From Patescibacteria group bacterium (lineage in GTDB: Bacteria; Patescibacteriota; Patescibacteriia; Veblenbacterales; UBA10138): DNA of 56,213 nt. The notes beneath the pieces are model-generated. The model did no database searches. It saw only the letters and a list, made by a program, of their open reading frames with translations, and had not been told where the DNA came from. The stretch covers positions 1 to 56,213 of the forward strand of contig JBDRTU010000048.1 of assembly GCA_043823825.1 (NCBI GenBank), read 5' to 3'. The stretch's first letter is position 1, and the number at the start of each line of letters is the position of its first letter. Made by a program: the position numbers and the translations under genes. Shown one piece after another: positions 1-56,213 of the stretch.

Positions 1-481
1 CGTAGTACGTTGCTATATCAAATTCAATACGCCAAGTAAATTTTTTATTGAATACTTCTATCTGTTTATCACAAAAATTAGTCCATTGATTTTGATATGG
101 TTTAAGGTATCTATCTTCACCAAGTATTCTATTTCCAATACAGAAATTATAGAGTTTTTTGTCTACAACATTTCCTAAAACTGATGGATTAAGCAGGGCC
201 TGAAAAACTATTCTATCAACAACAGAGAAAATGCAGATTGGGCGGCCGCCTAAATGGTCTTTTTGAGCCAAAATATAATCAGCCTTATCTGGCTGATATT
301 TTTCTTGCCTTAAATAATTTTGAAGTGTTTCAAAAAATTCATTGCCAAGTTGAGTAATGGCACTTATTGAAGGTCTCCAAATAGGGTCTAGGGGGATAGA
401 ACTTTCATCCACCTCATCCTTAAGGTATTCAAATGCCTGTTTAAGGTTTTCTTTTGAGGAAAATTGAGTGAATAAATCCAT
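1..481 (-). CDS. reverse transcriptase, N-terminal 160 aa only (gene runs off the left edge)
   Basis: Absent from the ORF track because it is truncated. My reverse-complement translation from the ATG at 481-479 gives MDLFTQFSSKENLKQAFEYLKDE...YQPDKADYILAQKDHLGGRPICIFSVVDRIVFQALLNP...NFCIGNR...WRIEFDIATYY. These are RT finger motifs 1-2 (K-x-GG-R-P-I and DRIVxQAL) and the start of motif 3 (hDIxxYY). The frame stays open to position 1. Confidence 0.7.
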   Translation of the reverse strand, partial: MDLFTQFSSKENLKQAFEYLKDEVDESSIPLDPIWRPSISAITQLGNEFFETLQNYLRQEKYQPDKADYILAQKDHLGGRPICIFSVVDRIVFQALLNPSVLGNVVDKKLYNFCIGNRILGEDRYLKPYQNQWTNFCDKQIEVFNKKFTWRIEFDIATYY

Positions 482-567
482 TCTAATTTATGGTAATTGT
501 CATTTAATATACTTGTAATTTACCTTATTTTCTGTTAAAAATAAAGCACAACTTAATGTGGCCTAAA

Positions 568-728
568 CCCGGCTTTCGCTGGGCATGGCTCAAAAACCTG
601 CTACAGGATAAGGAGCTCGTCGTCAGAGCACCTGTAGCGGGTCATATCGGGAAACCGGTATGGGTGGCGAAAGCCATCACTGGCGGCGAGTATTTGTTTT
701 TCGCCAGCAAGAAAGGCCCGCTACAGGC
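568..728 (+). ncRNA. unclassified structured RNA (four-way junction, two GAAA tetraloop hairpins, alternative helix)
   Basis: About 58% G+C by my count, within AT-rich flanks. An 11-bp perfect closing helix (631-641/717-727) encloses hairpins 643-662 (GAAA loop), 663-678 (GAAA loop) and 680-707, plus hairpin 568-583. Three G-U pairs (571-580, 647-658, 664-677) exist only on the + strand. No known Rfam core recognised. Confidence 0.5.
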
Positions 729-894
729 ATGTGCAACAAAATCAGAAAATTTAGAATTGTTTTTTGTAACTTGACAGTTACCTGATTTAGGTATATGCCA
801 AAGGCAGAAAACGGGATACGAAACATTGACAAAATCAAGATTTAACTATACACTAAACGGTTAAAATTTAATCAGTCATTAATATTACAATTAT

Positions 895-3800
895 ATGAAT
901 ATGTTGAGAAAATCACTTATTACCATCGCTGGCGCTGTTTTAGTACTTAATACCACTTATACTCCACTCTCTGCTCTAGCATTATCTGATGAGCCTAAAG
1001 TTAATCTTCAGATGGAACAGTACAATAAGGAGCACACGGTAAATTATCCGACACTTTCTGAAAATAATTTTAATAAAGACGGATTATCTACTCCAAAAAA
1101 GAAACTAGCTACAGACCTACTAAGATTAATTGATAGTAGTTTTTTGTTGCCAACCCAGAGTCGGGCACAGATAATATCAGACATGAAAGTGCAGAAACAG
1201 TTTATTGCGAGTAATGATTCTGTTACAGGTATTGATAAAAGAGTTATAAATAAAACTCATAATGATTTGGTGTATGTTTATGTGAACCTTAAATCAAACA
1301 CATTAACATCAACCATTGATTCATTAGCTTGGAAGGTTTTAGATAGGGATGAGGACAATAATTTAGTAGCAGCTTTGGTTGAGGTTAATAAATTGGAAGC
1401 CCTTGCATCGTTAAGTGGAGTACAGTCGGTAAGTTCTGTCTTAGCGCCGATCACTAATACTGGTTCAGCTATTACCGAGGGAGACATTATTCACCAAACC
1501 GATGATGTTCGCTCTACTTATTCCCAAAGCGGGGCTGGAATAAAAATAGGAGTAATTTCTGATGGTGTTGATAATATAGCGTCATCTAAAAGTTCGGGTG
1601 ATTTACCAGCAGGCGTTACGGTATTAAGTAATTCTTTGGGTGGCGACGAAGGGACAGCAATGCTGGAAATCATTTACGATATGGTTCCAAGTGCAAGTCT
1701 TTATTTTCATGATGCTGGAAGTAATATAATAGCCTTTAATTCAGCGATTGATGACTTGGTAGCCGCTGGGGCTAATGTGATTGTCGATGATGTATTCTGG
1801 ATAGGTGAACCATTTTTTGAAGACGGGACAATCGCATCGCATGTCGCGGCTGTTTTAGCGGCGAATAATATAGTTTATGTCTCGGTTGCTGGTAATAATG
1901 CTTTAAAACATTATCAAGGAGATTATTATAATGATGGAAATGATTATCATGATTTTAGTAGAGGGGCTGCACCTACCTTTAAATATCTTTATGTAAACAT
2001 TCCTAACAATGGAACGGTAACATCCATTTTACAATGGAATGATAGTTTTGGATTATCAGGTAATGACTATGATTTGCTAATGTATAATTTTAGTAGCGGC
2101 AGTTTGATTACTGGTAGTGCTGCAATACAAGACGGGGACGATGATCCAATCGAAGGATTTTCCTACACGAACACGAGTGGGGGTACTATTACCGCCATGA
2201 TTATGGCTTCAAATTACCTGGGAGCTGCAGCCACAAGAACATTAGAATTGTTTATTTATTCCGGTAACGGTGCATCGAATTATTTGGATAACATTACGCC
2301 AAATGATTCAATTTTTGGTCATTCTGCGGTGCCCGGTGTAATTGCTGCGGGTGCAATTGCTGCTAGTGATCCTGGAAATGACAATATAGAGCCATTTTCT
2401 TCTCAAGGCCCTGTAACAATAATTGGGCAAGGACAAAGAGCTAAACCTGATATAGCCGGTATTGATTGCGTGTCGGTTACTGGGGTTGGTGGATTTACTA
2501 CGCCATTTTGTGGTACTAGTGCCGCAGCGCCGCATATAGCAGCCATCGTAGCCCAATTATGGGCGCAGTATCCTTCGGCAACGAGTAATCAAGTTAGAAA
2601 TCACGTATTAAATACGGCAGTAGATTTAGGTACCACGGGAACTGATAATATTTTTGGCCATGGCCGGGCTGACTCATTACTTTCTTTTCAATCTAGTCCA
2701 GCCATTACTGCATTCAGTTTTACCTCACCAGCGGCTATAGGTATTATAAATGAAGCTGAGCACACAATCACGGCCACTGTACCCAATGGTACTGTTGTTA
2801 CTGCCCTTGTACCAACAATTGTAATTACTGGCGCATCGGTCAATCCGCTAAGTGGCACAGCTCAAGATTTTACTAATCCAGTAACGTACACGGCCACTAC
2901 TACAAGCGGGTTAGCCCAAGATTATGTGGTTACAGTAACAGTAAACACCGATCCTGACATCGTAGCTGTCGCTGCAGACAAAACTGCTTTAGTAGACGAT
3001 TCAATAAAAGGTAGTAACCCTGATTTATTAAATATTACAGTAGCCCTTACAAACCCTCTACCATCACTAGGTGATAATGGGTCGGTCATTGCTTGGGAAT
3101 CAGATACTCCAAGTGTGGTCTCAAACGATGGGCAAACAATAAATAGACCAGCTTTTGAAAATGGAGATGCAACTGTTACACTTACCGCAACTTTGACGAA
3201 AGGTGTTGTAACTGATACAAAAATATTCAACCTTACTGTGTTAAAATTACCACTACCAGATCTTACCGCTCCAATACTTGCCGAGATTATTCCTGTGGCT
3301 ACGCCAACTAATGATACTACTCCTGATTACACATTCAGTTCTGATGAAGAGGGGTCTATTCAATATATAGGTAGCTGTTCCGGCGGTACAACTAGCGCAG
3401 TAGTTGGTAATAATGACATTGTCTTTAATGAGTTGACCCAAGGTACTTATGCAGATTGTGCCATCACTGTGACGGATGTCAGCACTAATGTTAGTGACCC
3501 ATTAGTAGTCAGTTCGTTTATCATTGATACAGCGGCGCCCGTAATAACATTAGTTGGTGATGTGGTCATCGAAGTAGTTGTTAACACTGGTTATGTGGAC
3601 GCTGGAGCTACCGCCATTGATAATGTTGATTCCACCGTCGCAGTTATAACGGATAATCCAGTAGCTGATTCTACTATTGGAAGCTATGTTGTTACTTACA
3701 CCGCAACCGATATTGCTGGAAACCCGGCAACACCTGTTACTAGGACAGTAAATGTAGTCGATAATATAGCGCCGGTTATTACTCTACTAGGAAACGCTGA

Positions 3801-6348
3801 AGTAACAGTTAGTGTTGGTTCTACTTACAATGATGCTGGTGCCACCGCTTTAGATAACTATGACGGCGATATAACTAGTGACATTATTGTAGTTAATCCT
3901 GTTAATGAGGCTGTACGTGGTACATACATAGTGACATACAACGTTACTGATTCATCTGGTAATAATGCTGATCAGGTTACCAGAACAGTGAATGTGGTTG
4001 ATGACATTGCGCCAGTGATTACAATTGTTGGTTTTAATCCTGTTTCGCAACTTGCTGGCCAAGATTATATAGATGCCGGCGCCGTGGCCTCGGATAACTA
4101 CGATGGCGATTTAACCACAAACATAATTACGGTAAATACCGTTGATGCCAATACCGTTGGTACTTATTCGGTAACTTATAATGTTACTGACTCATCTGGT
4201 AACGCGGCCATAGAAGCGGTTAGAACAGTGAATATTACGGACGCCACAACACCAATAATTACATTATTAGGCGATAATCCAGCCACAGTTGAAGTTGATA
4301 CTGTATATACTGATGCGGGAGCCACCGCCCTAGATGATATTGATGGCGATATAACAGGCAGCATTGTGGTAGTAAGTAATGTAGACACTAGTATCTTAGG
4401 TTCATATACTGTGACCTACAATGTTTCTGATGCCGCTGGAAATCCAGCCCCAGAGGTTGTTCGAACAGTGAATGTTATTGATACCACACAACCGGTTATT
4501 AGTTTGTTAGGTAATAATCCAGAGAATACGGAAATTGGTTATGTGTATGTAGATGCCGGAGCCACTGCGACTGATAATTACGATGGGGATATAACTGGTA
4601 GTGTTGTGGTAGTGAACAATGTTAATACCAGTATTGCTGGGGCGTATACAGTAACATATAATGTAACCGATTCTTCAAATAACTCTGCCACAGAAGTCAC
4701 GAGAACTGTTAATGTTTCACCAGATGAAACGGCCCCTGTAATTACTATGAATGGTGGCGATATGAATATTTATAAAGGTACTGTTTATGACGACCCAGGC
4801 GCCACTGCTGTAGATAATATTGATGGGGATATTACGGGTAGTATAGTAATCGTTGGTGTGGCGGCTGTTGATACAAATACCCCCGGAGTGTATATAGTCA
4901 CATATAATGTACCTGATGCAGCTGGAAATAGTGCCACAGAAGCGACAAGAACAGTTACTGTTTTAGAAGTCCTGGATGGTCAGGTCGTACTAGGCCCTAG
5001 CATAATTGTAGATACTGATAACCAAGAGATTTTAGTCGGCCATAATATGCCCGATAATTCTAATATCAATATTCCATTAACCGAGACTGGTTCAAAATTA
5101 GATGTGTCGGCACTACTAGTAGGTTCTAACCCAAAGACAGCATCTATATCTGGAGCAATAAACGTCAGCGCACAAACAAATGTTGGTGCAGTATTCATTC
5201 AAATACCACAGAATACTCAAATTAGTGCTGGGGCAGCTTGGAATGGATTAATCAATTTACCTCAGATTCAAGAAAATTCTTCCGTTACAGTCGTGCCGGA
5301 GGCTAATAATACTGCTAGCGTTTCGTCGGTAATTGAAATAGGATTTAGTGATGTAATGTTGAGTTTTGACAAAGCTGTTCGCATTACATTAGCTGGACAA
5401 GCTGGTAGATATGTTGGTTATTCACAGGGAGGGGTATTTACTCAAATAACAGATGTTTGTTCAGCCGACACACAGCAGGTGGGGAATAGTCTAGCGACTA
5501 ATGGTAATTGTAAAATCACTGATGGTTCAGACTTAATTATATGGACCAAGCATTTCACTAAATTCGTAACATATACCCAAACCGCCATTTCGTCCGGCGG
5601 GGGAGGCGGAGGCGGTGGTGGAGGTGGAGGGGGCGGTGGTTCGTACGTACCACCTACACAAGCGGTAAACCAACCAGTAGTTAATGACCCATTAACCCAA
5701 AGGGCGCCACAGGTATTGGGTGTGCAGCAAGAAAATTTAACTGCTATTGTAACCACTGAGGAAAAGGAATTACTTGGTAAAATTGATGTAAATCTAGTTA
5801 AACGCCTAGCTGGTCGTGTTCTGTTGCAGGTAGAAAGGCTTGGTCAGGCCTGGTATCTTGATCCGTTATCACTCAAGAAATATTATTTAGCAGACGGCCT
5901 AAATGCCTTCACAGCTCTTCGTAAGTTTGGCTTAGGTATTACTAACGCTGACCTTGCAAAAATACCTGTTGGCCACGAATCACGCTTCCAAATGGTTGAC
6001 ACCGACAAAGATGGCCTGCCTGACAAACTAGAGGAAGCGCTGGGTACTGATGTAGATAATGTGGATACTGATAGTGACGGCGTAAATGATGGGGTAGAAG
6101 TTCTTACTAACAACACCAATCCATTAGGCGTAGGTAAATTGGCTTACTCTTCTTCGCTAGCTAACCGTCTCAAGGGTCGCATCCTTTTGCAAGTAGAATC
6201 ACGTGGTGAAGCCTGGTATGTGAGTCCAGTAGATGGTAAACGTTATTACATGAATACCGGCGAAGCTGCGTACCAGATTATGCGTTATCTATCCCTTGGT
6301 ATTACAAATACTGACATCCGTAAGGTCCCTGTGGGAGATTTGGAGTAA
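895..6348 (+). CDS. giant secreted S8 (subtilisin-like) serine protease with Ig-like repeats and Ca-binding C-terminus
   Basis: ORF track, 1817 aa. Signal peptide (MNMLRKSLITIAGAVLVLN...ALA). Subtilase triad motifs GVISDGVD (Asp), SHVAAV (His) and GTSAAAPHIAAIVA (Ser). Six Ig-like repeats of about 80 aa. 15-Gly linker (5596-5640). The C-terminus has two LLQVExxGxAWY modules flanking DxDxDG thrombospondin-type-3 repeats. Confidence 0.9.
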   Translation: MNMLRKSLITIAGAVLVLNTTYTPLSALALSDEPKVNLQMEQYNKEHTVNYPTLSENNFNKDGLSTPKKKLATDLLRLIDSSFLLPTQSRAQIISDMKVQKQFIASNDSVTGIDKRVINKTHNDLVYVYVNLKSNTLTSTIDSLAWKVLDRDEDNNLVAALVEVNKLEALASLSGVQSVSSVLAPITNTGSAITEGDIIHQTDDVRSTYSQSGAGIKIGVISDGVDNIASSKSSGDLPAGVTVLSNSLGGDEGTAMLEIIYDMVPSASLYFHDAGSNIIAFNSAIDDLVAAGANVIVDDVFWIGEPFFEDGTIASHVAAVLAANNIVYVSVAGNNALKHYQGDYYNDGNDYHDFSRGAAPTFKYLYVNIPNNGTVTSILQWNDSFGLSGNDYDLLMYNFSSGSLITGSAAIQDGDDDPIEGFSYTNTSGGTITAMIMASNYLGAAATRTLELFIYSGNGASNYLDNITPNDSIFGHSAVPGVIAAGAIAASDPGNDNIEPFSSQGPVTIIGQGQRAKPDIAGIDCVSVTGVGGFTTPFCGTSAAAPHIAAIVAQLWAQYPSATSNQVRNHVLNTAVDLGTTGTDNIFGHGRADSLLSFQSSPAITAFSFTSPAAIGIINEAEHTITATVPNGTVVTALVPTIVITGASVNPLSGTAQDFTNPVTYTATTTSGLAQDYVVTVTVNTDPDIVAVAADKTALVDDSIKGSNPDLLNITVALTNPLPSLGDNGSVIAWESDTPSVVSNDGQTINRPAFENGDATVTLTATLTKGVVTDTKIFNLTVLKLPLPDLTAPILAEIIPVATPTNDTTPDYTFSSDEEGSIQYIGSCSGGTTSAVVGNNDIVFNELTQGTYADCAITVTDVSTNVSDPLVVSSFIIDTAAPVITLVGDVVIEVVVNTGYVDAGATAIDNVDSTVAVITDNPVADSTIGSYVVTYTATDIAGNPATPVTRTVNVVDNIAPVITLLGNAEVTVSVGSTYNDAGATALDNYDGDITSDIIVVNPVNEAVRGTYIVTYNVTDSSGNNADQVTRTVNVVDDIAPVITIVGFNPVSQLAGQDYIDAGAVASDNYDGDLTTNIITVNTVDANTVGTYSVTYNVTDSSGNAAIEAVRTVNITDATTPIITLLGDNPATVEVDTVYTDAGATALDDIDGDITGSIVVVSNVDTSILGSYTVTYNVSDAAGNPAPEVVRTVNVIDTTQPVISLLGNNPENTEIGYVYVDAGATATDNYDGDITGSVVVVNNVNTSIAGAYTVTYNVTDSSNNSATEVTRTVNVSPDETAPVITMNGGDMNIYKGTVYDDPGATAVDNIDGDITGSIVIVGVAAVDTNTPGVYIVTYNVPDAAGNSATEATRTVTVLEVLDGQVVLGPSIIVDTDNQEILVGHNMPDNSNINIPLTETGSKLDVSALLVGSNPKTASISGAINVSAQTNVGAVFIQIPQNTQISAGAAWNGLINLPQIQENSSVTVVPEANNTASVSSVIEIGFSDVMLSFDKAVRITLAGQAGRYVGYSQGGVFTQITDVCSADTQQVGNSLATNGNCKITDGSDLIIWTKHFTKFVTYTQTAISSGGGGGGGGGGGGGGGSYVPPTQAVNQPVVNDPLTQRAPQVLGVQQENLTAIVTTEEKELLGKIDVNLVKRLAGRVLLQVERLGQAWYLDPLSLKKYYLADGLNAFTALRKFGLGITNADLAKIPVGHESRFQMVDTDKDGLPDKLEEALGTDVDNVDTDSDGVNDGVEVLTNNTNPLGVGKLAYSSSLANRLKGRILLQVESRGEAWYVSPVDGKRYYMNTGEAAYQIMRYLSLGITNTDIRKVPVGDLE
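3532..4968 (+). repeat. six tandem ~240-nt coding repeats (bacterial Ig-like, DUF5011/HYR-like) inside the protease gene
   Basis: The protein unit APVITLLG..(Y)xDAGATAxDNxDGDIT..V..V....GTYxVTYNVTDSSGN.....RTVNV recurs six times back to back. Confidence 0.8.
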
Positions 6349-6374
6349 GTATTGACCTTAAAGTTTTTAAAACT

Positions 6375-7232
6375 ATGCAGGGGCGTTTATTGATAATAGC
6401 AAGCATTGCGGTAATACTACTTATTGGTGCTTCATGCGAAGCACCACCCCGAGTCACGTCGGTAAACTCTAGTAATACGCCTGTTGATAATGTGCAGCGA
6501 GCTGTAGAGTCGCCAATAGAAAACCAAGGCGAAGCCGCGGCCGATTCGGCCAGCAATACTCAGGCGCCACTACCATCAGTTGATCTGTACGCAGTAACAC
6601 AAGTGGTTGATGGTGATACATTCAAGGTGGTCATCGGTGATAAAACAGAAACACTTCGCATGATTGGGATAGATACCCCCGAGACTGTTGATCCGCGTAA
6701 ACCAGTCCAATGTTTTGGTGTTGAGGCTTCAAATAAGGCTAAGACGCTTTTAACAGGTAAGAAGGTGAGACTGGAGGCTGATCCGACCCAGGGCGAGCGT
6801 GATAAGTATAGCCGCCTTTTGCGTTATGCGTATCTGGAGGATGGTACATTTTTTAATAAAATTATGATTAGTGATGGTTATGCTCATGAGTATACGTACG
6901 ATGTGCCATATAAGTACCAAGCTGAATTTAACCAAGCTGAGGCAGATGCTCGCAGTAATAAACGTGGCTTGTGGGCTGATGATGCTTGTGTAGAGCCAGT
7001 CGTTACGCCAACACCTACTACACCTACACCATCGCCTGTACCTGTAGTACCACCAGCACCAGCTGCTTCTAATTGCGACCCAAACTACTCAGGGTGTGTG
7101 CCAATTGCTAGCGATGTTGATTGTGCTGGAGGTAGCGGTAATGGTCCAGCATACGTTCGAGGCCCCGTTACTGTCATAGGCATTGATATTTACGGCCTTG
7201 ATAGAGATGGCGACGGTACAGCGTGTGACTAA
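6375..7232 (+). CDS. secreted thermonuclease (SNase family) with C-terminal Excalibur Ca-binding domain
   Basis: 285 aa. Hydrophobic N-terminus. SNase motifs VVDGDTF, GIDTPE, RLLRYAY and RGLW. Pro/Thr linker. C-terminal DRDGDGTACD. Confidence 0.85.
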   Translation: MQGRLLIIASIAVILLIGASCEAPPRVTSVNSSNTPVDNVQRAVESPIENQGEAAADSASNTQAPLPSVDLYAVTQVVDGDTFKVVIGDKTETLRMIGIDTPETVDPRKPVQCFGVEASNKAKTLLTGKKVRLEADPTQGERDKYSRLLRYAYLEDGTFFNKIMISDGYAHEYTYDVPYKYQAEFNQAEADARSNKRGLWADDACVEPVVTPTPTTPTPSPVPVVPPAPAASNCDPNYSGCVPIASDVDCAGGSGNGPAYVRGPVTVIGIDIYGLDRDGDGTACD

Positions 7233-7325
7233 TATTTCAAACCGCCCACAAAACTCCGGCTCGGTATCCCATAGGGCCTAGTCGCAAAAGATGATCGTTT
7301 TCATTTTTGACCTACCTACACGTCC

Positions 7326-7444
7326 TAATTGGCAATTTGTTCTAGGTTCCTTCCAAAATCTCTCCAAGCCTGAAGTTCTACTAATAACTGATTCCAACTT
7401 GCCCTAACAAGGGCTAGGTGATGATAACCAATATTTATAAATTA
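7326..7444 (-). pseudogene. start-less ~38-codon gene-end remnant (..HLALVRASWNQLLVELQAWRDFGRNLEQIAN*)
   Basis: The minus-strand frame is open only between a TAA and a TAG and has no ATG. At protein level it is paralogous to the remnant at 10407-10510 (LVRxSWNQLxxELQxW). Confidence 0.35.
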
Positions 7445-7451
7445 TAAATTT

Positions 7452-8675
7452 ATGTTTTGTCATAATTGCGGTTCAAAAATAAAAGATACTGCTAAATTTT
7501 GTCATAATTGCGGTACGACCAATATTCAAGAAGGTCATCCTACAATATTACAACCAATCCGCCCAGAGACTAAATCAAGCATTAAAATGATTAAGGGGGG
7601 AATATATCGTTGTGGTAATTGTAATTATGAGGGCCCTTCACTAAAAAAAACTTTGGACCCTTGGAGATGGTGGTATTACATAGCCATTTTTTTATTTTTT
7701 CCGATCCTTGCCATTTGGATATTCCTTGATACCGGGTTAAAAAATGTATGCCCGTCATGTAACCAGCGTAGGAAACTAAAACGGCTTCGATATGAGTTGA
7801 TGCCAGAACAAAAACCAACAGATCCGGACACAATGCGAAACAGGTTTCATCGCAATTTTGCAGCAGGCATACTTATTTTATTGATTATCTTTGGTGTAAT
7901 CGGTAGCTTGATTGATGAGGAGACGGATACAACTACAATCTCTAACACCGCCCAGACATCCAATAAAATTGCGAATAACAGTAATGATACTTACAATCAA
8001 AGTGATGTCATTGCATCGATAGTGAATATCTATTGCCCGAGTACTGTGCCCGGAGAAGAGATGTCTGGTGGCTCCGGTACAATTATTACCGACGATGGGA
8101 TGATTTTGACTAACGCACATATCGTGCCACAGGATGAGACATTTATTCACGTGGATGAAACGGGTTGTATGGTAATACTACCAGACGTGATCACAGGTCA
8201 GCCGAATGAGATCTATTTAGCGCATCCAATTGTATTGCCTGATTTAAGTGATCGATATGATTTAGCGTTTATGGAAATTTATGCTGCGTACTATGATGAA
8301 GAAAAAAGCGAATACGCTGGTGCTTATCCCAGAAAATTTCCTAATTTTGATGACGGCGGTCGATGCCAAAACGAAAATGTAAAGCTGGGCGAGACTGTGC
8401 GTATATTTGGTTACCCTGCCATTGGTGGTGGATATTCGCTTACTATTACAGATGGAATTGTGAGTAGTTTTCCGGGTGATGATTTAATAATAACCTCGGC
8501 AAAAATCAGCTACGGAAATTCAGGTGGCCTTGCAGTTGATAAAAATGGATGCATGATCGGCGTGCCTTCTATGGTGAATTCCGATGAACTTGAAAGTCTG
8601 GGGGTTATTATTTCAACAAATTTATTAAATAGCTTTACTGACGAGGTTGAAACTTATATAGCTTCGTTGGAATAA
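7452..8675 (+). CDS. zinc-ribbon / transmembrane / trypsin-like serine protease fusion protein
   Basis: 407 aa. CxxC pairs at the N-terminus (FCHNCG x2, CGNCN..CPSCN), TM helices, then chymotrypsin-fold motifs TNAHIV (His), DLAFMEI (Asp) and GNSGG (Ser). Confidence 0.8.
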   Translation: MFCHNCGSKIKDTAKFCHNCGTTNIQEGHPTILQPIRPETKSSIKMIKGGIYRCGNCNYEGPSLKKTLDPWRWWYYIAIFLFFPILAIWIFLDTGLKNVCPSCNQRRKLKRLRYELMPEQKPTDPDTMRNRFHRNFAAGILILLIIFGVIGSLIDEETDTTTISNTAQTSNKIANNSNDTYNQSDVIASIVNIYCPSTVPGEEMSGGSGTIITDDGMILTNAHIVPQDETFIHVDETGCMVILPDVITGQPNEIYLAHPIVLPDLSDRYDLAFMEIYAAYYDEEKSEYAGAYPRKFPNFDDGGRCQNENVKLGETVRIFGYPAIGGGYSLTITDGIVSSFPGDDLIITSAKISYGNSGGLAVDKNGCMIGVPSMVNSDELESLGVIISTNLLNSFTDEVETYIASLE

Positions 8676-8705
8676 AACACGCTAAATATTTTAAATAATT
8701 ACTTT

Positions 8706-9209
8706 ATGAACCAAATTAATACCAATGATAAAAATTCACAAAGTAATGTAAATTACGCTAATGATCCTTTGGACAGTAAAGTGTGGATAATTGTAAAATA
8801 CATTTTAGTTTTTGTTATCATTAATGGAATAATATGGGGTGGACAAGAACTTTATCACCGAAAAGACACCCAAGCTATCAAGCGACTTGATGAATACCTC
8901 CTAATCGAAAAGGAAACTATTGAGGGATTAGAGAATAAAATTAATGCTGAAAGCACAAATTTAGATGGGTTGCAGGAAGAACTAAATTATTTAGAAGCTA
9001 ATGGTTTTATCGATATGTATAATAACAAAGTTGATCAATATAATGATTTGTTGTACGCATACAAAAATGACCTAGATATTCATGATGATAAAATATCCGA
9101 ATATAATTTAAAGGTTGAAGAGGTTAATAAGTTAATAGAAAAATCAAGCACTAGATGGTATATAATACCCATTCCTTTACCGAATTCGAAAGCTAGGCTC
9201 AGTATTTAG
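8706..9209 (+). CDS. hypothetical membrane-anchored coiled-coil protein
   Basis: 167 aa. One TM helix followed by an Asn/Glu/Lys-rich heptad-like region. Very AT-rich. No family recognised. Confidence 0.6.
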   Translation: MNQINTNDKNSQSNVNYANDPLDSKVWIIVKYILVFVIINGIIWGGQELYHRKDTQAIKRLDEYLLIEKETIEGLENKINAESTNLDGLQEELNYLEANGFIDMYNNKVDQYNDLLYAYKNDLDIHDDKISEYNLKVEEVNKLIEKSSTRWYIIPIPLPNSKARLSI

Positions 9210-9288
9210 AAATAAGACTTTAAATATATAGCTTTCATATCACCAAGTATTACTTGGAAGAATTAAAAATTAAAGAAATAATTATATT

Positions 9289-9915
9289 ATGAAAAACCAA
9301 TTTAAAATTACAGGTAATATGATAGAGTCTGGATTATTATCGACATGGTTTATATTTAATTATTCAGGTGGTACAATAACTGGGATTTGGCTTATTGTAA
9401 TTGGAGAATGGCCGATTGTAATTTTTGGCGCCATAGCCAGCTTTATAATGCCATGGATTTTTAGCCTAGCCATGTTACCCTCAGTGTTGTTTTACGGTCT
9501 TTTGCAACGTGCAATTGAAAAAAGGAGAAAAAAAATGTTTTTCACGCTTGGTTTTATGAATTTGGTTTATACCAATTTTTTGATACTCCTTTGGGTATAT
9601 TTAATCTTCGATTACCTCATTGTTCAAATGCTAGAACAAAATGTAAATCATCCAATTCTATTAACAATTTTTGCCTATGCTATGTGTGCCTCACCATTGG
9701 CTTATATGGCAAAAAACGAAAAAGATTCCGTCGCAACAGACAATGGATTACTTCTGGGATTAGTTTGGTTTATATTACTAACTCTATTTTGGTTTTTGGG
9801 AGGATTTGAGTCAGTAGCACTATCAATGTTTTTCTGGATCCTCTTATTGGGTACTTCATTATTGACAATGAAAACAGCGTCAAAAGTCTTTGATTCGGGC
9901 GTCATCAAGGAATAA
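9289..9915 (+). CDS. hypothetical polytopic membrane protein
   Basis: 208 aa with 5-6 hydrophobic helices. No family recognised. Confidence 0.6.
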   Translation: MKNQFKITGNMIESGLLSTWFIFNYSGGTITGIWLIVIGEWPIVIFGAIASFIMPWIFSLAMLPSVLFYGLLQRAIEKRRKKMFFTLGFMNLVYTNFLILLWVYLIFDYLIVQMLEQNVNHPILLTIFAYAMCASPLAYMAKNEKDSVATDNGLLLGLVWFILLTLFWFLGGFESVALSMFFWILLLGTSLLTMKTASKVFDSGVIKE

Positions 9916-9961
9916 TATTAAAAACGTATTTAAATTTTACCACCTCCCCAGTGTTGCCCAC

Positions 9962-9998
9962 TAAAAAACAAAAGCCGCCCCGTAAAGGGCGGTTTTAT
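9962..9998. terminator. bidirectional intrinsic terminator between convergent genes
   Basis: Hairpin AGCCGCCC-cguaaa-GGGCGGUU, flanked by an A-run on the left and a T-run on the right. Confidence 0.65.
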
Positions 9999-10010
9999 AT
10001 ATTATCCGAA

Positions 10011-10307
10011 TTACAACTGTTTCTTGTTAGGCCACAAGAAATAAAGGGGTAAGTATACTAATAGATTAAACGTAATCACCTGGGTGTAGTAGTTTATCAT
10101 ACCTAACTGGGCAAGCATTGGTCCTCCGCCGCTCCAATATGCCTGTACTTTCAATTCGTTTTTTGAAAACATCAAATCGTAATACTTATCTGTTTCCTGA
10201 CCCGCATGATATAACCAATATAATGAAATCAGCGTCGTTGTCAGTACTATAATCCAACGAATGAGTGATCGGTGCTTTATGAATTGATTTTGTAGGTAAG
10301 TGAACAT
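10011..10307 (-). CDS. hypothetical small membrane protein
   Basis: 98 aa with three hydrophobic segments, followed by the terminator at 9962-9998. Confidence 0.55.
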   Translation of the reverse strand: MFTYLQNQFIKHRSLIRWIIVLTTTLISLYWLYHAGQETDKYYDLMFSKNELKVQAYWSGGGPMLAQLGMINYYTQVITFNLLVYLPLYFLWPNKKQL

Positions 10308-10406
10308 ATATTCTTATACTATATCAATTGACTCAAGAGCACCATTCCTCACCAACACCCATTGGAGCCACATATAAACAATAGTGGTTGGAAGGGTGGG
10401 GTAACT

Positions 10407-10510
10407 TTAGGCACTAGCTGACAGTGCCGCACCCGTCTCCCGCAATTGCTGCCAAACCTGCAATTCCTCAATAAGCTGGTTCCAACTGCGTCTCACGAGG
10501 TCTACCAGAT
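10407..10510 (-). pseudogene. start-less gene-end remnant (..LVDLVRRSWNQLIEELQVWQQLRETGAALSASA*)
   Basis: This is the C-terminal part of track ORF 10407..10619. The upstream part of that ORF is just read-through of the terminator hairpin. It is paralogous to 7326-7444. Confidence 0.35.
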
Positions 10511-10520
10511 ATATTTTAGC

Positions 10521-10553
10521 AAACAAAAACCCTCCCGCCAGTCGGCGGGAGGG
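10521..10553 (-). terminator. intrinsic terminator of the CxxC protein gene
   Basis: 10-bp GC-rich stem (10530-10539/10544-10553) with a 4-nt loop, followed on the minus strand by UUUUUGUUU. Confidence 0.8.
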
Positions 10554-10576
10554 TTTTGCAATAAGTAATTCGCTAA

Positions 10577-10834
10577 TTAATAACGAGGTGGTCGGCTTTT
10601 GCGTAAGCAATCGCGACAACGAATCGTATTTAATCTTGCTGGATCAGGTTGGAAAGGAAGCTGGGTTACATCAGTACCACAATTGGCACATTTGATACCC
10701 AAAGCTGTTACATCCACTAGTTGACGAGGTTCGCGGTTAAAACCACCGCGTCCACCACGAAAACCACCGCGACCGCCTTGGTCGTTGTTAAATCCTTGTC
10801 CTCCACCTGTATTATCTTCGTTTTGGTAGGTCAT
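10577..10834 (-). CDS. small RGG-rich CxxC-x17-CxxC zinc-ribbon protein
   Basis: The track gives 104 aa starting at 10891. I prefer the ATG at 10834 (MTYQNED..) because GGGGGTGA lies about 11 nt upstream. The Gly/Arg-rich region is followed by CANCG...CRDC. Confidence 0.7.
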   Translation of the reverse strand: MTYQNEDNTGGGQGFNNDQGGRGGFRGGRGGFNREPRQLVDVTALGIKCANCGTDVTQLPFQPDPARLNTIRCRDCLRKSRPPRY

Positions 10835-10944
10835 GAAACTTATAGTCACCCCCTTTCTTTGAGAGATATTAGGATGACTATTTCGATTCAAGCCTACCGA
10901 CTAAGCGTTAAGTTGTTTACGAAACTTTATCCTAACTATTTGGC

Positions 10945-10973
10945 AGTATAGTTTAATATCACAAATAAGTCAA
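10945..10973 (-). promoter_or_regulatory. sigma70-like promoter TTGACT-17-TATACT
   Basis: Read on the minus strand, about 110 nt upstream of the CxxC protein gene. Confidence 0.5.
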
Positions 10974-11108
10974 GCACGGCCGGCCGGTGGGGCTTCTATA
11001 GGGCAGAGTTGAGCTCTTATGATTGTTCCGTACAGGTGGTGCCGCTGGTCGGAGTCCCCACCTACACCAAAGGCTTCAGCTGGCAGGGAACCGTACGAAT
11101 AGATTTTA

Positions 11109-11195
11109 TGGTGCCGGAGGAGAGACTCGAACTCTCAATCCCTTGCGGGAACGGGTTTTTGAGACCCGCGTGTATACCGATTCCACCACTCCGGC
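11109..11195 (-). tRNA. tRNA-Leu(CAA), type II with long variable arm, CCA encoded
   Basis: Hand-folded cloverleaf: GCCGGAG/CUCCGGC acceptor, anticodon stem CGGGU/ACCCG with loop CUCAAAA, variable arm CCC-GCAA-GGG, T arm GAGAG-UUCGAGU-CUCUC, then ACCA. Confidence 0.9.
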
Positions 11196-11247
11196 CTAAA
11201 TCCATTATTAGAAATTGCACTCAGTATCATAGTTAACAAATACAAAA

Positions 11248-11277
11248 TTGTCAAAAGGGTAATAAAACCTTTATACT
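11248..11277 (+). promoter_or_regulatory. sigma70-like promoter TTGTCA-18-TATACT upstream of parA
   Basis: Hexamers read directly from the sequence, 13 nt before the parA ATG region. Confidence 0.45.
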
Positions 11278-11289
11278 AACTAAAGAACT

Positions 11290-12072
11290 ATGGGACTCGT
11301 TATCACGTTAGTTAATCAGAAAGGTGGTGTTGGAAAAACTACTACCGCTGTGAATTTAGCAGCTTACTTTGCAGCAGCTGATAATAAAGTTTTATTAGTA
11401 GATGTTGATCCACAGGCTAATGCTTCAGCAGGAGTTGGTATTAAGGTTAGAGACCAAGAGCGGCATATTTATCATTTATTATTTGAGCCAGAAACCGTGG
11501 ATAGTGCGATACGCCAAACAACCATTAGCAGGTTAGATATTCTGCCTGCACACGCTGATTTAGCTGGCGCTAATATTGAACTGGTGGAAGTAGACGGCCG
11601 TGAATATAAAATACAGAGGATAATTGATATAGTGCGGCCTAATTATGACTTTATTATTATTGATTGCCCACCCAGCCTTGGCCTGCTTACTATTAATGCT
11701 CTTGTGGCTTCGGATAAGCTATTAATACCCGTGCAAGCAGAGTATTATGCTTTGGAGGGGCTGGGGCAGCTGCTAAATACTATTAATTTAATTCAAAATA
11801 ATCTAAAGTCAACTTTAGGTATTTTGGGCGCTGTAGTGACCATGTTTGATACTAGAAATCGGTTAGCCAAGGCAGTAAAAGGTGAGTTGGGGCAGTATTT
11901 TCCAAATAAATTATTTAAAACAGTGATACCAAGAAATGTTAGATTAGCCGAGGCACCGAGCTTTGGGCAACCGATAATGCAATATGATCCTAGCTCGCGC
12001 GGCGCTCAAGCTTATAAAGAATTAGCCGAGGAAATATTATTAACTGTTAGACCAGATGGCCAAACCATTTAA
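11290..12072 (+). CDS. parA: chromosome partitioning ATPase ParA/Soj
   Basis: 260 aa. Deviant Walker A NQKGGVGKTTT. Overlaps parB by 17 nt. Confidence 0.92.
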   Translation: MGLVITLVNQKGGVGKTTTAVNLAAYFAAADNKVLLVDVDPQANASAGVGIKVRDQERHIYHLLFEPETVDSAIRQTTISRLDILPAHADLAGANIELVEVDGREYKIQRIIDIVRPNYDFIIIDCPPSLGLLTINALVASDKLLIPVQAEYYALEGLGQLLNTINLIQNNLKSTLGILGAVVTMFDTRNRLAKAVKGELGQYFPNKLFKTVIPRNVRLAEAPSFGQPIMQYDPSSRGAQAYKELAEEILLTVRPDGQTI

Positions 12073-12940
12073 ATTAGGTAAAGGATTGGGTTCTTTAATT
12101 CCCAAAAAGATAATTAATCAAAGCTCAGTAGCACCTAGGAAAGATTTTAGCTCACCCACTACCGAGCAAGGCGAGTTAGTGGCCTCGCTGCCACCAGAGC
12201 AGATTAAAGTAAACCCTTATCAACCGCGCCACCAAGTTGATCATCAAGGTTTAGATGAGTTGGTTGCTTCAATTAAGGCACATGGTATTATTCAGCCTTT
12301 AGTTGTTTCGCCTCAGGCCGATGGCACTTGGCAGTTAATTGCCGGTGAGCGGCGTCTGCGTGCCGCTCAGCAACTTGGTCTTAAAACAGTACCGGCCATA
12401 GTGCGAGGAGCCAGCAAGCAACAGCATTTAGAGCTGTCTTTGATTGAAAATATTCAACGCCAAAACCTAAACCCTATTGAGGAAGCTATATCTTATAAAA
12501 GACTACACGATGAATTTAATTTAACTCAAGAAGAAATAGCTAAGCAAGTTGGTAAGTCGCGTCCGCAAGTTGCCAATACTATTAGGCTACTAGAATTGCC
12601 ACCCGCTATTCAACAGGCATTGGCTAGTGGTAAATTAACTCTGGGGCACGCCAAAGTAATCCTTAGTTTGGAAACAGCAACGGAACAGGAAAAGTTTTTT
12701 AAATCCATTTTACGTGACGGTTTAACAGTTAAGGAAACCACCTGGGGAGTTAAACGGTTAAAAGGCAAGAATCAAAAGAGCACGTCAACTGAAGTGGCGG
12801 AGTTTAAAGAAATTACTGATCAGTTACGGCAACTGTTGGGCACTAAAGTTAAAATTAAACAACAAGGCAAAACCATTAAAGTAGAAATTGAATATTATTC
12901 TTTTGAAGAATTACAACAACTAGTAGATAAGCTAAAATAA
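12056..12940 (+). CDS. parB: chromosome partitioning protein ParB/Spo0J
   Basis: 294 aa. ParB box GERRLRAA, IENIQRQNLNPIEEA and an HTH region. Confidence 0.92.
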   Translation: MAKPFKLGKGLGSLIPKKIINQSSVAPRKDFSSPTTEQGELVASLPPEQIKVNPYQPRHQVDHQGLDELVASIKAHGIIQPLVVSPQADGTWQLIAGERRLRAAQQLGLKTVPAIVRGASKQQHLELSLIENIQRQNLNPIEEAISYKRLHDEFNLTQEEIAKQVGKSRPQVANTIRLLELPPAIQQALASGKLTLGHAKVILSLETATEQEKFFKSILRDGLTVKETTWGVKRLKGKNQKSTSTEVAEFKEITDQLRQLLGTKVKIKQQGKTIKVEIEYYSFEELQQLVDKLK

Positions 12941-12973
12941 CAATAAAAAGACAGGCCGGCAGTTAGCAGAGAA

Positions 12974-13001
12974 AAGTCGTTTTTGTAGAAACGATTTTTT
13001 T
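12974..13001 (+). terminator. intrinsic terminator after parB
   Basis: Stem UCGUUU/AAACGA with a 6-nt loop, followed by seven T. Confidence 0.75.
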
Positions 13002-13003
13002 AT

Positions 13004-13146
13004 CTGCCTTCGTCCGTCGGGGCGGACTTCGGCGTCTGCCTGCCGGCAAGGCAGGGATTTTGCCGAAGAAATGAAGGATGCCACAGCTGGCCTACTCCGC
13101 CGAAGTAGTTTCGGCTACGAAGGCTGGATAAAGCCGAAGAGGCTTC
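13004..13146. other. GC-rich nested-helix element with recurring GCCGAAG/CUUCGGC motifs
   Basis: Long-range perfect helices 13006-13013/13117-13124 (8 bp) and 13026-13034/13098-13106 (9 bp). Hairpins at 13039-13055, 13099-13115 and 13132-13146. GCCGAAG occurs at 13062, 13099 and 13133. The element lies between the parB terminator and the rel promoter. Confidence 0.4.
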
Positions 13147-13158
13147 ATTGTTAATTAC

Positions 13159-13187
13159 TTGAAATTAATGTCCTAACATGGTAAATA
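13159..13187 (+). promoter_or_regulatory. sigma70-like promoter TTGAAA-17-TAAATA upstream of rel
   Basis: Hexamers read directly, 16 nt before the ATG at 13203. Confidence 0.4.
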
Positions 13188-13202
13188 AAGAGTATCTAAG
13201 TT

Positions 13203-14681
13203 ATGCATACTTTTTCTGACATTTTAGAATTAGTAAAGAAAAATAATCCTGAAGCAGACACCACCATGCTTCAGTTGGCTTATGATTTTGCTACTAAGGC
13301 GCACGCTGGGCAAAAGCGTCTAGACGGCACTGATTATGTTCAGCATTCATTAGAGACAGCATACACTTTGGCCAGGATTAATCTGGATCTTGATACTGTC
13401 ATGGCAGGAGTGCTACACGATATCCCCGAAGATACTGACGTTACACTAGAAGAGGTAGAAAAAAATTTCGGTAAAGAAGTGGCTCATTTGGTGCGCGGTA
13501 TTACTAAATTGGGTAAGATTAAATATCGTGGCCTAGAACGTTATGCTGAAAATTTGCGTAAGATGTTTGTGGCGATGGCTGAAGACGTGAGGGTGATTTT
13601 GATAAAATTGGCCGACCGTTTGCATAACTTAAAAACTCTGGACGCTCTGCCGTTGGTAAAGCAGCAGAGGATTGCGCGCGAAACTTTGGAAATTTATGCC
13701 CCAATTGCTAATCGTTTGGGTATTGGTGAATTAAAAGGACAATTGGAGGATGAGGCTTTTAAATACGTTTATCCCGATGAGTATGCGTGGGTAGTAAAAA
13801 CCACAGCCGAACGTTATGCTAAACAAAAAAATACCGTCAATAAGATGATTAGGGCAATGCGAGCTCTACTTAAAGATAACCAACTGGAGCCAGTTTATCT
13901 TGGCGGGCGAGTTAAGCATTATTATAGTTTGTATCGTAAACTATTGCGCAAAGATATGGATATCAGCAAAGTTTATGATTTAGTGGCACTACGGATAGTG
14001 GTGAAGGATGTTAGCAGTTGTTATCAGGTATTGGGATTAATTCACAGCCAGTGGAAACCAATGCCAGGGCGAATTAAAGATTATATTTCGCAACCAAAGC
14101 CTAACGCTTACCGCTCACTACACACTACCGTGTTTGGCAAAGACGGAGCCATAGTGGAATTTCAAATTAGAGATGTAGAAATGCACGAAACAGCTGAATA
14201 TGGTGTGGCAGCGCATTGGCATTTTAAGGAAGGGAAGAAACGCCGAATAGTTACACTGCCGCCCGAGCAACTTAAATGGATTAAGGAATTATTAGATTGG
14301 CAAAAAGACCTAAAAGACAATGAACAATATTTACATTTGTTAAAAATTGATATTTTTCAAAACCGTATTTTTGTCTTTACCCCCAAAGGGGATGTTATTG
14401 ACTTGCCGGAAGAAGCGACGCCTGTTGATTTTGCTTATCATATTCATACTGATATTGGTCATACCACTTCCGCAGCTAAAGTGAATGATAAAATTGTTCC
14501 GCTTGATCATATTTTAAAAAGCGGTGATGTGGTAGAAATTCTAGTGGATAAACATCGCGTTGGGCCCAATGAAGATTGGCTTAATTTTATTAAAACCAAT
14601 CAGGCCAAAAGCCATATTAAAAACTACTACCACAAGAAGCGTAGTAGGTTATTGAATTTGTTTAGAGGGGGCAGTAACTAG
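13203..14681 (+). CDS. rel: bifunctional (p)ppGpp synthetase/hydrolase (long RSH, ends after the TGS domain)
   Basis: 492 aa. HD hydrolase motifs (HSLETA, LHDIPEDT), synthetase motifs (YRSLHTTV, EFQIRD) and a TGS domain (VFTPKGDVIDLPEEATPVDFAYHIH). Confidence 0.88.
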   Translation: MHTFSDILELVKKNNPEADTTMLQLAYDFATKAHAGQKRLDGTDYVQHSLETAYTLARINLDLDTVMAGVLHDIPEDTDVTLEEVEKNFGKEVAHLVRGITKLGKIKYRGLERYAENLRKMFVAMAEDVRVILIKLADRLHNLKTLDALPLVKQQRIARETLEIYAPIANRLGIGELKGQLEDEAFKYVYPDEYAWVVKTTAERYAKQKNTVNKMIRAMRALLKDNQLEPVYLGGRVKHYYSLYRKLLRKDMDISKVYDLVALRIVVKDVSSCYQVLGLIHSQWKPMPGRIKDYISQPKPNAYRSLHTTVFGKDGAIVEFQIRDVEMHETAEYGVAAHWHFKEGKKRRIVTLPPEQLKWIKELLDWQKDLKDNEQYLHLLKIDIFQNRIFVFTPKGDVIDLPEEATPVDFAYHIHTDIGHTTSAAKVNDKIVPLDHILKSGDVVEILVDKHRVGPNEDWLNFIKTNQAKSHIKNYYHKKRSRLLNLFRGGSN

Positions 14682-14687
14682 TGTTCT

Positions 14688-16973
14688 TCAGTTATTCTTT
14701 TTTCTATTCCTTTTAGGACTACTAGCTTTTTTTTCTAACAATTCTAGTGCCTGTTCTAAGGTGATAGTTTTGGGATCAAATTTTTTTGACACTGAAGCAT
14801 TAAGCTGACTATTGGTAACATACGGTCCAAAGCGGCCTGTTTTTACTGCAATCTCGTTATTGGTTTTTGGATCGTGACCTAAAGTGGCGATAGTACCGCT
14901 TTTAGGTGACTGGGTATTAAAAAGTTCTATGGCTCGCTCCAAAGTAATAGTTAAAACATCATCAGTGGGTGTTAAGGAACGGTATTCTTTTTCTCGTTTA
15001 ACATACGGTCCAAAGCGGCCAATGCCAGCGACAATTTCTTTTCCATCTTCATCATTACCCAAAGTTCTTGGTAATTTTAATAATTCTTCGGCTTGCGCTA
15101 AAGTTACGGTTTCAGCTGTCATATTAGGCAAAAGAGAAGCAAAGCGTGGTTTTTCTTTGTCTTTATTAGCTTCACCAAGTTGTAAATAAGGTCCATAGCG
15201 GCCGATCCTTACTTTAACTAGTAAGCCGCTAGTACTATCAATACCTAAATCGCGCTCTTTCATTACTTCCTTACGAGAAACCTCTTGTTCTTTAATAATA
15301 AGCTGTTCTTTAAAAGGTGTATAAAATTTTTTAATAGTGGTTTGCCACTGGTGTTTACCTTCAGCTATTTTATCAAGCTCTTCTTCAACTGAAGCAGTAA
15401 ATTCCAAATCAACAATTTTAGGAAAATGTTTTACTAATAGATCATTCACCAGCATTGCCAGGTCGGTTGGCTTTAGGCGCCGTTCGAATTTCTCAATATA
15501 ACCACGGTCAATAATAGTACTAATAGTAGGAGCGTAAGTTGAAGGCCGGCCAATACCATATTCTTCTAAAGCTTTAACTAAAGTAGCTTCTGAATACCGA
15601 GCTGGTGGTTCAGTAAAGTGCTGGTTGGGAGTGGCTTTAGTTAATTTAAGCGGATCAGCTTCATTTAGGCTGGGTAATAATTTTTCTTCGGGTAGTTCTA
15701 GCGCTAGTTTTAACCAACCATCAAAAACTAATTTTTGGCCGGTAGCTTTAAAACCATTTTTCTTTTCTTGGTCCGCTACTTCCAAAGTAGTAGCTTCTAG
15801 TTCGGCCTCCGGCATTTGACTGGCTACTGCTCGCCGCCAAATCAAATCATATAGTTTATAGGTTTTTGAATCCAAGTATTGCTTAATTGTTTCTGGAGTC
15901 TTATTAACTAGCGTTGGCCTGATTGCTTCATGAGCTTCTTGGGCTAATTTGGATTTAGTAGCAAAGCGGCGTGGAGAACATAAAGCATAGCGCTCACCAA
16001 ACTGTTGAGAAACCAGTTGTTTAGCTTCGGTTAAAAACTTGTTTGCTAAATTAACCGAGTCAGTTCTCATGTAAGTTATTAAACCAACTGAATCTTCGCT
16101 ACCTAATTCCATACCCTCGTACAAGCGCTGGGCTAGCATCATAGTTTGTTTAACTGAATAGCCCAGACGTCTGTTTGCTTCTTGTTGTAAAGTGGAAGTA
16201 GTAAAAGGCGGGGGAGGCTGACGCTTGGTAGGTCGGCGATTAATGCTAGCAACCTTCCAGGTTTTGTTAGTTAAATCTTTAACTACGTCGTTTGCTTGTT
16301 TTTTGGTGCCAATGGAAAATTTGTCCAAAACTTTGTCATTTAAACGGAAGAGCGAGGCAATAAATTCTACACCATCTTTTTTAAAATTACCTTCAATAGT
16401 CCAGTATTCTTGCGGAGTAAAACTTTGAATTTCTCGTTCACGTTCAACAATTAATCTAACTGTTACTGATTGAACACGCCCAGCGGAAAGTCCTCGGGCG
16501 ACTTTTTTCCACAAAAAAGGAGATAGTTCATATCCCACTAAACGATCCAGCACCCTTCTCGCTTGTTGGGCATTTACTAGATTAAGATCAAGTTGCCTGG
16601 GGTTTTGCAAAGCTTCCGCAATCGCTTCTTTAGTGATTTCATGAAAAACAATGCGTTTTATTTTTTCTTTCGGCGTTTTCATTACTTCTACGAGGTGCCA
16701 GCTAATAGCCTCACCCTCGCGATCTTCATCAGTGGCAAAATAAATCTGCTCAGCTTGGCTGGCTTGCTTTTTTAAATCAGTAACAGTTTTTTTAGCCTTT
16801 ATTGGGATAATGTACTGGGGCGAAAAATCATCATCTACAGCCACTCCTAATTTACTTTTAGGCAAATCCCTGACGTGCCCATAAGAAGAAACCACCTCAA
16901 AATCACTACCTAAAAACCGGCTAATAGTTTTAGCTTTGGTAGGAGATTCAACAATCACTAACTTTTTGCTCAT
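14688..16973 (-). CDS. topA: DNA topoisomerase I
   Basis: Toprim VIVESPTKAKTI, DEDREGE, catalytic-Tyr region ITYMRTDS and C-terminal GR(Y/F)GPY repeats. The ATG at 16973 is preferred over the TTG at 17000 used by the track. Confidence 0.93.
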   Translation of the reverse strand: MSKKLVIVESPTKAKTISRFLGSDFEVVSSYGHVRDLPKSKLGVAVDDDFSPQYIIPIKAKKTVTDLKKQASQAEQIYFATDEDREGEAISWHLVEVMKTPKEKIKRIVFHEITKEAIAEALQNPRQLDLNLVNAQQARRVLDRLVGYELSPFLWKKVARGLSAGRVQSVTVRLIVEREREIQSFTPQEYWTIEGNFKKDGVEFIASLFRLNDKVLDKFSIGTKKQANDVVKDLTNKTWKVASINRRPTKRQPPPPFTTSTLQQEANRRLGYSVKQTMMLAQRLYEGMELGSEDSVGLITYMRTDSVNLANKFLTEAKQLVSQQFGERYALCSPRRFATKSKLAQEAHEAIRPTLVNKTPETIKQYLDSKTYKLYDLIWRRAVASQMPEAELEATTLEVADQEKKNGFKATGQKLVFDGWLKLALELPEEKLLPSLNEADPLKLTKATPNQHFTEPPARYSEATLVKALEEYGIGRPSTYAPTISTIIDRGYIEKFERRLKPTDLAMLVNDLLVKHFPKIVDLEFTASVEEELDKIAEGKHQWQTTIKKFYTPFKEQLIIKEQEVSRKEVMKERDLGIDSTSGLLVKVRIGRYGPYLQLGEANKDKEKPRFASLLPNMTAETVTLAQAEELLKLPRTLGNDEDGKEIVAGIGRFGPYVKREKEYRSLTPTDDVLTITLERAIELFNTQSPKSGTIATLGHDPKTNNEIAVKTGRFGPYVTNSQLNASVSKKFDPKTITLEQALELLEKKASSPKRNRKKNN

Positions 16974-17159
16974 ACCCAGTATATCAAGTTCGCTCAACAA
17001 ATAAATGGTGCGAGTAGTTGAGAGGTTGATTAATTATTATGATAATATGATACATCAATAAGGCTTTAATTAATATTTATCGTACAGATTTAAGATAAGT
17101 TGTAAACTTGGACAAGGATTCAGTTTTGTTTATACCACAAGCTACTAATAAATTGCAAA

Positions 17160-18245
17160 TCAGCTTACACTAATAAACTTATGTTGGCCTGCTTCTTTAA
17201 TTACTCCTTCTAGTTCTAATAAGGTTAATTTAGCGGTAATATCGCCAGCTGGTAATTGCAGACTGCGTGCTATCTCATCGCTGTGCAATGGTTCGTTTTT
17301 AAGCAAAGCGACAATTTGTGCCTCGACGCCGAAAAGTGGTCGTGAGGCAGATGCTTGTTCTTGGGGTTTAAGATTAAAACTATAAAGTATATCTTCTGCT
17401 TTAACCACGGGCGTCGCCCCTAGTTTGATTAATTCGTTAGTGCCTATTGACAGCTCACCTAAAATACTGCCGGGTACGGCAAAAACATCTCGATTATATT
17501 CTAGTGCTTGCTTAGCAGTGATTAAAGCCCCCGATGTGGTAGCAGCTTCAATCACCAGAGTAGCGCGGGCCAGGCCAGCGATTATTCTGTTGCGAATAGG
17601 GAAGTGTTGTTTTAAGGGAGGAGTGCCAGGCGCGAATTCAGATAATAATAAGCCGCCAGCCTCCAAAATTTTTTGCGCCAGATGACGGTTAGCTGACGGG
17701 TAGATTTGATCCAAGCCTGAAGCCAGCACTGCTACTGTTTTACCCCCACTCATAACAGTAGCTTGATGGCAGGCTGCATCAATACCATAAGCTAAGCCAG
17801 AAATTATCGTTAGTCCTGCCTGAGCCAAAGTAGGGATTAGTTTAGCAACTACTTGCTGGCCGTAGCTTGTCATTCGCCTTGCTCCAACCGTGGCTAAGCA
17901 GGGAAAATTTAAACATTGCCAGTTGCCACGCCAGTAAAGTACGGGAGGCGGATCGGCAATTTCTTTTAACAACTTAGGATAGTCTTGACTAGCAGCCGTA
18001 GTAATGTTCAATTTCAGATTTTGTATTTCTTGGTAGGTTTGGTTCACATCAGTTTGCTGTCGGTGCAATATTATCTCGTTCACTAATTTATCATCAAAAC
18101 CGATTTGCCTAAGTTGTTGCCCTGAGCTTTCCCACGCTTCTTGTAACGAGGCAAAAGCGCGTCGTAGCTGAGCAAAACGCGTTGGCCCTATTTTTGGCGA
18201 GCGGTTCCAAGCCAGCCAGTAGGGTAAGTCGTGGTCTAAAAACAT
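17160..18245 (-). CDS. dprA: DNA processing protein DprA/Smf
   Basis: GLAYGIDAACHQA Rossmann-like core with a C-terminal winged-helix region. The ATG at 18245 is preferred over the TTG at 18257. Confidence 0.88.
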   Translation of the reverse strand: MFLDHDLPYWLAWNRSPKIGPTRFAQLRRAFASLQEAWESSGQQLRQIGFDDKLVNEIILHRQQTDVNQTYQEIQNLKLNITTAASQDYPKLLKEIADPPPVLYWRGNWQCLNFPCLATVGARRMTSYGQQVVAKLIPTLAQAGLTIISGLAYGIDAACHQATVMSGGKTVAVLASGLDQIYPSANRHLAQKILEAGGLLLSEFAPGTPPLKQHFPIRNRIIAGLARATLVIEAATTSGALITAKQALEYNRDVFAVPGSILGELSIGTNELIKLGATPVVKAEDILYSFNLKPQEQASASRPLFGVEAQIVALLKNEPLHSDEIARSLQLPAGDITAKLTLLELEGVIKEAGQHKFISVS

Positions 18246-18268
18246 CGAGCTTAACAAAAAATAATTAA

Positions 18269-18325
18269 CCTGTTACTATAAGAATAACCTGTTACTATAA
18301 GAATAACCTGTTACTATAAGAATAA
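18269..18325. repeat. three perfect tandem copies of a 19-bp unit CCTGTTACTATAAGAATAA
   Basis: Copies start at 18269, 18288 and 18307. The repeats sit in the divergent intergenic region between dprA and ORF 18364. Confidence 0.9.
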
Positions 18326-18363
18326 ACAAACTAATCACTTTTCACAAACTAAAAAGGACATTT

Positions 18364-18609
18364 ATGCCAAGAGAAATACAGCCACCGTCAGAATTTTTTG
18401 ATCAATTAAAAAAAGAAAAAGCAGAAAAAAAAGCTAGGAAGGAAGAAGCTGCTCGCGCTACTTTTGAGATGAATCAGCAACTAGGTATTGAGGCAGCGCC
18501 AAAAGAAATAAAAAAACGCTATCCTTTATTAGAAAAGTTGGAGCAAGATGCTAGGAAGCGAAAAAATAACTTAGAGCTTTTTAATGAGCAACCAGGAGCT
18601 TCCAAATAG
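18364..18609 (+). CDS. hypothetical small Lys/Glu-rich protein
   Basis: 81 aa, highly charged. No family recognised. Confidence 0.5.
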   Translation: MPREIQPPSEFFDQLKKEKAEKKARKEEAARATFEMNQQLGIEAAPKEIKKRYPLLEKLEQDARKRKNNLELFNEQPGASK

Positions 18610-18616
18610 CTCCTGT

Positions 18617-21600
18617 TTATTTACCCAATAGTTCCAGACTTTTAGTAAGCCAAGGGATCCAAGAGTTGTCGTTCACCGGATAATCAGCTCTTAAGACGTC
18701 GGTAGAAAATTTCCAGACCGGATCAGCTGTTAATAGCTGCGCCAACGACTCCGCAGTAGTTTGTTGCATAAAAGTAATTTCAAAATAGCCAATCCCTCCT
18801 TCTTGGTGGCAGCTTACTTCAGTTAAACGAGCACTTTCGGCTAATAATTTAAGTTCTAATAAAGTTAGTAAATTATTAAAGAGTTGATCAACTTGGCTGC
18901 TACCCAGCTCCCGTCCTAGCAGTACTTCGGGAAAAGTTTTGAGTTCATCGCGGCGACGGATGTTAGCTAGTTTGTGGTAAAGTTTGATACGCGAATTTTC
19001 ATCTGGTATTAATTTAGAGTCAATGCGACCTTCCAGTGGTAGCCGCAAGGTGACCTCTGGTACGGGAGGCAAAGTTTCACCTGTTTTTAATTCTTCAATC
19101 GCCTGGGCAATCAAACGGCCATAAAGCTGCAAACCTACCGCCGCGATTTGACCATGCTGTTCTGTGCCCAAAATTGAGCCAGCCCCTCGGAGCTCCATAT
19201 CTTTCAAAGCCACTTGTAAACCAGAGCCAAGTTCTTTTGCTTCAGCCAAGACGGCTAAGCGTTTTTGTGCCAAAGGCGTACTGTTTTTTTGATTAAAGAA
19301 AAAGTAAGCATAAGCTTGGCGATCATTACGACCAACGCGGCCACGCAATTGATAAAGATCAGATAAACCAAAATTTTCCGCATCTTCCACAATTAAGGTA
19401 TTAACGTTAGGCAAGTCCAAACCATTTTCAATAATGGTGGTGGCTAGCAGTACGTCTATTTTTTGGGTATCAAAGTTGTGCATAATCTGCGCTAGTTCTT
19501 TTTCTGGTAAACGACCATGTGCTACACCGATCTTTACTTGAGGGAGCAGTTTTTGCAATTTAACTAGTACGGCAGGAATTTTGGCAATGCGATTCACTAG
19601 ATAGTATACTTGTCCTTTACGCTTCAATTCCTGAGTTATTGATTGCTTGATTAATTTAGTGTTTTGAGGAGTAAATTCAGTGTGAATTGGCTTACGGCCC
19701 CATGGCGGTGTAGTGATTAAACTTAAATCTCTTAATTCAGAAAGCGTGATATGCAAAGTGCGCGGTATGGGGGTGGCTGAGAGCGATAAAACATGTAGCG
19801 AGGGTTTTAGTTTTTTTAAAATATCTTTTTGCTTAACACCAAAACGCTGTTCCTCATCAACTATTAGCAAACCCAGCTGCGGGATAGAGATATCTTTAGA
19901 TAATAATCGATGAGTACCAATGATAATATTTACTTCACCTGCCGCTATTTGCTTAACTATTTTTTTAGTTGTAGATGCTTCTTGGATACGGCTTAGCAGT
20001 TCAACTTTTATAGGCCAGTGCTTAAAACGCTTGCTAAAAGTATCGTAATGCTGTTGCGCCAGAATGGTGGTTGGAGCTAATAGGGCTACTTGTTTTTGGT
20101 TGAGCACTGTCCGAAAACTGGCCCTGACTGCTAATTCGGTTTTACCAAAACCAACATCGCCACAAATTAATCGATCCATTGGCGTTTCCCTTTCTAAATC
20201 AGCTGAAATTTCAGACCAGGCTTTTAATTGATCCGAAGTCAAGGGCCAGGGGAAGCTGGCTGCTAATTCTTGCTCGTCAGCATAGTGTTGCCAGGGTTTA
20301 AGTTTAGCAATAGTACGTTTGGCGTAGAGTTCTAATAATTCTTTAGCTACCTGGCCTGCTTCTTCCCTTACTTTTTTCGTAACTTGAGACCAACTAGCGC
20401 CATGCAAGCGGTGTAATTTAGGGTGCGGTTGACCAATGTAACGCGAGAGACGATCAGCGTTTTCTACTGGCACATAGAGCTTGTCATTATCAGCATATTC
20501 AATCACAAAGTAATCGTGTTTAGTTCCATTAACGCCTTCGCTAGCTAAATTAAGGAAGCGGCCAATACCATGATCAATATGTACCAGATAATCACCACGC
20601 TTTAAGTGGTCAAGCGGCAAGTAAACATATGTTGAGCCATAGGTTTTTTGTTGCCAGGCTAAATTACGGTCGCAGAGCCAAGTGCGCTTACCCAATTGAT
20701 CACGAAAACCAGATAACAATGGTCCAATCTCGGAATCAACCGGTATGATAGTAGCTTTGTTATCTTCAGCTAAAAGGCGCTTGGTTTTGATTGGCTCTTG
20801 AGTGAGGATGTATACTTGGTAGCCGGCTCGTTCTTCTTGTTTGATAAAAGCCTTAATATCTTCCCAGCGGCCACCAAATAATGGAGTAGATTCTAACCAG
20901 ACTAGGCCGCGGCTAAATGGAGTAGCGATTAATTGCTTAGTTTTACTTTGATTAGATTTAAACCCGACGGTGGGGCAGAATAGCAAATTATTAGTAGTAA
21001 GATAATCGGAAATGGTAATATTTGTTGATGGCCTTAAAATAAGAGGAGCAATAATGACAGACTGCTTTGACTGCTGCAGGGTAGTTACTACCGACCGCTC
21101 TAGAATCTTATTAATAATGTTACCTGTGAATTCAATGATAATTAATTGCTCGGGCGAAATCGCAATTTCTATTAAGCCACCTCGTTTAAGATACCAACCA
21201 CCCACTGCTGGCAAAGGCCCTGGTTGGTAACCCAGTTTATCTAATAATTTTAACAAGACAGTGGGAGTGAGCCGTTCTTTGACTTTTAGTTTTAAAGTAG
21301 CAGCTTCTAATTTTTTTGGTTCTGGCAGCGGAAGGGTTAAATGTTCACTAGAGCCAATTAACCACCCGCGCGGCGAAGGCTTAGATAAAAATTTAAAAAA
21401 GTCTTCGGGGAAGATATAAAACTGCCCGTCGATATGGAATAATTGTTGCCAAAATTTTATCAATTTCAACACCTGATCCTTTTCTTTGTGGTCATTAAGG
21501 AACCACCAAGCGCCTTGAGAGAATTGGTCAGTGGAAGTGTGAACAGCTAAGTAAGAAAGCGCTGATAAGTTAAAAGGCAATTTTAAACTAAGCTCTTTAA

Positions 21601-21670
21601 CAACAGAACTAAAGCGCTCCTTCAATGCTTTTTGAAGCTCTTCGGCTAATTTGACATTAAGATTTTGCAC
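18617..21670 (-). CDS. mfd: transcription-repair coupling factor
   Basis: 1017 aa. CarD-like GDYLVHIDHGIGRF and SF2 helicase motifs GDVGFGKTE and DEEQRFG. GTG start. Confidence 0.92.
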   Translation of the reverse strand: MQNLNVKLAEELQKALKERFSSVVKELSLKLPFNLSALSYLAVHTSTDQFSQGAWWFLNDHKEKDQVLKLIKFWQQLFHIDGQFYIFPEDFFKFLSKPSPRGWLIGSSEHLTLPLPEPKKLEAATLKLKVKERLTPTVLLKLLDKLGYQPGPLPAVGGWYLKRGGLIEIAISPEQLIIIEFTGNIINKILERSVVTTLQQSKQSVIIAPLILRPSTNITISDYLTTNNLLFCPTVGFKSNQSKTKQLIATPFSRGLVWLESTPLFGGRWEDIKAFIKQEERAGYQVYILTQEPIKTKRLLAEDNKATIIPVDSEIGPLLSGFRDQLGKRTWLCDRNLAWQQKTYGSTYVYLPLDHLKRGDYLVHIDHGIGRFLNLASEGVNGTKHDYFVIEYADNDKLYVPVENADRLSRYIGQPHPKLHRLHGASWSQVTKKVREEAGQVAKELLELYAKRTIAKLKPWQHYADEQELAASFPWPLTSDQLKAWSEISADLERETPMDRLICGDVGFGKTELAVRASFRTVLNQKQVALLAPTTILAQQHYDTFSKRFKHWPIKVELLSRIQEASTTKKIVKQIAAGEVNIIIGTHRLLSKDISIPQLGLLIVDEEQRFGVKQKDILKKLKPSLHVLSLSATPIPRTLHITLSELRDLSLITTPPWGRKPIHTEFTPQNTKLIKQSITQELKRKGQVYYLVNRIAKIPAVLVKLQKLLPQVKIGVAHGRLPEKELAQIMHNFDTQKIDVLLATTIIENGLDLPNVNTLIVEDAENFGLSDLYQLRGRVGRNDRQAYAYFFFNQKNSTPLAQKRLAVLAEAKELGSGLQVALKDMELRGAGSILGTEQHGQIAAVGLQLYGRLIAQAIEELKTGETLPPVPEVTLRLPLEGRIDSKLIPDENSRIKLYHKLANIRRRDELKTFPEVLLGRELGSSQVDQLFNNLLTLLELKLLAESARLTEVSCHQEGGIGYFEITFMQQTTAESLAQLLTADPVWKFSTDVLRADYPVNDNSWIPWLTKSLELLGK

Positions 21671-21744
21671 AGGTAACTTATAGTCTTGACTGGTAGAATG
21701 TTTTTTGATAAGGTGTTTTTACCTTATAAAAAGATGAACATTGC

Positions 21745-21904
21745 CCATTAGCTTCTACTTACTAGCGGTTATAATATCGCGACCCCTCCTTAGCGAGAAA
21801 TGGCCTGCAAAGATAAGGTTAGCTGGTTTTCCAGGTAATCTTAACGCTAGTAAGTAGAAGCTAGTAGGTGATCCCTTAAACTGCAGGGCTTTAAGGGTTT
21901 TTTT
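21745..21904 (+). ncRNA. candidate stand-alone sRNA with long closing stem, C-rich anti-SD loop and intrinsic terminator
   Basis: Perfect 19-bp stem 21749-21767/21845-21863, extended by a U-G pair only on the + strand. Internal hairpin UCGC-GACCCCUCCUUA-GCGA. Terminator 21873-21897 followed by seven T. Possible promoters are an extended -10 TGgTAGAAT (21691-21699) or TTGACT-17-TAAGGT (21686-21714). The element is antisense in orientation to the flanking pth and mfd genes. Confidence 0.5.
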
Positions 21905-21907
21905 GTT

Positions 21908-22480
21908 TTAGTCATTGTGTTTATGTAAGGCCAGCCTGGGCCCTTCGGCTAAAGCTAATTTTAAACGAGTTACCGCTTTAGAGAGCAACATTGGTAACTG
22001 CCCTTGTTCCTCGGGAGTGAAAGGTTGCAGCACATATTTATCAGCAGGTATTAAAGCTGGTGGCCGGCCTAAACCCAAACGAAAGCGCCAGAAGTCAGTA
22101 GTACCTAGCGTTTCAATAATACTGTCTACCCCTCGGTGACCAGCAGAAGAAGATTGCCAAGATAACCTGACGGCGGCAAAGGGTAAATCAAGATCATCGT
22201 GTACTATCCACAGATCATTATGGTCGATTTTATAAAACTTAACTAATTGGCCTACGGCTTTATCTGATTCATTCATATAAGTTAAAGGCAGTGACAAACG
22301 TACAGTTTGGCCATCAATAACTAATTGGGTAACTTTGGCTTTCTGGCGAAAGGTTTGCCACTCTACAGTATCTGACTGGCCGCTAGAGCGCGCCAATAAC
22401 TTAACAACCATAGCACCTAAGTTATGGCGAGTATTGGAGTATTGCGGCTCCGGATTTCCTAGACCGACAATCAATTTCAT
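21908..22480 (-). CDS. pth: peptidyl-tRNA hydrolase
   Basis: 190 aa. LIVGLGNPEPQYSNTRHNLG. Confidence 0.92.
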   Translation of the reverse strand: MKLIVGLGNPEPQYSNTRHNLGAMVVKLLARSSGQSDTVEWQTFRQKAKVTQLVIDGQTVRLSLPLTYMNESDKAVGQLVKFYKIDHNDLWIVHDDLDLPFAAVRLSWQSSSAGHRGVDSIIETLGTTDFWRFRLGLGRPPALIPADKYVLQPFTPEEQGQLPMLLSKAVTRLKLALAEGPRLALHKHND

Positions 22481-22492
22481 ACTCTATTAATA

Positions 22493-23785
22493 TTATACCG
22501 CAGTTTTAGTGTGGATGACTACTTTTACTGGTAGAGCGTCCAGGCGCGGTACTTGAGCTCTTACAGTTTTAATTAACCAATTAGGGATAGCGGCAGGTAC
22601 TGCTTGGCGGCTAACCAACACTAGTTGGAAGCGTGGGGGCCGGCTTCCAAGCTGATTGAATTTCAAAAAACGAAACTTTTTATTAGCTTTAAAGAAACTT
22701 TGGCACTGGGATGAAATTTTTTCTTCTTCGGCTGCCGAGAGGATGGTTTGCCAATCGCTAAAGAGTTGCTGGGCTAAAGGCAAAATTGGTTTCAGGCCAG
22801 AGGGAGTAAGTGCCGACACGAGTTTTAAAGGGGCCCAGCTTAGCATTGGTAGCCATCGTCCTCTTAAAGCCTGCCATTCTTTAAGCGCGATAGTTTTAAC
22901 CAGATCTATTTTATTTATAAGCACTATAGTTGGTTTATAAGTGGCGGCAACCAATTCACCGAGCCGTTGATCTTGCCAACTAAAGGGCAGAGAACCATCC
23001 AGTATCAACAAAATGATTTCTGCTTGGTGTAAATTAGTTAATACTTGTTTAATGCTCTTGGCTTCTAGTGAGGCAGCAGCCTGGGACCGACGCCTGATAC
23101 CAGCTGTATCAACCAAACACCAACTAAGTTGGCCCTGAGTGAACCAACCATACTGGCTGTCGCGGGTGGTATGGGGAGTAGCGTCAACTAAAGATCGTTC
23201 TTCGCCCATCAAAGCATTAACCAGTGAAGATTTACCAACATTGGGTTTACCAATCACTACTAATTTGCGAGCCACTAATAAAACCGCATTACTAGTTAAA
23301 CGATTAACAATTAGATCTAATAAATCGCCAGTTCCGCTACCATTTTTACTGGAAACTAATTGTGGTGTAAAACCCAATAGTATTTTACCTGATAGTTGAC
23401 GGCGAAGATTTAAGTTATCAACTTTATTAATCACCATTATTACTTTGTCGCGCTCTGATTTCAACAGTTCCAGCAGTGACCGATCTTCGCCAGTTAAACC
23501 GGTTTGCCCATCAATTAACCAAAGGAGAACGTCCGCTTGAGTAAAAAGTTTTTTATTCCTGGCTAACATCTTTTTTCCCAACGGATCCTTGCTTTTTTTC
23601 TCCAGTCCAGGGCTATCAGCTAGCCAGAAATTTTTTCCTTGCCATGGAATTAAAATTAGATTAGTATCGCGGGTGGTACCAGGTTGGCGATCAGTTAGTG
23701 CCAACTCTTGCGAAGCTAAACGGTTAAAAAGCGTTGATTTGCCTACATTGGTTCTACCAATAATTGCTACTAATGGCTTGTTCAT
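22493..23785 (-). CDS. der: ribosome-associated GTPase Der/EngA (two G domains)
   Basis: 430 aa. GRTNVGKSTLFN and GKPNVGKSSLVN P-loops. Confidence 0.9.
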   Translation of the reverse strand: MNKPLVAIIGRTNVGKSTLFNRLASQELALTDRQPGTTRDTNLILIPWQGKNFWLADSPGLEKKSKDPLGKKMLARNKKLFTQADVLLWLIDGQTGLTGEDRSLLELLKSERDKVIMVINKVDNLNLRRQLSGKILLGFTPQLVSSKNGSGTGDLLDLIVNRLTSNAVLLVARKLVVIGKPNVGKSSLVNALMGEERSLVDATPHTTRDSQYGWFTQGQLSWCLVDTAGIRRRSQAAASLEAKSIKQVLTNLHQAEIILLILDGSLPFSWQDQRLGELVAATYKPTIVLINKIDLVKTIALKEWQALRGRWLPMLSWAPLKLVSALTPSGLKPILPLAQQLFSDWQTILSAAEEEKISSQCQSFFKANKKFRFLKFNQLGSRPPRFQLVLVSRQAVPAAIPNWLIKTVRAQVPRLDALPVKVVIHTKTAV

Positions 23786-23789
23786 AAAA

Positions 23790-25136
23790 TTAAGGTAAAA
23801 CTTTAACTTTATCTTGCCCTAAAATAATTAAAAAATCTTCCTGTTGGCGCTGCTCTTCACTATTTTCTGTTTGAGAAAGCTCTAAAAGTTCAAGAATCGC
23901 TTGAGCGCTGGCTGGTTTTGTCTTATTAGTAAAATCATAAACCAAAGTGTTTTGGTAATCTTTGCTTTCAGCATTACCATAACTTATTACTTGTAAGCCG
24001 TGTTCAGTTAGTAAGGCTGCTATTTGCTGAGCTAAGCCGGGCATACTAGTGCCGTTTTCAATAATAATAGTTGCCCGTTCACTACGCGCCGTAGCATAAG
24101 CTAATAAATCACTGGCGAAGAGTTGTAGTTCGCGATAATCACCACCGCGCGGCACTAAGAAATAAGCGCCATCTTCTCCGCGAGCTTCACGCAAAAGATT
24201 ACTGGTTTCAATGTCGAGTACCTGATGAACGACTTGATTCGTATTAACCTCTTTAAAAATGTTAGATAATTTGATTACTTCCCAAGGTTCCAAATTAGTT
24301 TCAATATTTTCTTGGAAGGTGTTATAGAGTTTAACTAAAAGTCTGGGATTAAGAAAGGTAGACAATTTAAGCAATTTTTCTTTTAGAGCAATTAAAACTT
24401 GTTGTTGGCGGCGTGAACGCGCAAAATCAGTACCCTGCCAATTGCTGCCATGTCGTGAGCGTACATATTCTAACACCCTTTCCCCCGACATTAATTGTTC
24501 ACCTTCCTCAAAACTAATAGTGCGAGTTAAACTCTCGGTAGTTGGATATTGCGGGTCGGTGAAAGCGCGTTCCACCTTGATTTTTAGCCCGCCCAGCTGA
24601 TTAATTAGTCCTATAAAACCATTAAAGTCAATGCGTACATAATAATGGATGGGGAGGGCTAGAGTATTAGCTATTACCGTACTGGCTAACAAGGCTCCGC
24701 TGCCAGGTTCTTTAGCTTCACCATAAGCATTAGCGCTATTAATTTTCCTAATGCCATTGCCAGGTATGGTGACTGCCAAGTCACGGGGAATCGACAATAA
24801 TCCTAGGTCGGCTGTTTGCGGATTAAGACTAGCTACAATAATTGTATCAGTTAAGTATGGTCCTTCGTGAGCCACACCACCCATACCTAATAACACCATA
24901 TTGATACGACCATCAACTTCGCCGCGTAATTGTTTATCAGGGCTACCAGTCAAACGTTTAATATTTTCCCAAACACTGTGTTGCTGCCAATCGGCAAAAG
25001 TGGCTTGTACTTGAGGCTGACGTGACCACCAGGTCAATAACAGCAATACCACAATCAAGAGGAGGTACAAAAAAAATTTCCCCCGGTTGGTTGCTTGTGG
25101 AGTAGGAGGAACGGTCGTTTCAGGGAGTAGGGCCAT
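23790..25136 (-). CDS. LytR-CpsA-Psr (LCP) family cell-envelope phosphotransferase
   Basis: 448 aa. N-terminal TM helix. Motifs NMVLLGMGG, TDTIIVASLNP and LLSIPRDL. Confidence 0.85.
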   Translation of the reverse strand: MALLPETTVPPTPQATNRGKFFLYLLLIVVLLLLTWWSRQPQVQATFADWQQHSVWENIKRLTGSPDKQLRGEVDGRINMVLLGMGGVAHEGPYLTDTIIVASLNPQTADLGLLSIPRDLAVTIPGNGIRKINSANAYGEAKEPGSGALLASTVIANTLALPIHYYVRIDFNGFIGLINQLGGLKIKVERAFTDPQYPTTESLTRTISFEEGEQLMSGERVLEYVRSRHGSNWQGTDFARSRRQQQVLIALKEKLLKLSTFLNPRLLVKLYNTFQENIETNLEPWEVIKLSNIFKEVNTNQVVHQVLDIETSNLLREARGEDGAYFLVPRGGDYRELQLFASDLLAYATARSERATIIIENGTSMPGLAQQIAALLTEHGLQVISYGNAESKDYQNTLVYDFTNKTKPASAQAILELLELSQTENSEEQRQQEDFLIILGQDKVKVLP

Positions 25137-25257
25137 AGCGTATCTTTACAGATAGGTAGTTAGATGGTAACATTGGCTTTACTTAACTGTCAATTCTTTT
25201 TAAACAAGGGATCTTTTAAGTATTAATCGTGACTAGAAAAAGAGGTCTTAATTTTAA

Positions 25258-25504
25258 GGATGATTAGCTCAGCTGGTTAGAGCGCTGCATTTTCACCCCG
25301 CACCTTCAGATTGAAACTAAGCTAATTAATAGATTTTTGTCTCCGGATGCGTAGCTCAGTTGGTTAGAGCGTTCCGTTCACATCGGAGAGGTCAGAGGTT
25401 CGAGTCCTCTCGCATCCACCATAATTAAAAGAATTGAGCAGGTAATGAAGGTGCGGGGCAGGTTGCAGAGGTCGTCCCGATTTGTATCGGGGCATCATCC
25501 ACCA
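25258..25504 (+). tRNA. interrupted tRNA-like gene (colinear anticodon UUC) split in the anticodon loop by 167 nt that contain tRNA-Val
   Basis: 5' part 25258-25295: GGAUGAU-UA-GCUC-AGCUGGUUA-GAGC-G-CUGCA-UUUUCA. 3' part 25463-25504: U-UGCAG-AGGUC-GUCCCGA-UUUGUA-UCGGGGC-AUCAUCC-A-CCA. The acceptor (7/7) and anticodon (5/5) stems are perfectly complementary. The hairpin in the T-arm position is non-canonical (7-bp stem, 6-nt loop, no UUCRA). Confidence 0.45.
25345..25421 (+). tRNA. tRNA-Val(CAC), CCA encoded
   Basis: Hand-folded canonical cloverleaf: GGAUGCG/CGCAUCC acceptor, D arm GCUC-AGUUGGUUA-GAGC, anticodon arm UUCCG-UUCACAU-CGGAG, variable loop AGGUC, T arm AGAGG-UUCGAGU-CCUCU, then ACCA. 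Confidence 0.93.
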
Positions 25505-25648
25505 CTTAAAGCTATCCGCTGGTTGGCGGATCGCCACGTGGAAAGCCGATTAATCTTAATAAGCTAGTTTCACTTAAATCAAAATTTAGTATACAATTAT
25601 TTAGTATAAAGGAACAGAGTTTAGTCGTTTAGTATATCAAGAAACTTT

Positions 25649-26275
25649 ATGTGGAAGAGAAACACTTCACCAGATTTCAGTGGTCAATATAATGAGCCTG
25701 GCGGTATCAAGGCGGCTTTTTTATTTATCTGGGAATTGGTAAAGGTAATTATTATTTCTTTGGCTATTATTTTACCGATTCGTTATTTTTTAGTGCAGCC
25801 TTTTTATGTCAAGGGCGCTTCAATGGAACCAAATTTTCTAGATCATGATTATTTATTGATTGATGAAATATCATACCGTTTGCGTGAACCCGAGCGAGGA
25901 GAAGTAGTGGTTTTTCGTTATCCACGTGATCGATCACAATTTTTTATTAAACGCATTATTGGTCTACCTAATGAACAGCTGGTACTCAAAGACAGTAAAA
26001 TATTTATTGATCAGGGCGATAATAACTTAGTGGAATTACCAGAGCCGTATTTATCTCAGGAATTAATTACTACTGGCGATATTGATGTCTCATTAGGTTT
26101 CAACGAATATTATTTATTAGGTGATAACCGTACTTCCAGTTTGGATTCCCGCAGTTTTGGGACGATCGAACGGAGCGATATGATCGGACGCGCTTGGGTA
26201 CGTGGTTGGCCTTTTGATCGTTGGGCCTGGTTTTCCGTTCCTGATTCTACTAATAATTTTATTGACCTTAATTAA
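25649..26275 (+). CDS. lepB: signal peptidase I
   Basis: 208 aa. TM anchor. S26 motifs GASMEPN, IKRIIGLP and GDNRTSSLDSR. Confidence 0.9.
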   Translation: MWKRNTSPDFSGQYNEPGGIKAAFLFIWELVKVIIISLAIILPIRYFLVQPFYVKGASMEPNFLDHDYLLIDEISYRLREPERGEVVVFRYPRDRSQFFIKRIIGLPNEQLVLKDSKIFIDQGDNNLVELPEPYLSQELITTGDIDVSLGFNEYYLLGDNRTSSLDSRSFGTIERSDMIGRAWVRGWPFDRWAWFSVPDSTNNFIDLN

Positions 26276-26285
26276 ATTGAAGTTT

Positions 26286-27620
26286 ATGATCATAGCCAAA
26301 GACGATGATAAAATGAATAAACCAGCCCGGAAGGTAACACCACCCCAGTTAGTAAGAGGTATGCATGATATTCTACCGGTCGATTGGCCCTGGTGGAATT
26401 TTGTTATTAATCAAGTGGAGAAAATAGCTTCCAGTTACAGTTTTGAACGTATTGAAACACCGGTTTTAGAAAAAACTCAATTATTTACCAAAGCAATTGG
26501 TTCAGCCACCGATATTGTGGAAAAAGAAATGTTTTCCTTTGTTGATCAGTCAGAAGAACATTTAAGCTTACGTCCCGAGTACACAGCTGGTATTGCTCGA
26601 GCCTATATTGAACATGGTATGCTTTCATGGCCGCAACCAGTAAAGTTGTTTGCCATTGGTCCGCATTGGCGACACGAACGCCCTCAAGCTGGTCGCTATC
26701 GACAATTTTGGCAGTATAACTTCGAAGTGCTTGGAGAAAGCGACGCCGTGGCTGATAGTCAGATAATTTTAGCCGTGGCTGCTTTATTTGAAAATTTGTC
26801 TCTGCCAGTCACTTTTCAAATTAATAGTATTGGTTGCCTTGAGTGTCGTCCGCGTTATAGGCAAACGCTAGTTGATTATTATCGCACCAAACGCTCCGAA
26901 TTATCTGAGGAATCTAAAAAGAGGTTGCAACGGAATCCTTTAAGATTATTAGATTCTAAAGAAGAGTCCTTAATTGAAATAAATAAAAATGCGCCGCAGA
27001 GTGTTGATTTTTTATGCGAAGAGTGCCGCAATCATTTTATGAAAGTGGTGGAACACTTAGATGAAGTAGAATTTACCTATCAGTTGTCTCCTTATTTAGT
27101 AAGAGGTTTAGATTACTATACTAAGACAGTGTTTGAAGTTTGGGGCGAAGAGGGTGCCGGTTCTTCTTTTGGCGGTGGAGGTCGCTATGATAATTTATTA
27201 GAACAAATGAGTGGGCGGCCTACTCCGGCTGTTGGTTTCGCGGGCGGCATTGAACGGGCAATTGTTGAATTAAAAAAACGGCAGGTGGCTATTCCCAGCA
27301 AACGCTCGCCAGACATTTTTATTGCCAGTTTGGGCGATGGCGCAAAAAAGAAAGCTTTAAAATTGTTTGAAGATTTGCGTCGTCAGGGTTTAACAGTAGC
27401 TGAAAGTTTCACCAAAAGCGGGTTAAAAGCGCAATTAGAAACTGCCAATAAATTAGGAGCTAGTTTTGCTCTAGTTTTGGGACAAAAAGAATTAATGGAT
27501 GAAACGATTATCATCCGCGATATGGAAAACGGTATTCAAGAAACGGTTGATTTACAAAAAGTGGTGGGCGAGATTATTAAACGCCTAGAACACAAGGCCA
27601 GCTTAAAAGTATCTTCTTAA
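26286..27620 (+). CDS. hisS: histidine--tRNA ligase
   Basis: Class II HisRS motifs RGMHDILP, LRPEYTAGIAR and GGGRYDNL. I chose the ATG at 26286 (the alternative is 26313). The track start at 26202 would overlap lepB with a hydrophobic artefact. Confidence 0.9.
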   Translation: MIIAKDDDKMNKPARKVTPPQLVRGMHDILPVDWPWWNFVINQVEKIASSYSFERIETPVLEKTQLFTKAIGSATDIVEKEMFSFVDQSEEHLSLRPEYTAGIARAYIEHGMLSWPQPVKLFAIGPHWRHERPQAGRYRQFWQYNFEVLGESDAVADSQIILAVAALFENLSLPVTFQINSIGCLECRPRYRQTLVDYYRTKRSELSEESKKRLQRNPLRLLDSKEESLIEINKNAPQSVDFLCEECRNHFMKVVEHLDEVEFTYQLSPYLVRGLDYYTKTVFEVWGEEGAGSSFGGGGRYDNLLEQMSGRPTPAVGFAGGIERAIVELKKRQVAIPSKRSPDIFIASLGDGAKKKALKLFEDLRRQGLTVAESFTKSGLKAQLETANKLGASFALVLGQKELMDETIIIRDMENGIQETVDLQKVVGEIIKRLEHKASLKVSS

Positions 27621-27686
27621 ATAAAGTTGAAGTAGCGTTATTAGCTTAACTCTTGGCCGCTTTAATTAGTTGGTAATTTTTTTGGC

Positions 27687-27715
27687 TTGACTAATGTTAA
27701 AAAAAAAGTTATAAT
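27687..27715 (+). promoter_or_regulatory. consensus sigma70 promoter TTGACT-17-TATAAT
   Basis: Read directly from the sequence, 67 nt upstream of the rpsU GTG. The spacer contains a 9-A run. Confidence 0.7.
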
Positions 27716-27781
27716 ATAGATACTTACTTTTTCTAGTAAGAGGTTATATACTAATTATATAGAGTAGGAGGTGACGAAACA

Positions 27782-28066
27782 GTGATAGAAGTAAAAAAGA
27801 AAGATCATGAGTCAGTAGAAAGTCTGATCCGACGTTTTAATAAACGAGTGCAGCAATCAGGGGTTTTGTTGCGGGCGAAAAAAAGACGTTTTTTTGAACC
27901 GCCTCGTTCTAAAGAGGAACGTCGTCAAGCAGCTTTACGAGGCAAGTTAATTCAGGAGCGTAAAGAATATTTAAGGAAAACCGGTCAACTCACCGAGGAA
28001 GAGTTAAAAAGTAGAAGTAGAAATACGCGAGTGCGTAACTTGTTAAAACGAGGTCTACCTAAGTAA
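27782..28066 (+). CDS. rpsU: 30S ribosomal protein S21 with basic C-terminal extension
   Basis: 94 aa. S21 core IEVKKKDHESVESLIRRFNKRVQQSG. GTG start 7 nt after AGGAGGTGA. Confidence 0.85.
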   Translation: MIEVKKKDHESVESLIRRFNKRVQQSGVLLRAKKRRFFEPPRSKEERRQAALRGKLIQERKEYLRKTGQLTEEELKSRSRNTRVRNLLKRGLPK

Positions 28067-28069
28067 TTT

Positions 28070-28528
28070 ATGCTAGAGCTTCAAGCTCGTATAGAAACTG
28101 AATTAAAGCAGGCAACCCGAGAACGAGATCAAGTTCGGGTTGTTGCTTTGCGTTCTGTAAAAAATGCTTTACATAATCAGGCGATTGTTTATAAAACTCG
28201 CGGTGAAAAGATGCCAGAGAATGAGTTAATAAAAATTTTACGCAGTGAAGTAAAAAAGCGCCGTGAAGCCAAGGAATTATACGAGCAAGGGAAGCGCTCG
28301 GAACTCGCCGCCCGTGAGGAAGCAGAGCTTAAAATTTTGGAGCAGTATTTACCAGTAGCTCCAGCGGCTGATCAAGTGCGCCAAGTGGCTCAGAGTTTAA
28401 AACAGGAATTAGCCATCACTGATAAAAAAGAGCTTGGTCGCTTAACTAAAGCATTACTCGATCATTTTAGCGGTAGTGTAGATGGCAAAACAGCCAGCGC
28501 TATTGCTCGGGAAGTATTAACTTCTTAA
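28070..28528 (+). CDS. GatB/YqeY domain protein
   Basis: 152 aa. ELKQATRERDQVRVVALRSVKNAL and LKILEQYLP are typical of YqeY. rpsU-yqeY synteny. Confidence 0.8.
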   Translation: MLELQARIETELKQATRERDQVRVVALRSVKNALHNQAIVYKTRGEKMPENELIKILRSEVKKRREAKELYEQGKRSELAAREEAELKILEQYLPVAPAADQVRQVAQSLKQELAITDKKELGRLTKALLDHFSGSVDGKTASAIAREVLTS

Positions 28529-28540
28529 TGAAGTTAACTA

Positions 28541-31500
28541 ATGTCTCAAAATAAATTATCATCGAAATTTTTAAAACTGACTTCGGGCAGTATAATTATT
28601 GTGGCCTTAGTAGTTGTCTGCTGGCCTGTAGTGGCATCAGCGCAAACCGCTGGCGGTTTAACTAACTTTGCTGGTGAGACTAGTTTAGGTACGCAAGTGG
28701 AGTTAATCAGCACAGTGGCCCGGATTATAAATATTGTTTTAGGTATTTTGGGAGTAATAGCCATTGGCATAATTTTATATGGGGGTTTCTTATGGTTAAG
28801 TTCTCGCGGTAATCAAGAGCAAATTGCCAAAGCAAAAAAAGTTTTAGCCAACGGCTTAATTGGCTTGGTGATTATTCTTACTTCGTTCGCCATTGCTAGT
28901 TTTGTTTTTGGAAAGTTGTATGAAGCAACTGGCGGTCCCAATGCTTGTGCGGTTCCGCCCTGCAACCCGCCGCCACCAAATTTCGGCAGTGATTATTTAA
29001 AAACCAAATGGGTGCAACCAACCAGGGAAAATGTTAAGTTATGTTTTGCGCCACAGGCTGGCTTTAATTATGAGGTTAAAAGTTCTTCACCTGTTAATCA
29101 AGATACTTTCCGCGTTGAAGACGAGGCTGGAAATTTGTTTTATGACGCCGCGTTTGATAGTTATTATCCAGGCGCGGCTGATCCCAATGACGATGTGATC
29201 AGTTTTACCCATCAAGATCATGAGTTTGCCGAAAATACTATTTATACTGTGACACTGCAAAGTTTGACTGGGTATGATCCGCTACGGGCCAAGGATATTT
29301 TTTCCAAAGTGCCATTAATAAAACGATGGAGTTTTAAAACCGGCACTGAATCTGATAATACTGCGCCCGAGGTAGTGCTGCCTACTCAACCTAAAACAAA
29401 CGAAACTGATGTTTGCCGCAAAACGCCTATTCAGGTGGAATTTAACGAGCCAATGCTTACCACCAGCTTTAAGGTTAACGATCCAGCCGCCACGGTAAAA
29501 TTGGAAAAAATAAATGGCTGGAATGGGGCTGTGTTGTCAAACATCACTTTAACTGATCCAAGTTTTGGTCATGATCTGCAAATAGTAACTGTGGCGGCCA
29601 CTACTACTTTAGAGGAAAATGCTTTTTATAAAGTAACCTTGATCGGCGGCATTAATGGCATTAAAGATGCTTGCTCAATTCCATTAGAAAATGACTATGT
29701 TTGGGAGTTTCAAACTGGTACCACAATAAATTGCGAACCAACTATTACCGATGTTGCTCCTATGAAAGGTGATTATAGCGACCATATAAGTGTTAAAGGC
29801 ACTAACTTCTTTAAAGATGGCGAAGTATATTTTAATGATTTTGCTTCGGGCAACAGCAGTTTTGACGGCGAGTCTAATATTCTTTGCTGGAACAGCACCA
29901 GCCGCGACAATGTTACCGCATGTGCCAATAACGAAATCATAGTGCGCGTGCCAGTAGGAGCTACTACTGGACCGGCTTATGACCAAGATGGTTATACTGT
30001 AAGTACAGGTCCAATACAAGTAAAAGTGGATCGTTTTTGGTCTAATAAGTGGACTGGCTTTATTATTGGCAGTCCTTTTATTGGTGAGCTTTCGCCTGGG
30101 CGGGGTGGTGTAGGGCAATACCTAACCATTAGTGGCTGGAATTTTGGCAATGCCGAGGGCGTGGTTTATTTTATTGACTCCAATGGCAATCAAGTTGTGG
30201 CTGAACAGCCGCTTGGTTGTGATGACTGGTGGCAAGAAACAGAGATTGTGGTAAAAGTGCCAGCTGTTTTAGCCGGCCAATTTTACGAAGTGCAGGTGGT
30301 AACTGCCTTAGGCGGCACCAATGCCGGGAATAAGCCAAGCAATACGGAATATTTTAACGTAACAGCTGATCCGCCCGGACCGGGTATTTGCGAACTTAAT
30401 CCTGTTAGTGAAGATATTTTAAATTTGCCAGTGGATATTACAGTTAAGGGCGAACGATTTGGGGCGGCGCCTGGCAAACTTACTTTTGAAACAATTGAGG
30501 CGACTAAGTTTAATCTCCCTGATTATAAATGGACAGCTGGCGAAATTATGAGCCAAACTCCTTTAGTAACTGGTGTTAACGCTTTAGGCAAGGGTGATTG
30601 GCGCGTGCGAGTTACAAGCGGCGGCAAGACTTCTAATTTTAAAAAATTCAGAGTCACTGATATTACAGGCGTTACTGACAATCGGCCGCCCGAAGTAGTG
30701 GATTACCAGTTATGTTCTGCTAATACTCAAAGCCCAAGCCCTTATTACAATACTGAAAATGCTTGTACTAACGCTTTAGTGTCCGCGCGTTTTACTGAAG
30801 TAATGGATGAAACCACTATTGATCTTAATGCCATAGAATTACAAAAGTGCAATAACACGGTTAATTTTGATCCTTTGGCTTGCGCTATTGTTGTTTTGAA
30901 TAATTTAGAATATTTAAGAAATAGCATAAATCAGGTGATTGGTTTTACTGTTAAGCCTGTTCCCGCATTGGAATCTAATTATTGGTACGAAGCAACAATT
31001 AAAAACACTGTTACCAGTTTGGTTGGTCTTTCTATGGTAGCTGATTACACTTGGCACTGGCGAGTTGGGCCAGGTGTTTGTCCAGTAAATAAAGTAATAT
31101 TATCACCCTCTAGTGCTAATTTAGCAGCGGTTGGGGATACGCAAGATTTTAATGCTAACGCTATAGCTACTAATTGTAATATTCTTGAACCCGCCAGTTT
31201 AACTTGGGCTTGGGATTATGGCAATGATCCAGTATCTGATCCGCCGCCACCGGATAGAATTGAGATCAACCAGGCGGTGGCACCTAATCCCAACGCTAAT
31301 AAGTTGTCAATTACAGCTTTAGCTGAAACAGTTAATGGACCGGCTTTTGTTAATGCTGAAACTGAAAACAAAAAAAGCGATGATGCTGATGTTTATGTGG
31401 GCGGCGGTCTGGGCGGAGGGGGGTGCGCCGCGGCAGGGCCGCCAGTAATTACTGATATGAAACCTGTAAATGGCAGGGCAGAAAGCAAAGTAACTACAGT

Positions 31501-34500
31501 TGTTACTATCACGGGCAGGAATTTTGATTGTTCTGGCAGTGTGTATTTTGGCAGTGTTAAAGCCGTTCAAGCCATGTGTGGCAGTTGGGGTCCTAATACA
31601 ATTGTGGTAGCTGCGCCGGTTTTAGCAGCTGGTCAGCATAATGTTAGTGTAGAAACCAGACTAGGCTTATCCACTACTGCTACAGATGCTGACGCGATTC
31701 AGCCAATATTTACTGCTAATAATATTATTCGTCCTGGTATTTGTTCTTTGATGCCAAACCGCGGTCCTGAAGGAACTCGGGTTTCAATTAAAGGATATAA
31801 TTTTACTGATACGCCTCCTCCTACTCCAGTAAACTTTAATACAAGCGCAGTATTTTTTCCTAAATTAGGTACTTTATCACACGTGATACATGATTATACT
31901 AAGTGGTCAAATAAAGAAATAGTATTTAATGTGCCTCCTCCCAGAAGCGGTAAGGCTTGGGTACAAGTTGATTATGGCGCAGCAGGCGGAGGGCTTCGAA
32001 AATCTAATGAAGTGGATTATTACGGTAATCCATATATTACAGATATTATTCCTAGCACTGGTCCAGCCGGCACTTGGGTGACTATCAGGGGTGGAAATTT
32101 TGGAGATTGCTTGAATTTAGGGGTGGCGGTTGGCCAATTGTGTACTGTGGCTTTTACCGATAGCAGTGGCGCGGAAACTTTGTCTGACCCGTTGCCTAGC
32201 GCATGTTTGGCTGAAGATATTTGGACAGATAGAGAAATAATAGTTAAAGTGCCAGATTTTGGCGGTACGCAATTTGATAGTACCGTAACTGTTTATAACG
32301 ATGATCCACCAGCTCTTTCAGTGACTGCTGATAAAAAATTTGATTATAATCCTAATCTACCTTTGGCGCCGGGTTTATGTTCGCTTGCGCCAGATACAGT
32401 AAAGCCGGCTGGTCTACTACCAGAGCCAGCACTACCAGAACCAATTACTTTGAAAGGTGATGGGTTTAGTGCTATTAATAGGCAAATTAATTTTTCTAAT
32501 AAAACTAATTTAATTCCTGTAAACTGGATTGACGATGCTCAAGCTTCTGTTACCGCACCAAATGACACAGAATCTGGTGATGTGACAGTTCAAAAGATAG
32601 TTACTATAAAAGTAGAAAAGTGCAATGGTGTGATGATAGGGGGTATCTGTATTGGTTTTTGGAGTGAGGAAAATAATGATGTAACAGTAATTAGTAATCC
32701 CAAATATTTTACCGTAGGTACAACTACTACCACACCAGGTGATTTGAGAGTAACTGATTTTGTGCCGCTTGATGGGGATACTAACATTTGCCGCAATACG
32801 GCTTTGTCAGCAGTTTTTAATAAGTTAGTTGATAAGAATTCTATTTCATCAACTAATGTTCGTTTAATAGGATCTTTTAATAATTTAGTTTCTAATTCCA
32901 GTTTTGAGAACGTGCTGGGTATTGAGTGGGATACGCCGGTCTGCGCCTCTCGCTCTAATATTAGAGCAAACAGCGGCAGTTGGAGTTTGAATCCTTGTAT
33001 GATTCCTACTACCCAGATTGTTAATGGTTTAACAGTTGGGAAGAAATATCAGGCAAGTGTTTATTGGTGGGCGCAAGGGAATGTTGATTTTTCTGTAGTT
33101 GATCAAAACGGGGAAATAGCCAAAGTGAATGATAACGGCGCAGTTAACGAATGGAGGCGGTTAGAGCTTTCTTTTGTTGCTGCTAGCGAAACAGTTACTT
33201 TAGAATTAATAGAATATGCTGGAAATGCTTTTTTTGACGATGTTGAATTAATACTTTATCCAGAAGTAGTTGGCTCAATAAAACTCGTAAATGATAATAC
33301 GGGAATAAGTAAGTTAAATTTTGTACCAAACGAGCCACTAGAAGGCAATACGCTTTATCGCTTTCGTTTAGGAAATGATTTAAAAGGAAAAGATAGTTCC
33401 TTAATTAATTGTACTATGGCGCCTGGTTGTGAAGTTTCTTTCACTACTGGTTCTTATATTTGTCAGCTGGCGCAAGTTACTATAACACCGCCGCAACGTC
33501 TTTTTAGAAAAGTGTCGGAAAGTCAAGATTTTGAAGCCAAGGCCCTGGCGCCTGATGGGAAAGAGTTAGCGGCCAACTTCACTTGGCAAGAAAAAGATAC
33601 AGCTAATGTGATCACAGTTACTTCACCATTGGATACTAGCATTGTTAGTGTTGAACCCACTGTGACGCTGGCAGAGCCAAATGGAAAAAATGGGCAGGCG
33701 ACCATGACTGTAACAGCTAATGCGGGCGTGGCTGGCACCAAGAGCGCCTCGGCCGAGGTAGAAGTGTTTATTTGCGAAGATCCTTTTATTTATCAAGATA
33801 GCGATTATAATTTTGAATTTAAGTATTGCGTGGCTAAAGTATTAGGCGGACTAACTTTACCTAGGTTATCTGCACCGGTGGTGCGAGATTTGGTAATTAA
33901 TCCCGAATCAAACGATCCTGATTTATTAAAAGAGATATTATTTAATGTGGAGGATGCCGAAGACATTATTGGCTTGCGGATTTATACTAACCTTAATCGT
34001 TTAACTCCCGCGGACTGGCTCAAGAATAAGCCACAAGGCAGCTCAGCCACGATTAGTAGTTTTACAATTGATGGTTACGAAGCGGGTCAAGGCGGGCAAA
34101 CTGTTTATATAACAGCGCCAAATGTTACGGCCGGAGGCAATATTTGGCTTAATGAATATTTACTGTCTTATAATACCAACGCCCGCGCAGATAGCCAGAC
34201 TATTTATAATGAGTTAAAAAACAGTTGGCAGTTTAATACTAATCTGGCAAGTGTTACTAGCAAACAGCAAATGCGTGCTGATTTACAGCGTTTGACCGAC
34301 CTAAATACAATGCGCGAGATTTTTGATCGCTATGCAGTGTTACATAATTACACTGTGCCGCAGTTGCCAGCTGGCAGTTACGTGCCTGGTTTTTCTACCA
34401 GCAAATGGAATTCCTGGCAGCAGACTTTAAGCAGTACTTTGGGTAGAAATCTGCCCAAAGATCCAATTAATAAGTTGGTTAATTGCGAAGGCAATGTGGG

Positions 34501-37500
34501 CGCAACTTGTGCTGATAACGCCGATTGCGATTCCGGTAATTGTAAAGCTGATTCTACTTGCAGCAGCACTGGCTATGATGCTCAAACTTGCTGGAATGAG
34601 CAAACTAAAGATTTTCTCTGCCCTGCTGGTTCTTATATTTATCGTTATCGGGTTATGGATCAGCAAACCGCTCGGCTTTATTTCACAGCAGAGTTTGATA
34701 ATGGCGGATTGGGTGTTACCTGGAAAGGCAGTCCGGAAATAACTGTTCCCACTTTACCCATTGACGCAAACGACCAGTGTCAGGCGATTCAACCCCAAGT
34801 TTGGCAAGAAGTAAAATACAAAGATCCGCCTTTAACCATCAATCGCACTGGTTCAGGCTTAGTAGCATCTCAAGACTTAAAGATAAATTGCGGCGGTGCT
34901 TGTAATGCGATTTATAATGAGGGCGAAGAAGTTAAACTTACTGCCACGCCAGCTGCTGGTTTTCATTTTAATTCTTGGAGCGGCGATTGTATTCTTCCCG
35001 TCGTTGGCACTAATTGTACCGTGCAAATGGCAGGCGATCAGGAGGTCGGAGCCTTGTTCAGTGCCAGTACATATACTCTAAGTATAACTAAAGATGGCGA
35101 GGGTACAGTTTTAAGCGATCCAGCAGGTATTGATTGCAGTGATAATTGCACTTCGACGTCAGCCAGTTATACGGGCGGTCCCTGGGTTACTTTAACAGCA
35201 ACACCCGAACTAGGGTATGTTTTTGCCGGCTGGGGCGGCAGTTGCATGGGCACAGGAGATTGCGCGGTTATTATGGGCAGTAATAAAACCGTGGGCGCAA
35301 AGTTTTTACCAGTTGAAACTTTATCAGTTACCAAAGTAGGTACTGGCAGTGTAATGAGCTTGCCAGCTGGCATTAACTGCGGCGCAGATTGCGATTATGA
35401 TTATGTGGAAGATACCAGCGTTACATTAACAGCAGTGGCAGGAGTCGGATTCCAGTTTACTGGCTGGGAGGTTAATGGTTCTGATACTGTTTGTTCTGAT
35501 ATTGGTTCTTGCATTGTTATAATGGATGACGCCAAGGCCGTTAAAGCGACTTTTGAGGTAGTAATTGTAAATTATAAATTAACTGTGGTTCGATCCGGCA
35601 CCGGCACTGGCTTGGTAACTGGTGGTGCGCCGGCCGGCATTGATTGCGGCGCTGACTGCAATGAAATTTATCAAGAAGGAACTAATATTTCACTGATTGC
35701 TTCAGCCGGCATTGGTTCGGAATTTACTGGTTGGTTGGTTAATGGTCAAGATGCGGTTTGCCCAGGATTGGGTGATTGTAGCCTGACTATGGATGGCGTA
35801 AAAACTGTCACGGCCAGTTTTAAACCAAAAGAGTTTGAATTAGAGGTGAGCATAATTGGCACCAGCGGCCGTGTTACTTCTGACCCAATAGGCATTGATT
35901 GCGATAATAACGTTGGTGACTGTACTAAAAACTTTATTTACGGACAAACTATTACTTTGACGCCAATAGCAGTTAATCCTAATGTTTTTGTGGGCTGGGG
36001 TGGCGATGTTAACTGCGGCGGGGTAGGCATCTGCACTATTACCATGACTAAAGATCTTGTAGTAACTGCGAAGTTTGATCAGGTTTATAAACTTGCGTTA
36101 GAAAAAGCAGGTGATGGTAGCGGCAAAGTAACCAGTAACCCTTTGGGGCGCTCAGGCGGCATTGATTGCGGCGATACTTGTGAAGACGAATTTATTGTTG
36201 ATGATTCTTTAACTTTAGTGGCCAGCGCTTATGCTGGCTCGGAATTTGCCGGCTGGAAAGTTAAGGTTAATAATATCGTTGTTGCGGCTTGCGGCCTTCC
36301 ATTGTTGGGTGATTGCGATCTTCAGCCTAATAATACTAACCCAGTCACAGTTGAAGCCACTTTTAATCACGTGAATGTTTCTTACCAATTAAAGGTAATT
36401 CCTGCTGGCAGTGGCAAAGGCGTAGTAACCAGCGATCCTTCTGGCATTGATTGCGGAAACGGCCAGCTTAGCTGTATTGCTTTTTATAAGGAGGATACTG
36501 TTATCACTTTGACGGCTGCGCCTGCAGGTGGCTCGGTTTTTACTAGCTGGAGCGGCGATACCACTTGCGGCGCTAATAATCCCTGCCAGCTAACAATGAA
36601 TGGTAAAAAAGAAGTAACCGCTACTTTTACTGCCAGTAATTTTAGTTTAACTGTAGTAAATGCTGGCGGAGGATTGGTTACTAGCGACGTACCCGGCATT
36701 AGTTGCCAGCCTACCTGCAATGCCAGTTATGCGAGCGGCAGCATGGTTACTTTAACAGCGCAACAAAACCTAGGTTACACTTTTGATGGTTGGCAGGGAT
36801 CTGGCTGCTTTGGCATAGGTTTGTGTCAGATTAATATTATTAATAACAATAAAACAGTAGCAGCTTTATTTAGTCAAAATACTTATACTCTTAATGTAGA
36901 AAAACTGGGTCTGGGCAGTGGTACTATTAAAAGCGACGACACTCGCGTTGATATGAATTGTAATCCTAATTGCGGCATAGTCAGCCTTGTTTATGTCGGC
37001 AACAGCAATGTTATCTTAACCGCTACTGCTTTGCCAGGCTCTAATTTTACTGGATGGCAGAATTGCACTTCTAACCCTGCTCCTAACAGCTGTCAAGTGA
37101 CGATGAGTAGTAACAAAACAGTAAAAGCGACTTTTGATATAGCTGCGCCAGTCACTCATACTTTAACAGTGAATCCGCCTCCTGTTAATGGCACTATTAC
37201 TGGGGCGGGCATTAACTGCCCGGGCGATTGCACTGAAACTACAGCTGCCCCTTCCATTGCTCTAACTGCCAACCCGGCGGCTGGTTATAAATTAAAACAG
37301 TGGTTGGGTGACGCAGCTGCCTGTGGTGCAAATCCTAACTGCACAGTTCAGCTTACCATAGACAAAACCGTGAGCGCTGAATTTGAGGTTGCAGTCGTGA
37401 CCCATACCTATAGCATGGTGGCTGGTTGGAATTTTATTTCTTTGCCTTTTGAAGTAGCAGATGGAACTTGGAATGTCTTGTTTCCGACTGCGATTGATAA

Positions 37501-37840
37501 ACCGCAAAAGTTTTATAATAGCAAGTATACTCAAGTGGATAATCTTGAGGTCGGGTTTGCCTACTTTATAAAATTTAATAATGATCAAAATGTAACTATT
37601 GCTGCTGCCGCTACAATTTCAGATTTTTCTTTACCTATGGCTGCAGGGACGAGTGGTTTTGGCTCGTTGTCTACATCAGTACCAATTAGCGCTATAACAT
37701 TTACCCCAGGTATAATTGGTAATTTGAAATACTTCGACCTCTCCACAGGGGGTTTTGTTGGTGGCGTAACCCAAATTGATCCAGGTGTTGGTTATACAGG
37801 TAATGCAAGTGAGGCAGGAACTTTGACAATAACCAAGTAA
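28541..37840 (+). CDS. 3099-aa mosaic surface protein with VirB2/TrbC-pilin-like N-terminus, SbsA-Ig, IPT/TIG, CBM-like, Big_2, pilin-like globular and InlB-B-repeat-like domains
   Basis: A single uninterrupted ORF. The N-terminal 125 aa are a signal-like segment plus two hydrophobic helices separated by a charged loop (SSRGNQEQIAKAKK). There are about 7 IPT/TIG-like units (e.g. ITDVAPMKGDYSDHISVKGTNF), a CBM_4_9-like segment (SSFENVLG...FFDDVELIL), a pilin-like segment (LTDLNTMREIFDRYAVLHNYTVPQLPAGSY...DPINKL) and ten Cys-containing repeats at the C-terminal end. Confidence 0.9.
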   Translation: MSQNKLSSKFLKLTSGSIIIVALVVVCWPVVASAQTAGGLTNFAGETSLGTQVELISTVARIINIVLGILGVIAIGIILYGGFLWLSSRGNQEQIAKAKKVLANGLIGLVIILTSFAIASFVFGKLYEATGGPNACAVPPCNPPPPNFGSDYLKTKWVQPTRENVKLCFAPQAGFNYEVKSSSPVNQDTFRVEDEAGNLFYDAAFDSYYPGAADPNDDVISFTHQDHEFAENTIYTVTLQSLTGYDPLRAKDIFSKVPLIKRWSFKTGTESDNTAPEVVLPTQPKTNETDVCRKTPIQVEFNEPMLTTSFKVNDPAATVKLEKINGWNGAVLSNITLTDPSFGHDLQIVTVAATTTLEENAFYKVTLIGGINGIKDACSIPLENDYVWEFQTGTTINCEPTITDVAPMKGDYSDHISVKGTNFFKDGEVYFNDFASGNSSFDGESNILCWNSTSRDNVTACANNEIIVRVPVGATTGPAYDQDGYTVSTGPIQVKVDRFWSNKWTGFIIGSPFIGELSPGRGGVGQYLTISGWNFGNAEGVVYFIDSNGNQVVAEQPLGCDDWWQETEIVVKVPAVLAGQFYEVQVVTALGGTNAGNKPSNTEYFNVTADPPGPGICELNPVSEDILNLPVDITVKGERFGAAPGKLTFETIEATKFNLPDYKWTAGEIMSQTPLVTGVNALGKGDWRVRVTSGGKTSNFKKFRVTDITGVTDNRPPEVVDYQLCSANTQSPSPYYNTENACTNALVSARFTEVMDETTIDLNAIELQKCNNTVNFDPLACAIVVLNNLEYLRNSINQVIGFTVKPVPALESNYWYEATIKNTVTSLVGLSMVADYTWHWRVGPGVCPVNKVILSPSSANLAAVGDTQDFNANAIATNCNILEPASLTWAWDYGNDPVSDPPPPDRIEINQAVAPNPNANKLSITALAETVNGPAFVNAETENKKSDDADVYVGGGLGGGGCAAAGPPVITDMKPVNGRAESKVTTVVTITGRNFDCSGSVYFGSVKAVQAMCGSWGPNTIVVAAPVLAAGQHNVSVETRLGLSTTATDADAIQPIFTANNIIRPGICSLMPNRGPEGTRVSIKGYNFTDTPPPTPVNFNTSAVFFPKLGTLSHVIHDYTKWSNKEIVFNVPPPRSGKAWVQVDYGAAGGGLRKSNEVDYYGNPYITDIIPSTGPAGTWVTIRGGNFGDCLNLGVAVGQLCTVAFTDSSGAETLSDPLPSACLAEDIWTDREIIVKVPDFGGTQFDSTVTVYNDDPPALSVTADKKFDYNPNLPLAPGLCSLAPDTVKPAGLLPEPALPEPITLKGDGFSAINRQINFSNKTNLIPVNWIDDAQASVTAPNDTESGDVTVQKIVTIKVEKCNGVMIGGICIGFWSEENNDVTVISNPKYFTVGTTTTTPGDLRVTDFVPLDGDTNICRNTALSAVFNKLVDKNSISSTNVRLIGSFNNLVSNSSFENVLGIEWDTPVCASRSNIRANSGSWSLNPCMIPTTQIVNGLTVGKKYQASVYWWAQGNVDFSVVDQNGEIAKVNDNGAVNEWRRLELSFVAASETVTLELIEYAGNAFFDDVELILYPEVVGSIKLVNDNTGISKLNFVPNEPLEGNTLYRFRLGNDLKGKDSSLINCTMAPGCEVSFTTGSYICQLAQVTITPPQRLFRKVSESQDFEAKALAPDGKELAANFTWQEKDTANVITVTSPLDTSIVSVEPTVTLAEPNGKNGQATMTVTANAGVAGTKSASAEVEVFICEDPFIYQDSDYNFEFKYCVAKVLGGLTLPRLSAPVVRDLVINPESNDPDLLKEILFNVEDAEDIIGLRIYTNLNRLTPADWLKNKPQGSSATISSFTIDGYEAGQGGQTVYITAPNVTAGGNIWLNEYLLSYNTNARADSQTIYNELKNSWQFNTNLASVTSKQQMRADLQRLTDLNTMREIFDRYAVLHNYTVPQLPAGSYVPGFSTSKWNSWQQTLSSTLGRNLPKDPINKLVNCEGNVGATCADNADCDSGNCKADSTCSSTGYDAQTCWNEQTKDFLCPAGSYIYRYRVMDQQTARLYFTAEFDNGGLGVTWKGSPEITVPTLPIDANDQCQAIQPQVWQEVKYKDPPLTINRTGSGLVASQDLKINCGGACNAIYNEGEEVKLTATPAAGFHFNSWSGDCILPVVGTNCTVQMAGDQEVGALFSASTYTLSITKDGEGTVLSDPAGIDCSDNCTSTSASYTGGPWVTLTATPELGYVFAGWGGSCMGTGDCAVIMGSNKTVGAKFLPVETLSVTKVGTGSVMSLPAGINCGADCDYDYVEDTSVTLTAVAGVGFQFTGWEVNGSDTVCSDIGSCIVIMDDAKAVKATFEVVIVNYKLTVVRSGTGTGLVTGGAPAGIDCGADCNEIYQEGTNISLIASAGIGSEFTGWLVNGQDAVCPGLGDCSLTMDGVKTVTASFKPKEFELEVSIIGTSGRVTSDPIGIDCDNNVGDCTKNFIYGQTITLTPIAVNPNVFVGWGGDVNCGGVGICTITMTKDLVVTAKFDQVYKLALEKAGDGSGKVTSNPLGRSGGIDCGDTCEDEFIVDDSLTLVASAYAGSEFAGWKVKVNNIVVAACGLPLLGDCDLQPNNTNPVTVEATFNHVNVSYQLKVIPAGSGKGVVTSDPSGIDCGNGQLSCIAFYKEDTVITLTAAPAGGSVFTSWSGDTTCGANNPCQLTMNGKKEVTATFTASNFSLTVVNAGGGLVTSDVPGISCQPTCNASYASGSMVTLTAQQNLGYTFDGWQGSGCFGIGLCQINIINNNKTVAALFSQNTYTLNVEKLGLGSGTIKSDDTRVDMNCNPNCGIVSLVYVGNSNVILTATALPGSNFTGWQNCTSNPAPNSCQVTMSSNKTVKATFDIAAPVTHTLTVNPPPVNGTITGAGINCPGDCTETTAAPSIALTANPAAGYKLKQWLGDAAACGANPNCTVQLTIDKTVSAEFEVAVVTHTYSMVAGWNFISLPFEVADGTWNVLFPTAIDKPQKFYNSKYTQVDNLEVGFAYFIKFNNDQNVTIAAAATISDFSLPMAAGTSGFGSLSTSVPISAITFTPGIIGNLKYFDLSTGGFVGGVTQIDPGVGYTGNASEAGTLTITK
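34826..37390 (+). repeat. ten tandem ~80-aa coding repeats (divergent InlB B-repeat-like)
   Basis: The recurring unit is Y(T/K)L.V...G.G.V(T/S)S.P.GIDCG..C...Y..G..VTLTA.P..G..F.GW.G.C.G...C.V.M...K.V.A.F. Confidence 0.75.
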
Positions 37841-37882
37841 TTGGTTATTTTTCCATAAATCTTTTATAATTTATTTATAATG

Positions 37883-38017
37883 CTTAGGACTCACGCGTTT
37901 GGCTCCCTTTTATGTCATTGCGAGGGCCCTCGCCTTGGCGGGGAAATAAAGCAATCTTAGTCAAGCACTCATTGATTGATATCGGGGTGGCAATGACGAC
38001 AAACGCATAAGTCCTAA
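37883..38017. repeat. 135-bp inverted-repeat element (18-bp outer and 8-bp inner arms)
   Basis: Outer arms 37884-37901/38000-38017 pair at 16/18 positions. The two mismatches become G-U pairs on the minus strand. Inner arms are GTCATTGC (37914-37921) and GCAATGAC (37990-37997). The core is GC-rich and includes the palindrome CGAGGGCCCTCG. Confidence 0.6.
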
Positions 38018-38035
38018 TATTTAGCAATAATTATT

Positions 38036-38740
38036 ATGTTTGATGAAATAACCAAAGAATCAGCAAAGCGTGGCGTGGAAGATATTTTTTCAGAAACCGA
38101 GCCTAGCCCCACTATTCCAACTGGAACGGCTAATCAGCCCCCAATGGTTCCACCAACACCCACAACCCCTCCGCCACCGGTGTCACTAACAGGTCAGTCT
38201 TTTTCTACCAAGCCTGAGATGGGAATTATGCCACCAGTATCAGATGATGGTAGTAAGAAAAAGTGGCTAATTATTGGTTTGGTAATTATAGGTTTAACCG
38301 CTATTGCCTTAATAGGTTATTGGTTATTAACACGGACTGTCACAGATTCGTCTCCGACTACTAACAATATTATTAATACTCCAGTCAATGAGCCTGTTGT
38401 ACAACCACCTCCACCTCCTCCACCGCCGCCAGTGGTAAATCCTGAATTAGAAGATAATGATGGCGATCGCTTAAATACCAGTGAAGAGCTTAATTTTGGC
38501 ACTGACCCGAATAATCCCGACAGTGATAGCGATGGTTTATTTGACGGGGAGGAAGTGATGATATACAAAACCAATCCTTTAAATTCAGATACTGACGCTG
38601 ATGGTTTTATGGATGGTGAAGAAGTAAGTAATGGTTATGATCCTAATGGATCCGGTCGTTTACTGGAATTACCTAATGGCGAGCTAAATTTTCAAGAGGT
38701 TGATTCCTTGTTAAAGCAAATAGATCAGGGCACTACCTAA
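38036..38740 (+). CDS. membrane-anchored Pro-rich protein with thrombospondin-type-3 Ca-binding repeats
   Basis: 234 aa. TM helix WLIIGLVIIGLTAIALIGYWLL, a P9 tract, and DNDGD, DSDSDGLFDGEE and DTDADGFMDGEE repeats. Confidence 0.75.
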   Translation: MFDEITKESAKRGVEDIFSETEPSPTIPTGTANQPPMVPPTPTTPPPPVSLTGQSFSTKPEMGIMPPVSDDGSKKKWLIIGLVIIGLTAIALIGYWLLTRTVTDSSPTTNNIINTPVNEPVVQPPPPPPPPPVVNPELEDNDGDRLNTSEELNFGTDPNNPDSDSDGLFDGEEVMIYKTNPLNSDTDADGFMDGEEVSNGYDPNGSGRLLELPNGELNFQEVDSLLKQIDQGTT

Positions 38741-38761
38741 TATTTTAAAAGGAGGTTTTTT

Positions 38762-40057
38762 ATGCTTGGTTTAACCAAAAGAACAGCAAACATTGAGCGA
38801 TTGTCGCCAACTGCACCTTTAGGCAACAAACCACTGGGTGAAATTTATACAATGCCAACTTCTGCCGGGTCTACTCCTTCTTCTGCTCCCACCCCCCAAG
38901 CGCCTAGTCACCGCAAATTAACCTGGTTATGGTGGGTTATTGGAGTAATAATTTTAGGAGTTGGTGGTGTAATTATTTATTTTAACTTTGGTACCACTAC
39001 TCCGAGTACCAACACTAATCTGCCAGTAGTTAACAATAATACTAATCAACCAGTAGTGGACCAACCACCGCCACCGCCAGAAGAACCATTAGTAGAATTT
39101 ACCCCTTTAGAGCGCGATCGTTTGCGTTATCTTGATATAAAAACTTTACAAGCAGCTTTAGAACTTTATTATACCGATCGTGGTTTGTATCCTATTTCGG
39201 TCAGCGGGGTAGAGCTTGGTAAAAATGGCGCTAAAACTTTATCAGCCGCTGGTTTTAGTGATTATCCTCAAAACCCTATTTATTTAGCAGAGGTGCCCAC
39301 AGACCCGCAAGCCGAGGTTACCGGTGCTAGTTACAGTTATACCAGCCCCGTCGGTTCCTCTTACAATATTACCTTTAGCTTAGAGCAGGGGGTAGCGAAT
39401 TTAATCGTTGGTTTTCATTACTTAACGCCCAAGGGGTTTGATGGTGCAGACGACTCTAATAAAGAGCCTGATCCAGATCAGCCGTCGCTCACTCCACCGG
39501 TTAGCAGCCCAGACACTGATAGTGATGGATTAACTGATGTTGAAGAATTGCTTTACGGTTCACTAGTGGATAATCAAGATAGTGATAACGATGGTTATTT
39601 GGATGGCAGTGAAGTAATACAAGGATATGATCCCATAATAGGTGAAGGGGCCTTATTGGCAGCCTCTTCCTATTTTTTCCAGTACCAAAATCCGCAATAT
39701 AATTACTCTTTACTTTACCCTGCCGAGTGGCAAATACAAAGTTTAGATGAGTTATCTCGCGAGGTTATTTTTACTTCGGCCACTGATGAATTTATTCAAG
39801 TTATCGTGCAAGATAATCCCGAGTTGAAGTCGGGGGCAGAATGGTATATTAGTTATGTGCCTTCGTTGAGTTTATCCGAAGTGCCAACTGTTACAATTGG
39901 GGAATTTGTAGCAGCTCGCAGTTTAGACGGTTTAAATCTTTATTTGGCAGTAGGCCCCCAGTTAATTACCCTTAGTTATAATATTGGCACGCATGAAACA
40001 GCAGATTACTTGACTACTTGGCAAATGATGTACCAGTCGTTTGCAATAGCTGAGTAA
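38762..40057 (+). CDS. membrane-anchored pilin-like / TSP3-repeat surface protein
   Basis: 431 aa. AAGGAGG RBS. TM anchor. Pilin-like segment RDRLRYLDIKTLQAALELYYTDRGLYP. DTDSDGLTD and DSDNDGYLDG repeats. Confidence 0.75.
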   Translation: MLGLTKRTANIERLSPTAPLGNKPLGEIYTMPTSAGSTPSSAPTPQAPSHRKLTWLWWVIGVIILGVGGVIIYFNFGTTTPSTNTNLPVVNNNTNQPVVDQPPPPPEEPLVEFTPLERDRLRYLDIKTLQAALELYYTDRGLYPISVSGVELGKNGAKTLSAAGFSDYPQNPIYLAEVPTDPQAEVTGASYSYTSPVGSSYNITFSLEQGVANLIVGFHYLTPKGFDGADDSNKEPDPDQPSLTPPVSSPDTDSDGLTDVEELLYGSLVDNQDSDNDGYLDGSEVIQGYDPIIGEGALLAASSYFFQYQNPQYNYSLLYPAEWQIQSLDELSREVIFTSATDEFIQVIVQDNPELKSGAEWYISYVPSLSLSEVPTVTIGEFVAARSLDGLNLYLAVGPQLITLSYNIGTHETADYLTTWQMMYQSFAIAE

Positions 40058-40086
40058 CAAGGTCATTAAGCAAGGATCAGGGTGTA

Positions 40087-40551
40087 ATGCCAGTAAGACG
40101 TCAATCAGGCCGGTGGCAGCTAAAAAAAATAGCTCGGTCAAACATTGCTATTTTGAATATTTCCAATTTATCACTACCCAATCGCTGGACTAGTCAGTGT
40201 TTACAATTGATTAAACGCGCTCTCAAACAACACAACCTAACCCAGTATGAGATATCAGTGGCACTGGTTAAGCCTGCTACTATTCGTGAGTTGAATCAAA
40301 GTTATCGTCGAAACCATCAAGTAACTGATGTTTTGTCATTCATTTATGATAAAACAGCAAAACAAATAAACGGTGAAATAGTTATTTGCTTATCGCAAGC
40401 CCTCAAGCAAGCAAAAAGAAAAAAACATAATTTAGCTCGTGAGCTTAACATTCTAGTTGTTCATGGTACATTACATTTATTGGGTTATGATCACAAAACT
40501 GTTAAGGAACGTCGTCTAATGAGGCAGCAGGAAACCGAGCGCATACCCTAA
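40087..40551 (+). CDS. ybeY: rRNA maturation endoribonuclease YbeY
   Basis: 154 aa. HGTLHLLGYDH metal-binding motif. Confidence 0.88.
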   Translation: MPVRRQSGRWQLKKIARSNIAILNISNLSLPNRWTSQCLQLIKRALKQHNLTQYEISVALVKPATIRELNQSYRRNHQVTDVLSFIYDKTAKQINGEIVICLSQALKQAKRKKHNLARELNILVVHGTLHLLGYDHKTVKERRLMRQQETERIP

Positions 40552-40564
40552 GTAAAATATTTTT

Positions 40565-40912
40565 ATGAGTCATTTAGTAAAAAATTTCAAATTCGCTTGG
40601 CACGGTTTAGTTTATATTTTTAAAAGAGAGAAGAATTTTAAAATAGAATTGATTCTTTTTGTCTTAGCGGTATTGGTTGCTTGGTGGTTGGAATTTTCTA
40701 TTATGGCATGGGCCTTATTAATTCTTTTGGCCGTATTAGTAATTATTTTAGAGATTAATAACACGATTATCGAAAGAATTTTAGATATGGTAGAACCTCG
40801 GTTATCTGGTCAAGTGGGGTTAATAAAAGATATTCAGGCGGCCATTGTCTTAATGATGGCCGCCGCCGCTTTTTTAGTGGGGCTACTTTTGATTATTGAA
40901 CACCTGCCTTGA
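40565..40912 (+). CDS. dgkA: diacylglycerol/undecaprenol kinase
   Basis: 115 aa with 3 TM helices. EINNTIIERILD motif. TGA stop. Confidence 0.8.
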   Translation: MSHLVKNFKFAWHGLVYIFKREKNFKIELILFVLAVLVAWWLEFSIMAWALLILLAVLVIILEINNTIIERILDMVEPRLSGQVGLIKDIQAAIVLMMAAAAFLVGLLLIIEHLP

Positions 40913-40938
40913 ACAATTAAATTATTCACTGAGCTGGC

Positions 40939-40967
40939 TTTACCTTTCCTAAGCAAGGGTTTATAAT
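40939..40967 (+). promoter_or_regulatory. sigma70-like promoter TTTACC-17-TATAAT upstream of ftsA
   Basis: Hexamers read directly from the sequence. Confidence 0.4.
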
Positions 40968-41059
40968 TAAAGTAATATTATCTTACATTTTTACCATCCT
41001 TTTCTTAAATCTTCAGTCTTAAACTTATTATTAAAGGATAGAATAGCAAGTTTTTAATC

Positions 41060-42298
41060 ATGCCTGCCAAAGATCTTATCACTGGTTTAGATATAGGTTC
41101 TACTGCTATTAGAGCTGTAGTGGCTCAACCGAACGATGGTGCAGAGCTCCATATTTTAGGATTGGCAGAAGTACCATCGCAAGGAATACATAAAGGGGTG
41201 GTTACCAGTATTGAAGATGCGGTCTCAGCGATTTCTTCAGTTTGGGAAAAGGTAGAACGTATGACCGGTACACCCATTGAACACGCTTGGGTGAGCATTA
41301 ATGGCAGCCATATTCTAGCGCAATCCAGTCATGGCGTGATTGCTGTTTCTAAAGCTGACGGAGAAATTAAAGAAGAAGATGTTGATCGGGTGGTAGAAGC
41401 GGCTCAAGCGGTCGCCACGCCGCCTAATTATGAAATCCTTCATGTCTTACCTAGGAGTTTTGTTGTGGATAATCAAGCTGGCATTAAAGACCCGGTTGGC
41501 ATGACTGGTGTGAGACTAGAAGTAGAAGCGCAGATTATTGAAGGACAGTCAGCTCAAATTAAGAATTTAACGAAATGTGTTTATCGAACTGGAGTGGATA
41601 TTGATGATTTAGTCTTAGCCATTTTAGCTAATGCCGAAGCAGTGTTGACCAAGCGACAGAAAGAACTAGGTGTGGTCTTGGTAAATATTGGTGGTTCTAC
41701 TACCAGCATATTGGTTTTTGAAGAAGGCGATCCTTTACACACTGCCATTTTACCAGTTGGTTCTGGCCATATTACCAATGACATAGCGATTGGCCTTAGA
41801 ACCTCCATTGATTTAGCTGAACGCCTAAAGCTGGAATATGGCCAAGCGCAGGCATCTGAAGTAGGTAAGCGTGAGGAAATTGATTTATCAGAAATTTCTG
41901 CTGAAGAAGGCATTATTAATCGTCGGCACTTAGCAGACATTATTGAGGCGCGTTTAGTGGAAATTTTTAGTTTGGTTGAGAAAGAATTAGAGCGCATTGA
42001 TCGTTCAGGAATGTTGCCAGCAGGAGTTGTGTTTACAGGTGGTGGCGCTAAATTACCAGGCGTGGTGGAGGTGGCCAAAAGAGAATTTCGTCTCCCCGCA
42101 TCATTAGGTTATCCTGTTGACATCGCTAGTCCCCTAGAGCGGGTAAATGATTTAGCTTTTACCACCGCCGTTGGTTTAGCACGCTGGGGTTCTGAAACGT
42201 CAAGCGGGCGCTCCGGTGGTCTGCGCTTAGGTCGTTTTTCCTCTATTCAGGATGTTACGGAACGAATGAAGCAGTGGTTTAAATCTTTAGTCCCTTAA
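41060..42298 (+). CDS. ftsA: cell division protein FtsA
   Basis: 412 aa. Actin-fold GLDIGSTAIRAVVA and GGGAKLPG. Confidence 0.92.
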   Translation: MPAKDLITGLDIGSTAIRAVVAQPNDGAELHILGLAEVPSQGIHKGVVTSIEDAVSAISSVWEKVERMTGTPIEHAWVSINGSHILAQSSHGVIAVSKADGEIKEEDVDRVVEAAQAVATPPNYEILHVLPRSFVVDNQAGIKDPVGMTGVRLEVEAQIIEGQSAQIKNLTKCVYRTGVDIDDLVLAILANAEAVLTKRQKELGVVLVNIGGSTTSILVFEEGDPLHTAILPVGSGHITNDIAIGLRTSIDLAERLKLEYGQAQASEVGKREEIDLSEISAEEGIINRRHLADIIEARLVEIFSLVEKELERIDRSGMLPAGVVFTGGGAKLPGVVEVAKREFRLPASLGYPVDIASPLERVNDLAFTTAVGLARWGSETSSGRSGGLRLGRFSSIQDVTERMKQWFKSLVP

Positions 42299-42320
42299 TT
42301 ATTTAGCAACCCCTAAATTT

Positions 42321-43532
42321 ATGGAAGTAAAACCAGCTATCGAAACCTTTGCTAAAATTAAAGTCGTTGGTGTTGGTGGTTCGGGTAGCGCTGCCATCAA
42401 TCGCATGATTTCTGCTCGCACTCGTGGTGTTGAATTTATTGCGATTAATACCGATGCCCAAGCCTTACATCAGTCACGTGCTCCGGTGAAAGTTCATATT
42501 GGCAAAGAAACTACTCGTGGTTTGGGGGCTGGGATGGATCCGGAGTTAGGCGGACAAGCGGCAGACGAAAGTAAAGATGAAATTAAAGACACAGTGAAAA
42601 ATGCCGATATGGTTTTTTTAACCTGTGGTTTAGGTGGTGGCACTGGTTCGGGAGCGAGCCCATTAGTGGCAGAGCTCGCGCAAGCGGCTGGCGCCTTGAC
42701 AGTGGCAGTAGTGACCAAGCCTTTTAGTTTTGAGGGGGCCCAGCGTCGTTCTATTGCTGAACGGGGTTTAGAACAGCTAGCTGATAAGGTTGATACTATC
42801 ATCACTATTCCCAACGACCGAATCTTGCAGTTGATTGATAAAAAAACCACCTTGCTTGAATCATTTGCTTTTGTGGATGAAGTGCTCCGTCAAGGCGTAC
42901 AGGGGATTTCCGATATCATTACTATTCCTGGATTGATCAACGTTGACTTTGCTGATGTCAAGGCCATTATGGCTGGCGCTGGTTCGGCCTTAATGGGTAT
43001 TGGTATTGCTAAAGGAGAAAATAAAGCAGTGGACGCTGCTAAGGCAGCGATTGATTCACCACTATTAGAAATGTCAATTGAAGGTGCCAAAGGAATACTT
43101 TTTACCATCACCGGCGGCCCTGATCTTTCAATGTATGATGTAAATGAAGCGGCACGGGTCATTACAGCTTCGGCCGACCCCAATGCCAAAATAATTTTTG
43201 GCGCGGTAATTGACGAGAATCTTAAAGATGAATTGTTTATCACAGTGATTGCCACCGGCTTTAGCCAACTCGCGAAAAAGAATATTAATCATTCGGCCAC
43301 TGCCCCCAGTTATTCACCGCTCTCCTTTTTTAAATCAGAGCGTTTAGCTGACGAAACTGGTAAAAAGGGAGCTAAGGGTTTTAAGAAAGACGAAGCAGCA
43401 AAGCGTGAACGCTCTGCGCCGGCTAAAGCCCCTGTTTATGAAGAACAACTCAAGATTGATCAGGATGAGACAGCTAAGTCGTTGGATGAAGACTACGAAA
43501 TCCCGGCTTTTATAAGGAAGAAGTTAAAGTAA
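42321..43532 (+). CDS. ftsZ: cell division protein FtsZ
   Basis: 403 aa. GVGGSGSAAINRM, tubulin signature GGGTGSGASP and the C-terminal peptide DYEIPAFIRKK. Confidence 0.95.
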   Translation: MEVKPAIETFAKIKVVGVGGSGSAAINRMISARTRGVEFIAINTDAQALHQSRAPVKVHIGKETTRGLGAGMDPELGGQAADESKDEIKDTVKNADMVFLTCGLGGGTGSGASPLVAELAQAAGALTVAVVTKPFSFEGAQRRSIAERGLEQLADKVDTIITIPNDRILQLIDKKTTLLESFAFVDEVLRQGVQGISDIITIPGLINVDFADVKAIMAGAGSALMGIGIAKGENKAVDAAKAAIDSPLLEMSIEGAKGILFTITGGPDLSMYDVNEAARVITASADPNAKIIFGAVIDENLKDELFITVIATGFSQLAKKNINHSATAPSYSPLSFFKSERLADETGKKGAKGFKKDEAAKRERSAPAKAPVYEEQLKIDQDETAKSLDEDYEIPAFIRKKLK

Positions 43533-43542
43533 TTTTTAATTA

Positions 43543-44313
43543 ATGACCAAGTGCAATATAAAAAACCGCAAGGGTCAAAAGGTTGTAGTAGTAGTTGAAG
43601 AGCCTACTGACCCAAAGGGGCTAGCTTTTGTAATGCATGGTTTAGGTGGTTTCAAGGAACAACCACATGTGCAGACTTTTGCTGCGGCTTTTTTACAAAA
43701 CGATTATACTGCCGTCAGGTTTGATACTACTAATAGTTTAGGAGAGAGCGATGGTAAGTATGAGGATGCGACCACCACTAATTATTATGAAGACTTAGAA
43801 GACGTTATTACCTGGGCAAAAACTCAATCTTGGTATAAGGAACCGTTTGTCCTATGTGGACATAGTTTAGGTGGTATTAGTACGGCATGGTACGCAGAAA
43901 AGTTTCCTGACAAAGTTAAAGCACTAGCTCCTATTTCTACAGTTGTATCTGGTAAAATATCATTAGAAAGTTCCAAGAACAAAGAATGGCGTAAGTGGAA
44001 AGAGACTGGTTGGTATATTAGTCGCAGCTCTACTCCACCATATGTTGAAAAACGACTTAAATGGTTTCATATAGAGGATAGGTTAAAGTACAACCTTATG
44101 CCAAAGGTAGAAAAGCTTACTATGCCGGTATTAATGATTGTCGGTGAGAATGATGATTCTACTCCACCTGAGCACCAAAAGGTTTTTTATGATAGTCTAC
44201 CTGGAAGAAAAGAAATGCATATTATTAAAAATGCCCCCCACACTTTCAAAGAGCAACCACATCTGGAAGAAATAAAGGCTTTATTTAATCAGTGGATTAA
44301 AAAATTAACTTAA
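43543..44313 (+). CDS. alpha/beta-fold hydrolase
   Basis: 256 aa. Nucleophile elbow GHSLGG. Confidence 0.75.
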   Translation: MTKCNIKNRKGQKVVVVVEEPTDPKGLAFVMHGLGGFKEQPHVQTFAAAFLQNDYTAVRFDTTNSLGESDGKYEDATTTNYYEDLEDVITWAKTQSWYKEPFVLCGHSLGGISTAWYAEKFPDKVKALAPISTVVSGKISLESSKNKEWRKWKETGWYISRSSTPPYVEKRLKWFHIEDRLKYNLMPKVEKLTMPVLMIVGENDDSTPPEHQKVFYDSLPGRKEMHIIKNAPHTFKEQPHLEEIKALFNQWIKKLT

Positions 44314-44343
44314 GGCATTTTAGACTCTTTGCTGGGTTTTGGA

Positions 44344-44372
44344 TTGACCAAAGCCTGTTTTTTTGCTAAAAT
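44344..44372 (+). promoter_or_regulatory. orphan near-consensus promoter TTGACC-17-TAAAAT
   Basis: Read directly from the sequence. There is no annotated ORF downstream before the terminator at 44493. Confidence 0.5.
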
Positions 44373-44492
44373 GTATATATTGAGCAATATTAAAATAAAA
44401 ATAAATGCCTGATTCCCCCCCTTGTTTTATAAGGTTTAGTAATATTTACTTCCTCTTACCCAGTATCAGCCTAAAAAGAGGTGATTTTAGAG

Positions 44493-44520
44493 CCTTTGAT
44501 TTTTAATCAAGGGTTTTTTT
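44493..44520 (+). terminator. intrinsic terminator (9-bp stem, UUU loop, seven T)
   Basis: CCUUUGAUU-UUU-AAUCAAGGG followed by TTTTTTT. Confidence 0.65.
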
Positions 44521-44706
44521 GACCCCCATACCTAACAATATCACCCCTTGTTTAATTAAATCTTTGTCTTATTTTGTTAAAATCTACTATCTTTTAATCT
44601 AATACTGTTTAAAGTTAGGTGTGGGGGTGTACTTATCCACAAAGGATCTTTAATAAAAACTACTTTTAGGTAAAAAATTGCTGAAACTAGAGAATTTTAT
44701 TGTTTT

Positions 44707-44735
44707 TTGACAGACACAATATATAGCGTTATGCT
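44707..44735 (+). promoter_or_regulatory. nrdR/nrdJ promoter TTGACA-17-TATGCT
   Basis: Hexamers read directly. NrdR box 1 fills the spacer. Confidence 0.55.
44714..44729. promoter_or_regulatory. NrdR box 1 (ACACAATATATAGCGT)
   Basis: Matches the acaCwAtATaTwgtgt-type palindrome. It lies upstream of nrdR-nrdJ. Confidence 0.7.
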
Positions 44736-44746
44736 TGAAAAAGGAA

Positions 44747-44762
44747 CCACAATATATTGTGG
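44747..44762. promoter_or_regulatory. NrdR box 2 (CCACAATATATTGTGG)
   Basis: Perfect 16-bp palindrome centred 33 bp from box 1, which fits the usual paired arrangement of about three helical turns. Confidence 0.75.
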
Positions 44763-44789
44763 TTTAATAAAAAGCCTAACTAAGGCCCT

Positions 44790-45254
44790 ATGCATTGTCC
44801 GGCCTGTAATTATTACGACACTAAAGTAAATGATTCTCGTGTGTCTGCTGATGGTTTAACCATTAGAAGACGTCGGGAATGCGCTAAATGCGGTTTTCGG
44901 TTCTCCAGTATTGAAGAGATAGAAATTTTAGATCTGGCAGTGATTAAGCGCGATGGACGACGAGAACCTTATAGTAAAGAAAAAATTGAACAAGGACTGC
45001 GGCATTCATTGGAAAAAAGGTCTTTTACCCAAGATCAGTTCAAACGTCTAGTACAAAAAATTGAAAGGGACATTCAGAAGCGCCGTAAAAGTGAAATTAC
45101 TGCTCAAGATATTGGCGAGATTGTGATGAAATATTTAAAAAGTTTTGACGAGGTTGCCTATATTCGCTTTGCCTCGGTCTACCGATCATTTCAAGATGTA
45201 GAAAGTTTTAAAAAAGAACTCAAGGGATTATCTGCTAAGCGGAGAAAAAAATAA
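44790..45254 (+). CDS. nrdR: transcriptional repressor NrdR
   Basis: 154 aa. Zinc ribbon CPACN..CAKCG followed by an ATP-cone. Confidence 0.93.
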   Translation: MHCPACNYYDTKVNDSRVSADGLTIRRRRECAKCGFRFSSIEEIEILDLAVIKRDGRREPYSKEKIEQGLRHSLEKRSFTQDQFKRLVQKIERDIQKRRKSEITAQDIGEIVMKYLKSFDEVAYIRFASVYRSFQDVESFKKELKGLSAKRRKK

Positions 45255-45289
45255 TTAGCTGTATAATTTATTTTTCTTAACCTATTGCC

Positions 45290-47608
45290 ATGCCACAAAC
45301 ACAAATATCAATTAGTAAAAAAACCAAAACGATTTCGGATACTACCGATCAACCGCTAGCGCCGATTGGCAGATTGGTGCAGGTTGTTAAACGTGATGGA
45401 CGTGTGGCGGAATTTGACCATAAAAAAATAATCGAAGCTATTAGTAAGGCCGGGGCAGAAACTGGTGAGTTTAATCGTACCGAAGCATCACGCTTGGCTT
45501 ATAAAGTAGTGGAGCGTTTAGAAGAGATTTATGATGGTCATACCACCCCAACTGTTGAACAAGTGCAAGATATTGTGGAGTTGGTATTAATGAGGTCGAA
45601 GTGGTTAAAAACAGCCAAAGCTTATATTTTGTACCGCGAGGATCATTCTCAATTAAGGCGATTAAAGAAAAAAGTACCTGATAAAGTAAGGCAACTATCC
45701 CAGGAGAGTAAAAAATATTTTCGTAATCAATTATCTGAGTTTGTTTATTATAGTACTTATTCCAAATGGTTACCCGAAGAAGATCGTCGCGAAACTTGGG
45801 TAGAAACTATTAGCCGATATAATGATTATATGCGGGAAAAGCTGGTCACTAAGCTGACCGATGCAGAATATGATGAAATTAAGCAGGCTATGCTTAAAAT
45901 GGACGCTTTGGGTTCTATGCGTCTTTTATGGGGATCTGGTAAAGCCGCCCAAGCCACTAATGTTTGTGCTTACAATTGTTCCTTTATTGCCCCGATTTCC
46001 TGGCAGGATTTAGCTGAGATTATGTACATCTTAATGTGTGGTACTGGTGTAGGTTTTTCAGTTGAACGGCAAACCGTGGAAATGTTGCCGATTATTAAAC
46101 GGCAAACTGGTATTAAGCTTTTTACTCATGTAGTACAGGATAGTAAAGAAGGTTGGTCTGATTCTTTAGCTTTAGGTTTAACAACTTGGTCTGACGGCAA
46201 AGATATTGAATTTGATTATTCTAAAGTCCGTCCGCAAGGCGCAAGGCTTAACACTATGGGTGGTCGCGCTTCAGGCCCCGGACCTTTAAAGGCTGTATTG
46301 GAGTTTGCTAAAGAAAAAATGTTAGGGCGCCAAGGCCGGCATTTAACTACCTTAGATGTTCACGACATAATTTGTAAGATTGGTGAAGTGGTGGTAATGG
46401 GCGGCGTCAGGCGCTCAGCTTTAATTTCACTTTCCGATCTTGATGATCGTGAAATGCGAGATGCCAAGAACGGGCAGTTCTATTTAAAACATCCAGAACG
46501 CAGCATGGCAAACAATTCTGCGGTTTATAATGAAAAACCTTCTCTTACTCAATTTCTAGATGAATGGGTAAATTTAGTAAAATCCGGCTCGGGCGAACGG
46601 GGGATTTTTAACCGCGGCAGTTTAGAAAAGCAATTACCCGGCCGCCGCTGGCCGGTGCTAGAACGAGATATTCATACTACCGGCACTAATCCCTGCGGCG
46701 AGATTATTTTGAAAAATAAACAATTTTGTAATTTAACCGAAGTAGTAGCTCGCTCTGAAGATACCGAAGAAACACTGTTAAAGAAAGTAAGGATCGCGAC
46801 TATTTTAGGCACTTACCAGGCTAGCTTAACTGATTTTCCTTATTTATCTGTAGATTGGAAAAACCATTGTGAAGAAGAGGCCCTCTTAGGGGTTTCTATT
46901 ACTGGTCAATGGGATTGTCCGGCAGTTCGTAATGCTCAGACTTTGGAGAAAATGAGACAATTGGCCATTGAGGTGAACCGCGAGTATGCCAGACGCTTTG
47001 GTATAAATTCCTCTACTTGTATTACATGCGTTAAGCCATCGGGCAATGGTTCGCAGTTGTTTGATTCCTCTTCTGGTATGCACCCGCGGCATGCTCAATA
47101 TTATATTCGCCGTGTGCGTATTGAAAGTCATAATCCGTTGTTTATGATGATGAAAGATATGGGCGTGCCTTATCATCCCGAAGTAGGACAAGTTGCAGCT
47201 TCTGCTGCTACCTATGTTTTAGAGTTTCCTATTAAAGCGCCCAAAGGAGCAATTGTCCGTCGTGATGTGTCAGCCATGAAACTATTAGAGCACTGGAAAA
47301 TGCTTAAGTCGCATTTCACTGAACATAATCCTTCTACGACTATTTCAGTGGCTACGGACGAATGGTTAAAAGTGGGGAATTGGGTTTATGAAAATTGGGA
47401 TTTGGTTGGTGGCTTGTCTTTTTTGCCGCGCGATGAGCATGTTTATCAATTAGCGCCTTATGAAGAAATCAGTAAAGAAAAATACGAGGAATTAGCTAGT
47501 AAGTTCCCTGAAATTGATTTTTCTAATGTTGTTAGTTACGAGTACGAAGATCAAACTAAAGGATCTAAAGAACTGGCCTGTGTTGGAACATCGTGCGAGA
47601 TTAAGTAA
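45290..47608 (+). CDS. nrdJ: class II (adenosylcobalamin-dependent) ribonucleotide reductase with N-terminal ATP-cone
   Basis: 772 aa. ATP-cone VVKRDGRVAEFDHKKI, active-site TNPCGEI, and a C-terminal Cys pair CVGTSC. There is no NrdB or NrdG partner in the window. Confidence 0.88.
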   Translation: MPQTQISISKKTKTISDTTDQPLAPIGRLVQVVKRDGRVAEFDHKKIIEAISKAGAETGEFNRTEASRLAYKVVERLEEIYDGHTTPTVEQVQDIVELVLMRSKWLKTAKAYILYREDHSQLRRLKKKVPDKVRQLSQESKKYFRNQLSEFVYYSTYSKWLPEEDRRETWVETISRYNDYMREKLVTKLTDAEYDEIKQAMLKMDALGSMRLLWGSGKAAQATNVCAYNCSFIAPISWQDLAEIMYILMCGTGVGFSVERQTVEMLPIIKRQTGIKLFTHVVQDSKEGWSDSLALGLTTWSDGKDIEFDYSKVRPQGARLNTMGGRASGPGPLKAVLEFAKEKMLGRQGRHLTTLDVHDIICKIGEVVVMGGVRRSALISLSDLDDREMRDAKNGQFYLKHPERSMANNSAVYNEKPSLTQFLDEWVNLVKSGSGERGIFNRGSLEKQLPGRRWPVLERDIHTTGTNPCGEIILKNKQFCNLTEVVARSEDTEETLLKKVRIATILGTYQASLTDFPYLSVDWKNHCEEEALLGVSITGQWDCPAVRNAQTLEKMRQLAIEVNREYARRFGINSSTCITCVKPSGNGSQLFDSSSGMHPRHAQYYIRRVRIESHNPLFMMMKDMGVPYHPEVGQVAASAATYVLEFPIKAPKGAIVRRDVSAMKLLEHWKMLKSHFTEHNPSTTISVATDEWLKVGNWVYENWDLVGGLSFLPRDEHVYQLAPYEEISKEKYEELASKFPEIDFSNVVSYEYEDQTKGSKELACVGTSCEIK

Positions 47609-47629
47609 TTTAAACTGAGAAATTAAATA

Positions 47630-48184
47630 TTAGGAATCAGCATCAATTCGCCACAAAATTTCTTTTTTGCCTAGTTTATGATTAGCTTGTCGTGCCACCA
47701 TAAACAGCAAATCAGCCAAACGATTCAGATATTTAATTATTTCTGGCCTTATTGTTTCCACTTGGCCTAAACGAACTGTTGCTCTTTCAGCCCGCCGACA
47801 AATTGTACGTGCTAAGTGTAAGTGAGTAGCCAAAGGACTACCACCTGGCAAGATGAAGTTTTTTAAAGGCGGCAACTCTTTGCCGATAGTATCCATAGTT
47901 TTCTCTAAACTGGAAATAGAATCTTCAGAAATAAGTTTTAAATTACTAGACAAATTTCCTTCTGAACTCGCTAGCTCAGATCCTAAAACAAATAAATTTT
48001 TCTGAATATCTTCAATTAGTTTTTGACAGAATTCAGAGCCGGTATGATTAAGCACCACTCCTAGAGCAGCGTTTAATTCATCTACTGTACCATAACATTC
48101 AAGCCGCAAATCACTTTTTAACACACGCTTACCGCCAAAGAGGCTGGTTATACCTCGGTCTCCAGTTTTAGTGTAAATCTTCAT
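47630..48184 (-). CDS. pduO: PduO-type ATP:cob(I)alamin adenosyltransferase
   Basis: MKIYTKTGDRGITSLFGG... and ...ARTICRRAER. I chose the ATG at 48184. The 42-aa extension in the track overlaps the divergent gene. Confidence 0.85.
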   Translation of the reverse strand: MKIYTKTGDRGITSLFGGKRVLKSDLRLECYGTVDELNAALGVVLNHTGSEFCQKLIEDIQKNLFVLGSELASSEGNLSSNLKLISEDSISSLEKTMDTIGKELPPLKNFILPGGSPLATHLHLARTICRRAERATVRLGQVETIRPEIIKYLNRLADLLFMVARQANHKLGKKEILWRIDADS

Positions 48185-48207
48185 ATTCTTAATTTTAGCA
48201 CACCATT

Positions 48208-48672
48208 GTGAAACATAAAGCTTTATATATAATTGTTGGTTTGCTAGCAGCAGCAGGCATTTTTTTATTAGGAGCTTTGTATGGTCCGTCAATTTTAGGG
48301 CAACCTCCAATAGGATTTATTAAGACCCCAGAGACGCGTAAGGGTTTTGAGGAGTTTTTAATCGTAAACGTGCTTATTGACGATGGCAGTGTGATTACGG
48401 GGTATAAGGCGGGAACCATAGCACAACAGCAGAGCGTGCTTGAGGCACTTATTACTGCTACGAGTCAGAGCCAACTTAAACTAGACTACGACCCACCAGA
48501 GAAATCACCCTACGGCGCGTTTGTAAAGCAAATTGGGGATAAGAAAAACGGCGATAGTGGTAGATATTGGCAATATTGGGTAGGAAGTGATCAGCCGCAA
48601 GTTTCGGCTGATCGTTATGAACTTAAAGGGGGCGAAACAATTTTGTGGACTTTCCGCGAGTCAACATTCTAG
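48208..48672 (+). CDS. membrane-anchored DUF4430 (transcobalamin beta-domain-like) protein
   Basis: 154 aa. TM anchor, then ...SVLEAL...YGAFVKQIGDKKNGDSGRYWQYWVGSDQPQVSADRYELKGGETILWTF, which is the DUF4430 pattern. GTG start. Confidence 0.7.
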   Translation: MKHKALYIIVGLLAAAGIFLLGALYGPSILGQPPIGFIKTPETRKGFEEFLIVNVLIDDGSVITGYKAGTIAQQQSVLEALITATSQSQLKLDYDPPEKSPYGAFVKQIGDKKNGDSGRYWQYWVGSDQPQVSADRYELKGGETILWTFRESTF

Positions 48673-48704
48673 ATTCCAGATTCTAGATTCTTCAACTTAA
48701 CTTA

Positions 48705-49235
48705 ATGAAACGTAATTTACTCATCAGTATAATTTTAATAGTTCTGGTCGTGATTGGCCGCCTTATTCCTCATGTTTGGAATTTTACTCCAGTAGTGGCG
48801 GTGACGCTTTTAGCAGGTGCAGTGCTACCGCGATGGTGGGCAGTAGGCGTACCTGTGGTTGCTATGTTTATTAGTGACTTAATAATTGGTTTTTACCATA
48901 TGCCAATAATGCTCACAGTTTATGGTAGTTTCGCATTTGTTGCTCTTTTAGGGTATTGGCTTAAAAATTTTTCTCCTCATAGAATTGTAATGGGTTCGCT
49001 CGCTTCCTCTACTTTCTTTTTCCTCACCACTAATTTTGCTGTGTGGGCTGCCAGTACTTGGTATCCAAAAACCGTAGATGGTTTATTGCTGTCCTACTCC
49101 CTCGGCCTGCCTTTTTTTAGAAATATGATGATAGGGGATTTATTTTTTAGCGGAGTGGTGTTTGGGTTGTGGGTATTACTCCGTAGGCCGGTGATAATTA
49201 AAGCAAAATTATTATTAAACAAAAATTCGTCTTAG
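48705..49235 (+). CDS. small 5-6 TM membrane protein, ECF S-component-like (candidate corrinoid transporter)
   Basis: 176 aa. The N-terminal RLIPHVWNFTPVVAVTLLAGA motif resembles the DUF6580/ECF-S-like family as I remember it. It lies directly downstream of the DUF4430 gene. Confidence 0.45.
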   Translation: MKRNLLISIILIVLVVIGRLIPHVWNFTPVVAVTLLAGAVLPRWWAVGVPVVAMFISDLIIGFYHMPIMLTVYGSFAFVALLGYWLKNFSPHRIVMGSLASSTFFFLTTNFAVWAASTWYPKTVDGLLLSYSLGLPFFRNMMIGDLFFSGVVFGLWVLLRRPVIIKAKLLLNKNSS

Positions 49236-49244
49236 TTCATCGCA

Positions 49245-49832
49245 ATGTACTCTATGCAACCCCATAAACCAACCCCAATTTCTGAAATGATTACCCCAAC
49301 GCCTGCTGGTATTGTTATAACCCGCGCCATTCTACCTGATAAAAAAAGTGAGCAGGAAAAATCGGTCATGATGAGATTTATTGCTGCAATGAGACTTAAT
49401 CATAATCGAATTATAGAAAACCTTGAGCAACTACCGGAGAAAGATAATGATTTTGAGGGATTTGAGGACGGTTGGAAAATTAAATTTGAACTTGCCGAGA
49501 TTAATTTGAATAAAATAAAAAATAAACCTAGAAATAGCAAAGCGTTTGTAGTACAAAGGTATTCAAATTTTTTGCTACAATTTAATAAAGCTGATTTTGA
49601 CGGACTTCCATCGGAAGTTATTAACAAAAAAATATATAAATATAACCGCTCAAACGCATATAAGCTAATTTTGATCGTTTGGAGTGTCGATTATTTACTT
49701 TGGGAAGGTGATGAAGCGTTGGCATCGTTGCGAAGGGATTTAAGCACAAAAAATCCACAACCCTTTGATGAGATATGGTTTTATAATGTGATGCTGCTTG
49801 GTGAAGAATTGAAGCCGCTTAAAATTATTTAG
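49245..49832 (+). CDS. hypothetical protein
   Basis: 195 aa, AT-rich. No family recognised. Confidence 0.55.
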   Translation: MYSMQPHKPTPISEMITPTPAGIVITRAILPDKKSEQEKSVMMRFIAAMRLNHNRIIENLEQLPEKDNDFEGFEDGWKIKFELAEINLNKIKNKPRNSKAFVVQRYSNFLLQFNKADFDGLPSEVINKKIYKYNRSNAYKLILIVWSVDYLLWEGDEALASLRRDLSTKNPQPFDEIWFYNVMLLGEELKPLKII

Positions 49833-49863
49833 ACATCTTACTTTAAAATTTTTTCAACCATTC

Positions 49864-50499
49864 ATGGGAGCTGTAAAAAATATTATGGATAAAGCTAAAA
49901 AAATTTGTATATTCGGCGATAGTACTGCTTGGGGTGCGTGGGATACAGAAAAGGGCGGATGGGTAATGCGTCTTTGGTTAGCTGTGGGGCAGCGTAAAGC
50001 CGGCGAGTATATTAGCATTTATAACTGCGGCATTTCTGGTGGTACGACCACAGATATCTTACGGCGCTTTGAAAGTGAGGCCAAAGAAAGGCGGGCCGAT
50101 GCCTTAATATTTCAAACTGGCGGCAATGACGCTTCGTATCAGGGTGCGCCCGATAATTATCTTGTTCCGCCGAAAAAATTTAGAGAGAATGTGGCAGAAA
50201 TAATTAAGCGTGCCAAAAGAATAACTAGCCGCATTGTTTTCATACGCTATAAAAATTGTGATGAGGCGAAAACTATGCCCGTACCGTGGAATGATATTTA
50301 CTACACCAATAAAAATATCGAAAAGTATAATGCGATTATGAAAGAAGTATGCGAAGGAAATGATGTTATGTTCTTAGATATCAAGACGTTAGATAGTGTC
50401 GATTTTTATGATGGTCTACACCCCAACTCAGCTGGTCATGAAAAAATCTTTATTCAAGTAAAAGATTTCTTGTTAAAAAATAAATGGATTGAAAGTTAA
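49864..50499 (+). CDS. SGNH/GDSL-type hydrolase
   Basis: 211 aa. Block I FGDSTAWG, block III GGND and block V DGLHPN. Confidence 0.8.
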   Translation: MGAVKNIMDKAKKICIFGDSTAWGAWDTEKGGWVMRLWLAVGQRKAGEYISIYNCGISGGTTTDILRRFESEAKERRADALIFQTGGNDASYQGAPDNYLVPPKKFRENVAEIIKRAKRITSRIVFIRYKNCDEAKTMPVPWNDIYYTNKNIEKYNAIMKEVCEGNDVMFLDIKTLDSVDFYDGLHPNSAGHEKIFIQVKDFLLKNKWIES

Positions 50500-50520
50500 A
50501 CAAGTTCGTTCCAAATTTTC

Positions 50521-50731
50521 CAATCATTCAGGGAAGCTGGTGTGATTCCGGCACAGTCCCGCTACGGTAATTTCACCGTTTATTTTCATCTGACAAAAAA
50601 TGTCCGGCCGGACATTTTTTGTACTTTGAAATAACGGCGGCTAAGTCCGATTACTGAATTGTTTTCCAAATCCGCTTAAGGCGGATGCGGAGCCCTGAAC
50701 CCTACGTGGTTCATGGGGTGTACCTTTTTTT
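50521..50731 (+). promoter_or_regulatory. cobalamin (B12) riboswitch with terminator-like expression platform
   Basis: 50530-50570 reads AGGGAAGCUGGUGUGAUUCCGGCACAGUCCCGCUACGGUAA, which matches the conserved cobalamin aptamer core. B12-box-like AAGUCCGAUUACUG is at 50643-50656. P1 is 50521-50531/50654-50661. A downstream hairpin at 50693-50718 is followed by a T-run at 50725-50731. Confidence 0.8.
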
Positions 50732-50865
50732 ATCTTCCTTCGCGAGAGAGGAGATGGGAACTTTATTTTTTTATAGATAATTTATCCCCACTCTAGCGAG
50801 TGCTGATTTTGTATAAAAGTTTCCTTATTCTTAATTCAAATTAATAATTATTAACCAAAAAATAT

Positions 50866-52587
50866 ATGCCAAAAATAATATATGCACTCCTGTTACTCCT
50901 GACTATTACTTTAGCCGCTCCTGCGAAAGCGGACGTTGCTTCGGGAGTAGATTATTTAAAAACACAAACACAAGATGAATGGGTTACTATGGCGCTGGTG
51001 GCTGCAGGCGAAACTGATATTAGCACTGCATCTCTTAAAACCTTTAGCGGTAGTTTGGCCACTGATTATGCCAAGCGTATTTTGGCGGTCGTTGCAGTGG
51101 GGGAGAATCCCACCACTTTTACCGGACTAGATTTAATGGCTGGTCTACAAGCTATGGCAACAGATGGCCAATTAGGAAGTGCTGATTTATTAAATGATGA
51201 TGCTTGGGGAATTCTGGCTTTACGCTCAGCTGGATTGGCCAAGAATAGTCAAATTATTACTGATTCGGCTAATTTTTTATTAGACCACCAACAACTAGAC
51301 GGAGGCTGGAGTTGGAGCGCTAGCGGAACATCAGATACCAATGACACTGCGGCTGTGATAATGGCTTTAATAGAAGCGGGGTACCCGGCAGCGGGTCAGG
51401 CTATCACCGACGCTGTGGCATATTTAAAATCCACACAAAAATCGGACGGCGGTTGGGCATATGAGCCCATCTGGGATTCTGATGCCGCTTCCACCGCTTG
51501 GGTGATAACGGCTTTAACAAAAATAAGCCAAACTGTCTCTATCTGGTCCACTGACCAGGGAAATCCAGCAGAATTTTTACTTTCTTTGCAAACTGACAAC
51601 GGTTCTTTTAAATGGGTAGCGAGCGATACTGCCGGTTCTGCCAGCATCACCGCCTTTTCTATTATTGCTTTAGCCAATGCTTCTTTTCCAGTAAAAATGT
51701 TTTACCCAAAGCCTTCGGGCGGTGGTGCCGCATCCCGGCCTCGGCAAGTTGATTTAATAGTATCGTCCTCTACCACTACTCTTGAGGGTGCGGTTGGTGA
51801 TGAGTTAGTTTACACAGTGACAGTGGCCAACCAAGGCCCAGATGCAGCTAACGACGTAGAAGTAAATAATTTAGCTGGGGATTTAAATGCCTCGGTAGTA
51901 TCGGTAGGCACTGGTAGTTACAACGCGGACACACGAATTTGGTATTTGGATTCTTTGTCGGTCAGCCAAATCCAACAAGCTACTATTAAATTAGTTTTAC
52001 CCCTAAGTGCAGATTTTAATTGGGACATTACTACATCCTCTGCAGGTGAAGATGTTGATTTAAGCAATAATAGAATATCTTTAGCCCTTAAAGTGGCAGA
52101 GCTAATAGAACCCACTCCTGAAAATAGTCAAGTGCTGGGCGCAACAATTTCTACTTGCGATTTACCAGATGTGGCTGGCGAGGCTAACCTATTATTTATT
52201 GGGTATCCATTAAAACCAACTGAAGGAGGAGAGGTGTGGTATTACGACCCAGTTAGTTTAAAGCGATATTGTTTACCAGATGCTAAATCAGCATACCGCG
52301 CGCTAGAGGTTTTTGGTTTGGGAATTACTAATGAAAATTTAGCCAGGATACCAACCGCCGTTGAAGGGGATAAGGAATTATCAGACGCTGATAAAAAATT
52401 AGTTGATAGGTTGAAGGGTAGAATATTGCTCCAAGTGGAATCACTAGGTGAGGCTTGGTACGTTGACCCCAGGGACGGTACTCGGCATTATCTACCAAAC
52501 GGCGAAACGGCGCTTAATACTCTGACCATGCTTTCTCAGGTAGTCCCTGGGCGGCAAATATTCCCTATTTCAGTAGGAGAGTTTTAA
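50866..52587 (+). CDS. secreted alpha/alpha-toroid (prenyltransferase/terpene-cyclase-like repeat) protein with DUF11-like domain and LLQVE-GEAWY C-terminal modules
   Basis: 573 aa. Signal peptide. Repeats LDGGWSWSASGTSDTNDTAAVIMALIEAG, SDGGWAYEP...AASTAWVITAL and DNGSFKW...ASITAFSIIAL. DUF11-like segment VYTVTVANQGPDAANDVEV. The C-terminus has EVWYYDP... and GRILLQVESLGEAWYVDP. Confidence 0.8.
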   Translation: MPKIIYALLLLLTITLAAPAKADVASGVDYLKTQTQDEWVTMALVAAGETDISTASLKTFSGSLATDYAKRILAVVAVGENPTTFTGLDLMAGLQAMATDGQLGSADLLNDDAWGILALRSAGLAKNSQIITDSANFLLDHQQLDGGWSWSASGTSDTNDTAAVIMALIEAGYPAAGQAITDAVAYLKSTQKSDGGWAYEPIWDSDAASTAWVITALTKISQTVSIWSTDQGNPAEFLLSLQTDNGSFKWVASDTAGSASITAFSIIALANASFPVKMFYPKPSGGGAASRPRQVDLIVSSSTTTLEGAVGDELVYTVTVANQGPDAANDVEVNNLAGDLNASVVSVGTGSYNADTRIWYLDSLSVSQIQQATIKLVLPLSADFNWDITTSSAGEDVDLSNNRISLALKVAELIEPTPENSQVLGATISTCDLPDVAGEANLLFIGYPLKPTEGGEVWYYDPVSLKRYCLPDAKSAYRALEVFGLGITNENLARIPTAVEGDKELSDADKKLVDRLKGRILLQVESLGEAWYVDPRDGTRHYLPNGETALNTLTMLSQVVPGRQIFPISVGEF

Positions 52588-52770
52588 GTAATCCCATCAC
52601 CATCAAACAGCAATCCTCCCCCTATTCGCGCGAATTAGTGATAGGTTATTAATTTAATAATTTATTAATTATGATACGGCCTTTTTCTTTATTAAGAGTC
52701 TCTCTTAGCTACTAACTTTAATTTTTCATTACGGTTTGCTATACTAGAAACTAGATTAAAATCAGCTTAT

Positions 52771-53115
52771 ATGACTCACGACCCCACGCTTACGCCTAAT
52801 CAAGAATTCAAGGAATTACTAGAGGAAAATCTAAAATATTCTAAGGAGATTTTAAAATCCACGGAAAAGATTAGGCGTTATATTTTAGTTAAGCAGGTTT
52901 GGACCTTTGTTAAAGTAGTGGTTATTATTGGTTTGATTGTGCTGGGTGTGATTACCATTCGTCCATTGTTGGATAAAGCATTTTCAACTTACCGCGAACT
53001 ATTAGGTACGGGTGAAGCAATTAAAGATGCCAGCCAAGGTCTTGATGCTGGTCAGCAGCAAGATTTGCAAAAATTGCTGGAGCAGTATCAAAAATCTGGC
53101 GCCAGCCCTAATTAA
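52771..53115 (+). CDS. hypothetical single-TM protein
   Basis: 114 aa with a central TM helix. No family recognised. Confidence 0.55.
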   Translation: MTHDPTLTPNQEFKELLEENLKYSKEILKSTEKIRRYILVKQVWTFVKVVVIIGLIVLGVITIRPLLDKAFSTYRELLGTGEAIKDASQGLDAGQQQDLQKLLEQYQKSGASPN

Positions 53116-53151
53116 TAAAAATTTTATAGAGCTTACTTATTAGTATGTTTT

Positions 53152-54411
53152 ATGTTCTTAGACGACCTACAGTCATCTCCCAAAATTAAGCCAGTAAAAA
53201 AATCCCTCCCAAATTTTAATTTGTCGCCCTGGTTAATGGTCGTGCTAGTGGCTTTTATTGCTGGCGCTGCTGGAGCCATAATAGTTCAGAGTTTATTTTT
53301 AGGCCAGTGGAGCGTACCAATTATCAATCAAGGACTACCGACTAATCAAACAATAGTTCTCCAAGAAGAGTCGGTCACTAGTGAGGTGGTAAAAACAGTA
53401 TCACCCTCGGTGGTTAGTATTATTATCTCTAAGGATTTATCTAAAATTTATAATCAAACCGGCCCAGGCGCTTTTCCGTTTGATTTTTTTAATTTCCCTT
53501 TTGGTTTTAAAATTACCCCACCCCAAGTTCCTGAAGGTAAGCGGGAAATAGGTGGTGGCACTGGTTTTGTAATTAATCAAGTCAAAGGGCTAATTTTAAC
53601 CAATAAGCATGTGGTAGACGATACTGAGGCAGAATATACAGTCCTCACTAGTGACGGTACACGCTACGAAGCGACGGTAGTGGCGCGTGATCCAGTAGTT
53701 GATATGGCTCTGTTGAAAGTTTCCGCTACCAATTTACCAGCAGTTACTTTAGGTGACTCAGACCAAGTGACAATTGGCCAAACTGTAATTGCTATTGGTA
53801 ATGCTTTGGGTGAATATCGTAATACTGTTACTAAAGGAGTAATTTCTGGTATCGGCCGTAACATTGTGGCAGGTAGTGGTCAGGGCGCTTCGGAATCTCT
53901 AGAAAATTTATTCCAGACTGACGCTGCTATTAACCGTGGCAATTCAGGTGGACCACTGGTTAATCTAGCCAGTCAAGTTATTGGTATTAATACGGCTGTA
54001 GACAGTCAGGGCCAGCTGATTGGCTTTACTATTCCTATTAACGAGGCGAAAAGGCTAATTTCTAGTTATGAAAAATACGGGAGGGTCGTACGGTCCTACT
54101 TAGGTGTGCGTTATGTGATTATTACCCCCGAAGCAGCGCGAGCTAATGATTTACCAGTTGATTATGGCGCCCTGTTGTCTAAGGGGAGTCAAGAAGGGGA
54201 ATCAGCGGTGGTACCAGATAGTCCGGCGGCGCGGGCTGGATTGCAAGAAGGGGATATTATTTTAGAACTTAATGGTCAACGAATTGATCAAGGTCACAGC
54301 CTGGCTCGCTTAATTGCTCAGAATAATCCAGGCGATAGCATTACGCTTAAAATACTGCGCAATGAAAAAGAGTTAGAATTAACAGCCACCCTAGAAGAGT
54401 TTAAAGAGTAG
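53152..54411 (+). CDS. htrA: HtrA/DegP-family serine protease with PDZ domain
   Basis: 419 aa. TM anchor. TNKHVV (His), DMALLKV (Asp), GNSGGPL (Ser) and a C-terminal PDZ domain (GLQEGDIILELNG). Confidence 0.9.
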   Translation: MFLDDLQSSPKIKPVKKSLPNFNLSPWLMVVLVAFIAGAAGAIIVQSLFLGQWSVPIINQGLPTNQTIVLQEESVTSEVVKTVSPSVVSIIISKDLSKIYNQTGPGAFPFDFFNFPFGFKITPPQVPEGKREIGGGTGFVINQVKGLILTNKHVVDDTEAEYTVLTSDGTRYEATVVARDPVVDMALLKVSATNLPAVTLGDSDQVTIGQTVIAIGNALGEYRNTVTKGVISGIGRNIVAGSGQGASESLENLFQTDAAINRGNSGGPLVNLASQVIGINTAVDSQGQLIGFTIPINEAKRLISSYEKYGRVVRSYLGVRYVIITPEAARANDLPVDYGALLSKGSQEGESAVVPDSPAARAGLQEGDIILELNGQRIDQGHSLARLIAQNNPGDSITLKILRNEKELELTATLEEFKE

Positions 54412-54560
54412 TATTGTATTATTATAGTCCTCGCTCACTAGGCGATTTTTTTAAAAAATTGGTTCAATGTAAAAGTGAGCCGAGTTTTTAGTGACAATTA
54501 GAGAAAAATAAAGGGCAAGGCCGGACATTTGCAACGTTATCTTTCATAGGAAAGACTTTT

Positions 54561-55310
54561 TTAGCTAGTGTTTTTTACTTTGGTTCCCACCTGGGCCCAG
54601 TCGTAAAGTCGTTTCATATTGTCATAACTCACATTGACACAGCCATGGCTTTTAGGTTGGCCAAAATCATTGTGCCAATAAGCCCCGTGAATATAGTAAT
54701 TGTATTTTTCGGTGGTGAAATGTAAATTCCATTTAGTATTAGGAAAATCAAAACCAACTCCGGCATAATGTTTAACCGGATATTTTCTAATTACTGCAAA
54801 TTCACCAACTGGTGTAGCCCAACCCTTAACACCTCCGGAAATAGGAAAGGCTTCTAATTTTTTACCGCCAAAGTAATAAGCCAGATGCTGTTTAGCTAAA
54901 TCCACAGCAATTAATTTTTCCAGTTTTGTTGGGGTAGGGTCAAGCGGATCATATCCCGCCCTAACTTCAGTGCCGTCTAAATATAAGTCGCCATCTGAGT
55001 CAGGGTTCATTAAACCAGTGCCCATGGCCAACTCCCAAGCGTCTGGTAGATAATCTTTGTCACTATCTACTTCTGTTAATTTTTTTGCATCACCAAAGCG
55101 CGGCGAGTAACCATATTCAATTTCCAAAGCATCAGGGTAGCCGTCGCCGTCAGTATCTGGATTTTGTGGATCAGTGGCATAAATCAATATTTCTTGCTCA
55201 TCTGATAAGCCGTCGCTGTCACTGTCAATTTCTTGAGCTGATGAGTGATTAGTTTGCAGTAATACAAATGTAGTTGCAATTACTAGAGCTAAAATAATCT
55301 TTGTTTTCAT
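54561..55310 (-). CDS. L,D-transpeptidase (YkuD) with N-terminal TSP3 Ca-binding repeats
   Basis: 249 aa. Signal peptide. DSDSDGLSD, DTDGDGYPD, DSDKDYLPD and DSDGDLYLDG repeats. Catalytic region HGAYWHNDFGQPKSHGCVNV. Confidence 0.85.
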   Translation of the reverse strand: MKTKIILALVIATTFVLLQTNHSSAQEIDSDSDGLSDEQEILIYATDPQNPDTDGDGYPDALEIEYGYSPRFGDAKKLTEVDSDKDYLPDAWELAMGTGLMNPDSDGDLYLDGTEVRAGYDPLDPTPTKLEKLIAVDLAKQHLAYYFGGKKLEAFPISGGVKGWATPVGEFAVIRKYPVKHYAGVGFDFPNTKWNLHFTTEKYNYYIHGAYWHNDFGQPKSHGCVNVSYDNMKRLYDWAQVGTKVKNTS

Positions 55311-55438
55311 TAATTTTATTGTAGCATAAACTGTTAGGTATTAAATATAAGTCGACTTGACAATAGTGATTATTTACACCAAAATAGGATTAAATTAACA
55401 TACAAATCACAGTTGTTTAACAATCATTAGGAGGATTT

Positions 55439-55939
55439 ATGAAAATCCGTTTAGTAGTTTTCATTGTTTTGTTTACCTTTGTATTTAAAAGCCAGCCAGC
55501 CCCGACGCAAAATCTCGGTAATGATTTGCCGCGAGCCAGTCAACAACTGATTAAGTATATGGAAAAACCGGCAAGACCTGACCGACTCAAATTTTATAAA
55601 ATATTCGCAAAGCAAGAAATCCAGTTAGCTTTCATCAGCGCTGGCAATCAGTACATAATTAATTATTCTCCATTAAAATCAAAGCTGTCATATTGGATAA
55701 TTCCGGAAAACGGTAAGAACAACATGGACGGTTTTGCAACCTTTTGGGATGAAGGGGTTAATGGTACTGCGGATTATGGAATAAGCGGCGGTCTGGTCAG
55801 AAGTGAAAATGATATTAAATATTATTGCAACAGTCGTGATCCAAATACAGAAAAAAGTGATGATAAGTATAAGCAACATTGGCAAAAAAGGTTGCAACAA
55901 ACAATAAAAATCGCACTTAATGTTTTGGCAACGCCATAA
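55439..55939 (+). CDS. hypothetical secreted protein
   Basis: 166 aa. AGGAGG RBS 5 nt upstream of the ATG. Signal peptide. AT-rich. Confidence 0.6.
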   Translation: MKIRLVVFIVLFTFVFKSQPAPTQNLGNDLPRASQQLIKYMEKPARPDRLKFYKIFAKQEIQLAFISAGNQYIINYSPLKSKLSYWIIPENGKNNMDGFATFWDEGVNGTADYGISGGLVRSENDIKYYCNSRDPNTEKSDDKYKQHWQKRLQQTIKIALNVLATP

Positions 55940-55960
55940 ACAGCAAAGACATGAGGTAAT

Positions 55961-55988
55961 CCGGTGGAAATCAAAACCACCGGTTTTT
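55961..55988 (+). terminator. intrinsic terminator
   Basis: CCGGUGG-aaaucaaaa-CCACCGG followed by TTTTT. Confidence 0.7.
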
Positions 55989-56086
55989 ATTTGCATATTT
56001 TCCTCGTTTAACTGGCTTGAATTACGCACTAAACTGAAGACTAGTAATAAAGCTGAAGAAGATGAGATACATAGGCTGTTTTCTGG

Positions 56087-56213
56087 TCAATAGCTTCGCA
56101 TCACTTCTAGAGGCGTTTTCATATTTAATCCCATATGTGGTCGCTCGGTATTGTAGTAGTGCAAGAATTCTGGGATAGCTCTTTTCCAAGCCAGCAACGA
56201 TCGAGGAACTCGA
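56087..56213 (-). mobile_element. C-terminal 41 codons of a DDE (rve/integrase-core) IS transposase, truncated by the right edge
   Basis: My reverse-complement translation gives RVPRSLLAWKRAIPEFLHYYNTERPHMGLNMKTPLEVMRSY*. This is the typical ..F..YYN.ERPH..L....P tail of IS3/IS481-type transposases. The TGA stop is at 56089-56087. Confidence 0.7.

Follow-up and report, generated by a model that had tools for sequence, protein, structure and literature searches.

A complete LOOT RNA element with its own promoter in a Patescibacteria contig, compared with about 100 relatives

The LOOT motif belongs to the set of 224 candidate RNAs of Weinberg et al. (2017; PMC5737381), and at publication it was known from metagenomes only. 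It is likewise presented elsewhere as a metagenome-based family (PMC7779021). Rfam holds the motif as RF03000, with the type 'Gene; sRNA', and no function is assigned to it in the literature searched. A second group of described systems that bears on the present locus consists of prophage leader RNAs which act on their own transcript, namely the P4 CI RNA (with seqA and seqC), P1 c4 and Gifsy-1 IsrK; in leaders of the P4 CI type a terminator gives short and read-through isoforms (PMC4825925).

The window is the whole stretch of DNA analysed here, 56,213 nt of a contig from a Patescibacteria group bacterium (JBDRTU010000048.1, forward strand). Positions 513-727 (+) of the window are a complete LOOT RNA element with its own promoter. 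The Rfam covariance-model scan matches 560-678 (+) to LOOT RNA (RF03000) over model positions 1-121 of 121, with 92.8 bits (E = 1.7e-16), which is twice the gathering threshold of 46.4 bits. LOOT is the sole meaningful match in a permissive Rfam scan of 450-900, and all 18 of 18 sampled LOOT relatives likewise score above the RF03000 threshold. Both hallmarks of the family are found in the window: P1 has the CCUAA...GCAUGG internal loop and is followed by the A-rich linker (GGCCUAAAC...GGGCAUGGCUCAAAAA at 560-596), and a long P2 hairpin is followed by two adjacent tetraloop hairpins, P3 and P4. The original prediction could match this RNA to no known family and named a confident Rfam match as grounds for refutation; such a full-length match was found and LOOT is already catalogued in Rfam, so that claim falls. 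The features of the element and its immediate 3' flank are given below.

513-541, + strand: candidate promoter of the extended -10 type (TTGTAA at 513-518, 17 nt spacer, TG at 533-534, TAAAAA at 536-541)
548-557, + strand: conserved 5' motif ACAACTTAAT (family consensus ACAATTTAAT), at the predicted transcription start
560-590, + strand: P1, from the Rfam alignment, with outer stem 560-563/587-590 and inner hairpin 568-573/578-583
564-567/584-586 and flanks, + strand: conserved P1 internal loop, CCUAAA/CAUGG
591-596, + strand: A-rich linker CAAAAA from P1 to P2, conserved in the Rfam consensus and partly imposed by the search pattern in our own set
597-607, + strand: P2 5' strand CCUGCUACAGG, paired with 631-641 in the Rfam consensus structure
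615-626, + strand: 5' strand of pseudoknot T, inside the P2 apical loop, where it overlaps a small apical hairpin of the Rfam structure (615-618/626-629)
631-641, + strand: P2 3' strand CCUGUAGCGGG, the switch strand, which pairs with 597-607 (P2) or with 717-727 (ALT)
643-662, + strand: P3 hairpin, 8 bp, GAAA loop
663-678, + strand: P4 hairpin, 6 bp, GAAA loop, from the Rfam alignment and covariation; end of the Rfam model
680-691, + strand: 3' strand of pseudoknot T, CUGGCGGCGAGU, outside the Rfam model; 680-685 doubles as the P5 5' strand
692-701, + strand: U-rich tract AUUUGUUUUU, directly 3' of T
702-707, + strand: P5 3' strand CGCCAG, which pairs with 680-685 (duplex -11.1 kcal/mol)
717-727, + strand: downstream copy of the P2 5' strand, CCCGCUACAGG, the ALT partner; it abuts the ATG at 729-731
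729-785, + strand: 18-codon ORF MCNKIRKFRIVFCNLTVT, read from the sequence, which begins right after the copy

The structural statements made about the window all hold. The block is GC-rich in AT-rich surroundings, with 57.1% G+C in 568-728 against 20.5% in the upstream flank (482-559) and 27.7% in the downstream flank (729-894). The minimum free energy (MFE) of 556-735 (+), calculated with ViennaRNA, is -80.9 kcal/mol, in comparison with -60.6 +/- 4.4 kcal/mol for shuffles (z = -4.65), and none of 200 shuffles equals it. The minus strand folds worse (-67.4 kcal/mol, z = -3.78), the three G-U pairs that had been used to assign the sense of the RNA (571-580, 647-658 and 664-677) are present and the Rfam match is on the + strand. 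With covariation in about 90 relatives in addition, the element is a real structured RNA of + sense, and it lies on the strand opposite the neighbouring reverse transcriptase (RT) gene, as originally stated. All the proposed hairpins were found: 643-662 (8 bp, GAAA), 663-678 (6 bp, GAAA), 680-707 (6 bp) and 568-583 (6 bp). The 11 bp helix between 631-641 and 717-727 is perfect (duplex -21.4 kcal/mol) and is chosen in the MFE fold of 556-735. The alternative pairing of 600-607 with 631-638 is real also, and extends to 597-607/631-641, the family consensus helix P2. There is thus an either/or switch topology, with 631-641 pairing with an upstream or a downstream partner. The helices of the four-way junction that was first drawn exist in the window, but the conserved fold is P1, P2, P3 and P4 with a pseudoknot, T (615-626/680-691), instead; T is 12 bp long and covaries, and the original fold misses it.

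To define what is conserved, about 100 further LOOT copies were compared. Counts are given over 104 loci, with genome loci fetched at up to 8 kb, or over the 89 parsed loci, these being the 89 of 99 LOOT sequences for which per-sequence MFE parsing succeeded. The whole-structure covariation score is 0.559 in comparison with 0.215 in shuffles, and none of 500 shuffles scored as high. P1, P3 and P4 are 84-96% paired on the MAFFT alignment, with changes on both sides of the helices: pairing reaches 94.9% in the P1 helix (helix 3), where 5 of 6 pairs have changes in both strands, and 95.9% in P3 (helix 7), where 8 of 8 do. For P2 the figure is only 56.8%, an artefact of the alignment, which loses the register of this helix, and P2 was therefore tested by comparing cognate with non-cognate duplex energies. 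The strand's own partner gives -16.0 kcal/mol compared with -3.6 kcal/mol for other partners, and the own partner is best or tied in 81 of the 89 loci. P2 is hypervariable, with 85 distinct strands in 89 loci, yet always complementary. On the plain MAFFT alignment, 87.5% of the cells of pseudoknot T (helix 6) are paired, and 12 of its 12 pairs have changes in both strands; its own partner gives -22.0 kcal/mol against -12.0 kcal/mol for others and falls in the best decile in 86 of the 89 loci, and the 12 bp duplex in the window has an energy of -21.5 kcal/mol.

Some structural ideas were tried on this core and set aside. An HDV-like ribozyme topology, in which the P2/T pseudoknot would enclose hairpins, was rejected from the sequence because there are only 4 nt between the T 5' strand and the P2 3' strand and no room for an equivalent of P3/L3. 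A K-turn in the P1 internal loop was rejected because tandem G-A pairs are absent from the sequence, and on grounds of pseudoknot geometry the A-rich linker is unlikely to pair with the U tract.

The 11-nt GAAA tetraloop receptor, as in the P4-P6 domain of group I introns, has the sequence CCUAAG/UAUGG. We take the P1 internal loop, CCUAAA/CAUGG, to resemble it at 9 of 11 positions, although the canonical closing G-U is A/C in LOOT. GAAA forms the loop of P3 in 88 of 89 copies, whereas the P4 loop varies freely (GCAA, 38; GAAA, 24; UUCG, 9; and GUAA, 8). The search pattern used for our own set imposed the receptor sequence, and its conservation therefore rests on the Rfam consensus. The P3 GAAA loop may dock into the receptor-like loop of P1.

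Upstream of the core, there is a motif with at most two mismatches to the 5' consensus within 45 nt in 84 of the 104 loci, compared with 10.6% of shuffles. In those 84 loci a TGnTAtaaT profile lies in the 16 nt upstream of the motif and ends 6-7 nt before it. The -10 hexamer in the window ends 6 nt before the ACAAYTTAAT motif and so fits this family-wide position of the extended -10. The promoter that had been proposed, TTGTAA-17-TAAAAA at 513-541, is thus present and where the family has it, although a generic promoter scan does not call the site. LOOT copies have in common, upstream of the core, an extended -10 promoter as well as the conserved motif ACAAUUUAAU. The 5' motif was also considered as a general promoter element of these genomes and rejected as such: with at most one mismatch it is found 61 times upstream of LOOT, and elsewhere in the loci it is at chance level (178 observed and 188 expected).

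At the other end of the element, T is followed by 5-8 U within 9 nt in 89 of 89 parsed loci, with three U positions at least 90% conserved. T and the U tract look like a terminator, as there is a G+C-rich helix followed by a U-rich tract. They do not form a simple short-loop hairpin: about 53 nt, comprising the P2 3' strand, P3 and P4, lie between the strands of T, and T is pseudoknotted with P2. Because of this, T is a putative intrinsic terminator only, and a terminator scan did not report T with its U tract. The 5' half of the T 3' strand has a second possible partner at 702-707, and P5 therefore excludes T. Across the family the own partner of P5 gives -11.1 kcal/mol compared with -9.1 kcal/mol for others and is in the best decile in 26 of the 89 loci (binomial p = 4e-7), and P5 is found in roughly 30% of loci.

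With few exceptions, LOOT copies come from genomes of Patescibacteria/CPR or from mobile elements of these bacteria. The gene downstream shares the strand of LOOT in 80 of 85 loci (94%, background 0.69, p = 1e-8) and the gene upstream is divergent in 58 of 96 (p = 3e-9). The distance from the start of the U tract to the downstream ATG has a median of 43 nt and does not exceed 60 nt in 75% of loci, which leaves little room for a separate downstream promoter. A large serine recombinase gene is present in the fetched locus in 44 of the 104 loci and is upstream and divergent in 38; in two loci (L165 and L212) a tRNA gene flanks the recombinase. On viral contigs, LOOT lies beside terminase genes in L003. 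A loose DNA pattern gave 120 matches on viral contigs, only 2 of them true LOOTs, and a stricter pattern gave 15 matches with about 6 true LOOTs; LOOT is therefore not mainly a phage RNA. Arrays like those of integron attC sites were looked for and rejected, with at most one LOOT per 8-kb locus; a second loose match in L234 was unconfirmed by Rfam.

The downstream copy of the P2 5' strand was then defined as a site with an own energy of -14 kcal/mol or less. Such a copy is present in 12 of the 89 loci (about 13%), in comparison with 0.66% of non-cognate pairs (p = 1e-12). The copies span at least 10 different P2 sequences and always lie close to the start codon, a little upstream of it or a little way into the ORF; for exact copies of the P2 5' strand the distance from the U tract start is always 21-66 nt. 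More distal copies of P2 strands were considered as targets in trans, and none were above chance within the loci. In the other loci that bear ALT, the equivalent ATG is the start of the real downstream gene; in the window it opens the 18-codon ORF, which may be a remnant or a leader peptide. The calculated energies of the two states in the window are close, at -69.5 kcal/mol (P2 and P5, without T) and -73.9 kcal/mol (ALT and P5), where the nearest-neighbour model cannot score P2 together with T and the first value therefore excludes T.

We lean, with reservations, towards a reading drawn from sequence comparison, in which LOOT is a leader or attenuator with two states that acts in cis and is carried by mobile elements. 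LOOT would act in cis as the 5' leader of the downstream gene, and T with the U tract would attenuate transcription, so that some transcripts stop there and give a LOOT RNA about 150 nt long. Transcripts that read through would toggle, with a ligand, a protein, temperature or folding kinetics as candidates for what sets the balance, between two folds: the LOOT fold (P2 and T), which would leave the downstream start region free, and an alternative fold in which 631-641/717-727 (ALT) and 680-685/702-707 (P5) would form and hide the translation start. The two effects of the LOOT fold would oppose each other, as T would terminate transcription in the same fold that frees the start site, and this counts against the leader model. 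So do the limited distribution of ALT and P5 over the loci and the Rfam typing as an sRNA gene.

There are further observations against a leader function. In the window, the ORF opened by the ATG after the copy has only 18 codons, and the giant protease gene starts 167 nt after the element and has a promoter-like site of its own at 826-854; the link to the protease is loose in the window. Nor do the downstream genes have a common function. Among 97 downstream proteins there are 43 Pfam families, of which the largest are Zn-ribbon (7) and DNA methylase/restriction-modification (about 8), and the products include Zn-ribbon proteins, DNA methylases and restriction-modification proteins, bPH_2, DUF4352, S8 and trypsin-like proteases and SNase. 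The PHROGs are equally mixed. This argues against a metabolite regulon.

The functionally unrelated downstream genes, the promoter, the terminator-like 3' end in all copies and the Rfam type would suit a stand-alone sRNA of about 150 nt that acts in trans, for example by binding a protein, and the invariant GAAA loop and receptor-like loop would likewise fit a particle that binds a protein or a ligand. On this view the shared orientation of LOOT and the next gene would reflect read-through that is tolerated. We think this unlikely, though it is the rival that survives best, as it has to account for the 94% of downstream genes on the same strand with a start codon so close to the U tract and for copies of the P2 5' strand at the start of the adjacent gene, when distal copies of either P2 strand are not above chance within the loci.

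By analogy with the prophage RNAs, LOOT could be a leader RNA of the immunity or address type that serves integrative mobile elements. The hypervariable P2 3' strand would be a specificity determinant, and by pairing with the P2 5' strand upstream and with the copy downstream in its own leader it would control the rightward genes. The association with serine recombinases (mostly upstream and divergent), the tRNA genes that flank two of them and the viral copy by terminase genes are consistent with this, as are the 85 distinct P2 sequences and a cargo that resembles prophage accessory (moron) or defence genes. In addition, the upstream, internal and downstream complementarity mirrors seqA-CI-seqC of P4 (PMC4825925). 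We nevertheless consider it rather doubtful. The downstream copy is confined to about 13% of loci, the Rfam C4 family gives no hit with E allowed up to 1 and other families give no match, and many LOOT loci are without a recombinase in the DNA available.

A classical riboswitch, with P1-P4 and T as an aptamer for a small molecule or ion and T, P5 and ALT as the expression platform, would explain the 5' leader position before a same-strand gene and the ornate conserved fold with its pseudoknot and probable tetraloop-receptor contact. It would also explain why mutually exclusive helices (T or P5, P2 or ALT) overlap the terminator-like element and the start region; a 5' leader with such helices is what was found (80 of 85 loci, median 43 nt). 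This reading is improbable in our view, since the downstream genes form no coherent regulon, the element is often on mobile elements, there are few invariant unpaired nucleotides beyond the receptor-like loop that could form a binding pocket and no ligand is reported in the literature searched for a motif published in 2017.

Finally, the original prediction placed the RNA beside the RT gene, a position that carries no functional meaning. In the window LOOT is within 80 nt of the RT gene start, and the N-terminus of the RT has RT_UG19 as its best match. An RT (of either type tested) is within the fetched locus in only 5 of 104 LOOT loci (up to 8 kb for genome loci), none of the 5 loci of the closest RT homologues (60-77% identical) has LOOT, and DNA similarity to these 5 homologues is lost about 30 nt before the RT gene begins. 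The adjacency is incidental and the RT is no part of the LOOT element. An RT-associated ncRNA, such as a retron msr/msd or a DRT template RNA for the adjacent UG19-like RT, is hardly credible despite this proximity and a viral contig (L058) in which LOOT immediately follows an RT of the same orientation, because the window RNA is on the opposite strand and the counts in both directions refute a general link.

The comparison gives the family a range of hosts (Patescibacteria/CPR with their phages or islands) and a transcription unit, which has a promoter of its own and lies in a 5' leader. It further adds a pseudoknot and a U tract at the 3' end, both missing from the Rfam model, two sets of helices that exclude each other (T or P5, P2 or ALT) and a strong positional link to large serine recombinase genes. 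It is a speculative and not very likely proposal that LOOT is the promoter-plus-leader module of a widespread family of mobile elements with a large serine recombinase across the whole Candidate Phyla Radiation, with the hypervariable P2 serving each element as its own address or immunity determinant, much as in P4 CI and P1 c4, or with the module as an integron-like expression platform. If this were true, a recombinase gene would run one way and a bistable leader would diverge from it to drive a changing cargo of restriction-modification systems, nucleases, proteases and membrane proteins. What was an 'unknown sRNA' gives rise to hypotheses that are testable in the few cultivable Saccharibacteria, and the family model can be improved. 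To our knowledge, very few regulatory elements have been characterised in Patescibacteria, and a conserved promoter-leader cassette could therefore serve as a genetic tool.

In comparison with known systems, LOOT resembles retron msr/msd and DRT ncRNAs in being a structured RNA that adjoins an RT gene, and differs from them in its strand and in an association that is conserved in neither direction. With riboswitch leaders that combine a pseudoknot aptamer with a terminator or start-site-sequestering platform it shares its place in the 5' leader, a tertiary fold that is conserved, and helices that exclude one another and involve a terminator-like element and the start region, but it is without a reported ligand or coherent regulon and is carried on mobile elements. 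Like P4 CI, P1 c4 and IsrK, it is a leader-encoded structured RNA on a mobile element. Like them, it has an internal strand complementary to an upstream site and to a downstream site at the start of the next gene (in the window and among the 12 of 89 loci), with a putative terminator that may give short and read-through isoforms. There is no sequence or Rfam relationship with these three RNAs, and the internal strand of LOOT is as a rule held within P2. The closest system remains the Rfam LOOT model itself, from which the window copy shows no difference across the 121 modelled positions. The model ends at P4; the window copy and about 90 relatives add to it the promoter, the 5' motif, the 3' pseudoknot strand and the U tract, and subsets of copies further add P5 and ALT, both of which lie outside the model.

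The G+C content of 568-728 is 57.1%, compared with 20.5% and 27.7% in the intergenic flanks, and all the hairpins named in the original prediction, together with the perfect 11 bp helix 631-641/717-727, are found in the sequence. The plus strand of 556-735 has a minimum free energy (MFE) of -80.9 kcal/mol, against -60.6 ± 4.4 kcal/mol for dinucleotide shuffles (z = -4.65), and the minus strand folds less well. The proposed plus sense is borne out by this difference, by three G-U pairs that are specific to the plus strand and by the strand of the Rfam match. An Rfam scan of the whole window gave three matches, two tRNAs and LOOT RNA (RF03000) at 560-678 (+), the last scoring 92.8 bits (gathering score 46.4; E = 1.7e-16) over model positions 1-121 of 121; a permissive scan of 450-900 gave no further credible match besides LOOT. 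Because of this confident match to a known family, the claim that the RNA was novel is refuted. The RNA is almost certainly LOOT: it is real and well folded, and the original description was correct, but it was wrong to regard the RNA as matching no known family. LOOT comes from the Breaker/Weinberg collections, is a metagenome-based family in the Rfam 14 paper (PMC7779021) and has been cited for its six helices of about 43 bp with many cross-covariations (PMC7657543). None of the papers searched gives LOOT a function. The window element is a further copy of this family, and what is gained is an improved picture of the anatomy and setting of LOOT.

In order to look for conservation beyond the Rfam model, relatives were gathered with a DNA pattern derived from P1, one of the helices of the LOOT fold. 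Viral contigs yielded two true LOOT copies, and one genome per species yielded at least 119 matches; among the matches listed, 101 pass the structural filter. All 18 sampled loci scored above Rfam's own LOOT threshold (53-94 bits). True matches are almost all in Patescibacteria/CPR genome bins (Saccharibacteria, Paceibacterota/Parcubacteria, Levy-, Curtiss-, Roizman-, Yanofsky-, Staskawicz-, Doudna-, Berkel- and Dojkabacteria) and false matches are non-CPR records. Bona fide LOOT also occurs under the title 'uncultured Gammaproteobacteria' (loci L134, L146, L171-L173, L188, L198, L208 and L215) and under 'Pacearchaeota archaeon' (L200), 'Bacilli' (L180), 'Sulfotelmatobacter' (L196) and 'Sediminibacterium' (L195); one record with a non-CPR title is an 886 kb 'chromosome' (OZ246416.1). 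These appear to be Patescibacteria sequences that were mislabelled or mis-binned. Two copies, L158 and L204, lie about 200 kb apart on one Doudnabacteria contig (CAWINB010000004.1) and differ in both P2 sequence and downstream genes. At least some genomes thus hold more than one LOOT copy.

Features of the LOOT copy in the window (plus strand)
536-541, -10 box TAAAAA, with TG at 533-534; the -10 hexamer of the promoter originally predicted
548-557, 5' motif ACAACTTAAT, window copy of the family motif
597-607 with 631-641, helix P2
643-662, hairpin P3
663-678, hairpin P4
615-626 with 680-691, pseudoknot T
692-701, U tract AUUUGUUUUU, window copy
680-685 with 702-707, helix P5
631-641 with 717-727, helix ALT

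The predicted four-way junction is present in the MFE structure of 556-735, but it does not stand as the conserved fold: it lies partly outside the Rfam model, whose consensus contains P2. The pairing that had been offered as the alternative is real and is P2 itself. P2 is hypervariable yet always complementary (85 distinct strands in 89 copies), with an energy of -16.0 kcal/mol for its own partner and -3.6 kcal/mol for other partners. In a further helix, T, a strand just 3' of P4 (CUGGCGGCGAGU) pairs with complementary bases in the apical part of P2. When 89 copies are aligned with MAFFT alone, without fitting to any structure, each of the 12 pairs of T shows changes on both sides, and the paired fraction of cells is 87.5% (97-100% for the eight core pairs). 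Covariation over the whole structure is 0.559, against 0.215 in shuffles (0/500 as high) and 0.08-0.21 in slid controls. As independent evidence, an apical loop and the tail from the same locus pair at a mean of -22.0 kcal/mol, a loop and the tails of other loci at -12.0 kcal/mol; in 86 of 89 loci the own tail ranks in the best decile. Because T shares sequence with the small apical hairpin drawn in the Rfam model, only one of them can form at a time. A U-rich tract follows directly after T in every one of the 89 copies (5-8 U per 9 nt).

The P3 loop is GAAA in 88/89 copies and the P4 loop is any stable tetraloop. The classical GAAA receptor is CCUAAG/UAUGG. The internal loop of P1, CCUAAA/CAUGG, agrees with it at 9 of 11 positions, a sequence imposed on our own set by the search pattern and whose conservation rests on the Rfam consensus; from this match P3 may reasonably be supposed to dock into P1. 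Additionally, in all LOOT loci there is an invariant ACAA in the 5' motif (548-551) and a conserved UUGU in the U tract (694-697). These could pair as a 4 bp closing helix, both being too invariant for a covariation test.

Two alternative helices lie further 3'. In P5, the 5' half of the T 3' strand pairs with a segment beyond the U tract. The family-wide gap is modest (cognate -11.1, non-cognate -9.1 kcal/mol), with the own partner in the best decile in 26/89 loci (p = 4e-7). ALT requires a downstream copy of the P2 5' strand, which is found in 12/89 loci (own energy ≤ -14 kcal/mol) compared with 0.66% of non-cognate pairs (p = 1e-12). At least 10 different P2 sequences are represented among these loci. 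Exact copies are confined to 21-66 nt past the start of the U tract, and there are none above chance elsewhere in the loci. Judged in loci with a clear downstream ORF start, the copy sits at positions from slightly upstream of the ATG to slightly within the ORF (L058, L127, L128, L147, L165, L170 and L141, at codons 4-8 in the last). For both long-range helices, P2 and T, there is thus a substitute (ALT and P5, respectively) that cannot form together with the original helix. In the window, P2 + P5 without T gives -69.5 kcal/mol and ALT + P5 gives -73.9 kcal/mol, in a nearest-neighbour model that cannot score P2 + T; these two states are close in energy.

The motif ACAATTTAAT is found upstream of the core in 84/104 copies (≤2 mismatches) and in 10.6% of shuffles, and elsewhere in the same loci at chance level only. 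It begins 10-20 nt ahead of the GCC that opens P1 (window 561) and is preceded by a TGnTAtaaT box ending 6-7 nt before it. The promoter that had been rated weak is thus supported by family conservation of the -10 box. In 80/85 loci LOOT and the nearest gene downstream share a strand (69% co-orientation of adjacent genes in the same loci; p = 1e-8), the median distance from the U-tract start to that gene's ATG is 43 nt, and the upstream gene is divergent in 58/96 loci (p = 3e-9). The promoter motif and the close, same-strand gene indicate that LOOT heads a transcription unit, and with so short a distance to the ATG there is usually no space for the next gene to have its own promoter. LOOT is probably a cis-acting leader.

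The proteins encoded downstream are heterogeneous: Zn-ribbon proteins, DNA methylases, restriction enzymes, bPH_2, DUF4352, S8 and trypsin-like proteases and SNase. The downstream genes in the window (S8 protease, SNase and Zn-ribbon trypsin-like protease) belong to these same families. There is also a recurrent protein of about 350-375 aa directly downstream of LOOT, with a conserved N-terminus, M(A/S)IIISKNGKNAV..F..ED.LQ.YIY.NPESIPLY.IKEDI.LLILAREF; the member in L058 matches nothing in Pfam at E up to 0.001.

Loci encoding the protein of about 350-375 aa
L058, 4406-5461 (-)
L142, 4720-5790
L143, 2017-3141
L176, 7572-8000
L247, after LOOT

A large serine recombinase is the immediate upstream neighbour in 18/97 loci. 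It lies within the fetched locus in 44/104, on the upstream side and divergent in 38 of the 44, far above chance; where at least 5 kb of upstream DNA is available, 17/39 loci have a divergent recombinase starting within 3.7 kb of LOOT. Next to the recombinase in L165 and L212 is a tRNA gene, and in L003, a viral contig, LOOT sits between a ParB-methylase/terminase/recombinase block and a protease gene. From this context, LOOT is frequently part of integrative elements or phages, and the data suggest that recombinase and LOOT form a conserved module on integrative elements in Patescibacteria. Loci with intergenic DNA between the recombinase start and LOOT include L127, L147, L155, L168, L171, L187, L192, L195, L200, L223 and L239. 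In these loci, inspection by eye shows recurrent sequences 60-150 nt upstream of LOOT, in the stretch that separates the recombinase gene from the LOOT promoter (e.g. L192, L171, L239, L147 and L223): GTCCAGAC and a tandem GTWGGYAAC-N2-3-TGTWGRTAAC-like repeat, which could be operator or attachment sites.

The supposed link to the adjacent reverse transcriptase (RT) does not hold. The N-terminus of the RT is encoded by a truncated minus-strand ORF, 481..1 (2-481), whose best match is the PADLOC model RT_UG19 (E = 3.6e-17), an uncharacterised UG/DRT-class enzyme. An RT related to the two tested is present in only 5/104 LOOT loci, LOOT is absent from the loci of five metagenomic RT homologues (60-77% identity; L240-L244, in different contexts), and the similarity between their DNA and the window runs out at about position 512, some 30 nt upstream from where the RT begins. 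Two accessory modules lie side by side here by coincidence, and the RT has no bearing on the element. In the window, tRNA-Leu(CAA) at 11109-11195 (-) divides an accessory block (1-11100: RT, LOOT, S8 protease, SNase, Zn-ribbon trypsin-like protease and an unknown ORF, 9289-9915) from housekeeping genes (ParA, RelA/SpoT, TopA, Mfd, Der, HisRS, FtsA and RNR). This block may be a genomic island, though its G+C content (40.1%) is no different from that of three segments past the tRNA (40.3-42.6%). A second giant protein, of 3099 aa, is encoded at 28541-37840 (+).

With the identity, fold, pseudoknot, U tract, promoter, leader position, alternative helices and mobile-element context of LOOT established, a specific attenuator and start-site switch can be put forward tentatively. 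T and the U tract would end a fraction of transcripts, and in transcripts that read through, the start region would be exposed or hidden depending on whether P2 + T or ALT + P5 forms. Against this, T is a branched pseudoknot rather than a simple hairpin, ALT and P5 are present in subsets of loci only, the cargo has no common function, and the ATG after the copy in the window opens merely an 18-codon ORF. The window protease also has its own promoter-like site, TTGACA-17-TACACT (10/12 matches; 826-854 (+), 40 nt upstream of the S8 protease start), and because of this site it may be independent of the LOOT promoter. The proposed attenuator and switch would be similar to riboswitch expression platforms. 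They would also resemble prophage leader RNAs, among them P4 CI, whose pairing partners seqA and seqC lie on either side of it, one upstream and one downstream, and Gifsy-1 IsrK, which occurs as a short and as a read-through isoform (PMC4825925).

Follow-up and report, generated by a model that had tools for sequence, protein, structure and literature searches.

In the stretch of DNA analysed here (the “window”, 56,213 nt in all, from an ultrasmall bacterium of the CPR/Patescibacteria), a tRNA-Val gene that lies between lytR and lepB-hisS has probably been killed by a promoter-less cassette which is bounded by an inverted repeat and carries its own replacement for the gene that it interrupts, in an arrangement that recurs in relatives. 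According to this reading, the locus would first have held a single tRNA-Val(CAC) gene, which is now the outer one, and a 167-bp cassette would have entered exactly between nucleotides 37 and 38 of the resident anticodon loop. With a complete tRNA-Val(CAC) gene as its cargo, the cassette would have destroyed the resident and supplied the same isoacceptor in one step, and the resident gene would have drifted since then, acquiring two substitutions in the anticodon loop and a hairpin in place of its T arm. The features of the locus are collected in the table below; the relatives with which it is compared are roughly 160 CPR loci that were fetched for the purpose and are designated by L numbers.

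Features of the nested tRNA locus and its candidate promoter region (positions are those of the window)
Feature	Coordinates	Strand	Description and basis
Conserved intergenic block, candidate divergent promoters	25137-25195		Upstream of outer gene; consensus scan
Outer relic tRNA-Val, 5' half	25258-25295	+	Acceptor GGATGAT, intact D arm, anticodon-stem strand CTGCA, loop positions 32-37 TTTTCA
Insert (cassette), 167 nt	25296-25462	+	Between positions 37 and 38 of outer gene; uninterrupted orthologues
Left arm of terminal inverted repeat	25296-25308	+	CCCCGCACCTTCA; 13 nt, 100% complementary to 25446-25458
AT-rich spacer, left repeat arm to inner tRNA	25309-25344	+	Promoter scan
Inner tRNA-Val(CAC)	25345-25421	+	Intact, discriminator A73, CCA encoded; ARAGORN, Rfam, cloverleaf
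Right arm of terminal inverted repeat	25446-25458	+	TGAAGGTGCGGGG; pairs with 25296-25308
CAGG tail of insert	25459-25462	+	(CCTG)n...(CAGG)n family of palindromes; relatives have them where their inserts end
Outer relic tRNA-Val, 3' half	25463-25504	+	T38, TGCAG, variable loop AGGTC, hairpin, acceptor ATCATCC, A, CCA

The inner gene has the cloverleaf, the conserved D and T loops and the above-threshold Rfam score of a canonical bacterial tRNA (69 bits with the Rfam tRNA model, E 5e-13, as compared with a gathering score of 29), and it is called Val(cac) by ARAGORN, so that an earlier note on this DNA, which had placed a tRNA-Val(CAC) with its own CCA here, is confirmed by both programs. It is the only functional-looking member of the pair. 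The insert in which it lies contains no protein gene or open reading frame, and 77 of its 167 nt are tRNA. When the insert is removed in silico, a canonical 7-nt anticodon loop (TTTTCA+T) is obtained in the outer gene; this result and the existence of uninterrupted orthologues bear out the 167-nt interruption at position 37/38 that had been proposed. The ends of the insert are GC-rich inverted repeats (CCCCGCACC...GGTGCGGGG-CAGG), and the terminal helix is perfect, as the earlier note had it, but comprises 13 bp rather than 12. The CAGG that follows the right arm is found also in L081 and L286, with the related tails CAAG in L013 and CGAG in L088. In the spacer that leads from the left arm to the inner tRNA, the promoter scan predicts no promoter-like site; this segment includes CTAAGCTAAT, which is 90% complementary to ATTAGCTCAG of the outer gene. 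A hypothetical excised or circular form of the cassette would have a junction consisting of GGTGCGGGGCAGG joined to CCCCGCACC.

The inverted-repeat helix of the insert is more than a product of chance. The 56-kb window has just six different inverted repeats that are perfect, reach 12 bp or more and have arms no farther than 200 nt apart, and overlapping 12-mer inverted-repeat matches number 17, as compared with a mean of 1.1 in first-order Markov simulations. Since a separate assembly from Logan (SRR26275509, L284) is 100% identical across 512 nt of the intergenic region, the nested arrangement does not stem from faulty assembly. Upstream of the outer gene, the consensus scan yields a candidate promoter on the + strand (TTTACA-17-TAACAT, 25145-25173) and another on the - strand (TTGACA-18-TACCAT, 25193-25164), both of them within a block that is kept in L285, L286 and L288 and partly in L084, and that would, on this evidence, act as a promoter.

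The two outer segments are the halves of one tRNA gene, as had been claimed: the 5' half matches the tRNA-Val profile across positions 1-38 (E 4.7e-07), the acceptor strands GGATGAT and ATCATCC are complementary at 7/7 positions, and the anticodon-stem strands CTGCA and TGCAG at 5/5. The first 31 nt of the 5' half are identical (31/31) to the intact tRNA-Val(CAC) genes of L003 and L084, and within the 3' half GCAGAGGTCG and CATCATCCACCA are identical to the same two loci. To judge from these sequence identities and from its syntenic position, which is the same as in L003 and L084, the outer gene is an orthologue of the intact tRNA-Val(CAC). Comparison with relatives presents its loop TTTTCA as TTCACA with two substitutions. 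When the outer molecule is spliced artificially, ARAGORN calls it tRNA-Glu(UUC), the anticodon that had been read in the earlier note; comparison with L003, L084 and L285 rules this identity out in favour of a mutated Val(CAC). The use of ARAGORN in intron mode, a check which that note had suggested, gives no call for the outer gene. In the T-arm position the outer gene has the abnormal hairpin that had been described, with a 7-bp stem and a 6-nt loop (25474-25493, GTCCCGA-TTTGTA-TCGGGGC), a foreign element which has replaced the T-arm core CTGGTTCGA(A/G)TCCAG.

Across the roughly 160 loci, ARAGORN makes 66 calls of tRNA-Val(CAC) upstream of lepB-hisS. The tRNA at the same locus is uninterrupted in L003 and L084, and L288 has an intact gene of another outer type. 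These three are outgroups (HisRS identity 67-72%) to a clade in which all four members, namely the window, L285, L286 and L081, are nested, and within which the mutual HisRS identity is 78-90%. Between L286 and L081 the inner tRNAs are identical at 76/77 positions (99%), as compared with 52% identity over the outer 5' part and left repeat and 39%, with indels, over the right repeat and outer 3' part; judged by these values, the outer gene is under relaxed selection and the inner tRNA is conserved. The losses suffered by the relics are of different kinds. The relic of the window has lost its T arm, that of L051 lacks the 5' strand of the anticodon stem and that of L286 the 3' strand of the acceptor, and in L285 the 5' strand of the T stem is gone, the 3' strand of the anticodon stem is degenerate and the D arm has two extra hairpins. 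A plain degenerate tRNA-Val(CAC) pseudogene is found in L025/L108, and the isoacceptor is therefore expendable in some lineages.

The exact 37/38 position is interrupted in at least 8 genomes, and the same junction is seen in about ten Paceibacteria-type lineages. Junctions of the TTCACA/CCTGCC type occur in L013, L040, L081 (twice), L088, L285 and L286, while the window has TTTTCA/CCCCGC and L113 has TTCACA/TTTACC. Since the arrangement recurs at the same junction in many CPR lineages, it is more than a one-off dead gene. The possibility that a flanking helix is a general leader-trailer feature of tRNA-Val was considered and rejected, as just 4 of the 61 loci with an intact tRNA-Val have a flanking helix of 10 bp or more (mismatched controls: 0.8%); the helix tracks nesting rather than tRNA-Val in general. 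The terminus (C/T)CCGCACC, which is that of the left arm in the window, also occurs in L051, L012, L023/L105 and L103, and in L023/L105 and L103 repeat termini of the same family are found without a tRNA, flanked by GTTGAC...GTTGAC and GTCAA...GTCAA respectively. In L051, L013, L088, L285 and L286 the left repeat is separated from the inner tRNA by only 0-6 nt, so most cassettes have no room for a promoter. In the 15 related loci to which it was applied, Rfam recognizes nothing but the intact tRNAs. The nearest LepB homologues are 66-68% identical, and an exact-protein look-up for relatives found LepB and S21 not on record and led from Pth to the identical contig only.

The earlier note had offered, among other readings, an intron or split-gene arrangement in which the insert is an intervening sequence at the RNA level, and in which the outer halves, once tRNA-Val has been released by RNase P/Z, are ligated or paired through the helix as a second functional tRNA or tRNA-like molecule. 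It is in keeping with this proposal that the insertion is at the canonical 37/38 intron position in at least 8 genomes, that a GC-rich helix adjoins the halves as in the split tRNAs of Nanoarchaeum, that the acceptor and anticodon stems of the outer gene are intact and its ACCA is kept, that ARAGORN accepts the spliced outer sequence as a tRNA, and that the whole nested region folds far better than its shuffles (z = -4.5). However, a bulge-helix-bulge is impossible at this insert: the 13-bp helix begins with the first base of the intron and stops 4 nt short of the 3' junction, a register that gives a 6 x 5 internal loop, and in the bulge-helix-bulge register only 2-3 weak pairs form and the helix is broken. 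A by-hand test that included the window gave the same geometry for L088, L013 and L286, where the motif does not fit either. Within 25100-25700, Rfam (E up to 10) detected nothing beyond the inner tRNA and spurious partial matches to its T arm (HPnc0260, Plastid-ycf2, permuted tmRNA), with no group I intron or ribozyme, and the Pfam scan, which covered 38 ORFs of the window, revealed nothing resembling RtcB or EndA. A second functional tRNA is further opposed by the non-canonical T arm with its UUUGUA loop, by the mutation of the anticodon away from CAC, by the low identity of the orthologous relics (39-52%, against 99% for the inner tRNA), by the fact that the essential strands which are missing differ by lineage, and by the uninterrupted orthologues; such a molecule must be regarded as extremely improbable. 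What the earlier note had named as telling against a functional outer tRNA is in essence what is found, namely uninterrupted relatives, outer halves that are not conserved, and an intact copy with the original anticodon (CAC), which is the inner gene. A wider form of the proposal, which is very unlikely, is that the inserts are a new class of bacterial tRNA intervening sequence acting at the RNA level, in which GC-rich, hairpin-ended units enter position 37/38, the D loop at 21/22 and the T loop through a reversed, protein-dependent cleavage-ligation reaction. The reversal of such a reaction has been proposed for the transposition of archaeal introns. This form would imply a splicing or two-piece-tRNA pathway in CPR, with excision of the nested tRNA by RNase P/Z standing in for intron removal and the outer halves being rejoined or held by the helix.

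The uninterrupted orthologues (L003 and L084, 31/31) and the disparity between outer halves and inner tRNA argue instead for another reading of that note, an inverted-repeat element that carried a tRNA and inserted into and killed a tRNA gene, but the origin of such an insert can be conceived in other ways. It could be the remnant of a “tRNA-dependent” integration by a phage or plasmid, whose integrase would have recombined attP with the anticodon loop without rebuilding the gene, and of which subsequent deletions in a streamlined genome would have left nothing but the tRNA-Val that it carried, by then needed, and inverted, core-type arms. The classical crossover site of tyrosine integrases is the anticodon loop, with core sites that are inverted repeats, and the absence of a target-site duplication is what site-specific recombination leads one to expect. 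Mycobacteriophages have been described that disrupt a host tRNA and supply one of the same isotype in its stead (PMC10865867). Such a history is nevertheless unlikely, for it needs near-complete trimming to have occurred independently in many lineages, leaving cassettes of 90-170 bp with spacers of 0-6 nt. The insert has no integrase and no prophage body between attL and attR, its junctions (TTTTCA and CAGGT) lack a common core, and no remnant of an integrase was found nearby among the 38 window ORFs. Scans of IMG/VR viral contigs for CCCCGCACC...GGTGCGGGG produced about 126 matches, roughly the estimated chance number, none of which has a tRNA between the arms; the long-armed matches are unrelated AT-rich palindromes, some of them on giant-virus contigs. 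A local origin is also conceivable, through hairpin-mediated template switching, tandem duplication or gene conversion at a palindrome-rich locus, the palindromes being REP-like repeats that seed rearrangements. Fragments often share an anticodon stem or acceptor with the neighbouring intact gene (L040, L103, L088, L013a), and these agree with local duplication no less than with invasion; the palindrome is found in collapsed and in extended form at orthologous positions (L286 as compared with L081), and perfect palindromes of CCTG/CAGG units are found in L055 and L286. In the window, however, acceptor, anticodon stem and T arm are not the same in the inner gene as in the outer one, and the first 34 nt of the two are only 82% identical, mostly at universal D-arm bases, so the inner gene did not arise recently as a copy of the outer. 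The tRNA in the data set that is nearest to the inner gene (68/77 identical) comes from a distant lineage, and L285 and L286, whose HisRS proteins are 90% identical, hold different inner tRNAs inside conserved flanks. A local rearrangement is unlikely.

If the resident was indeed killed and replaced by a cassette, the inner tRNA presumably owes its transcription to the promoter of the resident and its release to ordinary tRNA processing. Transcription would begin at the conserved block ahead of the relic and run on through its 5' half, RNase P would cleave at the 5' end of the inner tRNA, and 3' processing would free the tRNA-Val, whose CCA is already encoded; the relic halves would be by-products, possibly kept together temporarily through the 13-bp helix and the former stems. 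A 13-bp repeat that is perfect (26 nt unchanged) beside a 6-nt loop with two changes and a replaced T arm is not what uniform neutral decay predicts. The perfect helix may reflect selection, for example for the processing of the inner tRNA, or the loop changes may have come with the insertion. The outer acceptor stems stay 7/7 complementary in six lineages, and the hairpin at the T-arm position, which recurs in the window, L286, L081 and L088, might be a sign of some selection for the by-product's shape.

Because the same kind of event, or an exchange of alleles, would have been repeated in this group of CPR bacteria, the locus would be a hotspot of tRNA-Val turnover, in which an intact gene is first invaded and becomes nested, and the relic then decays. 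The cassette may move by transposition, by site-specific recombination, or by recombination of whole alleles between relatives. At the window insert there is no target-site duplication (the flanks are TTCA and CAGG/TTGC), the Pfam scan of 38 window ORFs revealed neither a transposase nor a recombinase, and the repeat has one copy only within the 56-kb window; it is consequently from comparative data alone that we infer mobility. Models of the junctions based on integron attC sites, Xer/dif sites and serine-recombinase dinucleotides were tried as well, and none fits the flanks consistently.

The arrangement has partial counterparts among known systems. In the tRNA-dependent lysogeny of actinobacteriophages (PMC10865867; Guerrero-Bustamante and Hatfull 2024), a host tRNA is disrupted without being rebuilt. 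The likeness is that here too the outer Val(CAC) is split and decayed while the inner Val(CAC) is intact, but the phage case involves a prophage of 40-60 kb that has attP and a tyrosine integrase, whereas the present one has 167 bp and no protein gene, the replacement lies inside the split anticodon loop between the arms of a perfect 13-bp inverted repeat and probably relies on the promoter of the gene that was destroyed, and the host is a CPR bacterium.

With its perfect 13-bp terminal inverted repeats, its small size (167 bp) and its lack of a transposase gene, the insert has the features of a MITE. Rickettsia palindromic elements, REP/BIME and Correia elements are MITE-like palindromic elements that insert into genes, those for RNAs among them. 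They too are small and non-coding, with terminal inverted repeats that fold into a long hairpin, and kin of the insert lie at unrelated sites (L023, L103) with direct-repeat flanks of the type that MITEs have, unlike the window copy, which has no target-site duplication. MITEs have not been reported to carry a complete tRNA gene, or to insert time after time at a single nucleotide of the cognate tRNA gene.

Among archaea, the Haloferax pre-tRNA-Trp intron encodes a box C/D RNA, and Nanoarchaeum equitans has split tRNA genes; in these cases a bulge-helix-bulge is cut by EndA, the halves are ligated by RtcB, and the mature tRNA is essential. Position 37/38, a GC-rich helix of 12-14 bp flanking the halves, and a nested functional RNA are common to these systems and the present locus. 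Here, however, no such motif can form, the nested RNA is a complete tRNA, and the spliced outer molecule is neither canonical nor conserved. Group I introns also interrupt bacterial tRNAs in the anticodon loop (tRNA-Leu, fMet, Arg, Ile), and they have a P3-P9 core and are usually at least 200 nt long; the present insert differs in having no catalytic core and no Rfam intron match, and in having a tRNA at its centre. Full-text searches of the literature brought to light no account of this arrangement, of nested tRNA genes, or of insertions into tRNAs in CPR.

If the proposed reading is correct, a tRNA gene has been replaced in place by a tiny cassette that landed, with a substitute, in its own cognate anticodon loop, a miniature, protein-less counterpart of the “tRNA-dependent lysogeny” of phages. 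This would explain the fast turnover of tRNA alleles in genome-reduced CPR bacteria and the stacked tRNA fragments at the locus, and the mobilising activity may be a site-specific mechanism of a new kind. Fragments of this sort will escape annotation pipelines or could be called wrongly, as with Glu(UUC) here. The locus would also offer a bacterial system in which to ask why insertions cluster at 37/38 in all domains of life, without archaeal splicing enzymes having to be assumed. As a separate observation, the region downstream of tRNA-Leu repeats CGGCACCA, and its fold is no better than that of its shuffles (z = -0.25).

The nested tRNA genes belong to a CPR/Patescibacteria bacterium and lie on a stretch of its chromosome among housekeeping genes, with mfd, pth, der and lytR to one side of the site and lepB, hisS, rpsU and yqeY to the other. 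Among species-representative genomes, the closest HisRS (72%) is that of a Candidatus Veblenbacteria MAG. That a complete tRNA-Val gene (the inner gene) is nested within a split tRNA-like gene (the outer gene), as the earlier note observed, is confirmed by ARAGORN, by Rfam and by a tRNA-Val profile, by the complementarity of the outer acceptor (7/7) and anticodon-stem (5/5) strands, and by the perfect inverted repeat at the termini of the 167-nt insert, or cassette. Perfect inverted repeats of such length are scarce, with six distinct cases in the 56 kb window. The arrangement is not an assembly artefact: all 512 intergenic bases are identical in L284, a separate Logan assembly (SRR26275509).

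Coordinates of features in the window and in related loci (L-numbers)
Feature	Position	Remarks
Inner tRNA-Val(CAC), intact	25345-25421	lytR-lepB intergenic region; ARAGORN and Rfam (69 bits)
Outer tRNA 5' half	25258-25295	tRNA-Val profile match, E 4.7e-07
Outer tRNA 3' half	25463-25504	
Inverted repeat of insert	25296-25308 with 25446-25458	perfect, 13 bp
Direct repeat flanking inner tRNA	25323-25336 and 25422-25435	TAATTAATAGATTT / TAATTAAAAGAATT; imperfect, 14 nt
Motif in cassette spacer	25317-25326	CTAAGCTAAT; near-complement of tRNA 5' motif ATTAGCTCAG
LOOT RNA motif (RF03000)	560-678 (+)	full-length; 92.8 bits, gathering score 46.4
Subtilase/Ig-domain surface protein	895-6348	1817 aa
tRNA-Leu(CAA)	11109-11195	last 8 nt CGGCACCA
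Repeat of CGGCACCA	11037-11044 (- strand)	~65 nt downstream; preceded by CCTGCC
mfd-pth inverted repeat TAGCTTCTACTTACTAGCG	21749-21767 and 21845-21863	perfect, 19 bp; ~77 nt enclosed
Terminator-like hairpin and T run	~21873-21905	downstream of TAGCTTCTACTTACTAGCG repeat
Giant ORF	28541-37840 (+)	3099 aa
tRNA-less unit, L023 (same sequence as L105)	2347-2482	CCCCGCACC-type inverted repeats, 14-15 bp
tRNA-less unit, L103	1296-1400	CCCCGCACC-type inverted repeats, 14-15 bp
tRNA-Val(CAC) with D-loop insertion, L022	2960-3092	CP181398.1, complete Kerfeldbacteria chromosome
tRNA-Val(CAC) pseudogene, L025 (same sequence as L108)	2341-2415	syntenic position

The outer gene derives from a tRNA-Val(CAC), and the UUC (Glu) anticodon that had been assigned to it is wrong. 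It shares nucleotides 1-31 and the 3' pieces GCAGAGGTCG and CATCATCCACCA, without a mismatch, with the intact, syntenic tRNA-Val(CAC) genes of L003 and L084. In the closer relative L285 the same outer gene (GGATGAT...ATCATCC) retains TTCACA in its loop, so that the TTTTCA of the window is TTCACA with two substitutions. The tRNA-Glu(UUC) which ARAGORN reports for the artificially spliced sequence is misleading. The insertion point is exactly A37|T38; no target-site duplication is seen when the insert is taken out, which restores a 7-nt loop. Replacement is confined to the T-arm core CTGGTTCGA(A/G)TCCAG, whose place the hairpin GTCCCGA-TTTGTA-TCGGGGC has taken.

Of ~160 related loci taken from genomes and metagenomes, most have tRNA-Val(CAC) upstream of lepB-hisS; simple loci are the majority, and a nested arrangement or stacked tRNA-Val fragments occur in about ten lineages. 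Besides the window, the nested loci are L285, L286, L081, L088, L051, L013 (same sequence as L094), L012, L101 and L096, while fragments with GC-rich hairpins at the D loop, 37/38 or the T loop are found in L040, L103, L113, L055 (same sequence as L102), L022 and L007. The junction TTCACA|CCTGCC... recurs at seven places in six genomes, with variants in the window (TTTTCA|CCCCGC) and in L113 (TTCACA|TTTACC). All four members of the clade formed by the window, L285, L286 and L081 (HisRS 78-90% identical) are nested, and the genes of the outgroups L288, L084 and L003 (67-72%) are uninterrupted. Of 61 intact-Val loci, only four have a flanking helix of 10 bp or more, compared with 0.8% of mismatched controls; being rare there, the helix belongs to the nested state and not to tRNA-Val generally. 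The near-intact gene of L022 has a ~63-nt D-loop insertion consisting of two hairpins (TTA|CCCGCCCGAACG...CGGGCGGG|GAGCG, homologous to an insert in L103); an intact tRNA-Val(GAC) comes next, and then a copy of the 3' end of the latter with a T-loop hairpin. The locus is a candidate for asking whether hairpin-bearing tRNAs ever function.

Among the readings proposed for the outer gene were that it is a functional intron-containing or split tRNA, and that a small TIR-bounded element carrying a tRNA inserted into a tRNA gene and killed it. When the orthologous nested loci of L286 and L081 are compared segment by segment, the inner tRNA is 99% identical (76/77), the outer 5' part with the left repeat 52%, and the right repeat with the outer 3' part 39%, with indels. 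The essential strands that are missing differ between relics: L051 is without the anticodon-stem 5' strand, L286 is without the acceptor 3' strand, L285 lacks the T-stem 5' strand and has a degenerated anticodon-stem 3' strand and two extra hairpins in the D arm, and the window has lost the T arm. A bulge-helix-bulge cannot form at the outer-gene junctions, where the helix register gives a 6 x 5 internal loop; an Rfam search of the locus returned no intron or ribozyme family; and among the 38 window ORFs scanned there was neither an RNA ligase or splicing endonuclease nor a transposase or recombinase. Together these observations are of the kind that the earlier note had named as refuting the functional reading, which they do not support; the outer gene is a relic, as the insertion reading holds. 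There is nevertheless a small probability of an RNA-level role, which is kept alive by a repeat that stays perfect in the window, even as the six loop bases hold two changes, and by the recurrence of T-arm-position hairpins in several relics; these features may reflect some selection on the helix or on by-product shape, such as selection for the inner tRNA to mature cleanly. The L025 pseudogene is plainly degenerate, with no insert or nearby replacement, and some lineages can therefore dispense with tRNA-Val(CAC).

In most cassettes only 0-6 nt separate the repeat arm from the inner tRNA, too little to hold a promoter, and a promoter-like block upstream of the outer gene is conserved in the window, L285, L286 and L288. 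We infer from this that the cassette would be transcribed from the promoter of the resident gene it destroyed, and that RNase P and 3' processing would free the inner tRNA from a read-through precursor.

The insert termini fall into two families. That of the window, (C/T)CCGCACC...GGTGCGG(GG), is also found in L051 and L012, and bounds tRNA-less, AT-rich units of ~100-135 bp in L023/L105 and L103, whose direct-repeat flanks (GTTGAC...GTTGAC and GTCAA...GTCAA, respectively) are mutual reverse complements when read as GTTGAC and GTCAA(C); these units resemble MITEs that favour a particular target. The other, (CCTG)CC(C/T)GCC...GGC(A/G)GG(CAGG), bounds the inserts of L285, L286, L081, L088, L040 and L013, and is also present in collapsed form, as perfect palindromes, in L055 and L286, the orthologous position of L081 having the extended form. 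Such similar termini at a HisRS identity of only ~52-55% suggest either that they spread horizontally or that a conserved protein recognizes them. The junctions of the window insert have no core in common, and no enzyme gene was found close by. AT-rich IMG/VR viral contigs (L179, L193, L217, L233, L235 and L237), some of them from giant-virus MAGs, have long palindromic repeats in which CCCCGCACC occurs by coincidence, with flanks ccaaggtt/aaccttgg, and seem unrelated to the CPR elements.

L285 and L286 (HisRS 90% identical) have conserved flanks and the A37 junction in common, and their repeats are one compensatory pair apart (CCTGCC/GGCAGG vs CCTA(T)CC/GGTAGG), and about a dozen positions distinguish their inner tRNAs, the stem changes being compensatory. 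The nearest neighbour of the window inner tRNA in the data set, from a distant lineage, is only 68/77 identical. The locus is therefore hypervariable, a pattern that repeated invasion, or whole-allele exchange among relatives, fits better than a single ancient event. The direct repeat and the near-complementary spacer motif within the cassette hint that its history is older and more complex.

The closest concept is the "tRNA-dependent lysogeny" of phages, in which an element destroys a host tRNA on integrating and brings the same isotype (PMC10865867), but the present unit is 167 bp long, protein-less and nested in an anticodon loop. Its position and its flanking helix recall Nanoarchaeum split tRNAs and archaeal 37/38 introns, but the locus does not show what defines them. 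In form the cassette is like a MITE; unlike known MITEs it has a tRNA cargo, no duplication here, and a cognate gene hit at one nucleotide position. Full-text searches of the literature turned up no account of nested tRNA genes in the CPR.

Elsewhere in the window, the TAGCTTCTACTTACTAGCG repeat region, which lies between the mfd and pth genes and has no Rfam family match, may represent either a small structured RNA or a further repeat-bounded element. The CGGCACCA repeat may be a leftover 3' fragment of an earlier event at tRNA-Leu; the region downstream of this gene folds no better than shuffles (z = -0.25). The LOOT motif lies a short distance upstream of the subtilase/Ig-domain surface protein gene. 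The giant ORF immediately follows rpsU-yqeY, the syntenic giant ORFs of L286 and L288 have T4SS-pilin-like, Big_5 and Flg_new domains, and the giant surface protein seems to be a conserved feature of the clade.
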